A DNA stretch of 54,940 nucleotides. It comes from a virus. Taxonomy: Duplodnaviria; Caudoviricetes. This document shows positions 1 to 54,940 of this stretch, piece after piece (the first letter of the stretch is position 1; each line of letters opens with the position of its first letter). The notes beneath the pieces are model-generated. The model saw nothing but the letters and a program-made list of their open reading frames with translations, ran no database searches and was not told the origin of the DNA. The position numbers and the translations under genes were made by a program. The stretch covers positions 1 to 54,940 of IMG/VR virus record IMGVR_UViG_3300049846_002234; one strand, 5' to 3'.

Positions 1-5
1 CGCGC

Positions 6-69
6 GGGCGGGGGCCGGGGGGCCGGGGGAGGCGTTGAGCTTCGCATCCATTTTTTCTCCCGACTTTTT
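6..69 (+). other. G-tract/T-tract segment upstream of the packaging genes (possible terminus or pac region)
   Basis: G3,G5,G6,G5 runs at 6-29, then T6 (51-56) and T5 (65-69); non-coding, ahead of the TerS-like gene. Confidence 0.35.
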
Positions 70-263
70 CTGTCGGCGGGCCTGGCTGGCGTCGTCCCAC
101 GTTTATCCCGCTGATACTTCCCAGGGATGATGGGACAATCTAGGGTCTCTCCCGGGCGTTGCACACTTTCTGCGCTCCCAGCGCTCCCATCGTCCCAATC
201 CCACACCCCCTGGGCGGGCAGGGACTTGACGGCGTAGGGGAGGCGCTGCGACACTCCTCAGCC

Positions 264-623
264 ATGAGCCTTCTCGACACGCTCCAGCGCGCCCTGGGAC
301 CAGGGGATCTGGCGCGGATCGTGTCCGCCCAGGAGCGCCAAGCGGCTGCCCTCGAGCGGTTGGTGGAGCTCGCCGAGGTGGCCCTGGGGGTAGATCCGCC
401 CACGCTGACGGCGGCGGCCACAGCAACCCCAGGCACGGTGGAGATCGGCGAGGCGGATCGCACCGCCCTGCGGAAGATCGAGGAGATCACCCTGGCGCTC
501 GCCTCGGCCATGGGGCGCACCCCCACCGACGAGGAGATTCACGCGGAACTCGACCGGCAGGAAGCCGTGGAGGCGGAGGCGGCCCGCGCCGCCGCCGGGT
601 GGGGGATGCATGGGCTCCACTAG
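264..623 (+). CDS. Hypothetical helical protein
   Basis: ORF 159..623; ATG at 264 (MSLLDTLQ) preferred, with TTGACG at 226-231 upstream; overlaps next gene. Confidence 0.6.
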   Translation: MSLLDTLQRALGPGDLARIVSAQERQAAALERLVELAEVALGVDPPTLTAAATATPGTVEIGEADRTALRKIEEITLALASAMGRTPTDEEIHAELDRQEAVEAEAARAAAGWGMHGLH

Positions 624-1308
624 CACGCTGGCGCCCATCGCCGCCGCTGCCCTCGCTGAGGTGGCGAAGTTGGAAGCCCGCATCGGGGGGCGCGACGTGC
701 TCATTGGGGCGCTGGCTACGGCCACGCTCGACAAGCCGGGGAATCGGCTCCTGCACATGCTGGCCGACCCGTCCAACGCCAACGCGCCGCTCCTCGAGCT
801 GTGCCGCGCCGCAGGCCTGCGCCCTGGCGCCCTGATCGAGGCCGTCTCCCAGGGGCTCACCGCTGCCAGCCACCTGGAAGCGCGGGTACTCGTCGCCCAA
901 GGCACCCCAGCCGTCGTCCGCGACGTGATGGTCAAGGCGGCGCCCCGCGAGGAAACCTGCTACGACTGTGGCGGGACGCAGACCAAGACGCCTGATCCGA
1001 CCGACGAGGTACCCAATCCCTCGCCGGAGCCCTGCGCCACCTGCAACGGGCGGGGCACCCTCGCCTACGCCGCCGACCCCGAAGCGCGCAAGCTCGCGCT
1101 CGACCTCTCGGGCCTGCTCCCCAAGGCCGGCGGGATCTCCATCACCAACACCCAGCAGCTCGCCAACGTCGTCGCCGGCGGGGGGAGTGGTGACGGCGAC
1201 CGCCTGCAGGAAGCGATGGATCAGATTCTCTTCGGCGGTGGCCCAGCCGCCGCGCTCCCTCCCATCGACGTGACGCCGACCCCCTCCGCTCCTGCGGACC
1301 CGGTGTAG
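610..1308 (+). CDS. Putative terminase small subunit-like protein with DnaJ-type Zn finger
   Basis: CYDCGGTQ...CATCNGRG motifs, helical body, position at the start of the packaging region; TerS role inferred. Confidence 0.5.
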   Translation: MGSTSTLAPIAAAALAEVAKLEARIGGRDVLIGALATATLDKPGNRLLHMLADPSNANAPLLELCRAAGLRPGALIEAVSQGLTAASHLEARVLVAQGTPAVVRDVMVKAAPREETCYDCGGTQTKTPDPTDEVPNPSPEPCATCNGRGTLAYAADPEARKLALDLSGLLPKAGGISITNTQQLANVVAGGGSGDGDRLQEAMDQILFGGGPAAALPPIDVTPTPSAPADPV

Positions 1309-1311
1309 GAG

Positions 1312-1548
1312 ATGCGTATGGCGGCTCTTGACCCGGAGCTCTTGGATGAGATGCTGGCAGAGCTCTCAGCACGGCGCCTGCCCAAGAACGACCTCCCGAA
1401 GTACGTGGCCCTGATCTTCGCCGCCGCTGTCGCCTGGGGCGCCTTCGAGGCCCGCATGCGTGTGGTGGAGGATCGCTACGACCAGCTCAAGGCGGCGATC
1501 ATCGAAATGAAGGATGACCTCCGGGCCATCCGGGAACGCCGGCCGTGA
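1312..1548 (+). CDS. Holin-like single-TM protein
   Basis: Hydrophobic YVALIFAAAVAWGAF followed by coiled coil; GTGA overlap with endolysin. Confidence 0.55.
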   Translation: MRMAALDPELLDEMLAELSARRLPKNDLPKYVALIFAAAVAWGAFEARMRVVEDRYDQLKAAIIEMKDDLRAIRERRP

Positions 1549-2099
1549 GCCCTGACCAGGCGGACGAGGCGATCCTCGCCGGGATCCTCCAACGCGAAGG
1601 CGGCTACCGCAACGTCCCGGGGGACCGGGGCGGCCCGACCAACTTCGGCATCACCGCCGCCACCTTGGGTGCCTGGCGGAAGCTGGGGCGGCCGGCGACG
1701 GTGGAGGAGGTGCAGGCGCTGCCCCTCGAGGAGGCGCGGGAGATCTACCGCAGCCAGTACATCGCCCCCTTCGATCGCATCCCGCACGCGGCGCTCCGCG
1801 AGCAGCTCATCGACTTCGGGGTGAACAGCGGGCCCGGCACCGCCGCCAACCACCTGCAGCGAGTGTTGGGGATTCCTGAGACCGGGACGGTCGGCGCCAA
1901 TACCCTCGCGGTCCTCGAGCAGGTCTCCCGCCTCACCATCGGCACCCGGCCGGCCCTCGCACTCGTCAACGATGCGCTGGTCGCCTCCAGACTCCTCCTC
2001 ATCGATCGGCTGGAGGATGGGGGGAAGATCCCGTCCACCGACGAAGAGGGTGTAGAATCGCGGGCACTCGGGTTCTTCCTCGCACGGCCCAACGGCTGA
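1545..2099 (+). CDS. Endolysin, glycoside hydrolase family 108
   Basis: EGGY.N.PGDRGGPTNFGIT signature; DFGVNSGP and LQRVLG typical of GH108 with peptidoglycan-binding region. Confidence 0.9.
   Translation: MSPDQADEAILAGILQREGGYRNVPGDRGGPTNFGITAATLGAWRKLGRPATVEEVQALPLEEAREIYRSQYIAPFDRIPHAALREQLIDFGVNSGPGTAANHLQRVLGIPETGTVGANTLAVLEQVSRLTIGTRPALALVNDALVASRLLLIDRLEDGGKIPSTDEEGVESRALGFFLARPNG
2053..2058 (+). promoter_or_regulatory. TAGAAT -10-like element (GTAGAATC copy 1)
   Basis: One of five identical GTAGAATC octamers near gene ends or starts. Confidence 0.4.
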
Positions 2100-2130
2100 G
2101 CGGCCCGGGGCAGGAGACGCACACTCCGCC

Positions 2131-2403
2131 ATGCAGCCACCGAAGTACGACACGCTCACCAAAGAGCTCGCCGCACGTCTCACCTGGGCGCACACGCACA
2201 CGCCGAACCTGGTCCACGAGCCGCGCAAGGCCCGCTGGCTGTCGTCGGCGAACCTGAGCGAGACGCTCCGCCACCAGTACGAGACCCCACGGGCGGTGCG
2301 ACGCCGCCTGGGGCTCTCCGCCCGCCAGTACAAGAAGCGCCTCAAGGCCCACAAGCGCACCGGCTACCTTCCCCAGGCGTTCATGCGCCGGCAGGTGGGC
2401 TGA
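2131..2403 (+). CDS. Hypothetical basic protein
   Basis: ORF with GGAG upstream; TGATG coupling to next gene. Confidence 0.6.
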   Translation: MQPPKYDTLTKELAARLTWAHTHTPNLVHEPRKARWLSSANLSETLRHQYETPRAVRRRLGLSARQYKKRLKAHKRTGYLPQAFMRRQVG

Positions 2404-2636
2404 TGCCGGCCCCGTCTGACGCGGAGCTCCGCGATGTCATCCGGGCTCTCGCCATCATCCGAGGCCACGAGGAGCGTCTCCCCCCGGATCTGGTGTACTC
2501 CCGGATCCTCAGCACGTACGTGGAGTACCGCGTGCGCGCCGTCGGGCACGAATCCGCGCTGGCGGTCATCGCCAAGCACCTCGCGGATCGCTACCCCACC
2601 GCCCCCGCCCTGATCACGCCGGCGACTGTCGGCTAG
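2403..2636 (+). CDS. Hypothetical protein
   Basis: Translationally coupled ORF with GC3-rich codons. Confidence 0.6.
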   Translation: MPAPSDAELRDVIRALAIIRGHEERLPPDLVYSRILSTYVEYRVRAVGHESALAVIAKHLADRYPTAPALITPATVG

Positions 2637-2646
2637 GAGCTGCCCG

Positions 2647-4278
2647 ATGGCTACATTCCGTACGTGGGATCGTCAGCACTACCTGCGCGTCTATAACCCG
2701 GCGATCGCGCGGCCCGACGGGCGCCAGGGGCAGCTCTTCGCCGACAGCACCGGCGTCGGCCCGGATGAGATCTTCGAAGTCGTCCCGGCGGGCAGCGACA
2801 CGTTCGGGCTCAAGATCCATGGCGTGTTCGTCTCGATGCAGCCGGACGGGCGGGTCGAAGTGAACCGGCCGAAGCTCCAGTCGTGGGAGCGGTTCCGCCT
2901 GGTGCCGGGAGTCGACGGCGGCCAGGGCATCCGCTCGGTGGCGTGGGGGTATCTCCTCGCGGCCGAACAGGGTGGGGGTGGCGCGGTGACCACTCGGACG
3001 TACGACGCCGCAGAGCCCTGGGAGAGCTTCTTCCCGGTGGGCGTAGGGCTGGGCGGGAACGCCTGGGCGGGTGGGCTTCACGGGGCGATCCGCCGGATTG
3101 GCCCGCGCGCCCTCGGCGACGATCGCGGCCCGCAGCTCTACGCCTCGCTCTCACGCTTCTACCACGGCAGCGAGATCCGCACGAACCCCGATCGCGTGAA
3201 GCGGGACGTGGCGAACGACGTGGCGGTGGGCTACGACGCCGCCCGCGTGCTCTTCCAGGTGGGCTCACTCGACAGCCGGGACTATTGGGCCGGGCACGTC
3301 GCCGATCAGAACGCCCCCGGCTACGAGAACGACGTACGCCGGCTGCTCGACACCTACCGCGCCGGCGGGCTGCGCCTCTCCTCGGCCTGCCTGATCGGCA
3401 AGGGCAACGGCACCGACCGGCAGAGCGTGCGCCGCGCGCACGTCCAGCGTCTCGCCAGCATCATGAAGGACTACCCGGATGTGATCCTGGTGGCGCAGAT
3501 GATGAACGAGCCGACGATCCTGGGGTACGCCAGCGAGGGGGAGCTCCTCGAGCTGGAAGCCCTCTTCCGCCAGATCGCGCCGCGCATCGTCACCAGCACG
3601 GGCGCCTACCCCGACAACGGCTACGGTGAGTCGGTCGACACCTGGGGACAGGTGGGCACCCCGCATCTCCCCCGCGACACCGACAAGAGCGAGATGCAGG
3701 ATCGCCCGTGGCGCCAGCCGTGGGAGATCGCCATGCTCGGGAAGGCGTGGGTGAACGACGAGCCGATTGGCCCGGGCGCCTCGGTGAACAGCGAGCGCCG
3801 GGCGAAGGTACTGCGCTCGCACGCAGCGGTGAGCTACATCAGCGGGGCGGCGAGCTACGTCTTCCACGCTGACGAGGGCATCCGTGGGCTGGGCGATCTC
3901 CCCCAGGTGCCGGGGTACCTCTACTCTCCCAAGGCCAAGCGCTTCCTGCCCGGCGGTCTCGCCAACGGCACGCTGCAGAACAGCAACAGCAACTTCCCGA
4001 ACCGGCATTGGGATCTCGACCCCATGTACTACCGCGCCGGCAACGGCAACACCCGAGGGATCGTCCGCTGCTTCGGCATGCAGCTCGACGGCCGCCAGTA
4101 CACCATCCCCTTCGGGCCGGTGAGCGACTTCGAGCTGATCGCGCGGCGGGGCATGCGTGTTGAGTGTTACCAGCAGGATCTCGGCGAGCAGCTCTGGACC
4201 AAGGGCGTGTCCCCCGGCGAGCGTGTGCGGTTCTCGGGCGAGCACCCCGACTACCTGCTCATTTCCACAGTGCTCTGA
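2647..4278 (+). CDS. Fascin-like beta-trefoil plus clan GH-A-like TIM-barrel glycoside hydrolase
   Basis: Fascin-type repeats (EIFEVV, WERFRLV, YLLAAEQGGG, WESFF); NEP acid/base-like and NDEP nucleophile-like motifs; AGGAG RBS. Confidence 0.7.
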   Translation: MATFRTWDRQHYLRVYNPAIARPDGRQGQLFADSTGVGPDEIFEVVPAGSDTFGLKIHGVFVSMQPDGRVEVNRPKLQSWERFRLVPGVDGGQGIRSVAWGYLLAAEQGGGGAVTTRTYDAAEPWESFFPVGVGLGGNAWAGGLHGAIRRIGPRALGDDRGPQLYASLSRFYHGSEIRTNPDRVKRDVANDVAVGYDAARVLFQVGSLDSRDYWAGHVADQNAPGYENDVRRLLDTYRAGGLRLSSACLIGKGNGTDRQSVRRAHVQRLASIMKDYPDVILVAQMMNEPTILGYASEGELLELEALFRQIAPRIVTSTGAYPDNGYGESVDTWGQVGTPHLPRDTDKSEMQDRPWRQPWEIAMLGKAWVNDEPIGPGASVNSERRAKVLRSHAAVSYISGAASYVFHADEGIRGLGDLPQVPGYLYSPKAKRFLPGGLANGTLQNSNSNFPNRHWDLDPMYYRAGNGNTRGIVRCFGMQLDGRQYTIPFGPVSDFELIARRGMRVECYQQDLGEQLWTKGVSPGERVRFSGEHPDYLLISTVL

Positions 4279-4289
4279 CGGAGGCGCAG

Positions 4290-4523
4290 ATGAAGATCCC
4301 GAATCTCGGTGACATTCAAGCGGCGATCAACGCGCAGATCGCCGCGCGTGGGCTCGATCAGTACGTGGAGTACGTCCAGTACCTGCCCGGCGATGCGCCG
4401 GCGCCGGAGGACGCGACCCACACGCTGACGCTCGAGAGCAAGAGCGGCGCGAAGGTGCAGGTGGCGATCAAGGCGAAGGGCTTCTACAGCGCGATCGCTG
4501 ACATCGCGCTCAGCGTGCTCTGA
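4290..4523 (+). CDS. Hypothetical protein
   Basis: ATG at 4290 after GGAGG; in frame with ORF 4164..4523. Confidence 0.7.
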   Translation: MKIPNLGDIQAAINAQIAARGLDQYVEYVQYLPGDAPAPEDATHTLTLESKSGAKVQVAIKAKGFYSAIADIALSVL

Positions 4524-4528
4524 CGGCC

Positions 4529-4783
4529 ATGGCGGACGATCCCCTCTTCCGCGATCAACGCACCGAGGCTGGAGCCCTCCTCCGCTCCGGCCTCGATCTC
4601 GTCACGCAGATGGAGATCCCGCCCGGCAAGACGCTGGTGGGCGTGGTCGTTGCCGACAAGGATTCGCGCGTCCTGGGCTTCGCCGTACGCACCGGCAAGG
4701 GCTGGGAGTTCCATGGCCAGGTCTCGCAAGAGGTGGCGGCGGGGAAGAAGGGGATTCGCGCGACGCTGGCGGTGGTGATCTGA
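4529..4783 (+). CDS. Small protein, helix plus four amphipathic beta-strands
   Basis: Alternating hydrophobic strands LVGVVVAD / VLGFAVRT / WEFHGQVS / IRATLAVVI. Confidence 0.65.
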   Translation: MADDPLFRDQRTEAGALLRSGLDLVTQMEIPPGKTLVGVVVADKDSRVLGFAVRTGKGWEFHGQVSQEVAAGKKGIRATLAVVI

Positions 4784-5205
4784 TGGAGCTGCCCCTCCTG
4801 CTTGCGGGACAGGCGGATCCTCCACGCTTCCGCTTGCATGAGGTGGACGACCCGATCTACAAGGTGCGTCTCTGCGTGTGCCATGGGCCGGAACAGGCAT
4901 TCTGCGACGACGTGAACACCACGATCCAGGATGACCAGCCGATCACCCCGCACCCTGGCGCGGCCGCGCGCTCCTGTGTGGCGCGAACGCCGGCTGGCCA
5001 TCTGCGCGTGTGGATCTGGCTCTCTTCCGACCAGCCCACCCCCGACCGGGCGCGCGTCGCGGCCCTCGTCGCCCATGAAGCGCTCCACGGAGCACTCGGC
5101 GTCTTTCAGGCGATCGGGCTCGCCCCCACCAAGAAGAGCGAGGAAGCCCTCACCTACTACGTGGAGTGGCTGACGTACGAAGCGCTTCAGTACCTCTGGG
5201 GATAG
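4783..5205 (+). CDS. HExxH metallopeptidase-like protein
   Basis: VAHEALH motif followed by EEALTY third-ligand helix; TGATG coupling. Confidence 0.65.
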   Translation: MELPLLLAGQADPPRFRLHEVDDPIYKVRLCVCHGPEQAFCDDVNTTIQDDQPITPHPGAAARSCVARTPAGHLRVWIWLSSDQPTPDRARVAALVAHEALHGALGVFQAIGLAPTKKSEEALTYYVEWLTYEALQYLWG

Positions 5206-5208
5206 CCT

Positions 5209-6570
5209 GTGTATCACCCCGAAGTCGTCGCCGCCCGCTTCGCCCAGATCCTCGCCTCCCCCATCGGCGCGGCGTTCAAGGCGCAGTTCGGCGGCGCCCC
5301 CGCGCCTCTCCCCGCCGACGAGTGCCACCGGCGCACACGCCAGCTCGCGGCGATCTGGGATGCGAAGAAGGGTGCCCCCTCCCGCCGACTCACCGAGGAC
5401 GAGCAGCGCTTCGTCACCAACGAGCGCATCCTCAGCAAGATCGACTACCGCTACTTCGCTGAGCGGTACTCCTTCATCATCCACCCCGCGAAGGGTCTCA
5501 CCCCGATCTTCCCGCTCTTCACCTCACAAGAGCTGATCCTCGCGGCTATCGCGCGGGTGGAGTACGAACGCTGGCAGGCCGGGCACCCTGACGGGCTCCT
5601 CTGCAACATCCTCAAAGGGCGGCAGCTCGGCGCGAGCACTCTGTGCCAGTCGATCCTGGCGCACCGGGTGATGACGCAGACCTACACCAAGGGGCTGATC
5701 GCGTCCGACGTGCCGCAAAACTCCGGCTCCACGGGTCTGTTCGGCATGCTCGAGCTCACCGTGGAGCACTGCCCGTGGTGGTTGAAGCCGGGCGAGCAGT
5801 ACCACACCAAGGACCATCACATCGTCTTCACCAATCACGCCTCGGTGATCGTGGAGTCGGGTAAGTCGATGAAGGGGGCGCTGCAGGACGACGGCGGCAG
5901 CAAGGGGCAGATCGGGCGCAGTAAAACCTACTCGATCGCGCATCTCTCGGAGCTCTCCACCTGGGAGAACGCCGGCCAGATCGATGACGCGCTCATGCCG
6001 GCGATCCCGATGACGCCCCGCACCTTCATGGCGAAGGAGAGCACGGCCAAGGGGCGCCACAACTGGTGGCACAAGGAGTGGCTGACTACCCAGGCCGGCA
6101 ATGGGCGCAGCTTCAACATCTTCATCCCCTGGTACGCCGAGCGCAGCAAGTACTGGGCACCCTGCCCGACGAATTGGGATCCGCCGGACTTCGTGATCGC
6201 CTACGCCGCCCGCGTCGCCGAGCATGGCCCGCGCTGGATGGGGGGAGAGAGCTACCGTCTCTCCAAGGAACAGCTCTACTGGTACTTCCTGCAGCGCCGC
6301 GCCGCCGAGGACAAGGGGACGCTCTACAAGTTCCTGGAGGAGTACCCGGCCGAACCCGAGGAAGCGTTTCAGTACTCCGGGCGCAGCATCTTCACCCCCG
6401 CCGAGATCGACTACCTCCGCAACCGGGCCAAGCCCGCACGGATGGTGTACCGCGTCCTCCCCAACACCCTCATCGCGGACTTGCGCGACCACGCCCTGTC
6501 CCCGCAGGATCTCGAGGACGAGCTCTCAATGCCGGCGCACACCGCCGATGTCGCTGAGGAGATGACCTGA
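5209..6570 (+). CDS. terL: Terminase large subunit, N-terminal ATPase half
   Basis: LKGRQLGAST Walker A, HLSELSTW Walker B-like, ESTAKG motif III, FIPWY and EEYP..PEEAF..SG; ends before the nuclease domain. Confidence 0.9.
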   Translation: MYHPEVVAARFAQILASPIGAAFKAQFGGAPAPLPADECHRRTRQLAAIWDAKKGAPSRRLTEDEQRFVTNERILSKIDYRYFAERYSFIIHPAKGLTPIFPLFTSQELILAAIARVEYERWQAGHPDGLLCNILKGRQLGASTLCQSILAHRVMTQTYTKGLIASDVPQNSGSTGLFGMLELTVEHCPWWLKPGEQYHTKDHHIVFTNHASVIVESGKSMKGALQDDGGSKGQIGRSKTYSIAHLSELSTWENAGQIDDALMPAIPMTPRTFMAKESTAKGRHNWWHKEWLTTQAGNGRSFNIFIPWYAERSKYWAPCPTNWDPPDFVIAYAARVAEHGPRWMGGESYRLSKEQLYWYFLQRRAAEDKGTLYKFLEEYPAEPEEAFQYSGRSIFTPAEIDYLRNRAKPARMVYRVLPNTLIADLRDHALSPQDLEDELSMPAHTADVAEEMT

Positions 6571-6713
6571 TGCACCACAAGCGCCGCCGCCCGAAGTCTC
6601 GTCGTGCTGGCTGTTGTTGCGGTGGGAAGTGGGCCAAGCAGGAATGGGCACCCAAGTACTACCGGGTGAAGGGGCTCCGTGGCCCGCGCAAGAAGCGGGA
6701 TCTGGAGGACTGA
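6570..6713 (+). CDS. Unannotated 47-aa basic, Cys3-containing ORF between the TerL halves
   Basis: MHHKRRRPKSRRAGCCCGGKWAKQEWAPKYYRVKGLRGPRKKRDLED; GAGGAG RBS; TGATG overlaps at both ends. Confidence 0.65.
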   Translation: MHHKRRRPKSRRAGCCCGGKWAKQEWAPKYYRVKGLRGPRKKRDLED

Positions 6714-7699
6714 TGCCCCCCGCCGCTCGCGGGCTCCCCCCGCTCCCACGCAAGCTGGCCCGTCTCACCGATGACCTGGCGATCATTCCCCAGGGCTACG
6801 GCTTCCTGCCGCTCGCCCTGCGGGATCTCCTCCCTGGCGGTCCCCACGCCGACGGGCTAGGGCTCTGCGCGATCTACGAGCCCCCGCTCCGGGGGTTCAA
6901 GTACGTCGTCGCGGCCGACATCAGCGACGGGCTGGGCAAGGATCGCACCTCCATCGACGTGATCCGGCAGGGGACGGTGGCGCGGACGGAAGAGCAGGTC
7001 GCCCACTTCATCTCGGATCGGGTGAAGCCGCGCGAGGCGGCCTTCATCGTGGATGCCCTCGGACACCTCTACTGCGACGATGAGGGCCGGGAAGCCTGTG
7101 TCGCCATCGAGACCAACAACCACGGGCTCAGCACCCAGGACACCTTGCGCCTCCACCTCGGGTACCGGCACTTCTACGTGATGGAGCATGTGGGCGCGGC
7201 CGCGCACGCCAACCGCTTCAGCGCCCGGGAAGGGTGGTACACCACCCAGCGCACGCGCCCGATCGTGCTCGACCACCTCTACGAAGCGCTCACCACCTAC
7301 GACCCGGTGACCGGCGAGCCGGATCTCCTCATCAACTCCCCGCACACCTTGGGGGAGCTGCACGACTTCCAGACCGACGGAGCGCTGGCGGATGCGGCTG
7401 CCGCCGCTGGCGCGCATGACGACTGCCTGATGTCGCTCGCCATCGGGCACTACGTGAGCTGGCGGCTGGCCGGCGGAGAGCGGGAGCCCCTGGCCGATCG
7501 GCGCCGGCGCCTGCGTATGATCGAGCAGCGCCGCGCCTCCCTCTCTGCCTACGACGGGAGCGGCGCCAGCTACCAGACCATGCCGTACACCGAAGAGGAG
7601 ATCGCCCAGGTGCAGGGGGGCCGGGTGGATCGCCTCGACCCTGAGCTGGAAGAGCTCCTGTACGATCTCCGGGGAGAGACCTACGATGGCTTCTACTAA
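6713..7699 (+). CDS. terL: Terminase large subunit, C-terminal RNase H-like nuclease half
   Basis: IYEPP..YVVAADISDGLGKDRT, IETNNHG, HDDCLMSLA; ATG at 6713 with GGAGGA RBS, in frame with ORF 6614..7699. Confidence 0.88.
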   Translation: MPPAARGLPPLPRKLARLTDDLAIIPQGYGFLPLALRDLLPGGPHADGLGLCAIYEPPLRGFKYVVAADISDGLGKDRTSIDVIRQGTVARTEEQVAHFISDRVKPREAAFIVDALGHLYCDDEGREACVAIETNNHGLSTQDTLRLHLGYRHFYVMEHVGAAAHANRFSAREGWYTTQRTRPIVLDHLYEALTTYDPVTGEPDLLINSPHTLGELHDFQTDGALADAAAAAGAHDDCLMSLAIGHYVSWRLAGGEREPLADRRRRLRMIEQRRASLSAYDGSGASYQTMPYTEEEIAQVQGGRVDRLDPELEELLYDLRGETYDGFY

Positions 7700-7958
7700 A
7701 GGCGCACTCAGATCTCGTGTGTTCGAGGGCTGGGCGCCCCGGATGGGGGTGATGTGCCTGGCCCAGCTCGACACCGGGCCACGGCCGTTCCTGCCGATCG
7801 CCCAGGCCGGCCCCGACGGGACGTGGGTGGGGTGGCTCTTCCCGCTCATCCCCACCGACGATGCCTCGCAGGATCTCCGTATCGCCGGCCACAGCCCCGC
7901 CGCTCGCCGCGCCCCGTGCTACTGTAAGGTCGCGCTCGCCGCCTTGCGGCAGCTCTGA
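7686..7958 (+). CDS. Hypothetical protein
   Basis: ORF overlapping TerL nuclease end, GGAG upstream; fills gap. Confidence 0.45.
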   Translation: MASTKGALRSRVFEGWAPRMGVMCLAQLDTGPRPFLPIAQAGPDGTWVGWLFPLIPTDDASQDLRIAGHSPAARRAPCYCKVALAALRQL

Positions 7959-7971
7959 GGAGTCGCACCCT

Positions 7972-8430
7972 ATGAAGATCAGCCTTTCCGACGACCTGAT
8001 GGACGCCTTGGCGGCGCAGCTCCGTCCTGGGCAGGACATCACCGCCCTGGTGGAAGCGCGCCTCGCCCAGCTCCTGACGATCCCCCTCGGCCACCCCTTC
8101 CTCGTGCTCAGTCACAGTGACCTGGACGCGATCGGGATGGCAGCGGGCCGCACCATGCCCCCGCTCTCTGCCGCGCAGATCATCGCCTACATCGAACGGC
8201 TCGGCCGGGTCCGTCTCGGCGACGTGAAGATCGAGTTCTCCGTCGGCCACCTCGAGGAAATCGCCCGTCTCGCCGCCCGCGAAGGGCAGGATCCCGCGCA
8301 GTACATCGGCCGGGTGGCCGCCACGATCCTCTCGCAGTTCTTCCGCAGCCCGGCCATGGCAGGGGAAATTCCCTCAGTGCGTACGGTGGAGTACCTGGAG
8401 GGAGCGCCTGACGCGCCCGTTACGGCATGA
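7972..8430 (+). CDS. Putative tandem ribbon-helix-helix-like DNA-binding protein
   Basis: ATG 7972 after GAGGAG; two strand-helix-helix units (MKISLSDDLMDAL.. / VKIEFSVGHLEEIARLAAREG). Confidence 0.55.
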   Translation: MKISLSDDLMDALAAQLRPGQDITALVEARLAQLLTIPLGHPFLVLSHSDLDAIGMAAGRTMPPLSAAQIIAYIERLGRVRLGDVKIEFSVGHLEEIARLAAREGQDPAQYIGRVAATILSQFFRSPAMAGEIPSVRTVEYLEGAPDAPVTA

Positions 8431-8933
8431 GCCACAACGCGGTCCTCTACCAGATCTTCCAGTGCCAGACCTGCGGCACGGCGCGGCGGCGCCCCCACCA
8501 GATCGGGGATGCGCCCGAGTGTTGCAACGCCCCCATGAAGTGGCGCCGCACTGCGACGATGATCGACCCTCCAGCGCCCCGCTTCGGACAGGCGCCCAGC
8601 ATCGACTTCCGCAACACCAGCCCGATCGAAGTGCCCATCGGGGCCAACGGGATCCGTTTCGAGTCGCTCCATGAGCTCCGGCAGTTCGAGAAGGAGAGCG
8701 AGGCGCTGGCGGCTGAGGGGATCGGGCAGCCCTACGTCATCCGGGGCTACTCCCAGAACAAGAGCAACATGAACGTCAACACCCTGGGCACGGTTGAGGA
8801 AGCCCCTCCACCCTCCTTCACCGACGCGAAGGGACGGCCACGCTTCAAGGTGACCCAGGGCACGGTCGATGAGACGATGGGCCCAGGCGCGTCCGAGGAT
8901 CTCGCCTCGGCGCTGCCCATGGATCCGATCTAG
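8427..8933 (+). CDS. FmdB-like zinc-ribbon protein
   Basis: CQTCG...PECCNAPMKW; located just before the portal. Confidence 0.65.
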   Translation: MSHNAVLYQIFQCQTCGTARRRPHQIGDAPECCNAPMKWRRTATMIDPPAPRFGQAPSIDFRNTSPIEVPIGANGIRFESLHELRQFEKESEALAAEGIGQPYVIRGYSQNKSNMNVNTLGTVEEAPPPSFTDAKGRPRFKVTQGTVDETMGPGASEDLASALPMDPI

Positions 8934-8945
8934 GCGGAGCGGCGC

Positions 8946-11072
8946 ATGCCTTCGTACTCTCCTGCAGGGTTCCACGACTTCCCGGTGATGTCGGATGACG
9001 CGCTCAACGGGCGGGATCCGCGCTACAACTCCCGTCTGATGGGGTGGTTGGACGAGGCGATCGCCGAGGGCGACGGCTTCATTCAGCAGGATCCGAACTA
9101 CAACCGCATGGCCGAGGGGATGGCGTACGTCTCCGGCGACCACAAGCTAGGGTTGCAGGGGATCGCGCCGGGCACGCTCGGCGACATCGAGAAGTTCTCA
9201 CTCAATCTCTGCCGGCGGGCGGCACAAGCCCACGTCTCAGCGCTCACCGATCTCAAGCCGACCTTCGGGTGGCGCTCGCTGAACCCCAAGTACGCGCCCA
9301 CCGCCGATCTCCTCAACAAGCTGACGATCGCGTGGTACCTGAACAACATGGCGGATGTCGCCTTCGCCGACGTGATGAAGATCGCCTGGGCGTGTGGCAC
9401 GGCCGACATGATGATCGAGTGGGATCACCAGAAGCAGGATCACCTGGTGATCGCCAAGGATCCCCGGGACACCCTGCCGATCCGGCCCTCGCGCTACGGT
9501 GGGGTCCAAGCCTGGCAGGGGGTGATCTTCCGCGAGGTGCATTCGGTGAACGTGCTGCGGGACATGTACCCGCACCACGCAGGGTACATCGTCCCCACGG
9601 CTGACGGGCTGCTCGCCTCGATCAAGGGGCTCTTCCAGCGCATCGCACCCCCCATGCAGTCTCCCGGTGGGGACACCCTCTCAGGGCTCTCGGGCATGCC
9701 GCGTGGCGCCGGCCCGGTGCGTTCGGGGGATGTCCTCTACTACCGCTGCTATCTCACCGATCGCAGCCGCAACCTCAAGAGCACCCCGGTGGTCGTGGGC
9801 GACCCGACCAAGCCGTGGGCGTACACGGTAGAGCCGGGCGATCTCCTGTACCCCAACAAGCGTCTCATCATCCGCACCGACCGCGCGGTGCTCTACGACG
9901 GCGGGGCGCCGTACCTCCACGGGCTCTACCCATTCGTGCGCTTCATGCCCTGGCGCCTGCCCTGGTTCTTCTTCGGGCAGTCGGCACTCGCCGATCTCAT
10001 CCCGGTGAACGATGCGATCAACCGTCTCGGGCGTGGGGTGCTCCTGGGGCTCGAGCAGTGGCTCAACCGTTCGACCGTGATCGACACCAACGCCGTCGGG
10101 GAAACGGCGGCCCGGGTGTACAACGCACGCCGGCCGGGACAGAACATCAAGCTGCGCGGGCAGGTGATCGATGTCGAGAAGGCGTTCCGGCCGATCGACG
10201 GGCCACAACCACAGGTGCTGGCGCTGGCAGGCACGACCCTCACCGAGCTCACCGCCCGGTTTGAGTCACTCGCTGGCACCGGCAACCTCGAAGCCCTGCA
10301 GCAGCTTAAGCAGCTCCCCGCCGAGGGCACGATCGAGAAGTTCTACCAGGCGATGACGCCTGAGCTGCGTCTGGAAGGGCGCATGTTTGAAGCGTTCCTC
10401 CGCGACGCCAGCCAGCAGATCCTGCACAACAGCCTGCAATTCCAGACCTCCGCCAAGCGCATCCACATGCTGGGGGATGCCGGGGCGACCCTGGAGGACT
10501 TCGATCTCGAGCCTGGCACGCTCCTTCCGGCGATGTCGGCGACGGTCACCGACCCGATGACGGGGATGCCGGCGCCCAACCCCGACTACGACCCCGCCTT
10601 CGACAGCACCATCCCCCGGGACGTGCGCGCGAAGGCAATGGCGAAGCTGATGGCGTTCGTCGTGGCGCCCAACTCGGTCCTGGCCTTCAACGCCCAGGAA
10701 GAGAAGATGATGGACTTCCAGCTCGCCCGCATGGGGTACCTGGACATCTGGACGCTCATGGAACGGCTGGAACGGCCCAACATGGGGGCGCCGCCGCCGA
10801 TCCCGCTGCCGCCGCTCAAGCCGCCGACGACGCCAGAGGAGCTGCAGGAAGGGCTGATGTCCGGGCGCTTCGTCCCCAACCCGACCCAGCCGGGGACGGT
10901 GCTCGAGATGCGGTCGCCGCTCACCATCACCGAACGGCTGATGGCCCAGCAGATGCTGGGGATCGGCATGACGCAGAACCCGGCCGGCCGCAAGGCGACG
11001 GGCGGGGATTCGCCCAAGGTCGAGGAGAAGGACGGCGGGAGCCGGACCACCGTCACAGAAAGCGAGAAGTAG
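8946..11072 (+). CDS. Portal protein (podovirus/P22-like)
   Basis: 708 aa between TerL and scaffold/capsid; YPFVRF..W...WFFFGQS...DLIPVNDAINR pattern typical of portals. Confidence 0.85.
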   Translation: MPSYSPAGFHDFPVMSDDALNGRDPRYNSRLMGWLDEAIAEGDGFIQQDPNYNRMAEGMAYVSGDHKLGLQGIAPGTLGDIEKFSLNLCRRAAQAHVSALTDLKPTFGWRSLNPKYAPTADLLNKLTIAWYLNNMADVAFADVMKIAWACGTADMMIEWDHQKQDHLVIAKDPRDTLPIRPSRYGGVQAWQGVIFREVHSVNVLRDMYPHHAGYIVPTADGLLASIKGLFQRIAPPMQSPGGDTLSGLSGMPRGAGPVRSGDVLYYRCYLTDRSRNLKSTPVVVGDPTKPWAYTVEPGDLLYPNKRLIIRTDRAVLYDGGAPYLHGLYPFVRFMPWRLPWFFFGQSALADLIPVNDAINRLGRGVLLGLEQWLNRSTVIDTNAVGETAARVYNARRPGQNIKLRGQVIDVEKAFRPIDGPQPQVLALAGTTLTELTARFESLAGTGNLEALQQLKQLPAEGTIEKFYQAMTPELRLEGRMFEAFLRDASQQILHNSLQFQTSAKRIHMLGDAGATLEDFDLEPGTLLPAMSATVTDPMTGMPAPNPDYDPAFDSTIPRDVRAKAMAKLMAFVVAPNSVLAFNAQEEKMMDFQLARMGYLDIWTLMERLERPNMGAPPPIPLPPLKPPTTPEELQEGLMSGRFVPNPTQPGTVLEMRSPLTITERLMAQQMLGIGMTQNPAGRKATGGDSPKVEEKDGGSRTTVTESEK

Positions 11073-11075
11073 CTG

Positions 11076-11312
11076 ATGGCCAAGCGTCCTATGCCCAAGA
11101 CGCCCGCCCCTTCTGCCCCGCCCAAGCTGTCGCGGGCGGCCGAAGAGGTGCTGCGCGACAACAACACCGCCGTGGAGCGGTCGTACGGCAGCAACAGCGT
11201 GGTCGGCTATCCCCTCAAGGTGGACTACGCGAAGGCGCTGCGCGACCCCCGGACGATGCGCCCGCCCAAGCAGGGGGACATCGAGCTCCCCAAGGAACGG
11301 CGGAAGAAGTAG
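11076..11312 (+). CDS. Hypothetical basic protein
   Basis: ORF directly after portal. Confidence 0.6.
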   Translation: MAKRPMPKTPAPSAPPKLSRAAEEVLRDNNTAVERSYGSNSVVGYPLKVDYAKALRDPRTMRPPKQGDIELPKERRKK

Positions 11313-11316
11313 CGCC

Positions 11317-11520
11317 ATGCCGCTTCCAACCGCCGACGCCCAGCTCCAGCAAGCGCTGCTGCACATCGGGGAAGGACGGGATCTCTCGTCCCTCTTCGAG
11401 GGGCTACATGCGACGCGCCACACAGGGCCGGTCACGCTCGTCCTGCACCTCAAGAACGGCGTCCCCAAGGCGGTTGACGTGGGTACCTTCCAGCGGATCC
11501 GCTTGACACCCTCCACGTAA
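11317..11520 (+). CDS. Small helix+beta-hairpin protein, DUF2292/YezD-like
   Basis: TGPVTLVLHLKNGVPKAVDVGTFQRIRL resembles the G-x-V-x-L-x-x-x-x-G pattern of that family. Confidence 0.5.
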   Translation: MPLPTADAQLQQALLHIGEGRDLSSLFEGLHATRHTGPVTLVLHLKNGVPKAVDVGTFQRIRLTPST

Positions 11521-11620
11521 TCAGGCAGGCTGATCCGCAATCAAGGCTTTCGCGGGGCGCGCACCAGCGCCACCCCGCATGCGGCCGGCAGGGGTTACAC
11601 CATCCCCTTGCCGGCCCTTT
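11503..11620 (+). promoter_or_regulatory. TTGACA -35 plus structured leader of the head operon
   Basis: TTGACA 11503-11508; hairpins gcgggg/ccccgc (11552-11578) and 12-bp stem 11583-11616 followed by CTTT. Confidence 0.5.
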
Positions 11621-11639
11621 GTGCGTACAGGACCGGATC

Positions 11640-12011
11640 ATGGCTGCACCCGCGAATCTCACCGACTACGCCGGCCGCAGTGGTCCCTCGTCCATCCTCG
11701 ATGGCCCGCCGCCGCACCCCCAGCTCCAGTCGCCGATCAGCGGTGCGCTGGGCGGCCCGATGGGCCCGCCGACGGCCCGGCAGCTTCCGACCGAACAGAT
11801 CCTCGCCCTGATGCAGAGCGGCTCTTCGATCGGGGACATGCTCGACACCATGGCGCAGATGGCACCCGACATCGCGCCCGATTTCGCGGCGTGCAAGGAG
11901 CTTCTCCAGCGCGCCCTCGCCAAGCTGATGACAGCAGGAGGCGGCCTGACGCCCCCCGGTCCCGTGTTGGGGCCAGTCCCTGGGGTCACCCCAGGGGCGC
12001 GGATGGGGTGA
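11640..12011 (+). CDS. Pro/Gly-rich hypothetical head-module protein
   Basis: ATG 11640 after AGGA; helical core with low-complexity ends. Confidence 0.65.
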   Translation: MAAPANLTDYAGRSGPSSILDGPPPHPQLQSPISGALGGPMGPPTARQLPTEQILALMQSGSSIGDMLDTMAQMAPDIAPDFAACKELLQRALAKLMTAGGGLTPPGPVLGPVPGVTPGARMG

Positions 12012-12057
12012 GCAGAGCCTTCGGCGCTGATCGATCAGGGAAAGCACAACACGCACC

Positions 12058-12822
12058 ATGGCCAATCCACAGGTTCAGGCCCAGGGCAAGGAATTTGTCG
12101 CTGGTGTCCTGCAGCACCTCCCGGATGCGCTTCGCGCGCAGATGGAGACCTTCCTCGCCACGCCAGACGCCACCGCCTTCGTCACTGAAGTCGGCAACGG
12201 CGCTCTTCGGCAGGCGGACTACTCCCGGCGCATGAACGAGGTGCAGGATTCGCACCGCGCGCTCAAGAAGTGGCATGGTGAGCTCACCGATTGGGTGGCG
12301 ACCATGCAGGCGGGGGATGCCGCGCCTCTGGCTCCTGCGACGGGGACCGCAGCGGCCGCGCCCACCGTGACCGCCGGCGTGTCGCCCGACGACGTGCGGC
12401 AGACGATCAACCAGGAACTCGGCCGCCGCGAGGTGTACTTCGCGGCCTTCACGGCGGAGGCCGTGCGGCTGGCCCAGGACCACATGCGGATGTTCGGGGA
12501 GACCCTCGACATCAACACGCTCCTGCAGCACCCCCGCCTCGGCGAGCTGCGCCTGGATGGCGCCTACGCTGAGGTGTTCAAGGACAAGTTGGCGGCGCAC
12601 AAGGCGGCGGCCGATGCCAAGGCGCGTGAAGCGCTGGAGGCGGAGATCCGTGGCAAGGTGCTCGCAGAAATTCGACAGCAGCCGGCTTCCGGCGGCCTGC
12701 CGTACGTCCTCGGCGAAAGTTCGACGCTCGACGGTCTCACCCCCACAGGAGAGACTGCCAAGCCGTTCGATCCGAACGCTGCGCTGGCGATGTACGAAGG
12801 GCTGGTCGGCGCCAAGGCTTAG
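12058..12822 (+). CDS. Capsid scaffolding protein
   Basis: Helical, LRQADYSRRMNE motif common in scaffolds; directly upstream of MCP. Confidence 0.75.
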   Translation: MANPQVQAQGKEFVAGVLQHLPDALRAQMETFLATPDATAFVTEVGNGALRQADYSRRMNEVQDSHRALKKWHGELTDWVATMQAGDAAPLAPATGTAAAAPTVTAGVSPDDVRQTINQELGRREVYFAAFTAEAVRLAQDHMRMFGETLDINTLLQHPRLGELRLDGAYAEVFKDKLAAHKAAADAKAREALEAEIRGKVLAEIRQQPASGGLPYVLGESSTLDGLTPTGETAKPFDPNAALAMYEGLVGAKA

Positions 12823-12863
12823 AAGCGCCAGGGCGATCCCCTCGGTGCGTGTGAGAGGACACC

Positions 12864-13922
12864 ATGCCGTTTTCCCCGCAGCTCGATGAACTGAACACCG
12901 TCACCCAGAAGATGATCATGCCGGGGACGGCGGACAACTACTTCCGCTCCGGCCCGCTGATGTCGAAGCTGAAGACCCGCTTCAACCGGCGCTGGAACGG
13001 CCCGCAGATCCAGGAGAACTTCCTGTACGACGCCCCGAAGGGCGCCGCCTACGCGCGAGGCGGCAACTTCGGGCCGCAGACCCGCAAGCAGACCAAGACG
13101 GGCCTGCTCTTCAACGCCCGCTACTACCAGATCTCGGTGGTGGAATACCTCGAGGACATCGAGGTGGAGCTGGCCGGCCCGCAGGCGGTGTTCTCGACGG
13201 TGCGCCAGGATCTGCGCGAGGCGGCGCTCGCTATGTCGGCGATGCTCGAGATCGCGGCCTTCCGGCACGGTCAGAACGTCGGCAGCGACAATCGCTCGCT
13301 CGAGATCAACGGTCTCGAAGAGGCGATGACCGACGGCAGCAACCAGACGTGGAGCGGCAACACGTTCCCGAGCTACGGCGGCCAGACCCGCACGGGTGTG
13401 GGCAGCGCCCTCAACAGCCCGACGGGCTTCATCTCCAACCCGTCGAACGCGACGATGAGCTACCGGCTCCTCACGCACACCTACAACTCGTGCGTGCTGG
13501 GCAGCCAGTACCCCGACACCGGCATCACGACGAACCGCTGCATGGCGTTCATGAGCGAGACGTTCCTGCCGCACCAGCTCGTGGACACCAAGGATCCCGA
13601 GATCGCCTTCCCCGGCCTGAAGTTCCAGAACGCGACGATCATGCAGTCGCAGTACTGCCCCGGGCAGGACGGCGTGAACGACGACAACATCGGCAACTAC
13701 AACGCGGCGGGTGAGACGTTCTGGTGGCTGAACTTCGGTCCCCAGGGCGACGACGCGCACATCCGGCTGTGGATCGCGCAGTCGCCCAAGTTCGCCTTCG
13801 GCTTCACCGGCTTCAAGGGCGCGCAGGACAACAACACGCTGGTGGGGCAGACGCTCTTCGCCGGCACCATCACCAACCGCATGCCGCGTCTGCACCGGAC
13901 GATCTACGGCATCACCGGCTAA
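12864..13922 (+). CDS. Major capsid protein (HK97 fold)
   Basis: 352 aa; ADNYFRSGPL, INGLEE, GLKFQNA, TNRMPRLH patterns; strong codon bias; position after scaffold. Confidence 0.88.
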   Translation: MPFSPQLDELNTVTQKMIMPGTADNYFRSGPLMSKLKTRFNRRWNGPQIQENFLYDAPKGAAYARGGNFGPQTRKQTKTGLLFNARYYQISVVEYLEDIEVELAGPQAVFSTVRQDLREAALAMSAMLEIAAFRHGQNVGSDNRSLEINGLEEAMTDGSNQTWSGNTFPSYGGQTRTGVGSALNSPTGFISNPSNATMSYRLLTHTYNSCVLGSQYPDTGITTNRCMAFMSETFLPHQLVDTKDPEIAFPGLKFQNATIMQSQYCPGQDGVNDDNIGNYNAAGETFWWLNFGPQGDDAHIRLWIAQSPKFAFGFTGFKGAQDNNTLVGQTLFAGTITNRMPRLHRTIYGITG

Positions 13923-13932
13923 CCGGCCCGGA

Positions 13933-13962
13933 GGGGGTGGGAGCCTGACTTCTCCCACCTCC
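13933..13962 (+). terminator. Hairpin after MCP
   Basis: gggggtgggag / ctcccacctcc 11-bp stem; weak U tail. Confidence 0.5.
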
Positions 13963-14019
13963 CCCTTGCCATCATCAGGGGGTGTGGCGCGAGCCTGACC
14001 CCAGGCAGGAGACAGCATC

Positions 14020-14583
14020 ATGAGCAACGGACAGGGCCGCTACCAGAACCAGTACCTCCCCAACGGCGGCAACCCCGCCGACACCAACATCGCCATCGCC
14101 TCGTTCCGGTACGCAGGCGCGATCGGCACCTTCTTCTCCTACAAGCAGAAGGACGCCGATGGTGTGTACCGCCGCAAGGTGTACATGCTGGTCAAGACCA
14201 ACGCCACCCTCGCCACCGCGCCGGAAGATGGCGGCGTGGCCTGGTGGAGCGACCAGGACACCTTCGAGGTGACCACGCTGGCCACCAACCGTGGTCGCGT
14301 CGCCGGCGTGTTCGTCAACGTGGCGAGCGTCTCGAGCGTCTGCTTCATCCAGATCCTCGGGCGTCACCCGGGTGTGCGCTTCGTCGGGGCGCCGACGGCC
14401 GCGCCTTCGGCTGCCGGCCTCATCGTGGTGCCGTCGGCCACCGCTGGTCAGGCGGATGCCTTCCCGGCTGTGCCGGGCGCGGGCTTCCCGGTCTACCTGC
14501 CGGAGCTCGGGCTCACTGTCGGCACCGCCACCGGCAACTACGCGCCGGTCTACCTGACCATCGGCGCCAAGTGGATGGCGTAA
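14020..14583 (+). CDS. Capsid decoration/cement-like protein
   Basis: Directly after MCP; YMLVK, VAGVF, CFIQILG beta-tulip-like pattern; AGGAG RBS. Confidence 0.65.
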   Translation: MSNGQGRYQNQYLPNGGNPADTNIAIASFRYAGAIGTFFSYKQKDADGVYRRKVYMLVKTNATLATAPEDGGVAWWSDQDTFEVTTLATNRGRVAGVFVNVASVSSVCFIQILGRHPGVRFVGAPTAAPSAAGLIVVPSATAGQADAFPAVPGAGFPVYLPELGLTVGTATGNYAPVYLTIGAKWMA

Positions 14584-14639
14584 AGGGCTGCCTCCGACGG
14601 GTGCGTGGTGCGACGCACCCAGAGGAGCAGAGAGGGGCG

Positions 14640-14663
14640 CGGGGACAGGTTGCACTGTCCCCG
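14640..14663 (+). terminator. Intergenic hairpin
   Basis: cggggacag-gttgca-ctgtccccg perfect 9-bp stem with pairable purine/pyrimidine flanks. Confidence 0.5.
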
Positions 14664-14690
14664 CTCTTCCTCGCCCTGTGAGGAGACATC

Positions 14691-15005
14691 ATGACCATCG
14701 ACAAGACGGCTTCTGCCATCCCGTTCCACGACAAGTCCGCCGATCGCCTCCGCAAGACGTTCAAGTTCAGCGGCCCGTCGAGCTACGCGACGGGGGGCGA
14801 CGCGATCAATCCCGGCACGGAGCTGGGCATGTCCCAGATCCACTGCTGGCTGGGCAACATCGTGAGCAACGGCACGGTGGTGCTCGTCACCTTCTACGAC
14901 GCGGCCAACAAGAAGCTCAAGTACTTCGACATGGCCGGCGCCGAGATCTCCGCCGCAACCAACCTCTCGACCTACTCCGGCTACGCCGAAGTGATCGGGC
15001 GGTAG
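14691..15005 (+). CDS. Small virion structural protein
   Basis: SYATGG...YD...KLK...EI...TNLS pattern seen in minor head proteins; GAGGAG RBS. Confidence 0.65.
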   Translation: MTIDKTASAIPFHDKSADRLRKTFKFSGPSSYATGGDAINPGTELGMSQIHCWLGNIVSNGTVVLVTFYDAANKKLKYFDMAGAEISAATNLSTYSGYAEVIGR

Positions 15006-15022
15006 TTCGCTGAGGTCCGTCC

Positions 15023-15988
15023 ATGCCCACGCTCGGTGAGGTGATCGCGGAAGTGCAGCTCACAGCGGCTGCCGTTCCGTCGTTGCTCATCCGGTCGTGG
15101 GCAAAGGACGTGTACGCCCAGCTCTGCGCGGGCAGCCGTTGGGGCTGGCAGCGCAAGACGGCCACGGTGCGTGTGTCCGCGTCTCGATCCCTCGCGGCGG
15201 TGTCCCTCACCAGCGGGCAGGCGGCGATCACGAGCGCGGCGCTCTTCCTCGCGGCCGACGCCGGCCGGCAGCTCTGGCTAGGCATCGGCGAGCCGGTCGT
15301 GACCATCTTGAGCGTCACGGACGCCTCCAACGCGACTCTCACCGCCAACTACGACGGGACGAGCGGGGCGCGCAGTGCCGAGGTGTTCACGGCGTACTAC
15401 CAGCCGGGGAGTGACTTCCAGCAGTTCGTCGGCCTGACGGACCTGGGGAATCAGCGCCCGCTGCCCTTCTGGCTCACCCGCGAACAGGCGCGTCTCTGGG
15501 ATCCCAGCGGCGTCATCGCCGGGCAGGCCCGCGCGCTCATCGCCGAGGAGCATGTGGCGCCGTCTGTGGGGGTGCGCCCGCGCATCCGCTACAGTTGGTG
15601 GCCCCGGAACACGGTCGGTGGCACCTACGAAGTGCGGTATCTGGCCGGGCCGCAGGTGGCGACGCTCAACGAAGAGACGGAGATCCCAGGGGTACTCGCC
15701 GACCACCTCTACGTGCTCAAGGATGGGATACTGGCGCGGTGTGCCGCCTACCCTGGCACGCCGACGACGAAGAACCCGTACTTCAACCTGACCCTGGCGG
15801 AGCGCCTGGGGACGCAGTACGCCGTCGGACGGAAGGATCTCAGCATCGTTGACGACGATCAGGGACCGTCCCAGATCATCGACAGCATCGACTGGCGCTA
15901 CGTCGAGCGCGGCCTCAGCGGAGATCAGGCGTACCAGTTCTCGGACGCCTCTGCCGCCGGCGTCATGGGCAGTTCGTGGTACAACTAG
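15023..15988 (+). CDS. Head-tail adaptor-like protein with inserted beta domain
   Basis: MPTLGEVIAEV N-helix, W.W motif, WWP...YEVRY, IPG..DHL C-helices. Confidence 0.65.
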   Translation: MPTLGEVIAEVQLTAAAVPSLLIRSWAKDVYAQLCAGSRWGWQRKTATVRVSASRSLAAVSLTSGQAAITSAALFLAADAGRQLWLGIGEPVVTILSVTDASNATLTANYDGTSGARSAEVFTAYYQPGSDFQQFVGLTDLGNQRPLPFWLTREQARLWDPSGVIAGQARALIAEEHVAPSVGVRPRIRYSWWPRNTVGGTYEVRYLAGPQVATLNEETEIPGVLADHLYVLKDGILARCAAYPGTPTTKNPYFNLTLAERLGTQYAVGRKDLSIVDDDQGPSQIIDSIDWRYVERGLSGDQAYQFSDASAAGVMGSSWYN

Positions 15989-16002
15989 GCAGGAGCAGCG
16001 AC

Positions 16003-16227
16003 ATGGACAGCATCTTCCAGAACCCGATCGCCCCCACGCCCGACCCCAAGAGCGGGCACGAGGGCACGCGCGGCGGCTTCGATCTCCCCGACGGCCAGAA
16101 GGAAACGCCCGGCCTCGAGATCGGCACGCTGCCCACGCTCACCAGCGTGAAGGACGCGCCCGGCGCTAGCAGCACCGGGAGCGGCTTCGACGTGATCGCG
16201 CACCACAAGGCCGGCCTCGAGTTCTAG
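16003..16227 (+). CDS. Hypothetical protein
   Basis: ATG 16003 after AGGAG. Confidence 0.65.
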   Translation: MDSIFQNPIAPTPDPKSGHEGTRGGFDLPDGQKETPGLEIGTLPTLTSVKDAPGASSTGSGFDVIAHHKAGLEF

Positions 16228-16231
16228 CGCC

Positions 16232-16573
16232 ATGTGGGTCGACCCCGGCACCGCCGTCGAAAGCGCGATGAGCTCGGTCGCTACGGCCGGGCTCATCAGC
16301 TATGCCCTCGAGTGGGCGAAGAAGTCGGCGCTCCTGCCCTTCGTCACCGCCGACAAGAAAACGCTGTTGCGGTGGTTGAACGCCTTGACGGCGCTGGCCG
16401 CCGCGATCGGTCTCCACTGGACCTACAGTCCCGACGCGCGCCAGCTCGTCATCGACATCCCAACGGCGAGCGTGGCGCTCTCTGGCCTCTGGGCCTGGGG
16501 GCAGCAGTGGGCGCTGCAGCAGATGGCCTACGATGGCGTCGTGGCGCGCGGTACTGCGCCTCCGGTGTCCTGA
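16232..16573 (+). CDS. Multi-TM membrane protein (second holin-like candidate)
   Basis: Two to three hydrophobic helices, EWAKKS motif, QQMAYDG C-terminus. Confidence 0.6.
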   Translation: MWVDPGTAVESAMSSVATAGLISYALEWAKKSALLPFVTADKKTLLRWLNALTALAAAIGLHWTYSPDARQLVIDIPTASVALSGLWAWGQQWALQQMAYDGVVARGTAPPVS

Positions 16574-16833
16574 TGGCCTCCCGCTACTTCTGCCCTGAGT
16601 GCCGGCGCCAGTTCGTGGAGCCTGTCGCGCAGGGTGGGCTGGGCCCGGCCTTCGACGGGCATCACTGCCCGCTGTGTGGGGGGCAGTACCTCTCCCAGGT
16701 GGAGTTCGTCGCCCCCTTCCCCGGCGGCGACTACGACCCTGACGCTCTGTGGGAAGCCCGTCCTGGACTGCCTCCGCAGCACCCTCACGATCCCCTCCGT
16801 CTCCGGCTCTCCCCCCTCCTCGCCACGTCATGA
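16573..16833 (+). CDS. Zinc-ribbon protein
   Basis: YFCPECRRQF...CPLCGG; TGATG coupling. Confidence 0.65.
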   Translation: MASRYFCPECRRQFVEPVAQGGLGPAFDGHHCPLCGGQYLSQVEFVAPFPGGDYDPDALWEARPGLPPQHPHDPLRLRLSPLLATS

Positions 16834-17249
16834 AGCGCTCGATGGCCGCCGGCGCCGGGTACCTGGTCATTGACCATTCCAACAGCCCTGGGATCTCCGC
16901 CGCCGACGCCGCGCGGCTGGGCATCCTGGCCGCGCCCGGCGGGACGGTGCTCGAGCGTGACACGGTGACGTGCGCGCACTGCCACTGCGTGGTGGTGCTC
17001 AACCCCGAACGGGTCCGTGCCCGTGCCACCTGCTTGAAGTGTGCCAGCTACATCTGCGACGGGTGCGAGGCGATCCGCGTGGCCATGGGCGGGGCGTGTC
17101 TGCCCTTCGAGCGGGTGCTGGAACGGGCCCAGGAGCTCCTGGTGCGCTACGCCGGGCAGCCCGATCACCCCGCGCTTGCCGCGCTCGGGAGGCTCTCGCT
17201 GCTCGCCGTGCCCGATCCTGCTCGTATCGTCGTGCCACATTCTGTGTAG
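16830..17249 (+). CDS. Cys-rich zinc-finger protein
   Basis: CAHC...CLKC..ICDGC...CLPFE; ATGA overlap. Confidence 0.7.
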   Translation: MKRSMAAGAGYLVIDHSNSPGISAADAARLGILAAPGGTVLERDTVTCAHCHCVVVLNPERVRARATCLKCASYICDGCEAIRVAMGGACLPFERVLERAQELLVRYAGQPDHPALAALGRLSLLAVPDPARIVVPHSV

Positions 17250-17252
17250 AAT
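17247..17252 (+). promoter_or_regulatory. TAGAAT -10-like element (copy 2)
   Basis: GTAGAATC overlapping a stop codon, upstream of 17298. Confidence 0.45.
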
Positions 17253-17297
17253 CAGGGGCGTTGGTCGGCGCACCCCGGCCCTTCCGGGAGATCAACC

Positions 17298-17789
17298 ATG
17301 CAGCTCGCAGCCGCTTTCACGTCGTGGACCCCTGCAGCGGTCGCCGACACGACCAACTTCACCGACTCCGCGCACCACACGGTGCAGGGCGGTACCTCGA
17401 CGCAGCGCAGTGAGGTGCTGGCGGTCGAGATCGTCGGCCTCGCCGGCGCCAGCGCCCCCACGCCCCTGTGGATGGGGCGGCACTCCACCGTCGGCGGCAC
17501 GCTCACCGCAGGCCGACTGGCACCGCAGGACGGCTCGGCGGCGCTCATCGCCAACCCGCCGGTGTCCTACCAGGCGTCGACCACCAAGCCGCAGCGCAGC
17601 GCCACCCTGGGGTACATGATCAACCTGGGGCTCAATGCGTTCGGCGGGCTCCTGCGCTGGTACCGTGGCCCGGAGCAGCGCTTCTCGATGGTCGGCAACA
17701 CGGCCAGCCTCGGCGAGCTCGGCATCTCGTGCGTGACGGGTGGCACGCCGGGCGCCGTGCAGACCAACATCACGCTCGAGACACTCTAG
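17298..17789 (+). CDS. Small beta-sandwich virion-type protein
   Basis: Thr/Gly/Ala-rich beta pattern, GGAG RBS, in structural module. Confidence 0.65.
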   Translation: MQLAAAFTSWTPAAVADTTNFTDSAHHTVQGGTSTQRSEVLAVEIVGLAGASAPTPLWMGRHSTVGGTLTAGRLAPQDGSAALIANPPVSYQASTTKPQRSATLGYMINLGLNAFGGLLRWYRGPEQRFSMVGNTASLGELGISCVTGGTPGAVQTNITLETL

Positions 17790-17800
17790 AGCGGCCGGCA

Positions 17801-17840
17801 GCCGCCGGCGGCGCGTCTCCCCTACCTGCCGCCGGTCGGC
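17801..17840 (+). terminator. GC-rich intergenic hairpin
   Basis: ccggcggc (17805-17812) pairs with gccgccgg (17828-17835), extendable. Confidence 0.35.
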
Positions 17841-17878
17841 AGCCCGTGCGACGTGTGTACACCCACGGAGGAGAGATC

Positions 17879-19546
17879 ATGCGGAAGTCCCTGGTGCTGC
17901 TGACCCTGTTGAGCTGTCTGTGCCTGCCGGAAGGGGCGGTAGCGCAGACGCCCAATCTGCCTCGGATCACCGATGCGCCGGTGTATCTCGGCTCGTTCGC
18001 GGTGCCGTTGGTGGATCGGCAGAGTGTCGCGCTCGACTACGGAGGGTACGCGCTCGGCATGGGGGCGGATGGCACCTCGCTCTACATCGGCTGCCACGAC
18101 TACACCGATCAGCTCGCCCGGGTGAGCATCCCGGCGATCGGCGGCGTAGCGACGATTCTCGAGGACTGCACCACGATCCCCAACGTGCAGGAGATCGTCC
18201 CGGGAACCAACAAAGCCGTCCTCGCCAACGGGCTGCAGCTCGGGGGCACGCTCATCTGGAACAACCGGGTCATCGTCACGGCCTTCACCAACTACGACAA
18301 CGCGGCAGACGGCCCAGGAGGGATGCAGCTCTCCCACTTCGGCGGGTCCACCATCGCCACACTCGCCGGGCCTCGCAAGGTGTCGGACTCGGTGAACACG
18401 CCCGTCGGCATGACGGGCGGCTACATGGGGATCGTCCCGCCCGAGTGGCGGACGGCTGTGGGTGGCCCGGCGCTCACTGGCCTGTGCTGCATCAGCATCC
18501 TCTCCCGTACCAGCTATGGGCCGAGTGCTCATGCCTTCGATCCCGATCTGGTGGTAGCGGGTTCTGGTCTGGTGCCGTCGGTGGCGCTGGTCGGCTACCC
18601 CGATGCCCACCAGACCCTCGGCGCCTACGACGCAGACAATCCGTACTACAACAGCGCCTGGAGTGTCGGTGGTGTGGCCTGGCCGAACAACACCAAGTCG
18701 GTGTACTTCGTCGCCAACGCCCCCAAGGGACCGTACTGCTACGGCGTCGGCGACCCCGTGCAGGCCAACCACAACGTGGTCATCAATGGTGAGCTGCACT
18801 GTTACGACCCCCTCAACAGCAACAAGGGACCACACGGGTACCCGTACGGGCCTGTGCTCCTCGAGTATGACGCGACCGATTTTGCAGCGGCCAAGGCGGG
18901 AACCAAGCAGTACTGGCAAGTCGTGCCTGTCGCCAAGATCGATCTTCCAGGAGGGGTGACGGCGGCACGTATCACCAGCGCCACCTTCAACCCGACCACG
19001 GGGGAGATCTGGGCGACGTTCTTCTACAACAACCTGCCGAGAGTGCATGGCTGGCGTGTTGGAAGCGTGGTGGCCCCGCCGCCGCCCGTGTCCCCCACAG
19101 GAACGCTCACCGCGACGCCTTCCACCGTATCTGCCGGCCAGTCCTTCAGCCTGACCTGGACAACGGCCAACGCAACGACGGCGGCGATCGACAAAGGGGT
19201 AGGAGCGTTGACGCCCGTCGCGGGAGGGTCGAAGACGCTGGTGAGCCCGAACGCGACGACCACCTACACACTCACGGCGACAGGCGCGGGTGGGACGGCG
19301 GTCGTCAGAACGACCGTGGAGGTGACGGGGGCATCCGCGAGTACGTGCGTCTCCGACCCCCTCTCGGTTTCCGTCACAGCCTGGCCGGGTATCGGCGAGG
19401 GGAGTCGTACCGGGAGCTTCACCTGGAGTGTCGCTGGGGCGACGGTGACGTGGAAAGAGTACCGCTTCGTTGTGGCGAACGGACGAGCTAACAGCTTCGT
19501 ATTGACAGACTCTCGTGGGTGTACCACGACGGTGTTCAGACCGTAA
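17879..19546 (+). CDS. Signal-peptide protein: beta-propeller-like domain plus Ig-like domain
   Basis: ATG 17879 after GGAGGAG; MRKSLVLLTLLSCLCLPEGAVA|Q; Ig unit PTGTLTATPSTV...TTYTLTATGAGG. Confidence 0.75.
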   Translation: MRKSLVLLTLLSCLCLPEGAVAQTPNLPRITDAPVYLGSFAVPLVDRQSVALDYGGYALGMGADGTSLYIGCHDYTDQLARVSIPAIGGVATILEDCTTIPNVQEIVPGTNKAVLANGLQLGGTLIWNNRVIVTAFTNYDNAADGPGGMQLSHFGGSTIATLAGPRKVSDSVNTPVGMTGGYMGIVPPEWRTAVGGPALTGLCCISILSRTSYGPSAHAFDPDLVVAGSGLVPSVALVGYPDAHQTLGAYDADNPYYNSAWSVGGVAWPNNTKSVYFVANAPKGPYCYGVGDPVQANHNVVINGELHCYDPLNSNKGPHGYPYGPVLLEYDATDFAAAKAGTKQYWQVVPVAKIDLPGGVTAARITSATFNPTTGEIWATFFYNNLPRVHGWRVGSVVAPPPPVSPTGTLTATPSTVSAGQSFSLTWTTANATTAAIDKGVGALTPVAGGSKTLVSPNATTTYTLTATGAGGTAVVRTTVEVTGASASTCVSDPLSVSVTAWPGIGEGSRTGSFTWSVAGATVTWKEYRFVVANGRANSFVLTDSRGCTTTVFRP

Positions 19547-19559
19547 GAGGAACCCTCCG

Positions 19560-22229
19560 ATGCGGAAACTGGTCCTTGTACTCGCTATTCTCGCGCTGGC
19601 CACCTCGGTATCGGCGCAGCCGATCACCACGGCGGCGAACGCGGCGTTCGGCGTCGTGTCGACCACCTACGACGCGAGCGCCACCAGCATCGTGCTCTCG
19701 TCGGGACATGGCGCGCGGTTCGGCTCGACGTTCCCCGTCCGGGCGGTCTGGTACAACGCGACCGACTACCCGGGCGGGGTGGACTCGACGGGCACGGTCG
19801 ACCCGAACATCGAGTGGATCGAGATCACGGCGCGGGCGACCGATACGCTGACCGTGACGCGCGCCATCGAAGGACCGGCGGCGTCGACCAAGAACACGGG
19901 CGGCAAGACCTACTGGATCGTCGCCGTGCCCGTGACGGCCGCGAGCTGGAACGCCGTGCTCGCCTCGCTCGGGGCCAGCCCGCAGGCGCTGAAAACCACC
20001 TCGTCGCCCACGTTCGGCGGCTTGACCGTCGACACCGACACGTTCTGCGTCGACGCGACCAACAACCGACTCGGCATTGGGACGTGCGCGCCAGACTTCG
20101 CGGTCCACGCAATCGCCAACGCCACTAACATTTGGGCCTTCGACACCTACAGCAGCAATTCGGCGTTCCGCTTCCGCAGCGGCAACGGCACCAGTTCAGC
20201 TATCACCCGCAAGGCGAGCAGCGAAGGGCTCGGCGCGTTGCAGTGGTGGGGCGCGGCGAAGGATGACGGGCTGTCAGGTGCCACGTTCATCACCGGCAAC
20301 GCCACGCTACGCGTGATGACCCGTGAAGCATTCACGACGACCGGGCGCGGCACGCAATTCGAGTTCCAGCCGACCGCCGTCGGCAGCACCTCCGTCGCGA
20401 CGGCCGCGACGCTCAGCAGCGATGCGCTCGGATTGGCAGCGGGTGTCGACCTGACGCTCGCGGCCGGAAGCGAAGTGCAGCACGCCTCCGAGTACGTGTC
20501 GCGCGGCACCACAGGCTTTACCCTCTATCCGGGCGGAACCAGCACGAATAACACGGACCATCAGATCCGTTGGAGCGGTGCGAACAACGCCGGCGGCGGC
20601 ACGACCAGTAACCAGATTATTCAACTGTTCCGTAATCGCATCGATGGGAGCACGAACTACTTCAACCCCGTGATCCGGTGGGCACCTACAGATGGCACCA
20701 ACAATGGCGCCGACGTAGGGGAGTTTGGCGTCGAGGGAAACTGGACGAACGCCGGCGGCTACACGCTGCGCCGGATCTACCTCTGGGACTTCGTGAGAAA
20801 CAGCGGTGCGGGCGGCACGATCTGGCGCTGGGAAGACAGCCAGCCGGGGCAGTTCAACATCGGCGGCGATGACCTGGACATGAACCTGCACGTCGACCAG
20901 GGGCACTACATCGCCAAGAGCTATTCCAACACGGCGGGCACGGGCACGAGCGTCGACCTGTATCGCTTCCGCAACGCGATTGCGAGCGACCCCGATCGGG
21001 CGCGAAGCGGCGACGTGCTCGGGCGCGTGCGTGCGTTCGGCGGCGAGGGCGCGACCGACACCGCCACCGCGACGACGCCGACCGCCGCTTCGGCCGAACT
21101 GCGGTTCGACGCGGCGGCGAGCCACACCACATCGGACCATGCCGCGCAGACGGTGATCGCCACGGCGGGCAGCGGCTCGACGACCCTGACCGACCGCTTC
21201 AAGGTCGATTACACAGGGACGCAGATTTTGGAGTCGCTCTCGCTGAGCGGCGACAACCAGCCCGCGCAAATCGCGGCCAACACGAACGACTACGCCATCA
21301 GCAGCACGGCGGCGGTCACGGTGGTCGACGCCGACCAAATCCGCACGATCACCGGCATGACGGGCGGCATCGACGGGCGCCAGCACACGATCATCAACGA
21401 CGGCGCGTCCGACTCGGTGATCATCCTGCGCCACGACGACACGGGCAGCACGGCGGCGAACCGCTTCACGATGCCGAACGACGTGGTGCTCGAGCCCGGC
21501 CAGCCCGCGACGTTCTGGTACAACTCCACGGCCTCGCGCTGGCAACTGCTCGCCACGCCCTCGAACAACCGCACGGTCTACCTGCCGTTCGAGGACAACG
21601 ACCTGCTCAACACGGCCAGCGCCGACACGAAGGAGGCGACGGAGACGTGGAACTACGCCGTGATCTCCTCGGGCACGCAGGCGAAGGTCGCGGCGGACGG
21701 GACGCACCGGGGCATCCTCCGCACGCTGAGCAGCACCACGACCAACAGCGGCGGCGTCATGAACACGGCGGTCGACTCGTTCCGCCTCGCGGGCGGCGAG
21801 TACACCGAGTTCGTGTTCAACGTCGACACCACGACGAACACGACGATCCGCATGGGCTTCCTCGACACGGCCACCTCGGCGGATGCGACCGATGGGGCGT
21901 ACATCGAGATTCCCGCGAGCACGGCCCCGACCTGCAAGACGGCGAACAACAGCACCCGCACGACCAGCGCGACCATCGCCACGATTGCGACGGCGACGTG
22001 GTATCGGGCGCGCATCGAGGTCGACAACACGGCAGCGAACGTGACCTGCACGATCTTCGACGCCAACGGCAACAGCCTCGGCAGTCAGACCAACAGCGCC
22101 AACATCCCCACGGCGGCGGGGAGGGAGACCGGCCACGGCTACGTCGCCACCAACAGCGGCACGACCGCCGTGAACCTGATCCAGATGGACTACATGAGCG
22201 TCGGCACGCGCCGCGCCATCATCCGGTAG
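19560..22229 (+). CDS. Tail fibre-like protein with N-terminal signal peptide
   Basis: ATG 19560 after GAGG; MRKLVLVLAILALATSVSA|Q; DTLTVTRAIEG, SSPTFGGLTVDTDT..VDATNNRLGIGT fibre motifs; C-terminal lectin-like domain. Confidence 0.8.
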   Translation: MRKLVLVLAILALATSVSAQPITTAANAAFGVVSTTYDASATSIVLSSGHGARFGSTFPVRAVWYNATDYPGGVDSTGTVDPNIEWIEITARATDTLTVTRAIEGPAASTKNTGGKTYWIVAVPVTAASWNAVLASLGASPQALKTTSSPTFGGLTVDTDTFCVDATNNRLGIGTCAPDFAVHAIANATNIWAFDTYSSNSAFRFRSGNGTSSAITRKASSEGLGALQWWGAAKDDGLSGATFITGNATLRVMTREAFTTTGRGTQFEFQPTAVGSTSVATAATLSSDALGLAAGVDLTLAAGSEVQHASEYVSRGTTGFTLYPGGTSTNNTDHQIRWSGANNAGGGTTSNQIIQLFRNRIDGSTNYFNPVIRWAPTDGTNNGADVGEFGVEGNWTNAGGYTLRRIYLWDFVRNSGAGGTIWRWEDSQPGQFNIGGDDLDMNLHVDQGHYIAKSYSNTAGTGTSVDLYRFRNAIASDPDRARSGDVLGRVRAFGGEGATDTATATTPTAASAELRFDAAASHTTSDHAAQTVIATAGSGSTTLTDRFKVDYTGTQILESLSLSGDNQPAQIAANTNDYAISSTAAVTVVDADQIRTITGMTGGIDGRQHTIINDGASDSVIILRHDDTGSTAANRFTMPNDVVLEPGQPATFWYNSTASRWQLLATPSNNRTVYLPFEDNDLLNTASADTKEATETWNYAVISSGTQAKVAADGTHRGILRTLSSTTTNSGGVMNTAVDSFRLAGGEYTEFVFNVDTTTNTTIRMGFLDTATSADATDGAYIEIPASTAPTCKTANNSTRTTSATIATIATATWYRARIEVDNTAANVTCTIFDANGNSLGSQTNSANIPTAAGRETGHGYVATNSGTTAVNLIQMDYMSVGTRRAIIR

Positions 22230-22233
22230 CACG

Positions 22234-23337
22234 ATGACCTTCCCTGGCGGCCTCACTCCGGGCGGGCTTCCGTGGGGCGGCGTTGCGGCTGACGCCCCAC
22301 CGGCAGGTCCAGATCCGTTTGCGGGGGCTGTCTGGGCACTCCCCGTGGGGATGCCGTGGCGGCTGCCCCCGACCATCACCAATGCCGCCATCCTGGCAGA
22401 CGCCACCCTTCCAACGGCTGGGGTATCTGCGCTGCCCCCCGCGCGTGTCGCCGCTCCCCGTGTAGACTGGCTGGCCTCGCCTGGCCTGCCGATCCTCTCG
22501 CCGTTCCTCGAGGACGCGCCCGTGCGTCCTGGGGGGCAGCCTCGGCTCCCGAACAGCCCTGTGGCGGCTGGGGCGTTCCTCCTGGCCGGCAACGCCCTGC
22601 TGGCGTCCCCGGAGATGCCGGTGGCCCTGGCCAGCCAGCCTCCCATCCGCGCTGGGTATCAGCGGCGCGTCGATGTCGGGGGAGCCAGCCCCGTCCTCCT
22701 TGCCACGCCTACCTTCCCGGCGGGCGTGCAGACTACGCCGCTCCCCCAGCGCCTCCCCATCAACGGGCCTGTGGCGCTGGACTTCTGGTGGGGAACCAAC
22801 GCGCCTGCGGTTGAGCTCCCGGCAGGTCGGCAGGCGGTACTCATCCCCCAGCGGTTGTTCGTGCCGGATGCGACACGGGTTGGGACGATTCTCCCCATCT
22901 TCGGCGAACCGCCGCCGCCCGGCGCCGCACTCCTGGCGTTGGTGCGCCCTGTCGTGCTGGGGGTGCCGCCGTCGCGTGTTGACACCCTGCTGCTCCTCAC
23001 GACGGTGGCAGACATGCCCGTCGGGGGGCGTGGGGCCACACGCCCAGGACGGCTGCCAGACCGCCCGATGGCGACCGCACAGGCGTGGCTGCAGTACCTT
23101 CCCTCGCCAGCCACGACGATGCCTCCGGGGCAGACCTACGCCCCCCGACCGCCTGCCGCACGTTGGACGGCGCCGGTATCCCCGTACCTGGCGGCCTACG
23201 TACTCTCGGTGCCCCCCGCCCCCTTCGACGGGGCGCTCATGTGGCAATTCCAGGACGGGCCGACGGTGTACACTTTCGGCGGGCCAGACGGCACCACCTG
23301 GGTGTTCGCCGCCGACATCACGACGTGGGAGTGGTAA
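22234..23337 (+). CDS. Pro-rich protein with degenerate ~35-aa repeats
   Basis: Recurring hydrophobic-P-x-G anchors (LPTAG, FPAG, LPAG, MPVG, MPPG). Confidence 0.65.
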   Translation: MTFPGGLTPGGLPWGGVAADAPPAGPDPFAGAVWALPVGMPWRLPPTITNAAILADATLPTAGVSALPPARVAAPRVDWLASPGLPILSPFLEDAPVRPGGQPRLPNSPVAAGAFLLAGNALLASPEMPVALASQPPIRAGYQRRVDVGGASPVLLATPTFPAGVQTTPLPQRLPINGPVALDFWWGTNAPAVELPAGRQAVLIPQRLFVPDATRVGTILPIFGEPPPPGAALLALVRPVVLGVPPSRVDTLLLLTTVADMPVGGRGATRPGRLPDRPMATAQAWLQYLPSPATTMPPGQTYAPRPPAARWTAPVSPYLAAYVLSVPPAPFDGALMWQFQDGPTVYTFGGPDGTTWVFAADITTWEW

Positions 23338-23340
23338 GCC

Positions 23341-23664
23341 ATGTTGGTCAACCAGAACGTCACGCCGAAGCAGCCCGGGGAGTCGCGGAAGTACGGCGGC
23401 GACTGGCGGCCGGCGCTCGCCCGCTTCCCAGGGGTCACCATCGTCGGGTCGGCGTGGAGTCTCGTTCCTGGGAGTGACGGAGCGCTCACCCTCGGGACTG
23501 CCGCCATCAATGGGGCAGGGGATCAGACCAGCGTGCTTCTCGGTGGGGGGACGGCAGGCGTCGTCTATACCCTGAAGAACAGCGTTACCTTGTCGGACGG
23601 CCAGATCCTGTACGGGTACGGCGTCCTCGAAGTCGCCTCAGAAGAGGCTATGTTGCGCGTCTGA
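23341..23664 (+). CDS. Phage fibre-tail adaptor-like protein
   Basis: KQPGE.RKY..DW...L...TI..SAW...LGGGTAGVVY.LKN.VT.SDG family pattern. Confidence 0.7.
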   Translation: MLVNQNVTPKQPGESRKYGGDWRPALARFPGVTIVGSAWSLVPGSDGALTLGTAAINGAGDQTSVLLGGGTAGVVYTLKNSVTLSDGQILYGYGVLEVASEEAMLRV

Positions 23665-23680
23665 GCGCCCGGAGATCGTC

Positions 23681-24124
23681 ATGAGCCAGTTGGGTCGCCT
23701 CCACCGGATCGCCACCAACCCTGCCACGCAGTTCATCAGCGCCATCGCGCAGAACGCGGGGGAGTACCTCGGGCTCTCCGCCACGGAGCTCGGCATCACC
23801 GCCAAGGGGCGCGTGGCGCGGGTGGTCCTCCGCACCATCGAGAACAAGGATTGGGAGGTGTACTTCTACGCCACCTCGGCCAACAACACCGCCCTCCCCA
23901 GCACCAACAAGTACCTCGGCCGGTGCGCCTTCGTGGCCGCCGACGGCAAGCAGATCGCGGCGACCGGGCCGTACCTCTACGACAAGGCGTGTGACGTGCC
24001 GGTCGAGGATGCGGGGGGCGCGAGCAAGATCCACGTCGTGCTGGTGAATCGTGGGACGCTCACCACCGCCGGCGCCGATCGCATCGGCCTCGAGCTCCAC
24101 GTCGACCCCACGCACGGAGACTGA
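23681..24124 (+). CDS. Hypothetical virion-type beta protein
   Basis: GGAG RBS, GC3 bias, fibre module. Confidence 0.7.
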   Translation: MSQLGRLHRIATNPATQFISAIAQNAGEYLGLSATELGITAKGRVARVVLRTIENKDWEVYFYATSANNTALPSTNKYLGRCAFVAADGKQIAATGPYLYDKACDVPVEDAGGASKIHVVLVNRGTLTTAGADRIGLELHVDPTHGD

Positions 24125-24125
24125 T

Positions 24126-26405
24126 ATGCGTCGCTGGCTCTCCCTTCTCGTCCTCCTCGCCGTCGGGGCGCTCGCGTACCCGTCCGCGCAGACGCTCAGC
24201 TCGCAGGTACTGCAGCTCCTCATCCGCACCAACGTGTGGACGGGGAGACAGACCTTCAACGACCTGCGCCTGCCCGACGCCTCGCCAGCCGATACCAGCG
24301 CGCGGTTGTACCAGATCGGCGGCTCGCTGTACTGGAACGGTGGGGCGGTCGCTGGCGGCGGTGGCGGGCCGGCGCTGCACACCCTGCTGGGGTCGAGCCA
24401 CACCGACACCACCTCTGCCACCGTGGTGCGTGGTGCTCTCATCACCGGGCAGGGCGGAACCCCTACGTGGTCGATGCTTACCCTGGGCAGCGCGGGAACG
24501 ATGTTGCGGAGCGATGGCACCGATGTCGCCTGGGGCACCGACGCGAGCGCCCTCACGGCCCTCAACGCCACGCAGCTCACCTCCGGGACGGTCCCGCTCG
24601 CCCGCCTGAGCGGCATCACCAACACGGAGATCGCGGGCGGCGCGGCGATCGCCTGGACCAAGTTGGACAAGACGGGGAGCAGTCTGGCGGATCTGACGAC
24701 GCGATCGGCGACGGACCTGACGACGGGCACCCTCGCTGATGCCCGCCTGTCCGCCAATGTGAGCCTCTTCGGGGCGGCGGTCGACAACGCGGAGATCACG
24801 GCGGCGACGATCACCTTCGCCAAGTGGGCGAGCAACGCCTGCACGGCTGGGCAGTACCCGCAGTACGACGGCGCCAACTGGATCTGCAGCACGGTGACGC
24901 CGGGGTCGGGCACGGTCACGAGTGTCGGACTGACCATGCCGGCGATCTTCTCGGTGACGGGATCGCCGGTGACGGGAAGTGGGACGCTGGCGGCGACGCT
25001 GGCGAACCAGAGCGCCAACCTGGTGTGGGCGGGCCCGAGCACGGGGGCGGCGGCCGCGCCGACCTTCCGCAGCCTGGTGTACGCGGATCTCCCCACGAGC
25101 GCGGCGACGGCTGGGACGTACCCCAAGGTGACGATCAACGCCCAGGGGATCGTCACCGGCACCGCCAACCAGATCACCCTCACCACCGACGTGACGGGGG
25201 TGCTCCCCTTGGCGAACGGTGGGACGGGGCTGAACGCGGCGAGCGACGATTCCGTGCTGCTCAGCAACGGCACCACGTGGGCGGCGGTGGCGGTGAACAA
25301 CTGCACGGCCGGGCTCACCTACACGACGGCGACCAACACCTTCGGGTGCGTGGCCTCGGTGGCGAGCCATGCGCTGCTCTCAGGGAGTCACAGCGATACC
25401 CTGGCCGCGAGCGTGGTGCGAGGGGATCTGATCATCGGGAGCAGCACGCCGCAGTGGGTGCGGCTGGCTGTGGGCGCCAACCCCAGCGTGCTCTACAGCA
25501 ACGGCAGCGACCCGGCGTGGAAGAAGTACGAGATCCTGCTCTCTGGCACGATCACACAGGCAGATGGCTCTGTAACTTCACAGCCGTCCGGATGGTACAA
25601 CGTCGATCCCAGCAACTTCTTTCTGCACTTCGGTACGGTGCAGAACATGTCCGCGTACATCGCCGGCACGACGGGGCGCTATACGACAGGCACGTCGATC
25701 CTTGGTGCCGCCTTGCACGTATCCGCGCAGGGTGGGCCGGCGACGGGAGATGAGTGGTACGGATCGGCCGTGTTGGCGAGCCCGCAGTTGCAGGCAGGCA
25801 CCTCAGGCACGCACTCGATCATCGCGGCGATGGCGACGAGCTTCCAGGTAGCGTCGTGGGGCTCCGGCACTGGCACAGTCACCAACACCGCTGGGTACTA
25901 CTACACCCAGGGTGCGATCACGCCGTCAGTCACAGGGAAGAAGTACTCCTTCTTCGCCGACGACGGCGTGGCGCGATTTGACGATGGGGTTGAGGAACGC
26001 GGCCGCACCACCCTCATGGGCGAGTGGGCTTCCCCCTCCTACTCAGCCGGGAGCTACACCGCCAACGGGGCGATGACGTGGACGGTCGACAGCGGCGATG
26101 TCTCCGCGTTCAACTACACGGAAATCGGCCTGACACAGACGATCAGCCTGATCTTGTCAACGACCACGGTTGGAGGTACCCCCAATACCGAGCTGCGGGT
26201 GGCCATCCCCAACAGCCGCACGGCGGCCCGTACGACCGTGGGGACGTGTGTCGGCCTCGACAACAGCGTGAACTTCCAGGGCTTCTGGCAGGCCACGGCA
26301 GGCAACGCCTACGTGTCGATCTACAACGACCCCTCCGCCGGTACCAACTGGACGGCGGCGACCAACACGACGCAGATCCGGTGCGACATCACGGTGTCCT
26401 TCTAG
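24126..26405 (+). CDS. Tail fibre-like protein with N-terminal signal peptide
   Basis: ATG 24126 after GGAG; MRRWLSLLVLLAVGALAYPSA|Q; GTVTSVGL..P..FSVTGSPVT.SGTL, AGP..GAAAAPTFRSLV, LPLANGGTG fibre repeats. Confidence 0.82.
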   Translation: MRRWLSLLVLLAVGALAYPSAQTLSSQVLQLLIRTNVWTGRQTFNDLRLPDASPADTSARLYQIGGSLYWNGGAVAGGGGGPALHTLLGSSHTDTTSATVVRGALITGQGGTPTWSMLTLGSAGTMLRSDGTDVAWGTDASALTALNATQLTSGTVPLARLSGITNTEIAGGAAIAWTKLDKTGSSLADLTTRSATDLTTGTLADARLSANVSLFGAAVDNAEITAATITFAKWASNACTAGQYPQYDGANWICSTVTPGSGTVTSVGLTMPAIFSVTGSPVTGSGTLAATLANQSANLVWAGPSTGAAAAPTFRSLVYADLPTSAATAGTYPKVTINAQGIVTGTANQITLTTDVTGVLPLANGGTGLNAASDDSVLLSNGTTWAAVAVNNCTAGLTYTTATNTFGCVASVASHALLSGSHSDTLAASVVRGDLIIGSSTPQWVRLAVGANPSVLYSNGSDPAWKKYEILLSGTITQADGSVTSQPSGWYNVDPSNFFLHFGTVQNMSAYIAGTTGRYTTGTSILGAALHVSAQGGPATGDEWYGSAVLASPQLQAGTSGTHSIIAAMATSFQVASWGSGTGTVTNTAGYYYTQGAITPSVTGKKYSFFADDGVARFDDGVEERGRTTLMGEWASPSYSAGSYTANGAMTWTVDSGDVSAFNYTEIGLTQTISLILSTTTVGGTPNTELRVAIPNSRTAARTTVGTCVGLDNSVNFQGFWQATAGNAYVSIYNDPSAGTNWTAATNTTQIRCDITVSF
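24378..25520 (+). repeat. Duplicated ~52-aa H-x-L-L-x-x-S-H-x-D module in fibre
   Basis: HTLLGSSHTDT..VVRGALI..W..L..G...LRSDGTDVAW (from 24378) and HALLSGSHSDT..VVRGDLI..W..L..G...LYSNGSDPAW (from 25368). Confidence 0.8.
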
Positions 26406-26407
26406 GG

Positions 26408-26413
26408 TAGAAT
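26408..26413 (+). promoter_or_regulatory. TAGAAT -10 of probable leaderless gene (copy 3)
   Basis: TAGAAT-6 nt-ATG(26420), no SD. Confidence 0.55.
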
Positions 26414-26419
26414 CCGCCC

Positions 26420-26692
26420 ATGCGCACCCTGACCCCGCTCCGTCTGTCCGTCCTGATCCTCGTCGCGCTGGTGACCTTCCTCGCCTGCGGCGCCGCCGGC
26501 GCCTGGGCGTACCAGGAGTACACCGCCTACCGGCAGATGCAGACCCTCTTGCCGCAGATGATCAACGTCATCAACGCGCACGAACAGGTGCTGCAGAAGA
26601 TCACGGGGGCGCCAACGATTGCGCCTTCGACGGGTGGTGGAGCGTCGCCGGGCGGCGGACCCGGAGCGGGGGCTCCGCCCCCCGCCAAGTAG
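26420..26692 (+). CDS. N-terminally membrane-anchored small protein
   Basis: Long hydrophobic N-terminus, short helix, Gly/Pro tail. Confidence 0.65.
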   Translation: MRTLTPLRLSVLILVALVTFLACGAAGAWAYQEYTAYRQMQTLLPQMINVINAHEQVLQKITGAPTIAPSTGGGASPGGGPGAGAPPPAK

Positions 26693-26695
26693 GTC

Positions 26696-27412
26696 ATGGC
26701 CTACACCAGCGTCACGCTCGCCGAGCTCGACAAGCGGCTGGTCGAACGGCTGGATCAGCATCCGTACTACACGGTGCAGGATCGCTACGATGCGCTCCGC
26801 ATGGTGCTGAAGATCTGGCAGGCGGCGACGGGGGTGTGGCGTGGGGAAGTCACGGCCACCGCGATTGTGGGCGATCCGTACGTCCCTGTTCCTGGCCTGG
26901 TACAGGTCACGGGGGTACGGTGGGGCGGCGTGCCCCTCTCTCCCACCACCATCCACGAGCTCGACGCGACCCAGCCCAACTGGCGGCTCGAGGTGGCAGG
27001 GGCAGGCGGGCGCCCCGCTACTCCCAAGTACTGGGCTCCGATCGGGCTCACCGCCGTGGCGCTCTGGCCGACGCCGGCCGCGACGACCGCGATCACCTGT
27101 CAAGGACTGGTCCTGCCTCCCGCGCCGGCGCCCGGCGCGCAGCTCGTCACGATCGATGTCGCCGACTTCTGGGTCGATACCTTGGCGGATCTCGCCGCGT
27201 GGTGGGTGACCGGCAAGGCAATGCCGGCTGAGCAGGACAAGTTCCAGCCGCACTTCGCGGCGGCCTTGCAGATGCTGGCGCGTGTACGCGGCACCTCCGA
27301 AGCCTCCAGCCCGTTCCAGGCGCTCCTCGAAGCCCTGGTGGGGAAGACGGCGCGGCCGACCGGACGGGATCTCTCCGCCAGCTCGCCCAACCCGGCTGAG
27401 GGCGCATCGTGA
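26696..27412 (+). CDS. Adaptor-like (tail tubular A type) protein, paralog 2
   Basis: TLAEL N-helix; ELD...PNWR...G.P.YW....ALWPTP pattern. Confidence 0.65.
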   Translation: MAYTSVTLAELDKRLVERLDQHPYYTVQDRYDALRMVLKIWQAATGVWRGEVTATAIVGDPYVPVPGLVQVTGVRWGGVPLSPTTIHELDATQPNWRLEVAGAGGRPATPKYWAPIGLTAVALWPTPAATTAITCQGLVLPPAPAPGAQLVTIDVADFWVDTLADLAAWWVTGKAMPAEQDKFQPHFAAALQMLARVRGTSEASSPFQALLEALVGKTARPTGRDLSASSPNPAEGAS

Positions 27413-28029
27413 AGGACGACGCCCTCCTCTCCGTGATTCAGCGGTACGTCCAGGAGCCGGTGGTCGACGGCGGGCGTACCTGGGCGCTGGGGCTCTGGAC
27501 GCGGGAAGAGGTGGTCGCCTACCTCGCCGCAGCGGAAGAGGACTTCATCCAGCGTACCCAGGTGATCGTCGGGTGGCAGCTTCAGGACTACACAGCGGGG
27601 GCCGGAGCGACCACCCTGGATCCTGAAGTGATCGAGGTGCTCACGGTGTCGGTGACCCAGGCCGGGCGGGGGACACCCTGTCCACTGGTCAGCCGGCATG
27701 AGGCGGATCTCCTCTACCCGGGATGGCCCAACCTCTCTGGGCGCCCGCGTGCGGCGATCTACGGGGATGCGGGCACGGCGACCTTGACGCTGGTTCCCCC
27801 ACCTGACGCATCCGGGCAGGTCCACCTGCACGTGATCCCGGTCCCTGAGCCGCTCAGCGGCGACGGCGACCCCCTCACCGTCGGCGATCTCTGGGAGCCG
27901 TTCGTCGTCGCTGGGGCACTCGCGCGGATGTTCGCCAAGCCCGGACAGGCGTACAATCCCCAACGGCGGGATCAGGCCAACGCGATCTTCGAGTTCGGGG
28001 TAGCCCTGGCGCTGCAGCGGACGGCTTGA
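27409..28029 (+). CDS. Adaptor-like protein, paralog 3
   Basis: WTREEVVAYL..AEEDF; EAD..YPGW...GRP....LTLVPPPD; ALARMFAKPG. Confidence 0.7.
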   Translation: MKDDALLSVIQRYVQEPVVDGGRTWALGLWTREEVVAYLAAAEEDFIQRTQVIVGWQLQDYTAGAGATTLDPEVIEVLTVSVTQAGRGTPCPLVSRHEADLLYPGWPNLSGRPRAAIYGDAGTATLTLVPPPDASGQVHLHVIPVPEPLSGDGDPLTVGDLWEPFVVAGALARMFAKPGQAYNPQRRDQANAIFEFGVALALQRTA

Positions 28030-28049
28030 TCCTCCGCCGGGAGGAGCTG

Positions 28050-31000
28050 ATGGAGACCCCAGGATACTCGCCGCAGGCAGCCGCGCTGGTGGTCCTCCGT
28101 CCGGGAGCGCGCGGTCTGGTGGTCAACGCCGCCCCTGAGCTCCTGCCGCCGGAAGCCGCGCAGCTCCTCGAGAATGTGCGCGTGGACCGTGATGGGCGCC
28201 TGCGCCTGCGTCCTGGCTGGGTGCTGCAGTTCACCCTCCCCTCCAGCGGCCCTGTACACTCCCTCGCCCGTCTCTACCTGCCCTCGAGCGGTACCTATGT
28301 CGCGTTCGTGGGCTCGGGCACGGTCCTCTGGCGTGGAGCGACGCCTGCCACCATGCAGGCGGTGAACACCGTCCTCAGCGGCAACCCCCTGGTCATGCTG
28401 CCGTACCGCCCGGCGATCTCCGGCGACCCGTGGATGATCGTCGGAGATACCTCGGTGCTCGGGCAGGTACCTCCGAGTGGCGAGGCGATGCTCCTGGGGC
28501 TGCCGGCACCGGATGTCGTGTGCAGCACGCGGATTGTCGACATCCTCACGACCAAGATCTGCGACTTCCACGGGGCCGTGTCACAGGCAACCGCCTGGAC
28601 GATGACGGCCGGCGTGGACGATTCCGTCCCCAAGGCCCAAGGCGCCGGGGCGCCCGTCGCCGCCGACATCACAGGGATCCAGGGCAACGCTGTCGAGTTC
28701 ACCACCAACATCGGCAATGCGCTCAAGGGCTACACCTCGATCATGGGCCTGCCGGTGACGATGGATCTCACCACGTTGCAAGGTGGGTTCCGTGCGGCGG
28801 GGCAGGACGACATCATCCATATGTGGATCCGGCTGAGCCGGCCGGGCATCGTGGAAGAGGTGCGCGTCTATCTGGTGTGCTCGTCTGGCTTCTCTCCCAG
28901 CGTCGTTCCAGGGCAGCACGGATCGCTCAACACCGATGCGTTCGTCCATGCCTTCCGCCCGAGCGACATCACCGGGTTCCTGGAGAACAAGCAAAGCGGC
29001 ACCGCTGCGGCGGAACAGACGCAGCGTACCCAGGTGATCGATGAGTACTTGCGCCTGCCTGACGAGGACGATTCCGACGATGCCAAGGATGGCGTGCGCC
29101 GGCGCTTCCCCAACGACAGCACGGGACGCGGCACGCACACCAGTTCGCGGGTACCGGATGAGATGGCGCCCGGGCGCAACGTGTGGACGGAGTTCGGCGC
29201 CCTCGGCAAGCCCCTCCGGCGCAGCGATTTCGAGCGTATCGGTACGACAACGGGGCGCGGCTGGGGCACCATCACCGGGATCGTGATCGTCATCAAGACG
29301 ACGACGAATGAGGTGGTGAGCCTGGCGTGTGACGATTGGTACCTCACGGGTGGGTACGGGCTGGATTCGAGCGAGCCGGGCGCCGCGTCCTACGACTACC
29401 GCTACACCCACTACCACCTCGACACCGGGGATGAGGGCAACCCCAGCCCCATCCAGGGCGAGACATCCCGACTCTTCCCGATGCGGCAGCGCACGGCGAT
29501 CCTCCCGACGGCGTACACCGGGGCTGGAAGTACGCGGGTGCGCCAGCGCTTCTACCGGCGGGGCGGGACGATCACCGACGACTGGTACTACGTCGGGCAG
29601 AACACTGCGAACGGGGCGGAGTTCGTGGACACGTTGGAAGATCTGGAGATCGCGGCCGCGCCCACACTCGAGATCGACAACTATCAGCCGGTCCCCACCG
29701 TGGACACCCAGGGCAACACGGTCAAGGCGGCGGTGCTGCCTGCTGTGTGGGGACCGCACGATGGGGCGATCTACGGCTGTGGGGATCGCTACCGCCCGGG
29801 GCATCTCTATCGCAGCAAGACCGGGCGGCCGGGGAGCTGGCCTCCCGATCTGGTGGTGGAAGTGTGCAGCCCCAGCGAGGAGCTACTCAACGGCTTCGTG
29901 CATTCGGGGCAGGGCTTCGTCTTCTCCCGGCGGCGGCTGTTCCTGATCTCGGCGAACGCCGTCACCGGCGGGGCGATGGCGGTGCAGGACACGCCGTGTC
30001 AGAAGGGCTTGGCCGGCCGGTGGGCGTTTGCGGTGGGCCCGGAAGGCATCGCTTTCATCAGCGATGACGGGATCTACGGGACGGATGGGGGCGGCCCGGC
30101 GCAGGAGCTGTCGGCGGACATCCGCCCGTTGTGGTTCGGGCAGACGACGATCGGGGCGGTGGCGATCAACCTGGCGAGTGAGACCAACCTGCGCCTCTTC
30201 TGGGGCAAGGGCACGCTCTACTTCCAGTACCTCGGCCTCGACGGCAACCTCCACCAGCTTGTGTGCGCGCGAAACGGCGGGCGGCTGGTCTGGTCCCGCG
30301 ACGTGATGCCGGCCACGCCTGGCGCGTTCTACTTCGATGCGGAGAACCCGGAGCTCCCCCCGTACCTCGGATCGGGGGATGCCGGGCCCGCCACCATCTA
30401 CAGCTTCGACGGCCGGGATGATGATGGCGTGCCGATCACGGCGCAGTACATCTCTCCCGAGTTGAGCTTCGATCGCCCCCGCGAGGAAAAGCAGCTCGGC
30501 GATCTCATGGTGGAGACCGATGGGCTCGGGGCTGCGGGGTTGTCCGTGGCGGTGACGCTGGACGATCGCACGATCCTCCCCACCCAGACGATCACAGGCG
30601 CCGATCAGCAGCAGCAGCGGGTGCTGGTGACGCCAGACCCGGGGGTGGAGCACCGCTTCCGCTCTGCCCGTATCCATGTGGTCCTTCCAGGGGACACGGC
30701 AGGTGCCGCCCCGGAGCTTCGACAGCTCCAGTTCACGGCGACCCCGCTGGTGGAAGAGACAGAGCGCCGCATGGGTGTGTGGGAGCCGCTCGGGAAGAAC
30801 GGGGCGTATCTCACCGGCGTGGTGATCACCTGCGACACTCGGGAGAACGTGCTGGCTCGCACCGACAACACGCTGGGCGCCAACACGCGGAACGTCCAGA
30901 TCGAGTACTCCCGGGGCGGCGGAGCCGTCGGGGTGCTCGGGCCGTACCTCATCGACGCCAGTCAGGGACGGCGCAACATCTACCTGAGCTGGTCGGGGGT

Positions 31001-32087
31001 GATCGCGGATCAGGTACGCATCGTCCCCCTCGATGCCAACCCGTGGTTGCTCTACGCCCTCAAGTGGCAGGCCACCGACGAGCCTCCCTCGCAGGGGGTG
31101 TGGGACAGCGGTGAGGAGATTCTGGGCGATACCTACTACACCGGCCTGGATCTGGTGGTGCGTGGGGAAGGGGTGGCGGCAATCTACGTCGACAACCAGC
31201 TCGTCTCCACCTACGACTTCCGCACCACCTCCACGGAACCCTCGAAGGTCACGAGCACGACGGCCAAGACGTACCTCCACCACACCTTCGGGCCGGGGTA
31301 CGGGCACATCTACCGCTGTGTCATCGCGGCCGGTGCGGCGGGCGTGCAGGTGTACGCGCACAAGTGGCTGGCGGCGCCGGTGCCTGGGGAACAGAGCAAC
31401 TGGAACCGCAACTTCGAGCTCGCCGGGACACTCACCGAGAAGATGGTGAAGGGGGTACTGCTCGAGTGCGACACCGGCGGGCTCACCAAAACGGTCGACG
31501 TGCAGGCAGACGGGGTGACGGCCACGACCCTGAGTGTGACGGCGAACGGCCGGCAGGTGCTCCACCTGAGCTTCCCGCAGTTCCGGGCGCGGGTGCTGCG
31601 GATGCTCCCCACGGATTCGGCACTCTCCCGCCTGTTCTCGGTCCAGTGGATCTTCGATGAAGAGCCGCTGGCCCTGGCGCGATGGGAAACGCAACTCCTC
31701 GATCACGGTCAGCGGGACTACCATTCGATCTTCCGTCTGATTGTGGACTACCGGGCGGCGGCGGCCGTGACGCTGACGATCGAGGGGTATACCCGCGATG
31801 GGTTCCGCGCGTTCCAGCATGAGTACCTCCTGCCGGCGGCAAACGAACGTGTCAAGCGTGTCGTGTCGGTGCAGGCGCGCATGGCGATCCTGTGGAAGTA
31901 CACCTTCACCAGTGCCACACCCTTCAACCTCTACCGCGAGGGGTGCGGCATCACTGTGATCCCACTGTCGGGGGAGGAACGGCAGGATATCTCGGCGCCG
32001 TTCGGCAACGATGACCTCGACCACGGGCGGGCGCTCGGCAACGCGAGCGGCGTGGCGTCGACGCCGAACAACGGAGCGCTCGAATGA
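28050..32087 (+). CDS. Tail nozzle / tail tubular B-like protein
   Basis: LLENVRVD..G.LR.RPG N-terminus, propeller blades (LYRSK...P.SWP, FISDDGIY), repeated C-terminal beta-sandwiches; ATG 28050 after GGAGGAG. Confidence 0.75.
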   Translation: METPGYSPQAAALVVLRPGARGLVVNAAPELLPPEAAQLLENVRVDRDGRLRLRPGWVLQFTLPSSGPVHSLARLYLPSSGTYVAFVGSGTVLWRGATPATMQAVNTVLSGNPLVMLPYRPAISGDPWMIVGDTSVLGQVPPSGEAMLLGLPAPDVVCSTRIVDILTTKICDFHGAVSQATAWTMTAGVDDSVPKAQGAGAPVAADITGIQGNAVEFTTNIGNALKGYTSIMGLPVTMDLTTLQGGFRAAGQDDIIHMWIRLSRPGIVEEVRVYLVCSSGFSPSVVPGQHGSLNTDAFVHAFRPSDITGFLENKQSGTAAAEQTQRTQVIDEYLRLPDEDDSDDAKDGVRRRFPNDSTGRGTHTSSRVPDEMAPGRNVWTEFGALGKPLRRSDFERIGTTTGRGWGTITGIVIVIKTTTNEVVSLACDDWYLTGGYGLDSSEPGAASYDYRYTHYHLDTGDEGNPSPIQGETSRLFPMRQRTAILPTAYTGAGSTRVRQRFYRRGGTITDDWYYVGQNTANGAEFVDTLEDLEIAAAPTLEIDNYQPVPTVDTQGNTVKAAVLPAVWGPHDGAIYGCGDRYRPGHLYRSKTGRPGSWPPDLVVEVCSPSEELLNGFVHSGQGFVFSRRRLFLISANAVTGGAMAVQDTPCQKGLAGRWAFAVGPEGIAFISDDGIYGTDGGGPAQELSADIRPLWFGQTTIGAVAINLASETNLRLFWGKGTLYFQYLGLDGNLHQLVCARNGGRLVWSRDVMPATPGAFYFDAENPELPPYLGSGDAGPATIYSFDGRDDDGVPITAQYISPELSFDRPREEKQLGDLMVETDGLGAAGLSVAVTLDDRTILPTQTITGADQQQQRVLVTPDPGVEHRFRSARIHVVLPGDTAGAAPELRQLQFTATPLVEETERRMGVWEPLGKNGAYLTGVVITCDTRENVLARTDNTLGANTRNVQIEYSRGGGAVGVLGPYLIDASQGRRNIYLSWSGVIADQVRIVPLDANPWLLYALKWQATDEPPSQGVWDSGEEILGDTYYTGLDLVVRGEGVAAIYVDNQLVSTYDFRTTSTEPSKVTSTTAKTYLHHTFGPGYGHIYRCVIAAGAAGVQVYAHKWLAAPVPGEQSNWNRNFELAGTLTEKMVKGVLLECDTGGLTKTVDVQADGVTATTLSVTANGRQVLHLSFPQFRARVLRMLPTDSALSRLFSVQWIFDEEPLALARWETQLLDHGQRDYHSIFRLIVDYRAAAAVTLTIEGYTRDGFRAFQHEYLLPAANERVKRVVSVQARMAILWKYTFTSATPFNLYREGCGITVIPLSGEERQDISAPFGNDDLDHGRALGNASGVASTPNNGALE

Positions 32088-34105
32088 GCGACGGGCTGCG
32101 CGCCTTCCTCAGCCGCCTCGGCGACGCCAACATGCGGACGGGGCTACGGGGGCTGATCGACCGTCTGGTGGCGATCGAGAGCAAGGTGACGGATCTCGAC
32201 GGCACCGTGCTCAAGACGGGCTCGCCGGTGGATGCCTATGGGCAGCGGATCAAGCACCTGGCCGACCCGCGCGTGGACACCGATGCGGTGCCGCTGGGGT
32301 ACATGCGGAAGTTCATCAACGCGACGATCCTCGCGCAGAACCCTCCGACACGGCCCACAACCGACGCGGGGACCAACGGGAGCAACGGATTCCCCCTCCC
32401 TACCGGCACCTTTACCGCGACGCCCAACTCCCTCGGCGTCGGGGGTGGGAACGTCACCTTCGGCTGGACCTCGCAGAACGCCACCAGCGTTGAGCACTCG
32501 ACGTACGGACAGCTCCCCCTGTCTGGCAGCGCCGTCCTCAACGTCACGGTGTCCACGACCTTCACCCTGCTCCTGCGCGGGCCGGGAGGCATCTCCACCC
32601 TCTCTGTGACGGTGACGGTCGCTTCCAGTCCGCCTCCGACGCCGACGCCGACTGGCAGCCTGGTTGCCATTCCAACGACGGTCGCGGCGGGGCAGGTGGT
32701 CACGCTCTCCTGGACGGCCACGAACACGACCAGTGCGACGATCTCCCCTGGCGTGGGCGCGGTGACGCCGATCGCAGCAGGAACGGTGACTGTGGCGCCG
32801 ACCCAGAGCACCACCTACGAGTTGCGGTTGCAAGGGCCGGGCGGAGTGAAGATCTACCAGGTGCTGGTGACCGTGACAGGGGGGAACCCACCGCCTACCA
32901 GCGGGTACTCCGCCGGCGTCCTGGGGTGGGGCTTCTCCAACAATGGCGTGCGGTTCGAGTGGCGCGGGATGACCTCCTTCCTCACGCTGCGCGACATGCT
33001 CGATCCGGCACGGCGGTACAAGGCGTACCAAATGCTCGATTGGATGGCGGCTGGCAAGGTCACCGTCCCGCGCATCATCTGCTCCCTGTGTGGCAGCTTC
33101 TGGGAGGATAAGGGATTCGGACTCTACCCCGATCAGTACCCGGACTTCCACAAGACGCTGGCCGATCTGGTGGTGTACTGCAATAGCAAGGGCATGATGC
33201 CGGAGATCGTGATCTTCGGCGGCTTCATCGAGATCTGGGGCTACGACCTCAACAAGCTCAAGGCGCACACGGAAGCGGTGGCCCGGGCACTCCTGCCGTA
33301 CCGTGGGTGCTTTGTCGAGATCTGCAACGAATGGAACGCGATCGGCTTCACGTCTGGCGCGCACGTCCGCCTGTTGGCAGAAGCCTACCTGGCGATCGAT
33401 CCGAATCGTGTCCTGGCGTGCAGCTCTGCGACGGGTGACACCGACAACTACACAGGGTTCATCCTTCCAGACGCCCAGGGAAACCCAGCGCCGGGCAGCT
33501 ACCTCACCATGCACGTGCGCCGGGATCAGACGCCGACCCGCGCGCAGTGGGTGATCGTCCACTACGGCAACCCGACGATCCTGAACGGGACGCGCCCGGC
33601 GGTGAGCGATGAGCCGGTGAATGCCGGCCCGGCGCAGTTCGGGGTGCATGAGGACGACCCGCAGTACTGGTACGCCTTCGCGGCGATGAGCCGGATGATG
33701 GGCTTCTCGACCACCTTCCACTACGAGGGCGGGCTGTTCGATGATGTCCCGCAGGGCATCACCCAGCTCTGCTTCGCCTGGTGGATGGCCGCGATGACCT
33801 ATCCCTCACCAGACAGCGGGGGGCAGCTCTTCGCCGCCCTGCCGAGTGGGGTGGCGTTTGGTCCGTGCCCCTGGCCGAACAGCGGGGCGAACACCGGGCT
33901 CATCGGGCGCACCGTCGCTGGAGGGGCGGCGTTTGCGATCACGTTCGGCGCGGCTGCGTTGCCGGCTGTGGGGGCTGGCTGGCAGGCCGCGCAGGTCGAC
34001 GGATTCACGGTCGGCACGTTCACGCCCGCCGGGGCGACGCCGTACGGGGGTCCGTTCTCGGCCATTCGCGGCTACTTCGTGTCCCCCAAGACGTTTGGTA
34101 CCTAG
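32084..34105 (+). CDS. Tail spike-like protein: coiled coil, two Ig-like domains, GH-A-like TIM barrel
   Basis: RIKHLADP...DAVPLGY fibre neck motif; two PTG..ATP/AIP Ig repeats; EICNEW and SDEP motifs. Confidence 0.72.
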   Translation: MSDGLRAFLSRLGDANMRTGLRGLIDRLVAIESKVTDLDGTVLKTGSPVDAYGQRIKHLADPRVDTDAVPLGYMRKFINATILAQNPPTRPTTDAGTNGSNGFPLPTGTFTATPNSLGVGGGNVTFGWTSQNATSVEHSTYGQLPLSGSAVLNVTVSTTFTLLLRGPGGISTLSVTVTVASSPPPTPTPTGSLVAIPTTVAAGQVVTLSWTATNTTSATISPGVGAVTPIAAGTVTVAPTQSTTYELRLQGPGGVKIYQVLVTVTGGNPPPTSGYSAGVLGWGFSNNGVRFEWRGMTSFLTLRDMLDPARRYKAYQMLDWMAAGKVTVPRIICSLCGSFWEDKGFGLYPDQYPDFHKTLADLVVYCNSKGMMPEIVIFGGFIEIWGYDLNKLKAHTEAVARALLPYRGCFVEICNEWNAIGFTSGAHVRLLAEAYLAIDPNRVLACSSATGDTDNYTGFILPDAQGNPAPGSYLTMHVRRDQTPTRAQWVIVHYGNPTILNGTRPAVSDEPVNAGPAQFGVHEDDPQYWYAFAAMSRMMGFSTTFHYEGGLFDDVPQGITQLCFAWWMAAMTYPSPDSGGQLFAALPSGVAFGPCPWPNSGANTGLIGRTVAGGAAFAITFGAAALPAVGAGWQAAQVDGFTVGTFTPAGATPYGGPFSAIRGYFVSPKTFGT

Positions 34106-34117
34106 GAGCGCACCATC

Positions 34118-34510
34118 ATGACGATTGACGAGCTGACCTTTACGGAATTTCTCGAGCGCTGGCCTGACGCCCCAGGGGAGCTCTCCCGCTACGCGGCCCG
34201 AGGGATGGATGGCGTCGTGCTGGCGGTGTCGGATGACGCCGGCGATCTGGTCGGCTACTGGCCGGTCTGGCATGCCGTCCACCTCGACGGGCTCTGGCTG
34301 TCGCCGGAGCTCAAGGAGGAGGGGCCGGGTACGTTGCGGTCGCTTTTGCTGCGGGTGTTTGCTACGCTACACGCCAATGGGGTGAGTACCGCCTGCGCGA
34401 TGCTCCCCCCGGACGGGCCGAGTGCGGAGCAGGCCGCCCGGCTCGGATTCGCCCGCGCACCCGGGGACTTGTATCTCCTGACGATCCCCGCCCCACAGGC
34501 GGAGTCGTAA
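34118..34510 (+). CDS. GNAT-fold protein preceding ejection genes
   Basis: VHLDGLWLSPE...RLGF; syntenic with the GNAT-like gene of podoviruses. Confidence 0.65.
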   Translation: MTIDELTFTEFLERWPDAPGELSRYAARGMDGVVLAVSDDAGDLVGYWPVWHAVHLDGLWLSPELKEEGPGTLRSLLLRVFATLHANGVSTACAMLPPDGPSAEQAARLGFARAPGDLYLLTIPAPQAES

Positions 34511-34541
34511 CAGGGCGTACTGAGGGAGAGCGGGAGGCGCC

Positions 34542-35264
34542 ATGGGTGCTGCAGCAGTCGTCGCGGCTCCGGTCATCAAAGCCGTTGCCGTCGGCGCCAT
34601 TGGCGCCATGGTGAGCAAGAAGATGGGCAAGGCGCCCAACCTCACCGCTGAGGGTGGCGCTACCCGCAACCAGCTCTTCGACTCCTCCAAGATCCTCCAG
34701 AACGCCGGCCAGCAGCAACTCGCCACGGGAAGTGCGCTCACCAGCGCCGGGATGCGGTCCTTCAACGCGGGGGACACCGACCTGAACGCGGCGAGCGGCT
34801 ACCTCCGCACGCTGGTCGGCGGGAGTCGGGGGGCCATGACCGCCGCGCTCGGCCCGGAGATCGGCGCCATCACCTCCGCGTATCGCGGCGCGCAGAGCGG
34901 GCTGGATCGGGGCGGCGCGACCGGCGCGGTGCGCGAGATGGCGACGGCGGACCTGGCACGGGAGAAAGCCGGGCGGATCTCGGGACTGGCCATGGCCGTG
35001 CGCCCGCAGGCGGTGGGGCAGCTCTCGCAGATCGGGCAGGCCCGGCAGAGCGCCGGGGCCGGGATCGTAGGAATGGGACAGGGCGCCACCGGCACGGGGA
35101 TCTCGGCACTCAGCGGCGCCAACTCGCCCCTGTCCACCATCTACCAGGGTGAGCTGTGGCGGATGGGGATTCAGGCCCAGAACCAGGCAGCGATCGGGCA
35201 GTTCTTCGCCAACCTGATGTACGAGGCGCTGAAGAACCGGGGCGGCAGCAGCGGAGGCAAGTAG
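34542..35264 (+). CDS. Ejection (internal virion) protein, small
   Basis: Gly/Ala/Gln-rich with hydrophobic N-terminus; position after GNAT. Confidence 0.7.
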   Translation: MGAAAVVAAPVIKAVAVGAIGAMVSKKMGKAPNLTAEGGATRNQLFDSSKILQNAGQQQLATGSALTSAGMRSFNAGDTDLNAASGYLRTLVGGSRGAMTAALGPEIGAITSAYRGAQSGLDRGGATGAVREMATADLAREKAGRISGLAMAVRPQAVGQLSQIGQARQSAGAGIVGMGQGATGTGISALSGANSPLSTIYQGELWRMGIQAQNQAAIGQFFANLMYEALKNRGGSSGGK

Positions 35265-35268
35265 GGCC

Positions 35269-36738
35269 ATGAGCTACTTCGTAGGGCTGCTCAACGGGCT
35301 GGATCAGCGGCGGCGGGAAGAGCGCGAGCAGGCGACCAAGGACGCCAACGCTGAACAGGATCGGGAAGTCGGGCTGCTGATGCAGCTCGCCCAGGGGGAT
35401 GATCCTGAGATCGCCTCGATGGCGGGGGCAGGCCTGCTCGAGATCCTCTCTGGCAACAAGAAGGTGACCGGCGCCAAGGGACTGCGCGGGTTCCTCGGCG
35501 AGGTGGATCGGAGTAGCTACCTGCCCCAGATCCGGGCGACGCTGCAGGCGCGCGGAGCACAGCCGCCGACGCCGGGGGTGCCCGGAGGCGCGGCACTGCC
35601 GGGGGCGAGTCCGGTGGAACCGAAGGCGCAGGGGGCGAAGGCTGGACAGCCGCCGATGCTCGAGATGCCGCTGGTGAGCCGGCAGGGGCTGGGCCTGGTG
35701 CCCTCGGCGCCGCCGGGCGGTCCCGGCAGCGACGGGCTGGGATTGCTTCCCGGTGGTGCGCCATCGGGGTTCACGCAAGATGGTGGCGGGGCGGCTGTTG
35801 GGCCTGCGTCGGGTCCAATGGGAGCGGCTGCCCTGCCACCTCCACCGCCTGAAGCCCCGCAGCAGCGCTACGCCCGGCTGTTCCCCAGCGCGAGCGAGGT
35901 GGCGCAGCGGACCAAGGTGGCGGAGCTGATGGCGCGGTTCCAGGTGGCGATGCAAGCCCTCGACAAGGCCGACACCCCCGACAAGCGCAACTTGGTCATG
36001 GCCATGAACGGGGCGCCCCAGGCGCAGCTCCGACCGACGGCGTACAACGTGACCTTCATCAACGAGCTGGGGATGGAGGATCACGGCGTCGGTGTGATGG
36101 ACGCGGATGGCACGGTGAACATCGACGGTCGACAGGTGCGGCCGATCACGGTCGAGCCGGTCAACCAGCGGAGCCGGGCGCCGCAGCACTTCCAGCGTCT
36201 CAACAAGCAAACGAATCTGATGGAGCGGGTGACCTACGATCCCGACACCATGGAAACGCTGCGTGTCGACCCGTTGAATATCCCCGCGAACCTCCCGCCG
36301 CAGCTCGAAGGCGGACAGGTGCCGCTCGCCGGCGGCGGGATCGGTGTCGTTCCCCGTGGCGCCCCTCCGGGCACGGTGGTGCCGATCCCGGGGGCACGGC
36401 AGCGCCCGACGAGCACGCGCACGCCCGACCCAAAGAAGAGCGAGCGGGCCCGGGCGGCGGCGGCCTTCCTGGCAGACGTGAAGGCGGAGATCACGAACAC
36501 CGCCAAGACGAAGAAGGACTTGGTGACGGGTGCGATGCCCGACATCCCCGTGTCAACGAAGGATGCGATCACCAAGCGGAAGACTGCTGGGCAGTTCGTC
36601 ACCTACCAGGAGCTGCTCCTCGCCTCACAAGGGCTTGGAGCGCCGCCTCCTGACGCGCCGGCCGCGCCAACCGGGGCGCTCGGATCTCCTGAAGGTGCTG
36701 GACAGATCGATGAACTCCTCCGCCGTCGCCGGCGGTAG
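35269..36738 (+). CDS. Ejection (internal virion) protein, middle
   Basis: FVGLLNGL..RR.E N-terminus, Pro/Gly linker; position. Confidence 0.7.
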   Translation: MSYFVGLLNGLDQRRREEREQATKDANAEQDREVGLLMQLAQGDDPEIASMAGAGLLEILSGNKKVTGAKGLRGFLGEVDRSSYLPQIRATLQARGAQPPTPGVPGGAALPGASPVEPKAQGAKAGQPPMLEMPLVSRQGLGLVPSAPPGGPGSDGLGLLPGGAPSGFTQDGGGAAVGPASGPMGAAALPPPPPEAPQQRYARLFPSASEVAQRTKVAELMARFQVAMQALDKADTPDKRNLVMAMNGAPQAQLRPTAYNVTFINELGMEDHGVGVMDADGTVNIDGRQVRPITVEPVNQRSRAPQHFQRLNKQTNLMERVTYDPDTMETLRVDPLNIPANLPPQLEGGQVPLAGGGIGVVPRGAPPGTVVPIPGARQRPTSTRTPDPKKSERARAAAAFLADVKAEITNTAKTKKDLVTGAMPDIPVSTKDAITKRKTAGQFVTYQELLLASQGLGAPPPDAPAAPTGALGSPEGAGQIDELLRRRRR

Positions 36739-36741
36739 AAT
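36736..36741 (+). promoter_or_regulatory. TAGAAT -10 of probable leaderless gene (copy 4)
   Basis: TAGAAT-6 nt-ATG(36748), no SD. Confidence 0.55.
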
Positions 36742-36747
36742 CGCGCC

Positions 36748-39700
36748 ATGCCGAAGGGCGCTCCACCTCCTGCCCCGCCTCCGCCGGATCAGCTCAAGGC
36801 GCTCGGGATCAACCAGCCGGCACCGCAGCCCAAGGCGACCTACGCCGATCTGGTGGAGGCGGTACGCCTGGCCTACCCTGGCCGGTACGACGACGAAGAT
36901 CCGACCGCCCTCGCCGAGAGCGTGCTGGAGGTGTACCCGCATCTGCGCGATGCGATCGACCCTGCCACGCGCGGTATGGAGCTCCTCCCCTCGCATGAAG
37001 GAGGGCCGCGCACCAGCCGCGATTTCGTCCGGGGGAAGGGTCCGAACGAGTGGCTGCCCAAGCCCCCCACGCCGACGCCGGTCGGGACGCCGGAAGAGCG
37101 GGCGGCCACACTGAACAACCGCACGCCGGCCCTCTTCTCCGGCGATACCCTCATCACCAGCGGCCTGCGCGTGGGCGGCAGCATGGCGGGCGGGCTGGCT
37201 GGCACGGCGATCGCCGCCGCGACACTCAATCCCTTGGCCGTCCCCGCTGGGCTCTTCGCCGGCGGGTCGGCGGGTGAGGCGGCCGCTCAGCTCTACGAGC
37301 GGGAAGCCGGCATCTCCGAAGAGATCTCCCCCTGGAACGTCATCGCGCAGGGCGCCCTCAACACGGTGCCGGTCGCACGGGGTGCCAAGGCCGGGGCGGC
37401 GGGCATGGCGCGGTTGGTCGGCGCCAACGCCGTCAGGGGCGGGGCGGTGCGGCGTGGCGCGGCTGCTGTCGTCAACGCCACCCGCAACACCCAGCTCCCC
37501 GCGCGGATGCTGAGCAACGCCTTTGAAGGAGCGGTGACCAGCGCCGGCGGCAACGCACTGGAGCTCGGCTTCGAACAGAACCGCCTCCCCACCCTCGAGG
37601 AATCGGCCGCCGCCTCCCTGGCCGGTGCCGGGTTCGGCGCGGCCTTCACCGGCGGTGGCGCCCTCTACGACAAGGCGAAGGTCGTGCGGGCCAAGCCGGT
37701 CCTCAAGGCCGCGCACGACGTGATGGACACCTTGGATCTCTCCCGGGGTGGCACCCCGCTGCCGTCAGAGGCGTGGCAGGCGGCCAGTGCCCCGGTGATC
37801 GAGGCGATCCAGAAGGCCAAGAAGCTCGACCCCGAGGGCGGGCAGGCGGCGTTCCAGCGCCTCCTCAGCATCCTCGACGGGCAGCATCAGGCCGGGCTCC
37901 AGACCAAGGCGGCAGCGTTCCTTCAGGGCTTCGCCGAGAAGGCCGAGGCCATGAGCGATGGGGCACGGCTGGATCTCGCCAAGCAGCTCCTCGATCGGGT
38001 GAAGGCTGACGGGCTGAACGCTGAGGGACTGGACGAGGTGATCCGTACCCTGGCGGGGATTGATACCAACGCCCGAATGTCCCAGGCGGCGGGTGGGATG
38101 AAGCTGCTGCCCCCGGCGCCCCCGGAGAACATCCTGGGCGCGGGCGGCAAGGACATCCTGCCGGTGGAGCCTCGGTACGCCGAAGGGCCGGGAGGCCCGC
38201 CGATCGAGGTGCTCCCCGAGGGCGAGGTGCTCGTGGGCGCCCGTACCGACCTGCAGGGGCCGCCGCCGCTCGTCGCCGACCAGCCGCAGGGTCCACGTCC
38301 GGTCGTCACCGGCCGACTGCGTGAAGCCGCCCCGCTCCCGCCTGAGCCTCCGCCGCCACCTGTCGACTGGCGGCAGGCGGAAGGCCCAGAGCAGGTAGCC
38401 GCCCGCATCGAGGGCCAGCGCTTCTCCCGGATCGCCCAGCAGGGCACCACGGCCGAGGTGGCGCGCGGGCTGGCGGGGGTGGATCGGGCGCGTCTTGCGG
38501 GGGCCGAGCAGCCGCTGCTGGGCGGGCTGCCCCCGGAGCCGGCGCTCAACTACAACTTCGACCCGCGCCCGCCGGAGGCGCCGGCGCCGCGCGCCATTCC
38601 TGGCGAGCAGACGGGGGTGGATGCCCTCTACCCGGTGCGTGCAGGCACGATCGATCGGGAAACCGCGATGTGGCTGCGGGTGGTGCTGGCCGATCTCAAG
38701 GAGTTCGGCTACCAGGAGCCGGGGAAGCACAGCAAGGGGGTCGCGGCGGATCGCGCGCAGGAGCGCTACGACGGAGGGTCGGCCTTCTCCAAGAACCAGG
38801 CAGCCGCCCGGGTCGGCGGCAGCAAGGTGGCCCGGACCATCGCCCTCATCGCAGGAGGCGACCCGGAGAAGCCGGGGGCGCCGGCGCTCAAGGAGCAGAT
38901 CGAGAAGTTCCTCAACGGGGAGCAGGTGACGCCCTCCCCGCGCGTGGCGGCGGCGATCAAGTACGCCGCGCTCCTCAAGCAGGCGTGGGACGGCAAGAAG
39001 CTCACCAGCGGGAACCTGTTGCCCAAGCACCTGCGGGGCGCCGGGCTCGTCAACGCGAAGCTGAACGACGTGTACCTCCCGACGCTCCCGCCCTCGGTCG
39101 CGCTGGGACTGGACGAGGCGGACGATCTCCTCGCGCAGTTCGCCCCCGAGGTGCTGGCGACCAAGCAGCGTATGCAGGCGGAGGTGGCGGCCGATGATGG
39201 GACGCCGGCGTACACGCCCCGGGCGGGCGAAGCGCCGGAAGGGGTGCGTCAGTTCCTCGCCGAGCTGAGCCACGACGACCTGAAGATGCTCCACGCCGAG
39301 CTCCTGCAGCAGGGGCCGGACGCCGCGCAGCACCGGGGGTGGGTGGCGGATGCGCTCGAGCAGCGCGGGATCGCCCGTCCCGAGCAGGGCATCCTCACGC
39401 CTGAGAGCCTGCCGATGCTCCCGCCGGAGCCGGGTCCGCGCCTGTTCGATCTGGAGGCGGCCGCTAGTGGTGAGGTTCCACGTGGAACCCCAGATGTTGT
39501 GGAGGGCGCGGGCGCACGTGCTGAGGTGCCTGCTGAGGAGCCCTACACCCCGCCGGTGAGCGACCTGCCGCCGGGGCATCCCGACGCGCCGCCCGACATC
39601 CCGCCTTTCGACATCCCGGAGGGGAAGCTCCGCGTGCGTCAGGCGAGCACAGGCGCCTGGGAAGTCACCGTCGATGGCGAGCTGGCAGCCACGGTGACGC

Positions 39701-42700
39701 GCGAGGCCAACCCCGACGCGCCCAAGCCCTGGCGGATGTCGGTGGTGGGCCCGGATGGGGAGCTCGTCGCCAAGAGCCAGCATGCGACCCTGGACGAGGC
39801 GGCGCGGCGTGCGACGGCAGCGGTGCGGGAAGTGCCCACCGGACGCGATGGCTTCCCTTCCCTCCTCTCCGACGAATCCGGCGCGGTCGGCACCCCGGCC
39901 CAGCGTGCCGCGTCCCGTGCCCGCTCGCTCAAGGCGCTGGCCGATTCCCCCGGCGCCCGGCGCGACTTCCGCATGAGCGAGGACACGCTCGCGCAGGTCC
40001 GCAAGGTCATCGCCCAGGCCGGCGAGGCGGAAGAAGCCGGGCTCCTGGTGGGTACCCCTGACGGGCAGATCCGGCGCGTCATCCGCAGCCGCAACACCGC
40101 CGCCGACCCTGCCACGACGTTCGAGATCGACCCGCGCACCATCGCCGCGACCCAGAAGCGGGCGGCGGCTGAGGGGCTCGTGGTGCTGGGGAGCTGGCAC
40201 AGCCAGCCGACCGGGAGCGCCCAGCCCAGCAAGGCCGACCTCCAGGGCGGCGTGGCCGACCTTCCCATGCTCATCATCGGCGCCAAGGAGGGGGAGATCC
40301 GCGACGTGCGGGTGTGGCAGCCCCAGGGGAAGTCCGCGTGGACGGAGGGCAGCCTCGACATCGGCGAGCTCACCCAGCGCCCGGGGAGCAACATCCCCAC
40401 CACCAAGAAGAGCGTCCTGGCGACCATCCGCAAGATCCCCCGCTTCACCGGGGCGATGGGCGATGACGTGGCGCTGGGGAAGTACCTCTCCGCGCACGAG
40501 CGCGAGCTCTCCACCGAGCCGTTCTTCCACAAGGCGCAGGCGGCCCTGGCGGCGGGCAACCCCCGGAAAGCCTGGCTGGAGCTGCAGATCGGGCAGGTGG
40601 CGTACGGCAACCTCACCAAGGCGGCCGCCGAGAACCTGCCCCACCAAGAGTCGCTCGCCATCGGCAAGCAGATCGCCGCCCTCGAAGCCACTGGCGCGCA
40701 ATCGCCGGCCGGCCAGCTCTGGGCGCTCTACGACGGGCGCACGGTCTGGGTCGAGGGCGTGGGGCGCATCGTCGCCACCCCGGACCTGCCACCGGCGCTC
40801 AAGGGGAAGGGTGTGACGGCGGGCCCGGGCGGCATCCTGCGACCGCCGGCGGCGACTGAGGCACTCCCGGATGTGGCCGCGCGTGACGCCCTCACCCTCG
40901 AGGTGGTCAACGATGTCCTCAGCGATGTCAAGGCGTCGGGGGTGCTGGACGACCCCACCAAGGAGGCCGGAACGCGCCTCTTCCGGCAGGTGGCCGAACA
41001 GATGCTGTTGCAGCCGGCCCGCTTCAAGGCGATCAACGCGCTGGGGGCGGACCTGTCCCCGGAGCAGGTGGCCGCGCACTTCACCGAGACCGTGACGGAG
41101 AGCGCGCGGATCCTGGCGGCGCTCAGCGCCTGGAAGCGCGAGCACGCCGAGGGCATCCGTCGTATCGAGGGGATCACCGGCGCCAGTGGGAAGGTCGAGG
41201 ATCTGGTGGTGCGCGGCAAGGGGCGCACGGTCGGCAAGCTGAGCGAGCTCTACAAGGCCGAGACGCTCGACGCGCTCACGCAGGGCGCCGGGAACTCCTG
41301 GGATCGGGTGATCCTGCTACAGACGCTCACCCCCGGGCAGATCAGCGCCTTCGATCAGCTCGGCCGGGCGAGCCGGGGCTTCATGCTCAGCCAGTGGTCG
41401 ACGGCGCTCCGCAACGTCTACAGTGCCACCGGGCGCTGGGGGAGCGAGGCGAGCGACGCCGTACTCAAGGGGCTGGCCTACACCACCACCGGCGATTTCG
41501 GTAAGGCCAAGGCGGCGTACGCCCGGGCGGGCGACCTCCTGCGCTACGCCCCGATCCTCCGCCCTGACGGCTGGGTGATGCCGTGGAAGGCCCGCTCGAG
41601 CGAGTGGGAGACGATCTTCACCACCAGCGGGCAGTTCCTCGGCATGGGGAAGGACCGGCAGGCGGTGCTCGCCGCGCTACGTGCGGTGCCCGACAAGGCC
41701 GCGACGTTCCTCGGCGGCACCGGGTTCGGCGAGCTGCGCCGGCAGGGACAGAGCGCCAGCTCCATCCTGAATTGGGCCGCCAGCGAGAAGGTGCAGCAGA
41801 CGCTGACCATGTTCAACCGGGCGCAGGAGTACACCATCCGCTCGGCGATGCTGCACGTGGCCCTGAACGAGCAGCTCCGGCTGCGCGGACTCGATCCGCA
41901 CACCGCGCTCAGCCTGCCGCCCGACGCCCTGCGCGCCCGACTCGGCGAGGATGCCTACACCCAAGTGTTCGATCGCGCCGTCGGCGAGGCGCTGAACTTC
42001 ACCTTCGCGGGGGATCTCATCCACAAGGGGTACGGCAAGGACATGCTCAACCGGCCGCTGGGGGCCCGGAACACCGCCATCATCGACGTACTCAACAAGT
42101 TCCCGCTGGTCCGTGAAGGCTATCCCTTCGCCAAGTTCAACCTCAGTGCCGCGCCACGCTACCTGTGGGATCACTCGGGGATCGGGTTGCTGGTGGAACC
42201 GCTCTACGCCAAGGTGTCGAAGCGGGGGCGCTACCATCTCGGCACCACGGGCAAGCGATTCCGCGACGTGCTGATCCCGGAGATCGATCAGAAGGTGGCG
42301 GCGGCCAACAGTGAGATGGGCACGGCGCTGCTGAAGTGGCAGGCGGTGAAGGATGAGATCACCGCACGCCGGCGCCTGGACGCGCAGTACAAGAAGCTGA
42401 GTGTCGAGCAGGCGGAGCTGCCGGGCGTGCAGGACAAGATCCGCGCGAACCGCACCGTCCTCAACAGCCTCGAGGCGAAGAGCATGGAGGCGGGCGACGC
42501 CTACCTCGCCGCAGACACCAACCTCAAGAAGCTCCAGGCGCAGAAAACGACCCTCGCTGAAACGGTCGCGCAGGCAGCGGCGGCGGATGCCCCCGAAGAC
42601 TTCGCCACGCTGTTCGCGCGCAACATGACCGGCGCGGCTGTGATGTTGCCGCTCGCCATGATGATCCGCGCCGACCAGAAGGATCAGGGCGTGCCCTGGT

Positions 42701-43887
42701 ACAAGGTGAAGGTGAGCGAGAACCACGCGCTGGATCTCCGTCCCTTCGCGCCGTTCGTGCAGTACCTCTTCGTCGCCGATGTGCTGCAGGACTTCTACGA
42801 CAACACCAATTGGGGGGCGGTCAGCGAGGATCTGGATCTCGGGAAGTACTCCTGGGACAACATCGGCGACGCCTTCTTCAAGGGTGGGCACTACGACGGG
42901 CAGTACTCCGCCGATGACATCGCCAAGGGGCTGCTGATGATGGTGGCCGCCCCGCTGCAGGATCTGGTGGAGTTTCCCAGCAGCGTGTACCAGTTCTACG
43001 AGGGGAAGTACACCGCCAAGAGCCTCGGCAAGGAGCTCTCCACCGTCCTCTTCTCCACCAGCCAGATCGCCGGCACGACCCTTTCGGTGGTCGAGGCGCT
43101 GGCCGACATCACCACCGAGGGGCTGCCTGGGTCCGAACGCCTGAGCAACCTGGCGACGAACACCGTCGGGCAGATGCTGGCCCGCTTCACCATGCCCTTT
43201 GCACAGTTCAAGGGGTTGAGTGCGCTCTACGACGAGGAGGAAGCGTACGCCCGCATCGCCGACCAGGGCGAGGACTTCAGTGCCGCACCCCTGGGGCAGA
43301 TGTTCGGCAACCTGCCCTTCATCGGGGCGGCGATGATCCCCGAGACCTACAACCAGCTCACCGGACAGCCGCTGGCGACGCAGTACCCGGCGATGCGGAG
43401 TCTCCTCGGCGTCACCATGAGCTCGTGGGACACCATCAGCGGGGAGATCACCAAGATCGGTATGCCGGGGCAGTCGGTGTACATCCGCAAGACGGGAGAC
43501 ATCTACGTCGACAAGCTGGTGGGGTACCACTACGCGCGCCTGATCCAGCAGTACCTGCCGCAGGTGCTCGAGAACGAGAGCTACAAGCGCCTCGATTCGG
43601 CAGCCCTCAAGCGGGATGTGATGGGGAAGATCCTGCCGAAGCTGAAGAAGGCCGCGATCGGCTACACGGCGCAGGATCTGGGCGCGGAGCGTATCAAGGC
43701 CGCGCAGGCGGGGAGTGAGACGCGCCGGCGGCAGGTGCGTGTGGAGCGGCTGCAGCAGCTCCTGGCGGACGAGGGGCTCAGGGATCTGGCGCCGGAAGAG
43801 CCGGAGGAGCCGGAGGAACCTGAGGTGCCGGAGGTCGAGGAACCCGATGAGGTAGAATCGACCTCAACAGAACTGCCACCGCAGTAG
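36748..43887 (+). CDS. Giant ejection/polyvalent protein with internal JAB/MPN domain
   Basis: 2379 aa; Gly/Ala hydrophobic N-region; EEAGLLVG..N......FEIDP..VLGSWHSQP...PSKAD at ~39970-40330; helical C-region. Confidence 0.8.
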   Translation: MPKGAPPPAPPPPDQLKALGINQPAPQPKATYADLVEAVRLAYPGRYDDEDPTALAESVLEVYPHLRDAIDPATRGMELLPSHEGGPRTSRDFVRGKGPNEWLPKPPTPTPVGTPEERAATLNNRTPALFSGDTLITSGLRVGGSMAGGLAGTAIAAATLNPLAVPAGLFAGGSAGEAAAQLYEREAGISEEISPWNVIAQGALNTVPVARGAKAGAAGMARLVGANAVRGGAVRRGAAAVVNATRNTQLPARMLSNAFEGAVTSAGGNALELGFEQNRLPTLEESAAASLAGAGFGAAFTGGGALYDKAKVVRAKPVLKAAHDVMDTLDLSRGGTPLPSEAWQAASAPVIEAIQKAKKLDPEGGQAAFQRLLSILDGQHQAGLQTKAAAFLQGFAEKAEAMSDGARLDLAKQLLDRVKADGLNAEGLDEVIRTLAGIDTNARMSQAAGGMKLLPPAPPENILGAGGKDILPVEPRYAEGPGGPPIEVLPEGEVLVGARTDLQGPPPLVADQPQGPRPVVTGRLREAAPLPPEPPPPPVDWRQAEGPEQVAARIEGQRFSRIAQQGTTAEVARGLAGVDRARLAGAEQPLLGGLPPEPALNYNFDPRPPEAPAPRAIPGEQTGVDALYPVRAGTIDRETAMWLRVVLADLKEFGYQEPGKHSKGVAADRAQERYDGGSAFSKNQAAARVGGSKVARTIALIAGGDPEKPGAPALKEQIEKFLNGEQVTPSPRVAAAIKYAALLKQAWDGKKLTSGNLLPKHLRGAGLVNAKLNDVYLPTLPPSVALGLDEADDLLAQFAPEVLATKQRMQAEVAADDGTPAYTPRAGEAPEGVRQFLAELSHDDLKMLHAELLQQGPDAAQHRGWVADALEQRGIARPEQGILTPESLPMLPPEPGPRLFDLEAAASGEVPRGTPDVVEGAGARAEVPAEEPYTPPVSDLPPGHPDAPPDIPPFDIPEGKLRVRQASTGAWEVTVDGELAATVTREANPDAPKPWRMSVVGPDGELVAKSQHATLDEAARRATAAVREVPTGRDGFPSLLSDESGAVGTPAQRAASRARSLKALADSPGARRDFRMSEDTLAQVRKVIAQAGEAEEAGLLVGTPDGQIRRVIRSRNTAADPATTFEIDPRTIAATQKRAAAEGLVVLGSWHSQPTGSAQPSKADLQGGVADLPMLIIGAKEGEIRDVRVWQPQGKSAWTEGSLDIGELTQRPGSNIPTTKKSVLATIRKIPRFTGAMGDDVALGKYLSAHERELSTEPFFHKAQAALAAGNPRKAWLELQIGQVAYGNLTKAAAENLPHQESLAIGKQIAALEATGAQSPAGQLWALYDGRTVWVEGVGRIVATPDLPPALKGKGVTAGPGGILRPPAATEALPDVAARDALTLEVVNDVLSDVKASGVLDDPTKEAGTRLFRQVAEQMLLQPARFKAINALGADLSPEQVAAHFTETVTESARILAALSAWKREHAEGIRRIEGITGASGKVEDLVVRGKGRTVGKLSELYKAETLDALTQGAGNSWDRVILLQTLTPGQISAFDQLGRASRGFMLSQWSTALRNVYSATGRWGSEASDAVLKGLAYTTTGDFGKAKAAYARAGDLLRYAPILRPDGWVMPWKARSSEWETIFTTSGQFLGMGKDRQAVLAALRAVPDKAATFLGGTGFGELRRQGQSASSILNWAASEKVQQTLTMFNRAQEYTIRSAMLHVALNEQLRLRGLDPHTALSLPPDALRARLGEDAYTQVFDRAVGEALNFTFAGDLIHKGYGKDMLNRPLGARNTAIIDVLNKFPLVREGYPFAKFNLSAAPRYLWDHSGIGLLVEPLYAKVSKRGRYHLGTTGKRFRDVLIPEIDQKVAAANSEMGTALLKWQAVKDEITARRRLDAQYKKLSVEQAELPGVQDKIRANRTVLNSLEAKSMEAGDAYLAADTNLKKLQAQKTTLAETVAQAAAADAPEDFATLFARNMTGAAVMLPLAMMIRADQKDQGVPWYKVKVSENHALDLRPFAPFVQYLFVADVLQDFYDNTNWGAVSEDLDLGKYSWDNIGDAFFKGGHYDGQYSADDIAKGLLMMVAAPLQDLVEFPSSVYQFYEGKYTAKSLGKELSTVLFSTSQIAGTTLSVVEALADITTEGLPGSERLSNLATNTVGQMLARFTMPFAQFKGLSALYDEEEAYARIADQGEDFSAAPLGQMFGNLPFIGAAMIPETYNQLTGQPLATQYPAMRSLLGVTMSSWDTISGEITKIGMPGQSVYIRKTGDIYVDKLVGYHYARLIQQYLPQVLENESYKRLDSAALKRDVMGKILPKLKKAAIGYTAQDLGAERIKAAQAGSETRRRQVRVERLQQLLADEGLRDLAPEEPEEPEEPEVPEVEEPDEVESTSTELPPQ
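43790..43852 (+). repeat. Degenerate 9-nt tandem repeat encoding an acidic PEE tail
   Basis: ccggaagag ccggaggag ccggaggaa cctgaggtg ccggaggtc. Confidence 0.7.
43853..43858 (+). promoter_or_regulatory. TAGAAT -10-like element (copy 5)
   Basis: GTAGAATC upstream of the 43904 gene. Confidence 0.45.
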
Positions 43888-43903
43888 AGAGGAGGTGAGG
43901 AGG

Positions 43904-44134
43904 ATGATCGCACGCTGCAAGTTCGTCATCGAGTCGGTGACGCACCACGCCTACGGCGGACGCTCCGTGACGCTTGGTACCCACTACGACGAGAAGCTGT
44001 CGAAGGAAGACCGCGCGTTCTCGAAGGCGACGCCCAACGGCAAGATGACGGTCGATATCAACAACCCGTTGGTGTTCGACCTGTTCACGCCCGGTCGGAA
44101 GGTCTACATCGACGTGAGCGCCGTCGAAGACTAA
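43904..44134 (+). CDS. Conserved small phage beta protein
   Basis: RCKF...E...FSKATP.G.M...INNP....F.PG...YID family pattern; doubled GAGGAGG RBS. Confidence 0.75.
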   Translation: MIARCKFVIESVTHHAYGGRSVTLGTHYDEKLSKEDRAFSKATPNGKMTVDINNPLVFDLFTPGRKVYIDVSAVED

Positions 44135-44192
44135 GCCGTCCAGCAGAGCGTGGGGTCGCGCGTATGCCCCAGGCCGCGCTGGACAGGCTTAG
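44131..44192. terminator. Long hairpin at the convergence of the two arms
   Basis: ctaagcc/ggcttag, gtccagc/gctggac and tgggg/cccca nested stems. Confidence 0.6.
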
Positions 44193-44371
44193 GCCGGCGC
44201 CCCACACCCCTCACACCGCCGGTCCTTCGGGTCTGCCAACAAGCCGCAGTACTTGCAGTGCTTGGGCAACGCCGGCAGCGGCGGAGGCACAGGCCCATCG
44301 CGGCGTCGCAGCAAGTCGTTGCGCGACAAGATCCCCTGCAACAGGCTGACATACACGGCGGGGTCGATCAC
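44189..44371 (-). CDS. Small zinc-ribbon protein
   Basis: CKYCG...CEGCGAP; GTG start overlaps polymerase stop. Confidence 0.6.
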   Translation of the reverse strand: MIDPAVYVSLLQGILSRNDLLRRRDGPVPPPLPALPKHCKYCGLLADPKDRRCEGCGAPA

Positions 44372-45450
44372 GCAAGCACCTTCGCCCGTTGCTCCACCAT
44401 CAGATCCATCACATCCTCTTCCTCGGCCTCGGTCGCCGGGAAGTAGGTACGATCTCCCACCACCGCACTCGCCGGCTTCCATCCGCCAGGCGGCGTCGGG
44501 ATCTTCTCCATCTGATCCCAGCTCCGGCCCATCTTGCCCTCGACGCCAATCGTCACGTGCGTGCCGTAGCCCCACTCGGGCGGGATCGGCATTTCCTCGA
44601 TCGGGCGGAGCATCTCGCCGTAGGTCGCCTCGAGCACGCGATCGATCTGGCGCGGCGGCGCTTCCAGCAGGATCGAATCGTGGATGGGCGCGCGGAGCGG
44701 GGTGCGGCCGTACCACGCGCGGCCGATGTAGTTGGGGTGATCCGGGTTGGCGAAGAGGGCGAGGAGCACTTCCTTCAGGATCCCTGCGGCCGTGCTCTGC
44801 GGGTAGAACGCGATGCAGCTCTTGGCCTCGGGGCCGAGGACGGTTTCGTACCACCGCCCGTTCATCTCGAAGATCGGCCGGTGCTCCCGCTCCGCCTTGA
44901 TCACCTGGGTATCGGTGAGCGGCTGATGGGCGAGCACGCCGTAGAAGTAGTGCTTGTAGCCGAAGGGGTGCGCGTTCTCGTCGGTGAGGATGTTGTAGCC
45001 GAACGCCGGCGGGCCGCCGAGATACCCCTGATCGTGGGCGCGTTGCTGCACCCGGCCCTGCCACGGCTTCACGCCCGGCGCCACGCTGAAGTAGACATCC
45101 TGCACGTGCTTGGCCTCGGCCTCCGAGCGGTAGAGCTCCGGGAACATCAACACCATGCCGCGTGGGGTCATGCCGTAGCCCGTGCCGTGGACGTTGCGCT
45201 TGGCCTTGTTGTATGGACCCTTGTGCGCCGCCTTGATCGCGGCGAACGCCTCGGCGATGTCCTCGTCTGACTGCTGGAGCGACACCGGCTGCTGCACCAG
45301 GTGCGACGCCACGTAGGCGTGGAGTCCCAGCTTGGCCATGCGGTAGACGATCGGATCGCGGGCGAAGAACCCTACCAGCACGGCTTCAATGCCGGAGAAG
45401 TCGATCTCGATCAGGTGGGAACGGGTCCAGACGGCGGGGGCGGAGGACAT
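44368..45450 (-). CDS. polA: Family A DNA polymerase, C-terminal catalytic half
   Basis: Motif A IDFSGIE, motif B AKRNVHGTGYG, PQSTAA, motif C IHDSILLE; ATG 45450 after AGGAG. Confidence 0.9.
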   Translation of the reverse strand: MSSAPAVWTRSHLIEIDFSGIEAVLVGFFARDPIVYRMAKLGLHAYVASHLVQQPVSLQQSDEDIAEAFAAIKAAHKGPYNKAKRNVHGTGYGMTPRGMVLMFPELYRSEAEAKHVQDVYFSVAPGVKPWQGRVQQRAHDQGYLGGPPAFGYNILTDENAHPFGYKHYFYGVLAHQPLTDTQVIKAEREHRPIFEMNGRWYETVLGPEAKSCIAFYPQSTAAGILKEVLLALFANPDHPNYIGRAWYGRTPLRAPIHDSILLEAPPRQIDRVLEATYGEMLRPIEEMPIPPEWGYGTHVTIGVEGKMGRSWDQMEKIPTPPGGWKPASAVVGDRTYFPATEAEEEDVMDLMVEQRAKVLA

Positions 45451-45464
45451 GGGCGTGAGCACTC

Positions 45465-45908
45465 CTACGCGATCGGCAGCATGAGTTGCTGCCGGATCTC
45501 TCCACGTACCACTACCAGCAGTGACCCCAGGTGGTTCTGCCCCTGGTGTGTGCGCAGGTCTACCCCCCAGAAGGTATCGCCCCACCAGTTGCCTTCCTGC
45601 AAATACTGATCGCCGGTCGCCAGCAGCAACGTCTGGAGACGGGGAATCTTGAACTTCTCGCGGAGCAGGCGGTGCATGATCGGGATCTTCACCGCCTCCC
45701 AATCCTCACGGAGCACGACACGCCTACCTAACCGCTTCGCCATTCCCGGCGAGGCAGCGGCGTGGATCTGCTCACGCATGCGGGCGTCTGTGGTTTTCGC
45801 AGCCTGATAGGCGTGTTCGACCGTCGGCCACATCAGGTCACCCTCGCGGATCACCGACGGGTAGAAGTTGCTCAGGAAGCGGAAGGCGCCGGAGAATTCG
45901 GTGACCAT
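45465..45908 (-). CDS. NADAR (YbiA-like) ADP-ribosyl-guanine hydrolase family
   Basis: FLSNFY, TVEHAYQAAK, AKRLGR, DW, EKF, LLATG, E..W.DTFWG, GQNHLG. Confidence 0.92.
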   Translation of the reverse strand: MVTEFSGAFRFLSNFYPSVIREGDLMWPTVEHAYQAAKTTDARMREQIHAAASPGMAKRLGRRVVLREDWEAVKIPIMHRLLREKFKIPRLQTLLLATGDQYLQEGNWWGDTFWGVDLRTHQGQNHLGSLLVVVRGEIRQQLMLPIA

Positions 45909-45912
45909 AGGG

Positions 45913-46125
45913 CTACCCTTGGCACCAAATGCGGGCGGCAGCCTGCGCTTCCCGCAAGGTGTGACAGATCCGCAACGACTGTTCCTGAAATGGCTCCCCC
46001 TGGCCGACGCGCAAGGACAGCCACACATGCCACTCGTGGAACGCACCGGGCATGTAGGTGATCTCCGCCCGGTACCTTTCGGCGTTGTCCTCATAGCGGA
46101 TGAACTTGACCCATCGGCATCGGCG
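45913..46125 (-). pseudogene. Start-less paralog of 46126..46323, in frame behind its TAG
   Basis: ..WVKFIRYEDNAERYRAEI...TLREAQAAARIWCQG*; nearest ATG+SD is out of frame. Confidence 0.6.
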
Positions 46126-46323
46126 CTATCCTTTACACCAGGCGCGAGCCGCCTGCTGTGCGGCGGAGACGCTCGTGAAGCATTCACGACGCACCGCCAT
46201 CCAGTTTTGCTTACCCCGCACCGTCAGGAAGAGCACCTCGAACTGCGCTCTCGCTATCTCCCGCACCTCGGCGCGGTAATGGCCCACGCTGTTCTCGTAG
46301 ACGATGCTGACGATCCTGCCCAT
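46126..46323 (-). CDS. Small hypothetical protein (65 aa)
   Basis: MGRIVSIVYENSVGHYRAEV...AQQAARAWCKG; TGATG-coupled to HNH, GGAG RBS. Confidence 0.7.
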   Translation of the reverse strand: MGRIVSIVYENSVGHYRAEVREIARAQFEVLFLTVRGKQNWMAVRRECFTSVSAAQQAARAWCKG

Positions 46324-46793
46324 CAGATCCTCTCCACCAGTTCCCGAAACTCCCGCTGTCGTGTGTCGATCTCCCACCACAGCAGGTCCAGCCCAGAAAT
46401 GTGGATGACACACAGATCCCGGCTTTCCTCCCACAGCCGGTCCTCCACGTTCTCCTCCGGTGTCGCCCAATAGAGGTGGGAGTAGTTGTTGCAGCAGAGG
46501 CGATTGCCGCAGCGGTGTGCTGCCACCAGATCGCAGTCGTACTCGGCGACTCCCTCGCCGGCGAAGCAGAGCGCGAGGCGATGTGCCTTGAGCAGACGGG
46601 AGCCACGCCCGCCGAGCTGGATCACCCCCCGGTGCCCCTTCTTCCGCTTGTGGTTCCGCGAGAGCGTACCACGCCAGGGCCAGCACCCGGTGAGGCCGGC
46701 ACGCATGTCGACCTTGGCCCAGAAGCGATCCCACAAGGGAATGGCCGGCTGGGCCCGGCGGGCGGCGATCAGGGTGTCGATGGGGGCGGGCAT
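46323..46793 (-). CDS. HNH endonuclease (phage HNH_3 type)
   Basis: RFWAKVD...CWPW.G...AHRLA...HRCGNRLCCN..HL...T..EN..D. Confidence 0.9.
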   Translation of the reverse strand: MPAPIDTLIAARRAQPAIPLWDRFWAKVDMRAGLTGCWPWRGTLSRNHKRKKGHRGVIQLGGRGSRLLKAHRLALCFAGEGVAEYDCDLVAAHRCGNRLCCNNYSHLYWATPEENVEDRLWEESRDLCVIHISGLDLLWWEIDTRQREFRELVERI

Positions 46794-46796
46794 CGG

Positions 46797-47078
46797 CTAC
46801 TCCGTGATGCCCTTCAAGTGCGCCCGCAGCCGGGGCGTCGAATTGATGATCGCCTGCCACGCCTCCGACTCGTCACACACCAGGTGGATCCCCGGCGTCC
46901 GCATGAGCGCCTCCATCGCCATCGCCCACTCGACCAGCTCCAAGAGTACCTGCGCGTCGGTGGCGGAGAGCGACGGCGTGCAGATGAACAGACTCTGCCG
47001 TGTCGCGTACTCCAAAATCTCCCGCTGCTCCTGCAACACCGTCTGCGACAACGGACACGGCTTGATACGGTGCGGCAT
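46797..47078 (-). CDS. Hypothetical protein
   Basis: ATG 47078 with GAGGAG/AGGA upstream. Confidence 0.6.
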   Translation of the reverse strand: MPHRIKPCPLSQTVLQEQREILEYATRQSLFICTPSLSATDAQVLLELVEWAMAMEALMRTPGIHLVCDESEAWQAIINSTPRLRAHLKGITE

Positions 47079-47097
47079 CTTCCTGCTCCTCAGTACG

Positions 47098-47111
47098 AGT
47101 ACGTACGTACT
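47098..47111. promoter_or_regulatory. 14-bp perfect palindrome AGTACGTACGTACT
   Basis: AT-rich intergenic palindrome upstream of the 47078 gene. Confidence 0.4.
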
Positions 47112-47337
47112 ACCTATCGTGTGCGCGTCGTTCCTGGCGGCGGCGCTCCCGGCACGTCGGGCAGCGCCACGGGTTCGTTTCCTGCTCTGGGTTCGGCGCC
47201 CCGCACTTCGGGCAGCGTCCCTGCGCGATCCGCTTGTGGTGCCAGCTCCTGCGGATCTCCCGGAACGCCTCGAGTGCTGCCGGCGTCTGCTTCGACGTAG
47301 AGGAGAAGTACCTGCGATCCGTTTTCGATGTAGGCAT
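47110..47337 (-). CDS. Small basic zinc-finger protein
   Basis: RIAQGRCPKCG...RCPTCRERRR. Confidence 0.6.
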   Translation of the reverse strand: MPTSKTDRRYFSSTSKQTPAALEAFREIRRSWHHKRIAQGRCPKCGAPNPEQETNPWRCPTCRERRRQERRAHDR

Positions 47338-47443
47338 GCGTCACCATATGGACGGCGCCGTGGCCGGCGACCATGACGGGAGCACCTCCCGAGACGCGCA
47401 TGGATGCCTCGACCAAGGCGATAGTGAGATCGCCGAGCGTCAC
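47114..47443 (-). CDS. Hypothetical protein overlapping the Zn-finger ORF in another frame
   Basis: GTGA-coupled to upstream gene; first ~55 aa look globular. Confidence 0.45.
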   Translation of the reverse strand: MTLGDLTIALVEASMRVSGGAPVMVAGHGAVHMVTHAYIENGSQVLLLYVEADAGSTRGVPGDPQELAPQADRAGTLPEVRGAEPRAGNEPVALPDVPGAPPPGTTRTR

Positions 47444-47652
47444 GCCTCGCGCTCCTGCTTCGCCTTTCGCTGCTCGGCGTGCTCCACCAGATCCCGTCCC
47501 AGCTTGTCCGCCGCGTCCCTGGCCGCCTGGGTGGCGATGAACGCGGCACGCTCCTGCTGGGCCGTCATGAAGCTATTGGCCTCGGGCGTGAGCGACTGCA
47601 CCGACACCTGGATGCGGAAGTGCTGGTCTTCGTTGCTGCGATCGATCTTCAT
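47440..47652 (-). CDS. Hypothetical helical protein
   Basis: ATG 47652 after GAGGAGG; TTGACA on - strand at 47686-47691. Confidence 0.7.
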   Translation of the reverse strand: MKIDRSNEDQHFRIQVSVQSLTPEANSFMTAQQERAAFIATQAARDAADKLGRDLVEHAEQRKAKQEREA

Positions 47653-47766
47653 GGGAACCTCCTCACTGTTCGTGGACGGGTGGGATGTCAATAGCAGGCA
47701 ACCTGATGGCTCGGGGATCGCCACCCCAACCACCGGATCGTCCACGGTCCCACATAGCGGCAGTTG

Positions 47767-49794
47767 TCAGACATACTCCCCGAGCTCCTCCGGCGTCATC
47801 CCCTTCGCCCACTCCGGGATCTCATCCGTCGCCGTGATCACCGCCCTGAACCCTGCCGCCAGGTTGTTCTCGTCCTTGTCGCCCACCACGTTCTGGATGT
47901 TCGGTGCCACGGCCGAGTTCCTAAGTGTGCTCGGGCGCAGCGTGAAGGTCGGGTGGAAGCGACTCTCCCCGTCCAGGCGCTTGCGAATGCCGATCGCGTA
48001 GGTGCCTCTGACCTTCCCCAGCGCCCGCAGATCGAGGAGGATCGCGTAGAACGGATCCTTGGTGCTCGCGCGCAGCCTGGTGAGGGTATCCCGATCCGTG
48101 CTGTCCTTCTTCGTCTTCTTGTTCCGCCCGGGCTTGTGGCGCTTGTGCTTCATGTAGGCGAGCACCTGGGGCGGCGAATCCGGGTTGAAGGGCTCCTGCC
48201 AGTACCACCGCTTCACGAAGACTTCCCGCTTCTCCAGCGACGGTGACAGGCTCTTGTCCGTACACCGATGGCGCTCCTGTACACCCTCAGCGCCGCAGCT
48301 TCTGCAGCACCACAACGTGCGAGGCACCGTACGATCGACCACACGCGCCTGCTTGTAGAGCTCGATCTTCAGCGGATCCTTGTCGTCGGCGTCGGCGAGG
48401 GGGGCGCCCGTCCTGGTGTTCATCAGTCGCGCCTTCCCATGATCACCAACCGGGGGCTTGGTCAGCCCTTCCTTGGGGGTGAGCTGTCGGAGGGCTTCCG
48501 GGACGATCTCTTGCAACGTCCGCAGCCGGTGCCGTACCTCGAGGGTCAGCTCCGCTTCAAACGTCTCCAGCTTCGGGCGATCCACATGGATCCCCAGGTG
48601 CTGGGCCGGCTTCAGGACATCCTGCATGTAGGTCACGGTGTGGCGGTACGCCGTGTCCCACTGCCCGGCCTCCTTGAGATCCTGCATCACCCCCAGCAGG
48701 ATCCTGAGCGTCTGCGGCCCGTCGCACGCGGCGTAGTAGCCCGGCTCGGTCGAGAACTTGTGTTTCCACGCGCCGTGACGCGAGTAGAACGGCGCCCAGA
48801 AGCCCATGCCTAGCGGGATGTTGGAGTTGAGGTGGTGCGCGAGCCACATGGCATCGAGGACCACGCCAGGGATCCGGTGGCCGAACGCCAACAGCCGGCG
48901 CACGTCGTAATCGCCGTTCCACATCGCGTGCCGCTTGGCAGCGGTGATGAGACGCCGGATCAGCGGCAGGTACTCCGCTGTGTGCGGGACGGTGATCCCC
49001 TGGTCGCGGTGGAAGGCGAAGTTCACCCGGTCGATCTGGAAGCTCTTGTCGTTCTCGTCCAGCTCGTCCTCGGCCTTCCCCTTCTCCTTGTCGGGCGTCT
49101 CGATGTCGGTGGCGAGGATGATCTGAGGGTTGTCCCGCTGCTCCGCCTCGAACGCCTCGACGTAGCCTTCAAACCACTCCACCGGCGGGTCGATCACCGT
49201 CTCGATCGGATCAGGCTTGTACTCCCCGCGTAGTACTTCCAGCGCCACCTGCAGGTCGAAGCTCACCACCCCGAAGAGGTTGATCGCGCCCCGCTGCAGA
49301 TAGCTCGGGTGGAAGGTACACACCACCTTGCTTCCGTCGGGACGGTCATGCACCGTGCCGTGGAAGTTGTTCACCTTCACGTCGTCCACCGAGAAGTTCC
49401 AGAGTCCCAGCGCCTCACGGATGGCGGTGCTCCCCAGGGCGACGACCACCCGGGCCTCGCGCTCGCTGCTCTCCCGATGCTGTCGGCAGTGATCCGCCGC
49501 CGCCTGGGCCCAGCCCTGCTTGATCTCGAACCCCGGCGGGACGCAGCGCAGCACATTCTCATGCCGGTAAGCGTCGCGGCTCACCCCATTGCGGCTGAGG
49601 ATGCGCGTGTGCATCCCCCCGGCCGCCCCGACGAAGGGGCGGCCCATGATCGCCTCTTCGTACCCTGGAGCTTCCCCCAGGAAGAGGAGATTGGTGAGCG
49701 GGCCCGACCCAGGGACGTAGCCATGCCCCATCGCGTGGAGCGGGCAGCCGAGACAGGAGGTGGGCTTCTGGTAGCGGGGGAGCTGATTAGACAT
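47767..49794 (-). CDS. polA: Family A DNA polymerase, N-terminal half: family-4-like UDG + 3'-5' exonuclease + thumb
   Basis: CLGCPL, GEAPG, RPFVG, FHPSY (UDG); DIET, NGDYD, YAACD (Exo I-III); FNPDSPPQV, PNIQNV; ATG 49794 after GGAGGAGG. Confidence 0.9.
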   Translation of the reverse strand: MSNQLPRYQKPTSCLGCPLHAMGHGYVPGSGPLTNLLFLGEAPGYEEAIMGRPFVGAAGGMHTRILSRNGVSRDAYRHENVLRCVPPGFEIKQGWAQAAADHCRQHRESSEREARVVVALGSTAIREALGLWNFSVDDVKVNNFHGTVHDRPDGSKVVCTFHPSYLQRGAINLFGVVSFDLQVALEVLRGEYKPDPIETVIDPPVEWFEGYVEAFEAEQRDNPQIILATDIETPDKEKGKAEDELDENDKSFQIDRVNFAFHRDQGITVPHTAEYLPLIRRLITAAKRHAMWNGDYDVRRLLAFGHRIPGVVLDAMWLAHHLNSNIPLGMGFWAPFYSRHGAWKHKFSTEPGYYAACDGPQTLRILLGVMQDLKEAGQWDTAYRHTVTYMQDVLKPAQHLGIHVDRPKLETFEAELTLEVRHRLRTLQEIVPEALRQLTPKEGLTKPPVGDHGKARLMNTRTGAPLADADDKDPLKIELYKQARVVDRTVPRTLWCCRSCGAEGVQERHRCTDKSLSPSLEKREVFVKRWYWQEPFNPDSPPQVLAYMKHKRHKPGRNKKTKKDSTDRDTLTRLRASTKDPFYAILLDLRALGKVRGTYAIGIRKRLDGESRFHPTFTLRPSTLRNSAVAPNIQNVVGDKDENNLAAGFRAVITATDEIPEWAKGMTPEELGEYV

Positions 49795-50440
49795 GCGCCG
49801 CCTCCTCCGCCGCCACCCGCGCCCGATGCTCCGCCTTGGCCTCGGTGTAGACCCAGGCCGGCGGGTAGTGGAAGCGCACCGCCGGCGCGTTGTAGGCGCC
49901 AGCGAGATGCCAGATCGCCCAGCAGCTCGGCACGGTGTCCTGCGAGTACTTCCCACTCTTCCGGCTCTTGGCATAGGGGTAGCGCGGAAGGTGCAGGATG
50001 TCACTTGGCAGGTGATTCGCCAGGAAGTCCACCTTGGACGGCTCGCTCTTGGTCGCCTCGAAGAAGCTCAGGCGGACGTGCAAGGCGATGATTCGCGCCG
50101 CACGGCTGTGTACCGCGTTCCACAAGATCGGGAACGCCACCGAGTAGGCCGGGTTCTCGACCAGGAGATCGTACGGCTGCCCGCCGTTGGCATCCAGCCA
50201 CACCTGCCACATTTCCGGCTCGCCGGCATCCCCGTGATAGTCCGCCGGCCACACCGGATCGAGATCGTTGGTGATCCAGCGTACGTCGGAGAAGATCTCC
50301 GGGATGCGCCCGCCCCCGACACACGGCGCGAGCCCGACCGCGTTGCACGGCCACCAGCCCCCCACGAGGCGCTCGTATAGCCACTTCACATACGCGCGAG
50401 GCGTCGGGTAGAACTCGTAGGCGTAGGCGTCGGTGCTCAT
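49787..50440 (-). CDS. DNA amino-methyltransferase
   Basis: EFYPTP, LAPCVGGGRI (SAM-binding), ENPAY (NPPY-like catalytic motif). Confidence 0.8.
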   Translation of the reverse strand: MSTDAYAYEFYPTPRAYVKWLYERLVGGWWPCNAVGLAPCVGGGRIPEIFSDVRWITNDLDPVWPADYHGDAGEPEMWQVWLDANGGQPYDLLVENPAYSVAFPILWNAVHSRAARIIALHVRLSFFEATKSEPSKVDFLANHLPSDILHLPRYPYAKSRKSGKYSQDTVPSCWAIWHLAGAYNAPAVRFHYPPAWVYTEAKAEHRARVAAEEAAHV

Positions 50441-50444
50441 GGCG

Positions 50445-50840
50445 CTAGATCGGGAGACGGTTGGAGTACTCCACCTCGTCGTGGAAGTAGGACGACCGCG
50501 CCGTCTCCGCCGGGGCGAAGTGGAGGAGCACGTCCGCAAGCGTGTAGCACACCGGGATCTTGCGCTGCCGTGCCCTGAGCAGCTCAGTGAGGGCGCCAGT
50601 CGAGGTATGCCAGCGGGGGAGGAGCCAGATCCCCGAGCACACACCGAGCTGTTTGAGCCCCTGCTGGATCCAAGCGTCGTATTCCACCTCGAAGGCCCGC
50701 ATGTCGAGCGCGGCGAGGTGCGGGCAGATCGCCCCGATCCCTCGGCTGGTGAGCTCCAGGTAGGCGAGCAGCGCCGTGTTGACGTTGGCCCGCTGCTGTT
50801 CGGGGTTGGGGTCGGTGAGCGGGCCGGCGATGTAGATCAC
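50445..50840 (-). CDS. DUF4406 / nucleoside deoxyribosyltransferase-fold protein
   Basis: IYIAGP...CPH...C..I..LP.W..STGA..E...A. Confidence 0.8.
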   Translation of the reverse strand: MIYIAGPLTDPNPEQQRANVNTALLAYLELTSRGIGAICPHLAALDMRAFEVEYDAWIQQGLKQLGVCSGIWLLPRWHTSTGALTELLRARQRKIPVCYTLADVLLHFAPAETARSSYFHDEVEYSNRLPI

Positions 50841-50842
50841 GG

Positions 50843-51082
50843 TCAGTCCTTCCTCGCCAGCACGGCGCGTACAAAGCAGTCCTTCGCCTCGAGCAGCTTA
50901 CGCATCCCCGCCACCAGCTCCGCCATGTCGAGGGGATTGCCCGACTCTTCATGCGCGGCAGCGATCTCCACCAGATCCTTCACCGTCTCGCTGATGAGGG
51001 CGCTGACGTTCTGCGCCGTCCCCGGGCGGAGGTGGGCGAAGGTGAAGTACTTGAGGATGGGCAGCTCGCTAGGCCGGGTCAT
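50843..51082 (-). CDS. Conserved small helical-hairpin phage protein
   Basis: YFTFAHL...AGMRKLLEAKDCFVRA; ATG 51082 after GGAGG. Confidence 0.8.
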   Translation of the reverse strand: MTRPSELPILKYFTFAHLRPGTAQNVSALISETVKDLVEIAAAHEESGNPLDMAELVAGMRKLLEAKDCFVRAVLARKD

Positions 51083-51380
51083 TGTCCGGCGCCTCCTGCA
51101 TGATCTCCTCCTCAGTCGCCAGTGGGCGCGGATCGGGATCCTCCTCCAGCCGCTCTTCCAGCATCGGCACCACGCCACGCTCGAGAATCTCCGGGAACGT
51201 CCCCAGCGTCGCCCCCCGAATGCTCCAGGGCACACCACCATCGCTGTGCCTCTCCGTGATCGACCGAGCGATCGTCCCCTCCACCCAGCTCCGAGGGCCG
51301 GTGTACTCGATGATCCGCAGCACCCGCACCCGGTCCTCGGCTGCCGCTGCCAGTACCTCTCTGAATCTGTCGCTCGCCAT
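51069..51380 (-). CDS. Hypothetical protein
   Basis: RVLRIIEYTGPRSWVE; GAGGAGG RBS. Confidence 0.7.
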   Translation of the reverse strand: MASDRFREVLAAAAEDRVRVLRIIEYTGPRSWVEGTIARSITERHSDGGVPWSIRGATLGTFPEILERGVVPMLEERLEEDPDPRPLATEEEIMQEAPDNDPA

Positions 51381-51481
51381 ACTCGCCTCCTCGCGCCTGT
51401 AGTTGGCGGCCTCAGCCCTAGCCGCCCACGCCCACCCTACCTAGCCTGTTTGCCGACCCGTGGGTTCCACCCTGGCTCCAG

Positions 51482-51850
51482 CTACCGCTTCTGCAGTCGC
51501 CGCCGCTTCTCTTCTACCCTGGCCTTCCACGCCTGTTGCAGTTCCACACCGTGCGCCCAGGAGAGTGTGAGTTGCGGCCACGGCACACCGCGTACCATCC
51601 CTGGGGGCAGCTCGTCGTCCTCCGCCCTATCCAGCCACACCCGGGTGTTCAACCCGTCGTAGTCGTGGGCGATCAGCGTGATCGCATCGAGATCGACCAT
51701 CCCCATCCCGTTAGGGAGCTCGTACAGCGCCGTCTGCGCCAGCTCCCGCATGACGATCTCGGTGTCGCGGATGCTCGCCGAGGCCTTCCACAGCAGCCAC
51801 AGCAGCAGCACCACAACGCCGGTTGTCCCTGCCCACAGCCAGTCCATCAT
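51482..51850 (-). CDS. N-terminal TM hypothetical protein
   Basis: TAATG-coupled to helicase, GGAGG RBS; hydrophobic N-terminus. Confidence 0.65.
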   Translation of the reverse strand: MMDWLWAGTTGVVVLLLWLLWKASASIRDTEIVMRELAQTALYELPNGMGMVDLDAITLIAHDYDGLNTRVWLDRAEDDELPPGMVRGVPWPQLTLSWAHGVELQQAWKARVEEKRRRLQKR

Positions 51851-53403
51851 TACCTCCACCGTTCCACCCGAGGATCGAAGTTGGTCTTGGCGCGGAGCTG
51901 TTCCATCGTCCCGACGATCTGCAGCCCGGCGAGCGTCCTAGCACGACTCACGCCCACGTAGAGCATGGCCGGCGCTGCCCAGAAGGGGTCAGCGATGTTG
52001 AGCTGTACCTCATCCAGGCTGAGTCCCTGACTCTTGTGTACCGTGGTGGCGTAGGCCAGCCGTAGCGGCATGTAGGTGATCGTCCCTACCACCTCCCACG
52101 GCTGCTTGCGGTCGCCGGTGGGCTTCCTGAACTCGGCCTCGACCATGGGGATCGTCACCACCCGCTCGTTGCGCCGGAGCTTCACTTGCGCGGAGCGTTG
52201 AGTGGGTTGGTCCGTCGAGCTGCTCGCGCCTGGCCCCAGGTACTCCGCCAGATCTCCATTGGCCGCCACCAGCTCCCGATCCCCGCCGAGGTTGTCGTAG
52301 AAGTTGGAGAGCACCATCACGAGCGCCCCTGGCTTGAGGGCCAGCGTCGCGGGGATGTTCTTCCACTCCGGGCGCTCCTTGCCCTGCCGGGTGGAGGTGT
52401 AGAGGACCGGCGCCGTCGTCAGCTCCCGGAGGCGCAGCAGATTGTGCCGATCCACCTCGGCGTTCTTCGCGTAGATGGTCGTACCGGGGAAGTGGGGGTC
52501 TCCGCTCCGTCGCAGGCACGAGCGGAGTACCTCGAGCGCTTCGAGCGCCTCCCGCTTCCTGAGCGCCTGGAGCGCGGCGACGAATCCCAGGTCGGCCTGC
52601 CGATGGATCTTCGTCAGCCGTACGACGTTCGGCTCGAAGTGCTCCGCCCACTCAGGGGCTTCAAAGGCGTACTTCGCCTTCTCCACCCGGCGCTTGGCCG
52701 TGCCATCCTCCTTGGTCTCCTTGGCGCCGATCGGCGGGAGCTGCAGGAAGTCCCCGACCAGGGTGAGCCCCATTTCCGGCTCGTCCCCGACCAGCACGGC
52801 GCTCTCGTTGTTCACCTCTTCCAGTGCCCGTACCAGGAGAGTGAGCGCGTCGGCCTCCATCATGCTCACCTCGTCCAGGATGATCCGGGTGAGCCCGCCG
52901 GTGCGGAGCTTTCGCAGGCGGTTCTGGAGGAAGTTGTGCAGGTAGTTCTCGCGGAGCGATGCGGTATCGAAGTAGCCGAGCAGGCTGTTCACCGTCACGG
53001 CATCGCCCAGGTTCACGGCCGCAATCCCCGTGGTCGCGCAGAGCACGGCGCCGGGGTGTTCCTGGGCCCAGGCCCGCATGATCGTCGTCTTGCCCGTGCC
53101 GGCGCTGCCGGTGACGTAGCAGTAGCGCGCGTTGGGGACCGCCGAGGTATCGACCACGAGCGGCGTCGGCTTCGGCGTCTCCTCAGGTACGTCCTCGAAG
53201 AAGGTGATCGTCTCGGGGGGCGTTGGAGAGGCTGGCGTGTCGTCATAGCCGCACCCCCAGCAACGCGCGTTCAGCTTCACCACCCCACAGATCGGGCACT
53301 CTGGTGGGTCTTCCCCTGCTGGAGGCGCAGGCGCCGGCGTCTTCGGTGTCTCCACCGCGTACGCCGGCAGCCCGCCATCGTCGTAGTCGTCGTAGTCGTA
53401 CAT
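51850..53403 (-). CDS. PIF1-like SF1B helicase with N-terminal zinc ribbon
   Basis: GSAGTGKT, ATTGIAA, DEVSM, GDFLQLPP, HRQ, PLRLAYATTVHKSQGLSL, YVGVSRA; CPIC..CWGC. Confidence 0.93.
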   Translation of the reverse strand: MYDYDDYDDGGLPAYAVETPKTPAPAPPAGEDPPECPICGVVKLNARCWGCGYDDTPASPTPPETITFFEDVPEETPKPTPLVVDTSAVPNARYCYVTGSAGTGKTTIMRAWAQEHPGAVLCATTGIAAVNLGDAVTVNSLLGYFDTASLRENYLHNFLQNRLRKLRTGGLTRIILDEVSMMEADALTLLVRALEEVNNESAVLVGDEPEMGLTLVGDFLQLPPIGAKETKEDGTAKRRVEKAKYAFEAPEWAEHFEPNVVRLTKIHRQADLGFVAALQALRKREALEALEVLRSCLRRSGDPHFPGTTIYAKNAEVDRHNLLRLRELTTAPVLYTSTRQGKERPEWKNIPATLALKPGALVMVLSNFYDNLGGDRELVAANGDLAEYLGPGASSSTDQPTQRSAQVKLRRNERVVTIPMVEAEFRKPTGDRKQPWEVVGTITYMPLRLAYATTVHKSQGLSLDEVQLNIADPFWAAPAMLYVGVSRARTLAGLQIVGTMEQLRAKTNFDPRVERWR

Positions 53404-53433
53404 GGTCGCCTCGCCTGCGAACGTACGGAGCGC

Positions 53434-53646
53434 CTAGCGTGTGCTGGTGAGCGTCACGGTGGCGCCCACCTGGGGGGCGATCTGCTTGAGCAGATGCCGC
53501 ATGGAACGCCGCAGCGCATCCTTCCGCGCGTACGACTCCTTGCTCGCCGCGATCACCCGATTGCCGCGTCGCAGCTCCCAGCCCCAGGTGCCCGTCGTGC
53601 GCTGTACGGGCACGAGCACGATCTTCGCGCGTGAGGGCTTGGCCAT
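53434..53646 (-). CDS. YegP/DUF1508-like protein
   Basis: W.WEL..GNRVIA.S.ESY.RK..L. Confidence 0.7.
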   Translation of the reverse strand: MAKPSRAKIVLVPVQRTTGTWGWELRRGNRVIAASKESYARKDALRRSMRHLLKQIAPQVGATVTLTSTR

Positions 53647-53649
53647 GGC

Positions 53650-54003
53650 TCAGTGCTTTCCGCCGGGGAAGATGATCGGCGACGGCGGCGCGGGCGGCTC
53701 CCCGGCTGGGGCGGCATCCACCCCCACCAGGAACCCGGGGATGGCCCCACCGGGCATGGCCGCCACGGCGAGATCCATCGAGAACATGAGGCGCTGAGCG
53801 CCGGGCGGCATCTGCGGGTCGAGGATCGGGTCCACGCTCACCAGTTGCATCACCGTGGGAGCGTTGCTGTTGGGGAGGAAGAGGATCTTGTCGCCCAGCG
53901 CCACGGGGATGCCGAGGCGATCGGTGAAGTTCAGCGGCGTGCGCTGTGTGACCTGGGCGTCGTTGTCGTGCTGGCTGTGTCCGTTGCCGTTGTTGCTGCT
54001 CAT
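53650..54003 (-). CDS. Hypothetical protein
   Basis: DRLG.PV..GD.I SH3-like start; GC3 bias. Confidence 0.7.
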   Translation of the reverse strand: MSSNNGNGHSQHDNDAQVTQRTPLNFTDRLGIPVALGDKILFLPNSNAPTVMQLVSVDPILDPQMPPGAQRLMFSMDLAVAAMPGGAIPGFLVGVDAAPAGEPPAPPSPIIFPGGKH

Positions 54004-54027
54004 GGGTGCGACTCGATTCTTGGAAGT

Positions 54028-54065
54028 GGGAGGCTCGAGAGGGGGTATCCCCCTCCCGAGCTCCC
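54028..54065 (-). terminator. Intergenic hairpin
   Basis: gaggggg-tat-ccccctc inner stem with gctcg/cgagc and ggga/tccc outer pairing. Confidence 0.5.
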
Positions 54066-54082
54066 GCCGGGGTGCGCGACGG

Positions 54083-54787
54083 TTATGCCGTCGGCGCCGG
54101 CTTCTGGCTGACGCGGCGGTACCGCACCAGGTTCTCGTTGGCGAAGAGGGTGGCGCCGCAGGTGCAGGACAGGCGGGCGTCGTACTTCCCTTCCTGGTTC
54201 TTGTCCACGTCCTTCTCGTAGTAGCGGGCGCCGCATCCCACGATCCGATCGCGGCCCTCCTCGCCGTTCATCTCCACGAGCTGGCCGCCGTCGCCCTCGA
54301 CACGGATGGGCTTCTGGTCGTTGCAGTTCCAGGAGAGCTCCACGTCGGCACCGAACCACTCGCCGCCGTGCTTGAGGAGCACCTCGCCGTAGAGGGGCTG
54401 CGTCTTGGGCAGCGCCTGCTCGCCGAGTGCGAAGAGGAGGTAGTCGAAGTCGCTCGCCGACTTGGCGTTGAGGTCGTCCTTCTTGCCGCGCTTGCGCGCC
54501 CGGGCGCTCACCCGGTTGCCGTGCGGGCGGCCGATGTTGCCGGCGTTCTCGGGGGGCGCCTGCACCACGGTGAGGGCGGCGGCGTCGCGGAACACCACCA
54601 CAAGGTTCCCGTCCTTGTCGTTGTCGAACGCTTCCCGCATGTTGTTGGTGCTCGGGAGCTGGAACACGTACGACCCCGGCTGCAGCATCGGGGGACGGCT
54701 GCCCATCTGCGCCGGCAGTTCCGACAGATCCTTCACTTCGTGCTTGATCACGTCCTTGGACAGGTTGAGTTCGCTGAGCTTCGCCAT
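54083..54787 (-). CDS. Replication-module protein, possibly ssDNA-binding, with C-terminal Zn ligands
   Basis: PGSYVFQLP start, C..CGARYY..CTCGA; AGGAG RBS; strong codon bias; function inferred from position. Confidence 0.55.
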   Translation of the reverse strand: MAKLSELNLSKDVIKHEVKDLSELPAQMGSRPPMLQPGSYVFQLPSTNNMREAFDNDKDGNLVVVFRDAAALTVVQAPPENAGNIGRPHGNRVSARARKRGKKDDLNAKSASDFDYLLFALGEQALPKTQPLYGEVLLKHGGEWFGADVELSWNCNDQKPIRVEGDGGQLVEMNGEEGRDRIVGCGARYYEKDVDKNQEGKYDARLSCTCGATLFANENLVRYRRVSQKPAPTA

Positions 54788-54850
54788 GTGAATCGGTCTC
54801 CTGGAAACGCAGAACAGATGAACGAGCGTCGTCGGGGCGTCTCAGCCCGA

Positions 54851-54940
54851 CTACGCCTGGGGCGCCGACGGCCGGCGCACCGGCGGCATCGGACGAGCGG
54901 TACCGGGCTTGACGCCCGGGGGTGCCGGCCAGGCGGGACG
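54851..54940 (-). CDS. Partial CDS (Pro-rich C-terminus) running off the window
   Basis: Open frame RPAWPAPPGVKPG...PQA* ending in TAG at 54851-54853. Confidence 0.45.
   Translation of the reverse strand, partial: RPAWPAPPGVKPGTARPMPPVRRPSAPQA

Follow-up and report, generated by a model that had tools for sequence, protein, structure and literature searches.

The terminase large subunit (TerL) of an uncultured phage (Duplodnaviria; Caudoviricetes) is encoded by two separate genes, one for the ATPase half and the other for the nuclease half, and this two-gene layout is real and inherited in the phage and in many of its relatives. The sequence analyzed was IMGVR_UViG_3300049846_002234, positions 1 to 54,940, with a G+C content of 67.8% (hereafter the window, meaning the whole stretch of 54,940 nucleotides). 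Directly established were the two open reading frames (ORFs) and their homology, the persistence of the split among relatives, the presence of further genes between the two halves, and purifying selection on a small ORF at the junction. We reasoned that the two coupled TerL genes very probably give rise to two chains that are held together by an arm, with the gene junction serving as a slot for cargo. An earlier note, made from the sequence alone, had read the locus as a naturally two-gene, presumably two-chain TerL that owed nothing to error. The core of that reading stood, given the two ORFs in all close relatives, the split in distant clades, the varied junctions, and the insertion of whole genes, whereas its views of the break site, of the gap as a spacer, and of the rarity of the layout did not. 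Such a layout is already known, since a few cultured phages are annotated in this way, and it is little studied.

The ATPase gene and its landmarks are listed below; residues were compared in A2, an alignment of 39 ATPase-only homologues.

5209 to 6570, plus strand: gene of the TerL ATPase chain (ORF of 453 aa; GTG start; TGA stop at 6568 to 6570)
5614 to 5640, plus strand: Walker A-like P-loop (residues 136 to 144, K-G-R-Q-L-G-A-S-T; K136 and R138 invariant in A2)
5941 to 5952, plus strand: Walker B-like H-L-S-E (residues 245 to 248; E248 invariant and H245 nearly invariant in A2)
6382 to 6483, plus strand: conserved C-terminal arm (residues 392 to 425), past the end of the alignment to gp17 1-360 and predicted to make all the confident nuclease contacts
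6484 to 6567, plus strand: acidic variable tail (residues 426 to 453; net charge -7; low model confidence), whose coding sequence contains the ribosome-binding site for the gene that follows

The ATPase ORF matches positions 256 to 466 of PHROG phrog_2 (terminase large subunit, 807 positions) with an E value of 4.4e-08, and it also matches phrog_5989, likewise a terminase large subunit in PHROG. Its AlphaFold2 model has a pLDDT of 90.4, with values below 50 at tail residues 443 to 453, and residues 38 to 391 align to residues 72 to 360 of T4 gp17 (Z 24.1; rmsd 3.2 over 277 residues). Foldseek matched the model to the gp17 ATPase domain with an E value of 5.3e-14. This relation emerged by fold search; at the sequence level, phmmer found no match in the PDB for the ATPase half. 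The N-terminal ASCE P-loop ATPase of a TerL is present, and relative to T4 gp17 the chain has an N-terminal extension besides its C-terminal arm. We take residues 136 to 144 to be a deviant Walker A and E248 to be the catalytic glutamate of the Walker B-like motif, the names following those in use for TerL ATPase motifs. A candidate for the coupling motif comprises E277, which is invariant in A2, and S278-T279, which are conserved at 90% or more.

For the nuclease gene, residues were compared in a 12-sequence alignment (A3).

6713 to 7699, plus strand: gene of the TerL nuclease chain (328 aa; ATG start; putatively RNase H-like, with a long C-terminal tail)
6917 to 6919, plus strand: candidate catalytic Asp, D69 (invariant in A3; aligned with the RB49 nuclease-strand Asp)
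7109 to 7111, plus strand: candidate catalytic Glu, E133 (invariant in A3; aligned with the RB49 IELN motif)
7418 to 7423, plus strand: candidate catalytic Asp pair, D236-D237 in H-D-D (invariant in A3; aligned with the RB49 H-D-D)
8946 to 11072, plus strand: portal protein gene (PHROG phrog_1216, E 1.8e-05; Pfam SU10_portal, E 1.6e-04, below the curated cut-off)

The nuclease ORF matches positions 478 to 617 of phrog_2 (E 8.7e-05), downstream of the stretch matched by the ATPase ORF, and the two ORFs are therefore colinear halves of a TerL. It also matches the PHROG terminase family phrog_24361, and phmmer related it to the nuclease domain of RB49 gp17 (3c6a; E 8.1e-05). The alignments point to an RNase H-like nuclease in which acidic metal-binding residues are conserved; of these, D69 presumably has a catalytic role, by analogy with T4 gp17. 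When modeled alone, the nuclease half gave a pLDDT of 47.8, too poor for a fold search; thus, the RNase H-like fold rests on the sequence match, and the arm could not be mapped onto a solved nuclease domain. Pfam searches with both halves and the small ORF returned a sub-threshold match to DUF1554 as the sole result. The split genes sit, as is characteristic of TerL, in a head/packaging module near the portal gene, and a major head protein match follows at 12864 to 13922 (phrog_9953; E 9e-08).

Between the two halves lie the following elements.

6556 to 6561, plus strand: GAGGAG Shine-Dalgarno-like motif, 8 nt ahead of the ATG at 6570
6568 to 6572, plus strand: first TGATG overlap (ATPase stop and small-ORF start)
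6570 to 6713, plus strand: inserted 47-codon gene, very basic (17 K+R against 4 D+E) and with 3 adjacent Cys
6704 to 6709, plus strand: GGAGGA Shine-Dalgarno-like motif, 3 nt ahead of the ATG at 6713
6711 to 6715, plus strand: second TGATG overlap (small-ORF stop and nuclease start)

As the earlier note had described, the ATPase ORF ends at 6570 after an acidic tail (the last 28 residues carry the net charge of -7), the nuclease ORF begins at 6713 in another frame behind a GGAGGA motif of its own, and both junctions read TGATG. The note had overlooked that the 143-nt gap is no spacer: it is filled entirely by a conserved 47-codon gene, flanked by a duplicated motif-plus-TGATG signal. A GAGGAG-type motif likewise precedes the nuclease start in relatives that lack the insert, and the tails of the ATPase chains differ among relatives. 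An orthologue of the small ORF with 87% identity occupies the same junction in L010. Comparison of 45 codons between the two revealed 21 identical, 18 synonymous, and 6 nonsynonymous ones; the small ORF's own frame is conserved at 39/45 positions and the other two frames of the insert at 21/44 and 23/44. Judged from these codon counts, the 47-codon ORF is under purifying selection. Only two clusters, the protein itself and one orthologue, were found among 5.8 billion proteins, and no lead was obtained from Pfam, PHROG, or the ESM Atlas. Membership in a broader group of small, basic proteins that resemble it at the N terminus found no confirmation by search and was dropped.

The split was then followed among relatives on DNA. 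All 12 close viral-contig relatives (57 to 93% identity) keep two ORFs, a conserved split being what the note had proposed to look for in related phages, and the junction between the ORFs is TGATG, TAGTG, GTGA, TTGA, or a 56-nt overlap. Among 40 DNA-checked loci, the window included, 30 are split, 7 encode one chain, 2 are unclear, and 1 is a fragment. In other clades, the split was confirmed on DNA at L014 to L028 (15 of 20 loci; the other 5 are one-chain) and at L035 and L036. The halves are directly coupled in 18 of the 30 split loci and separated by other genes in 12. One of these intervening genes, in L007, encodes a Tad2-like protein (PF11195; E 1.1e-24), and others specify an HTH_3 regulator or an HNH_3 endonuclease (E 7.3e-13); an HNH endonuclease gene lies between the halves in L016 and L017. 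In a complete genome of 58,606 bp with terminal repeats (100% complete), about 3.5 kb separates the ATPase gene from the nuclease gene, which lies downstream.

Across 150 family representatives, 82 are one-chain, 15 are fragments, and 53 are ATPase-only proteins ending 1 to 39 residues past the domain, the last label being set by protein length alone, with some of the clades checked on DNA. Thus, the rarity that the note had implied was overstated, all the more as a cultured Arthrobacter phage is annotated likewise (see below). A FastTree phylogeny of 136 ATPase domains (FastTree only, unrooted) requires 21 changes between the one-chain and two-chain states, at least 9 of which are forced by well-supported branches. 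Shuffling of the states yielded a mean of 42.5 changes, and 0 of 500 shuffles were as low as 21. In the phage collection, cultured relatives of the window TerL reach at most about 30% identity, and no cultured member of its split clade was found there. In Tunturiibacter phages, both halves match one feature, "terminase large subunit." Wherever cultured matches fell under a terminase-named feature it was a single one, as judged by label; many others are labeled "hypothetical protein" or otherwise. A single-protein locus scan with P0033 found no locus. Of two genome-contig scans, the first found no locus and the second found 7, 2 of them close enough to inform. The labels of metagenome-assembled genomes, Gemmatimonadales and Binatia, give weak hints of hosts.

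We then considered where the break falls. The note had placed it in the inter-domain linker, and it does lie within the variable segment of 15 to 40 residues found in one-chain relatives. By alignment and structural model, however, the break is away from the T4-type hinge between ATPase and nuclease: the canonical ATPase domain extends to about residue 391, equivalent to T4 gp17 residue 360, and the ATPase gene ends 62 residues beyond it. Split and one-chain forms both conserve the intervening arm (residues 392 to 425). Modeling of the two chains as a complex, a check that the note had suggested, gave a score of 0.71 versus 0.00 for the best of three controls, although this score, obtained with our own alignments, may reflect likeness to solved one-chain TerL structures. 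Among solved complexes, 58 of 80 reach the mark of 0.71, as do 2 of 110 mismatched pairs. The prediction runs share at least 69% of their contacts, and the partner pLDDT is at least 65. All confident contacts on the ATPase side come from the arm, whose residues 410 to 414 are predicted to pair with nuclease residues 52 to 55. The arm is thus predicted to clasp the nuclease chain.

From the sequences, we infer that each half is expressed as a chain of its own, that the arm brings the two together, and that no fusion of them arises. Chain 1 (453 aa) would comprise a complete T4-gp17-like ATPase domain, the hinge, an arm of about 35 residues, and an acidic tail, and chain 2 (328 aa) would comprise an RNase H-like nuclease, whose active-site residues are acidic, together with a long C-terminal tail. 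A cut in the variable loop would keep the inter-domain hinge covalent, and the arm would hold the nuclease chain noncovalently, so that the enzyme would act like a nicked TerL. Such behavior would explain the many switches between one chain and two chains in the family. The loop would have turned into a gene junction, with a stop/start overlap and a ribosome-binding site in the upstream tail, and this junction may be a harmless landing place for small cargo coexpressed with the late packaging genes. The cargo in the window would be the 47-residue, strongly basic protein with its three adjacent cysteines.

Phi29-like motors do without a working nuclease, and the ATPase chain alone could form the translocating ring, with the nuclease acting as a separate factor that cuts at the start and end of packaging. 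We regard such unpaired chains as unlikely. The predicted interface through a conserved arm speaks against them, as does the direct coupling of the halves at 18 of 30 split loci, since translational coupling in most split loci suits equal amounts of both chains. The halves can be 3.5 kb apart and the junction tolerates unrelated cargo, both of which would fit independent chains; so would the variation in activity of isolated nuclease domains between phages, which is mentioned in passages of a 2026 review (PMC13595956). Cutting of T4 gp17 at the hinge, on the other hand, abolished translocation according to the relevant passages of PMC3012670, which points to a mechanical role of the C-terminal domain and favors two chains that work together.

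Very improbable is a programmed frameshift or translational bypass that joins the two frames into an ordinary one-chain TerL. The nuclease frame is open through the whole insert in the window (from 6566) and in L010, so that an occasional -1 shift at the final codons of the ATPase ORF could fuse the chains, but the frame is closed inside the insert in 3 of the 5 insert-bearing close relatives (L006, L007, and L009), and it is the reading conserved at 23/44 positions, against 39/45 for the small ORF. Furthermore, the frame offset varies among relatives (+1 and -1), the inserts, which range from 143 nt to 3.5 kb, consist of complete genes that bring their own starts, and a start codon is present at the junction for every nuclease ORF. 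At the window's first junction, no landing codon that would match ACC, the final sense codon, occurs ahead of 6713, nor was a slippery heptamer seen at 6556 to 6570. Structured RNA was not evident either: the RNA-family search of 6300 to 7000 returned just a sub-threshold snoRNA match, and the RNA of the junction folds with lower stability than its shuffled versions (z = +2.61). A self-splicing group I/II intron was rejected on the same lack of structured RNA and because relatives free of the insert are split too.

Bypassing has been proposed in print for the interrupted terminase of the Streptomyces phage Hau3, which, like the window, belongs to a high-G+C phage and has its terminase in more than one frame. 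There, passages of PMC10732093 describe noncoding blocks of 7 to 10 nt after rare UUA codons inside conserved motifs, with one chain as the product. The break in the window differs in that it falls in a variable segment and comes with ribosome-binding sites, start codons, and whole genes. A Hau3-type recoded terminase is very improbable, since the 143-nt interval is a selected ORF and inserts in relatives reach 3.5 kb. Fractured genes, in which split-intein halves have a free-standing endonuclease gene between them, offer another likeness, as they too are two-piece genes with a small gene in between; among the relatives, L016 and L017 have an HNH endonuclease gene in that place. One fractured locus is a gp17-like terminase, and the intein parts measure 88 to 105 and 33 to 54 residues in the passages of PMC2677866 devoted to them. 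A split intein was rejected for the window: the note had seen no intein termini, and Pfam bore this out with no intein/Hint match in either half, while the sequences on either side of the break correspond to the linker in one-chain relatives and leave no room for intein parts. True inteins occur elsewhere in relatives, for example, in P0039.

An assembly or sequencing error, or decay into a defective remnant with a broken terminase, is barely credible, even for a single metagenome-derived record of 80% CheckV completeness that was compared with contigs rather than raw reads, because the same layout with conserved starts recurs in 29 other loci from many samples, both halves are conserved at full length with invariant catalytic-type residues, and the split is likewise present in the 100%-complete relative that has terminal repeats. 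A contig of 47,781 bases from run X1, which may be the source sample, spans 6100 to 7100 with 0 differences at a depth of 45, and one from the independent run X2 spans 6439 to 6662 with 0 differences and bridges the first junction. The second junction (6711 to 6715) is covered by the probable source run only; runs X3 and X4 gave short pieces that bridge neither junction. The runs listed as carrying this DNA include no RNA run. The note's preference for an evolved split over a single-base error is upheld by these data.

Compared with terminases of the T4 gp17 type (PDB 2o0j, 2o0h, and 3cpe; RB49 3c6a), the window has the same modules in the same order with the portal gene adjoining, but they are distributed over two genes and presumably two chains: the stop at 6568 to 6570, the frame change, and the intervening 47-codon ORF separate what is one polypeptide in T4. 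The closest precedent in layout is the Arthrobacter phage KellEzio (KU647626.1), in which genes 4 and 10, with five genes between them, are separate coding sequences annotated as "terminase large subunit, ATPase domain" and "terminase large subunit, nuclease domain"; its two-gene terminase was noted in PMC5513430. Since KellEzio is cultured and forms plaques, the layout occurs in a viable phage. KellEzio differs in being a siphovirus of an actinobacterium with an ATPase piece of just 260 aa, and its halves show no detectable relationship to those of the window (hhalign probability of 1.9% for the ATPase and 3.9% for the nuclease). We read the two splits, on these profile comparisons, as being of independent origin. 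We found no study on how the two chains of KellEzio work. A literature search of main texts found no paper analyzing a two-chain TerL; PMC7156551, PMC7824862, PMC7911831, PMC8008677, 10.1101/2021.05.26.445827, and PMC9865981 concern inteins, other split proteins, or unrelated senses of the terms.

Annotation pipelines and TerL phylogenies built on the assumption of a single gene will mislabel such terminases or cut them short. In models of the packaging motor, TerL is one chain whose ATPase and nuclease communicate via a covalent linker. Natural two-chain enzymes beside one-chain sisters of about 60% identity would provide matched pairs for asking what purpose this link serves, and the prediction is that the break is tolerated because it is located after the conserved nuclease-clasping arm. 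Small accessory genes, a Thoeris counter-defense homologue included, seem to have landed in the junction repeatedly, and such junctions are therefore worth searching for new phage cargo.

TerL is bound by Avs-type bacterial sensors, which read features of both of its domains. The ATPase model matches the terminase chain in the structure of "Avs3 bound to phage PhiV-1 terminase" (PDB 8dgc; Z 16.6). It is quite doubtful that the TerL split and the junction cargo serve the phage in its struggle with host defense. If they did, making TerL as two chains could blunt Avs-type sensing, and the 9 to 21 state changes among 136 representatives would be the signature of an arms race. The junction would then be a privileged slot for counter-defense genes, as with the Tad2-like gene of L007, and the 47-residue basic, cysteine-rich protein could be a new counter-defense or packaging-associated factor.

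The window (an IMG/VR virus record; linear, 54,940 bases, 67.8% G+C; 80% complete by CheckV) carries a real, inherited two-gene large terminase (TerL) of the T4-gp17-like family, with a small selected cargo gene at its junction. The packaging and head genes are arranged as follows.

5209-6570, + strand: TerL ATPase ORF, GTG start, 453 aa
6570-6713, + strand: small ORF between the halves, ATG start, 47 aa
6713-7699, + strand: TerL nuclease ORF, ATG start, 328 aa
8946-11072: portal-like gene, 3′ of the terminase genes
12864-13922: major-head-protein-like gene

The first three ORFs are consecutive, each overlapping its neighbour by one base, and the frame moves by one at each step. TGATG is present at both junctions, with GAGGAG 8 nt upstream of the small-ORF ATG and GGAGGA 3 nt upstream of the nuclease ATG. 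A Pfam search of the three ORFs yielded no family in any of them. The PHROG family phrog_2 (terminase large subunit, 807 positions) was matched colinearly, positions 256-466 by the ATPase ORF and 478-617 by the nuclease ORF. These data confirmed an earlier note, in which ATPase and nuclease were described as separate genes in different frames; that the 143-nt gap between them constitutes a gene was not mentioned in the note. Directly upstream of the ATPase gene, a 140-aa ORF (4783-5205) matches phrog_1365 (unknown function, E 1.1e-09) and is, from its location, a candidate for the small terminase. The 543-aa ORF at 2647-4278, which also precedes the packaging genes, had no PHROG match.

With 39 homologues aligned as input, AlphaFold2 modelled the ATPase chain confidently (pLDDT 90.4), and the top structural match of the model is the ATPase domain of T4 gp17 (Foldseek E 5.3e-14). 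VIA-align placed model residues 38-391 on gp17 72-360 (Z 24.1, rmsd 3.2 over 277 residues), and the TerL ATPase domains of P74-26, HK97, D6E, and Sf6 ranked lower. None of the 39 homologues varies at K136, R138, E248, or E277, residues that lie in what we take to be the deviant Walker A, Walker B, and coupling motifs. By sequence, the nuclease chain matches 3c6a, the nuclease domain of RB49 gp17 (E 8.1e-05); its D69, E133, and D236-D237 align with acidic residues of 3c6a and are invariant in 12 orthologues. Since the chain modelled alone was poor (pLDDT 47.8), its putative fold is assigned from sequence only.

One-chain relatives have a variable stretch of 15 to 40 residues between a conserved ATPase-side block and a conserved nuclease-side block, the latter opening with a P-P-L-P...I-P-x-G-Y-G-F motif. 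Both the stop and the start in the window fall inside this stretch, in keeping with the proposed break in the inter-domain linker, but the stop lies 62 residues past the structural ATPase domain, whose end is near residue 391 and corresponds to residue 360 of gp17. Residues 392 to 425, hereafter the arm, are conserved; residues 426 to 453 form a variable, acidic tail (net charge -7) that was modelled with low confidence. Prediction of the two-chain complex, a check that the note had proposed, gave a score of 0.71, and three controls reached 0.00 at best; the mark for this score was reached by 58/80 solved complexes and 2/110 mismatched pairs, an approximate calibration since our own alignments were supplied. 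At least 69% of contacts agreed between runs, with a partner pLDDT of at least 65. In the predicted complex, every confident ATPase-chain contact falls within the arm, in which residues 410 to 414 run antiparallel to nuclease residues 52 to 55 and helix 400-407 packs against nuclease residues 193 to 216. Because split-gene halves may, by the tool's own warning, pass through likeness to solved one-chain structures, the score of this model is a measure of likeness to TerL-like packing, not of binding.

We reasoned that the hinge (the T4-type ATPase/nuclease domain boundary) would be kept covalent and that the arm would complete or clasp the nuclease domain, the two-chain enzyme being a nicked TerL. 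Such a reading fits a passage of PMC3012670, according to which T4 gp17 cut at the hinge loses translocation. In a looser and possible model, the nuclease chain would be merely a transient cutting factor.

Scanning viral contigs with the ATPase chain yielded 12 loci of relatives at 57 to 93% identity. In 12/12, a stop ends the ATPase frame, and the nuclease lies in a different frame with its start codon at the junction. The junction is TGATG or TAGTG in L002, L003, L005, and L011, GTGA or TTGA in L004 and L008, a short overlap in L012, and a 56-nt overlap, following a 22-nt deletion, in L001; a small ORF separates the halves in L006, L007, L009, and L010. Further scans with two distant ATPase-only representatives added 20 loci, 15 split and 5 one-chain. 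Among the former is L023, whose nuclease gene lies about 3.5 kb downstream of the ATPase gene; its genome (58,606 bp) is complete and has terminal repeats. Two contigs from MAG bins labelled Gemmatimonadales and Binatia have the split as well. Of 40 loci checked at the DNA level, window included, 30 are split (18 directly coupled and 12 with an insert), 7 are one-chain, 2 are unclear, and 1 is a fragment.

Recoding that joins the two frames into one chain is disfavoured. From 6566 on, the window's nuclease frame is open, which leaves room for a rare shift, but frame offsets are mixed among relatives, the nuclease frame is closed within three inserts, the L023 halves are 3.5 kb apart, the nuclease-frame reading of the insert is poorly conserved, and the junction lacks a slippery site, a matching landing codon, and RNA structure. 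A split intein is excluded: as the note had seen no intein termini, so the Pfam search found no intein families, and the flanks are homologous to ordinary linkers. Over 6100-7100, contigs from the run that is probably the source show 0 differences at depth 45, and an independent run's contig spans the first junction without difference, this independent cover being limited to the first junction, with none over the second. Since the split is kept in relatives and the contig cover shows no differences, assembly error and decay are untenable, in line with the note's view that the split looks evolved rather than a single-base error.

Within the T4-gp17-like family, repeated switches have occurred between the one-chain and two-gene states. 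A full HMMER search with the ATPase chain against 1.84 billion representatives matched 3,040 proteins at E <= 0.001. Among the best 150 of these, 82 have the nuclease domain too (one chain), 53 stop 1 to 39 residues past the ATPase domain (a length-based label except in DNA-checked clades), and 15 are fragments. A FastTree phylogeny of 136 ATPase domains, with nuclease columns left out, requires 21 changes between one-chain and ATPase-only states, of which well-supported branches force at least 9; the tree is unrooted and does not give the direction of each change. Shuffled labels needed a mean of 42.5 changes, and 0/500 shuffles were as low as 21. The window clusters with two ATPase-only representatives, and its sister pair is one-chain (63% and 59% identical). 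A nicked TerL would account for such easy switching.

The small-ORF product (47 residues) contains 17 Lys+Arg, 4 Asp+Glu, and three adjacent Cys. A 45-codon comparison with its orthologue in L010 gave 21 identical codons, 18 synonymous differences, and 6 non-synonymous ones; the remaining two frames are conserved at 21/44 and 23/44. Because synonymous differences prevail and the other frames are poorly conserved, the small ORF is a selected coding gene. A search of 5.8 billion proteins recovered no relatives outside the window and L010 clusters, and Pfam, PHROG, and Atlas gave no lead. One may speculate that the product binds nucleic acid or has a role with the acidic ATPase tail. The insert's 3′ end in the window is its own copy of the motif-plus-TGATG signal; in insert-free relatives, the upstream copy serves the nuclease gene directly. 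Other genes occupy this slot in relatives.

L007:1923-2144: Tad2-like Thoeris counter-defence homologue, exactly between the ATPase and nuclease genes (PF11195, E 1.1e-24)
L016:4757-5251, also L017: free-standing HNH_3 endonuclease between the two terminase genes (E 7.3e-13)
L023, G001:C1:19444-24986 (G001, its complete genome): HTH_3 regulator and several ORFans inside the ATPase-nuclease interval

Further lineages have several ORFans in the slot. The L016/L017 layout, with its endonuclease between the halves, resembles a fractured gene of the split-intein type, but intein halves are absent there. Two mutually unrelated inserts, L006:5398-5649 (83 aa) and L021:4706-5113 (135 aa), both start with a twin-arginine-like R-R-x-F-L followed by a hydrophobic stretch, which suggests exported small proteins; family searches with both gave no match.

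The two-gene layout is not new: it has been annotated already and is essentially unstudied. The GenBank record of KellEzio, a cultured Arthrobacter phage, names two large-subunit genes separated by five others: "terminase large subunit, ATPase domain" (gene 4) and "terminase large subunit, nuclease domain" (gene 10). Klyczek et al. 2017 give these two terminase-related genes one sentence (PMC5513430). A 2026 review (PMC13595956) presents TerL as two domains in a single chain and lacks the word "split," and literature searches on split or separate-gene terminase found no analysis of a two-chain TerL. KellEzio's layout is like that of the window, but no relationship between its pieces and the halves in the window could be detected, and its split is thus taken as an independent origin. 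The general phenomenon is no longer surprising; direct experimental handles are offered by matched split/fused sisters, the arm hypothesis, and the cargo slot.

Several relatives (the family representatives P0004, P0006, P0007, P0012, and P0039, L005:3257-4000, and others) carry in-frame ATPase-domain insertions of about 250 to 350 residues, with three insertion points that follow approximately residue 142 (P-loop), 243 (Walker B region), or 379. The P0039 insertion matches Intein_splicing, LAGLIDADG_3, and Hint_2, that of P0007 has a weak LAGLIDADG hint only, and that of L005 has no Pfam match. In the window as a whole, a search for tRNA genes found none, and a very long ORF (36748-43887, 2,379 aa) matches only minor tail protein families, over residues of about 1050 to 1208 (phrog_30, E 3.1e-13).

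Follow-up and report, generated by a model that had tools for sequence, protein, structure and literature searches.

Secretion-type leaders and paired cysteines suggest that the tail fibres of a soil-type podophage probably fold outside the cytoplasm

Where do the fibres of a tailed phage fold when their genes begin with what look like secretion signals? The question is raised by an uncultured, short-tailed phage (podophage) of soil type, whose contig of 54.9 kb and 67% G+C (the window analysed here, 54,940 nucleotides) encodes portal and adaptor families that a family search placed in the same podophage type as GP4. Three genes on its plus strand share a leader of common form (basic, hydrophobic, small-x-Ala|Gln): P0001 (17879..19546; 555 aa, eight mature cysteines), the tail fibre P0002 (19560..22229; 889 aa) and the predicted fibre P0003 (24126..26405; 759 aa). 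Our analysis suggests that fibres carrying such secretion signals together with paired cysteines probably fold outside the cytoplasm, where the other parts of the virion are assembled.

The leaders comprise residues 1-22 of P0001 (nt 17879-17944, ...GAVA|Q), 1-19 of P0002 (nt 19560-19616, ...VSA|Q) and 1-21 of P0003 (nt 24126-24188, ...PSA|Q, with an alternative site ALA|Y after residue 17), and all three end in A|Q. An earlier note on this DNA had given the same starts and leader sequences, which we read without change. Each start codon follows a purine-rich, Shine-Dalgarno-like stretch (GGAGGAGAGATC-ATG at 17879, AAGAGGAACCCTCCG-ATG at 19560 and ACGGAGACTGAT-ATG at 24126). In-frame GTG codons lie upstream in all three genes and might suggest that the true starts are elsewhere and that the hydrophobic stretches are untranslated or due to chance, but such an annotation artefact is extremely improbable: upstream starts would merely lengthen the n-region, and third-position GC falls from 0.82 in 17879-19546 to 0.60 in the upstream in-frame stretch 17468-17878. 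Nor do the starts appear to lie downstream of the hydrophobic segments, as had been considered earlier. No in-frame start was found between leader and conserved mature sequence in any of the three genes, and the next ones after codon 1 (codon 33 in 19560, codon 37 in 24126) both fall within sequence conserved among homologues, so that a downstream start cannot avoid the leaders. Judged by a heuristic test and by conservation among homologues, the leaders are Sec/SPI-like, as proposed before, and are retained in 110/120 of the P0003 homologues listed, in 58/62 members of the P0001 family and in 6/6 of the leader-bearing P0002 set, which also speaks against an artefact. When 49 ORFs of the contig were scanned for strongly hydrophobic 11-mers located no more than 10 residues from a plausible start, only four had one (mean Kyte-Doolittle 2.77-3.39), namely the three leader genes and ORF 26420-26692, and all of them belong to the fibre module.

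P0003 has 558 homologues. The ten listed homologues that fail the leader test consist of P0032, which has a hydrophobic leader and no basic residue, three truncated and two upstream-extended gene calls, and four proteins without the N-terminal domain. An alignment of 114 rows shows variable residues in leader columns 4-20 (frequency of the top residue 0.24-0.67), frequencies of 0.80 for Ala at -1 and 0.90 for Gln at +1, and near invariance in the 25 columns that follow. Judged from these sequences, the leaders of the P0003 family are a selected feature. Their median length is 22 residues with n/h/c organisation, and since only 51/111 n-regions contain an RR pair, they appear Sec-like and not obligately Tat. 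A proline occupies position -3 of the conserved A|Q site in P0003 of this phage and of its nearest relatives, an unusual residue there for signal peptidase I; together with the possible ALA|Y site four residues earlier, it makes the exact mature end of P0003 uncertain. The proline would also fit a different reading, in which the hydrophobic N-termini stay uncleaved and tether the fibres to the inner membrane, on its cytoplasmic or periplasmic side, serving as a platform for assembly or as a timing device until another protease or lysis sets the fibres free. We consider this quite unlikely, as the frequent Ala and Gln right before the invariant domain favour cleavage at a defined site and the leaders are short and organised as n/h/c regions.

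The cysteines offer an independent, though indirect, sign of folding outside the cytoplasm. P0003 has six in three pairs (239/254, 393/408, 708/753) and P0002 four in two pairs (163/176, 792/830). The number of mature cysteines is even in 114/114 aligned P0003 homologues (0, 4, 6, 8 or 10) and in 55/58 sequences of the P0001 family, both being phylogenetically non-independent sets. Within the P0003 family, cysteine pairs are gained and lost jointly: both members of 239/254 are present in 95 rows, one only in 0 and 0, and neither in 19, and the corresponding numbers for an additional pair (reference positions 121/136) are 19, 0, 1 and 94. Likewise, all six leader-bearing full-length relatives of P0002 have even, closely spaced cysteines, whereas 10/22 leaderless ones have odd numbers. 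Two sets served as controls: leaderless homologues of the P0002 anchor (139 sequences) comprised 73 with even and 66 with odd numbers, and the other ORFs of the window with at least one cysteine 13 and 18, respectively. Such strict pairing fits an oxidising compartment and counts against fibres that remain anchored in the membrane.

Behind its leader, mature P0003 opens with a near-invariant N-terminal sequence (LSSQVLQLLxRTNxWTG...), followed by a shaft predicted to be an intertwined trimer and, at about 622-759, by a C-terminal knob. The monomer model had a pLDDT of 39.7. When modelled as three copies, an approach suggested in the earlier note, residues 22-270 were predicted to form a homotrimer with an ipSAE of 0.80, compared to 0.00 for the best of three controls; three runs shared at least 96% of contacts and the partner pLDDT was at least 89. 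In the calibration of the tool, the ipSAE mark was reached by 20/30 proteins solved as one-chain pairs and by 1/23 solved as single chains, figures that were obtained with two copies and the tool's own alignments and apply only roughly to the three-copy run of P0003. The C-terminal domain structurally matches the Dettilon tailspike (Z 9.4, rmsd 2.9, 121 aligned) and also resembles reovirus sigma1 (Z 8.1) and the heads of lactococcal RBPs (Z 6.1-7.6). The models thus predict an intertwined P0003 trimer tipped by a fibre knob, and the protein is best explained as the trimeric fibre that this phage group conserves, its knob serving in receptor binding.

The genes that follow P0003 on the plus strand are a small ORF (26420..26692; 90 aa) whose product has a transmembrane or lipobox-like segment (…VTFLAC|G) at its N-terminus, then a helical part and a Pro/Gly-rich tail, two SU10-adaptor-like genes (26696-27412 and 27409-28029; PF24175, E 4e-11 and 2.7e-15) and, directly after these, a nozzle-like tail protein (28026..32087; 1353 aa) with 35-40% identity in relatives. 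The position of the adaptor-like genes directly 3' of the fibre block is retained in relatives: in both G402, a complete relative with a 70% identical major capsid protein, and L088, a leader-bearing P0003 homologue lies directly upstream of a small transmembrane ORF, the adaptor genes and the nozzle-like gene. The small ORFs of these relatives (66 aa in G402, 63 aa in L088) are built like that of the phage, with no BLAST similarity between them (E 0.55). A small bitopic membrane protein encoded beside the fibre gene in all three phages hints at membrane-associated steps and hence would be in line with anchored fibres.

P0002 is, as judged by its domains, a real tail fibre of the GP4 type. Its N-terminal anchor (about 20-160) is followed by a shaft and, towards the C-terminus, by an SO2946-like domain (716-877), and the protein matches PF22237 (1.5e-28). 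The anchor profile matches 8jov_1, a "Putative tail fiber protein" in the PDB that was solved in the virion with 18 chains (E 5.7e-8), aligning to residues 21-133 of the leaderless 8JOV chain; this entry presumably represents phage GP4, given its code next to 8JOU and the Pfam name. Leaderless homologues of P0002 match PHROG tail-fibre families with their N-termini. At E<=1e-3, the search found 1497 representatives of the anchor domain, and among the best 150 of these, 139 start with the domain at residue 2-13 and lack a leader; the other 11 include nine with hydrophobic leaders of differing sequence types and two other cases. Since the same domain works without a leader in these 139/150, the hydrophobic segment lies outside the docking fold, which again argues against a membrane anchor. 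P0002 and P0003 flank a fibre-tail adaptor gene, as previously noted: the plus-strand gene at 23341..23664 (107 aa, no leader) encodes a homologue of the Gp77 adaptor (PF23148, E 5.4e-17, 62.5 bits with a cut-off of 27) and also matches 8jou_D (E 0.038). On either side of it lie, on the same strand, a proline-rich ORF (22234..23337; 367 aa, GC3 0.80) lacking leader and cysteine, and a leaderless 147-aa protein (23681..24124), neither with a match in family searches. The latter is kept in G402 (35% identity, E 1e-17), there upstream of a P0001-like gene; no Gp77 or P0002 homologue was detectable in G402.

The previous description of three fibre proteins therefore stands for P0002, with its 8JOV match, and for P0003, with its predicted trimer and knob. 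P0001 is ruled out as a fibre by its five-bladed beta-propeller (about 29-398) and Ig/PKD-like domain (about 407-483), which are followed by a small C-terminal beta-sandwich (model pLDDT 83.8), and we regard it, on the basis of this model, as a secreted beta-propeller/Ig accessory of the fibre module. Many of its 134 homologues are Acidobacteriota/Vicinamibacterales MAG proteins with FN3, SLH, PKD or BNR domains, and G402 encodes a leader-bearing homologue (34% identity). The propeller is frequent in secreted multidomain proteins of Acidobacteriota MAGs and its structure matches indicate a fold like that of glycoside hydrolase propellers, both of which would suit proteins that are exported and never join the virion. 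Such proteins could act on the envelope of the infected or lysogenic cell, either by masking or destroying receptors (to exclude superinfection or to protect progeny from debris) or by adhesin display similar to the MAT fibres of Bdellovibrio, and the virion would use other, leaderless appendages. A candidate for these is encoded at 32084-34105 (673 aa, PHROG virion structural protein). Moreover, lambda Lom, T5 Llp and phi80 Cor are exported proteins encoded beside receptor-binding genes. Further support could come from Porphyromonas gingivalis prophages, whose Q-rule signal-peptide genes are read as host-modifying in the part of the study available to us (PMC10367356), and from the MAT fibres, 21/21 of which have a conserved domain directly after the signal peptide according to the accessible text (PMC10769870). 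Nevertheless, we think an action on the envelope rather unlikely. P0002 retains the domain by which a fibre solved in the virion is anchored to the tail and has a matching adaptor gene nearby, and leader-bearing proteins are contained in Cellulophaga phage particles according to MS/MS annotation in the record. In addition, the near-invariant mature N-terminus of P0003 and its constant position between the neck/adaptor genes and the nozzle gene, even where the nozzle-like proteins of relatives are only 35-40% identical, form a pattern typical of a docking domain.

The reading that we favour, with slightly better than even confidence, is Sec export, oxidative folding in the periplasm and late docking at lysis, so that the host-recognition module of a tailed podophage would be routed via the host Sec pathway. 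P0001, P0002 and P0003 would be made with a cleavable type-I signal peptide, cross the inner membrane unfolded and be cleaved before Gln, which, more speculatively, may cyclise to pyroglutamate. Folding, trimerisation and disulfide formation would take place in the periplasm, and DNA-filled particles without fibres would be built in the cytoplasm as usual. The plus-strand lysis block (1318..2099) encodes a small protein with one transmembrane segment (1318-1548) and, within 1518-2099, a GH108 muramidase that lacks an N-terminal hydrophobic segment. When lysis by holin and GH108 endolysin opens the envelope, the contents of cytoplasm and periplasm would mix and the conserved mature N-terminal domains of the fibres could dock onto the tail, in the case of P0002 via the Gp77-type adaptor. 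Judging from what is generally known of holin lesions, these may allow a 60-nm particle and periplasmic fibres to meet efficiently. Export, cleavage site, disulfides and late docking are each steps that we infer rather than observe. As the leaderless appendage candidate at 32084-34105 exists, the leader-bearing proteins need not be the sole receptor-binding parts.

Literature searches found no paper describing an export route for tailed-phage fibres, which agrees with the earlier claim of an undescribed system; the claim is limited by a cultured podophage, Cellulophaga phage phi18:3 (Pachyviridae; KC821620.1). Its three consecutive proteins gp085, gp086 and gp087 have basic-hydrophobic leaders ending in ...S|Q or ...A|Q and are annotated in GenBank as "structural protein, experimental MS/MS", as are eight others without leader. 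By this analogy of leader form and record annotation, phi18:3 provides the nearest evidence for leader-bearing proteins in particles. However, it differs in phage family and in host phylum (Bacteroidota), and gp085-gp087 carry 0, 1 and 3 unpaired cysteines, so that paired cysteines are no general companion of leaders.

Phage-encoded type-I leaders that expose an N-terminal Gln are also known from P. gingivalis prophages, where, as far as the consulted part of that study goes, the genes follow the Bacteroidetes Q-rule, are of unknown function and are interpreted as modifying the host rather than as encoding fibres (Matrishin et al. 2023, PMC10367356). Bacteroidetes are the group for which that rule was described, and the sections consulted do not mention Acidobacteriota (Bochtler et al. 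2018, PMC5837995), whereas our phage has a G+C content of 67% and the bacterial genes most closely related to its own come from Acidobacteriota MAGs. In the MAT fibres of Bdellovibrio bacteriovorus, a conserved domain follows the signal peptide in all 21 proteins, which the portion consulted describes as products of chromosomal genes that a predatory bacterium presents at its own surface or vesicle (Caulton et al. 2024, PMC10769870). In contrast, the genes of the phage sit within a tail operon with adaptor genes. The GP4-type fibre and gp77 (8JOV, 8JOU, PF23148) are matched by the P0002 anchor and by the Gp77 homologue two genes downstream, but the 8JOV chain starts directly with the domain, whereas in P0002 a leader of 19 residues precedes it and the cysteines are paired. 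Finally, the receptor-binding protein pIII and the coat proteins of filamentous (Ff) phages have Sec signal peptides and periplasmic disulfides and are joined to the particle outside the cytoplasm. These phages have neither head nor tail and are extruded through the envelope as they assemble, with no lysis of the cell, whereas in the route proposed here only the appendages of a lytic tailed phage would be exported.

Three genes of this phage begin with predicted Sec-type leaders: P0001 (17879-19546), P0002 (a tail fibre, 19560-22229) and P0003 (a second fibre, 24126-26405). The N-termini written in the earlier note are confirmed on the sequence, and its concern that true starts might lie downstream was answered for two genes, in which the next in-frame start is codon 33 (19560) or codon 37 (24126), both within conserved sequence. 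The 17879 start is supported by third-position GC, which is higher downstream than upstream in frame (0.82 vs 0.60). A start-codon artefact, in which the hydrophobic segments would precede the real genes, is unlikely. Among the 49 ORFs scanned, a plausible start followed within 10 residues by a strongly hydrophobic 11-mer was found only in the three leader genes and in a small ORF at 26420-26692. All three leaders have the n-region and h-region of Sec type-I signals, judged by a basic n-region, an h-region of about 7-15 residues and a leader of about 18-30 residues. The predicted cut sites (marked by a slash) of P0001, A-V-A/Q, and P0002, V-S-A/Q, fit the small-residue rule at -3/-1, and P0003 has P-S-A/Q, with Pro at -3, as well as an alternative A-L-A/Y site.

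Other signal classes were considered from the same leaders. A conserved Tat motif was not found; a twin arginine is present in P0003, and the n-regions of its family (n=111) carry RR in 51 cases, KR, RK or KK in 29, a single basic residue in 29 and none in 2. With RR confined to those 51 members, the leaders of the P0003 family are not obligate Tat signals, and the leaders of P0001 and P0002 have RK, not RR. There is no lipobox Cys in or after the leader of P0002 and P0003; residues 10-13 of P0001 read L-L-S-C, and most of its homologues have leaders ending in A/Q without that motif. No Pfam or NCBIfam family of type IX C-terminal sorting domains (CTDs) was found on the three proteins, a search that distant CTDs could escape. 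The residue after the predicted cut is Gln in all three proteins (17944/17945, 19616/19617 and 24188/24189), in 90% of the P0003 family and, as [AGS]Q, in 45 of 58 P0001-family leaders. An N-terminal-Gln rule has been published only for Bacteroidetes; in contrast, the relatives of the window's genes indicate high-GC Acidobacteriota.

The leader of P0003 is conserved across its family. A large protein collection yielded 558 homologues (E<=1e-3), many on contigs of 30-75 kb, and the earlier question whether homologues retain signal peptides was answered by 110 of the 120 homologues listed, which passed our leader heuristic. The ten failures comprise P0032, whose hydrophobic leader has an n-region without a basic residue, three truncated gene calls, two calls starting upstream of the leader and four mid-protein-only matches. 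In the alignment of 114 homologues, from which P0049, P0088, P0093, P0110, P0112 and P0118 were left out, hydrophobic residues fill the leader columns but vary, with a top-residue frequency of 0.24-0.67 and a median leader length of 22 residues; they are followed by Ala at -1 (0.80), Gln at +1 (0.90) and a near-invariant LSxQVLQLLxRxNTWT. Variable leader, conserved cut site and invariant mature end together are, at the level of the alignment, the signature of a cleaved signal peptide, and an uncleaved anchor that would keep the protein in the membrane is unlikely.

All 114 aligned homologues have an even number of mature cysteines (0, 4, 6, 8 or 10), although these sequences, like those of the controls, share kinship and are not phylogenetically independent. 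In the controls, the other window ORFs with at least one cysteine gave 13 even and 18 odd counts (our own count), and leaderless P0002 relatives 73 even and 66 odd. Moreover, cysteine pairs 15 residues apart are gained or lost jointly in the P0003 family: for pair 239/254, both residues are present in 95 homologues, one only in 0 and 0, and neither in 19; for the extra pair 121/136, the corresponding counts are 19, 0 and 1, and 94. Such pairwise gains and losses would be hard to explain without disulfides, for which an oxidising compartment is needed.

Searches of Pfam, PHROGs, NCBIfam, PDB sequences and cultured (INPHARED) phages returned nothing for P0003, which thus belongs to no described fibre family by Pfam, PHROG or PDB sequence. 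The monomer model is poor (pLDDT 39.7) except for the last 130 residues. However, prediction with three copies of residues 22-270, the trimer check proposed in the earlier note, gave one intertwined trimer, with ipSAE 0.80 in each of three runs against 0.00 for the best of three controls, contacts agreeing by at least 96% and a pLDDT of about 90. In calibration, this ipSAE mark was reached by 20 of 30 pairs-of-one-chain proteins and 1 of 23 single-chain proteins, using two copies and other alignments, so that it applies to the P0003 trimer only roughly. The C-terminal domain (622-759) best matches the distal heads of viral fibres and spikes, including the Dettilon tailspike C-domain (Z 9.4, rmsd 2.9, 121 aligned), the reovirus sigma1 head (Z 8.1), lactococcal phage receptor-binding protein heads (Z 6.1-7.6) and adenovirus knobs (about Z 6). 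P0003 is thus predicted to have both the intertwined homotrimer and the distal head of a trimeric fibre.

Gene order in relatives agrees with this assignment. The complete 71.8-kb relative G402, which has terminal repeats and a capsid protein 70% identical to that of the window, carries a leader-bearing P0003 homologue, then a small transmembrane ORF, adaptor-like genes and a nozzle-like gene, and the same order is found in L088, another related phage genome. This synteny identifies P0003 as a conserved fibre of the phage group, always with a leader there. L088 also has two more leader-like ORFs ending in A/Q around the fibre gene (1591-2331 and 5230-6564), indicating that the size of the exported module varies between relatives. 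The small ORF lies directly after the leader-bearing fibre gene in all three related genomes examined (window, 26420-26692, 90 aa; G402, 13778-13975 on the minus strand, 66 aa; L088, 4723-4911, 63 aa). It combines an N-terminal transmembrane segment with a short helical tail, and the window copy has a lipobox-like F-L-A-C; BLAST gave no alignment between the copies (E 0.55). Its product may be anchored in the membrane as a partner of the exported fibre.

P0002 has the features of a tail fibre to which a leader has been added. Its C-terminus is an SO2946-like domain (PF22237, 1.5e-28), and its mature N-terminal domain has 1497 relatives at E<=1e-3 among 1.84 billion representatives searched. 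Among the best 150 of these, 139 have the domain at their very N-terminus, beginning at residue 2-13. Nine others have hydrophobic leaders, in at least two different styles, and the remaining two have an internal domain and a short extension, respectively. The N-termini of the leaderless relatives match PHROG tail-fibre families. Only P0002 of the three proteins matches a GP4-type anchor, by a profile hit to PDB 8jov_1 (E 5.7e-8, residues 21-133), a 'Putative tail fiber protein' with 18 chains. The 8jov entry code adjoins 8JOU, the entry given for gp77 and the fibre of phage GP4 in a passage of PMC13730344, a 2026 paper. The fibre-tail adaptor gene noted earlier was likewise recovered, as Gp77 at 23341-23664 (PF23148, 5.4e-17, 62.5 bits against a cut-off of 27). 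Based on the 8jov_1 and PF23148 matches, P0002 and this neighbour correspond to a fibre-adaptor pair seen in virions, plus a leader. No Gp77 homologue was found in G402 or in the further relative G403. Between the fibre gene and the Gp77 gene lies a proline-rich ORF of 367 aa (22234-23337) without cysteine, leader or family match, which was not found in G402. All six full-length P0002 relatives with a leader have even, closely spaced cysteines, some within the anchor domain, and cysteine counts are odd in 10 of 22 leaderless full-length relatives. Leaderless and leader-bearing versions of one anchor domain (139 vs 9 of 150) provide a ready comparative system.

The earlier description of three fibre proteins fails for P0001, which is not a fibre. 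In the model of P0001 (pLDDT 83.8), a five-bladed propeller (residues 29-398) is accompanied by an Ig/PKD-like domain and a small sandwich. The propeller domain recurs in secreted multidomain proteins, alongside FN3, SLH, PKD or BNR domains; some of these proteins carry names that assign them to Vicinamibacterales or other Acidobacteriota MAGs. Leaders are present in 58 of 62 recognisable homologues, with even cysteine counts in 55 of 58, and a leader-bearing homologue in the same block of G402 marks P0001 as a stable member of the module. In fold comparisons of P0001, YjiK (Z 16.1) ties with the bacterial glutaminyl cyclase 3mbr (Z 16.0, 14% identity), followed by 3nok, also a bacterial glutaminyl cyclase (Z 14.5), GH43/GH32 hydrolases (about 13-14.7) and the phi11 receptor-binding protein (12.7), and Foldseek returned only generic propellers (TM 0.2-0.3). 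A cyclase was attractive because of the +1 Gln, and PF05096 cyclases occur in 36 of 151 sampled Acidobacteriota genomes. This assignment was rejected at the sequence level: P0001 has no Pfam hit at E<=0.1, hhalign of its family against 14 Acidobacteriota cyclases gave 13.8% probability over 24 columns, and only the five-bladed fold is shared with the cyclases. The exported proteins could instead act on the cell envelope, by receptor masking or by display like the MAT fibres of Bdellovibrio, which, according to a passage of PMC10769870, have a conserved domain straight after the signal peptide. Such a role suits P0001 best, but P0002 and P0003 less, as these have docking-type N-termini and a fixed place in the tail operon.

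The window, a virus contig of 54,940 bp that makes up a whole record, has a G+C content of about 67% and the gene set of a podophage-type genome, with plus-strand genes from about 144 to 44,134 and minus-strand genes beyond. It includes a one-TM protein and a GH108 muramidase (1318-2099), a terminase large subunit in two ORFs (ATPase-like part, 5209-6570; nuclease-like part, 6614-7699), an SU10-type portal (8946-11072), a major head protein (12864-13922) and three SU10-adaptor-like proteins (15023, 26696 and 27409), followed by a nozzle-like protein of 1353 aa. The leader-bearing genes sit in the appendage block, downstream of the first of these adaptor-like genes and upstream of the second and third. 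The terminase is split in G402 as well (64% and 58% identity), so that the two ORFs are not a sequencing error of this contig. Two cysteine-free proteins, of 489 aa (35269-36738) and 2379 aa (36748-43887), are probably ejection proteins or internal components of the virion; the larger one has a JAB/MPN domain (residues 1081-1188). In the structural block, a 166-aa ORF (16749-17249) without a family match has eight cysteines with CxxC-type spacing (positions 75, 78, 80, 95, 98, 103, 106 and 117) and probably encodes a zinc-binding protein. The opposite strand carries a helicase, a family-A DNA polymerase with an N-terminal uracil-DNA-glycosylase-superfamily domain (47767-50004, minus) and, in the replication arm, a NADAR-domain protein (45465-46187, minus). 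No terminal repeat was found in the window.

Leader-like starts were counted in 80 IMG/VR loci sharing the mid-fibre module: they occur in 12 of 81 fibre ORFs with a complete 5' end and in 54 of 1721 other ORFs of at least 150 aa, shadow frames included. We found no description of Sec-routed tail fibres in the literature, supplements being outside the scope of the search; the nearest paper contains a remark on Q-rule signal peptides on P. gingivalis prophage genes of unknown function (a passage of PMC10367356). In tblastn against 50,697 phage records, P0001 and P0003 gave nothing, and for P0002 the sole match (11%) was to four genes named 'tail fiber protein'; single-sequence searches found no solved relatives of the three proteins. 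An IMG/VR search with P0003 alone found no relative, the P0003-family alignment picked up only the widespread mid-fibre module, and a back-translated pattern of the conserved N-terminal motif hit two IMG/VR contigs only. Host searches gave three weak partial loci in genome contigs and, in 401 Acidobacteriota genomes (the centre and 400 sampled), one partial match at E<=1e-20 and no full homologue. The Atlas assignment is 'Viruses' only, with scores under 0.9, and the sole host hint is that the closest named relatives of P0001 come from Vicinamibacterales/Acidobacteriota MAGs.

We tentatively propose, with slightly less than even confidence, that a large and mostly uncultured set of tailed phages has an extracytoplasmic final assembly step, in which Sec-exported, Gln-exposing, disulfide-locked fibres, possibly held by a partner, dock at the holin breach, and that leaders were gained repeatedly. 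The P0002 and P0003 fibres would be translocated by Sec, cleaved before Gln (for P0003, given its Pro at -3, possibly four residues earlier), and folded oxidatively and trimerised in the periplasm. There, the receptor-binding fibres may be held by a dedicated partner, the small, membrane-anchored product of the gene beside that of the fibre. Fibreless particles built in the cytoplasm would receive them only once the holin breaches the inner membrane and holin and endolysin let the compartments mix. The leaders would have been added repeatedly and independently to otherwise ordinary fibre anchor domains.

In the textbook view, tailed-phage assembly is wholly cytoplasmic. Fibre maturation in the periplasm, if it takes place, would make infectivity reliant on the Sec, signal peptidase and disulfide systems of the host, which would represent new points of host control and resistance. 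Lysis itself would serve assembly in addition to release. Fibres could then carry envelope-type modifications, such as disulfides, pyroglutamate and possibly glycans, and be hardened by them for soil or water. Furthermore, such receptor-binding proteins would have to be expressed in the periplasm when produced heterologously for host-range studies, and annotation pipelines in which a signal peptide counts against a virion role would assign such genes wrongly.

In P22 and T7, fibres or tailspikes classically join the particle spontaneously at the end of assembly, which makes late docking biochemically plausible. Incorporation into virions is supported by the cultured Cellulophaga phage phi18:3, whose gp085-087 are annotated in the database record as MS/MS-detected structural proteins and each begin with a leader that stops just before a Gln. 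Leaders are absent from eight further structural proteins of this phage with an MS/MS annotation. The MAT fibres of Bdellovibrio differ in genomic setting, as they are encoded by chromosomal genes of a predator, whereas the leader-bearing genes described here belong to a phage tail operon.
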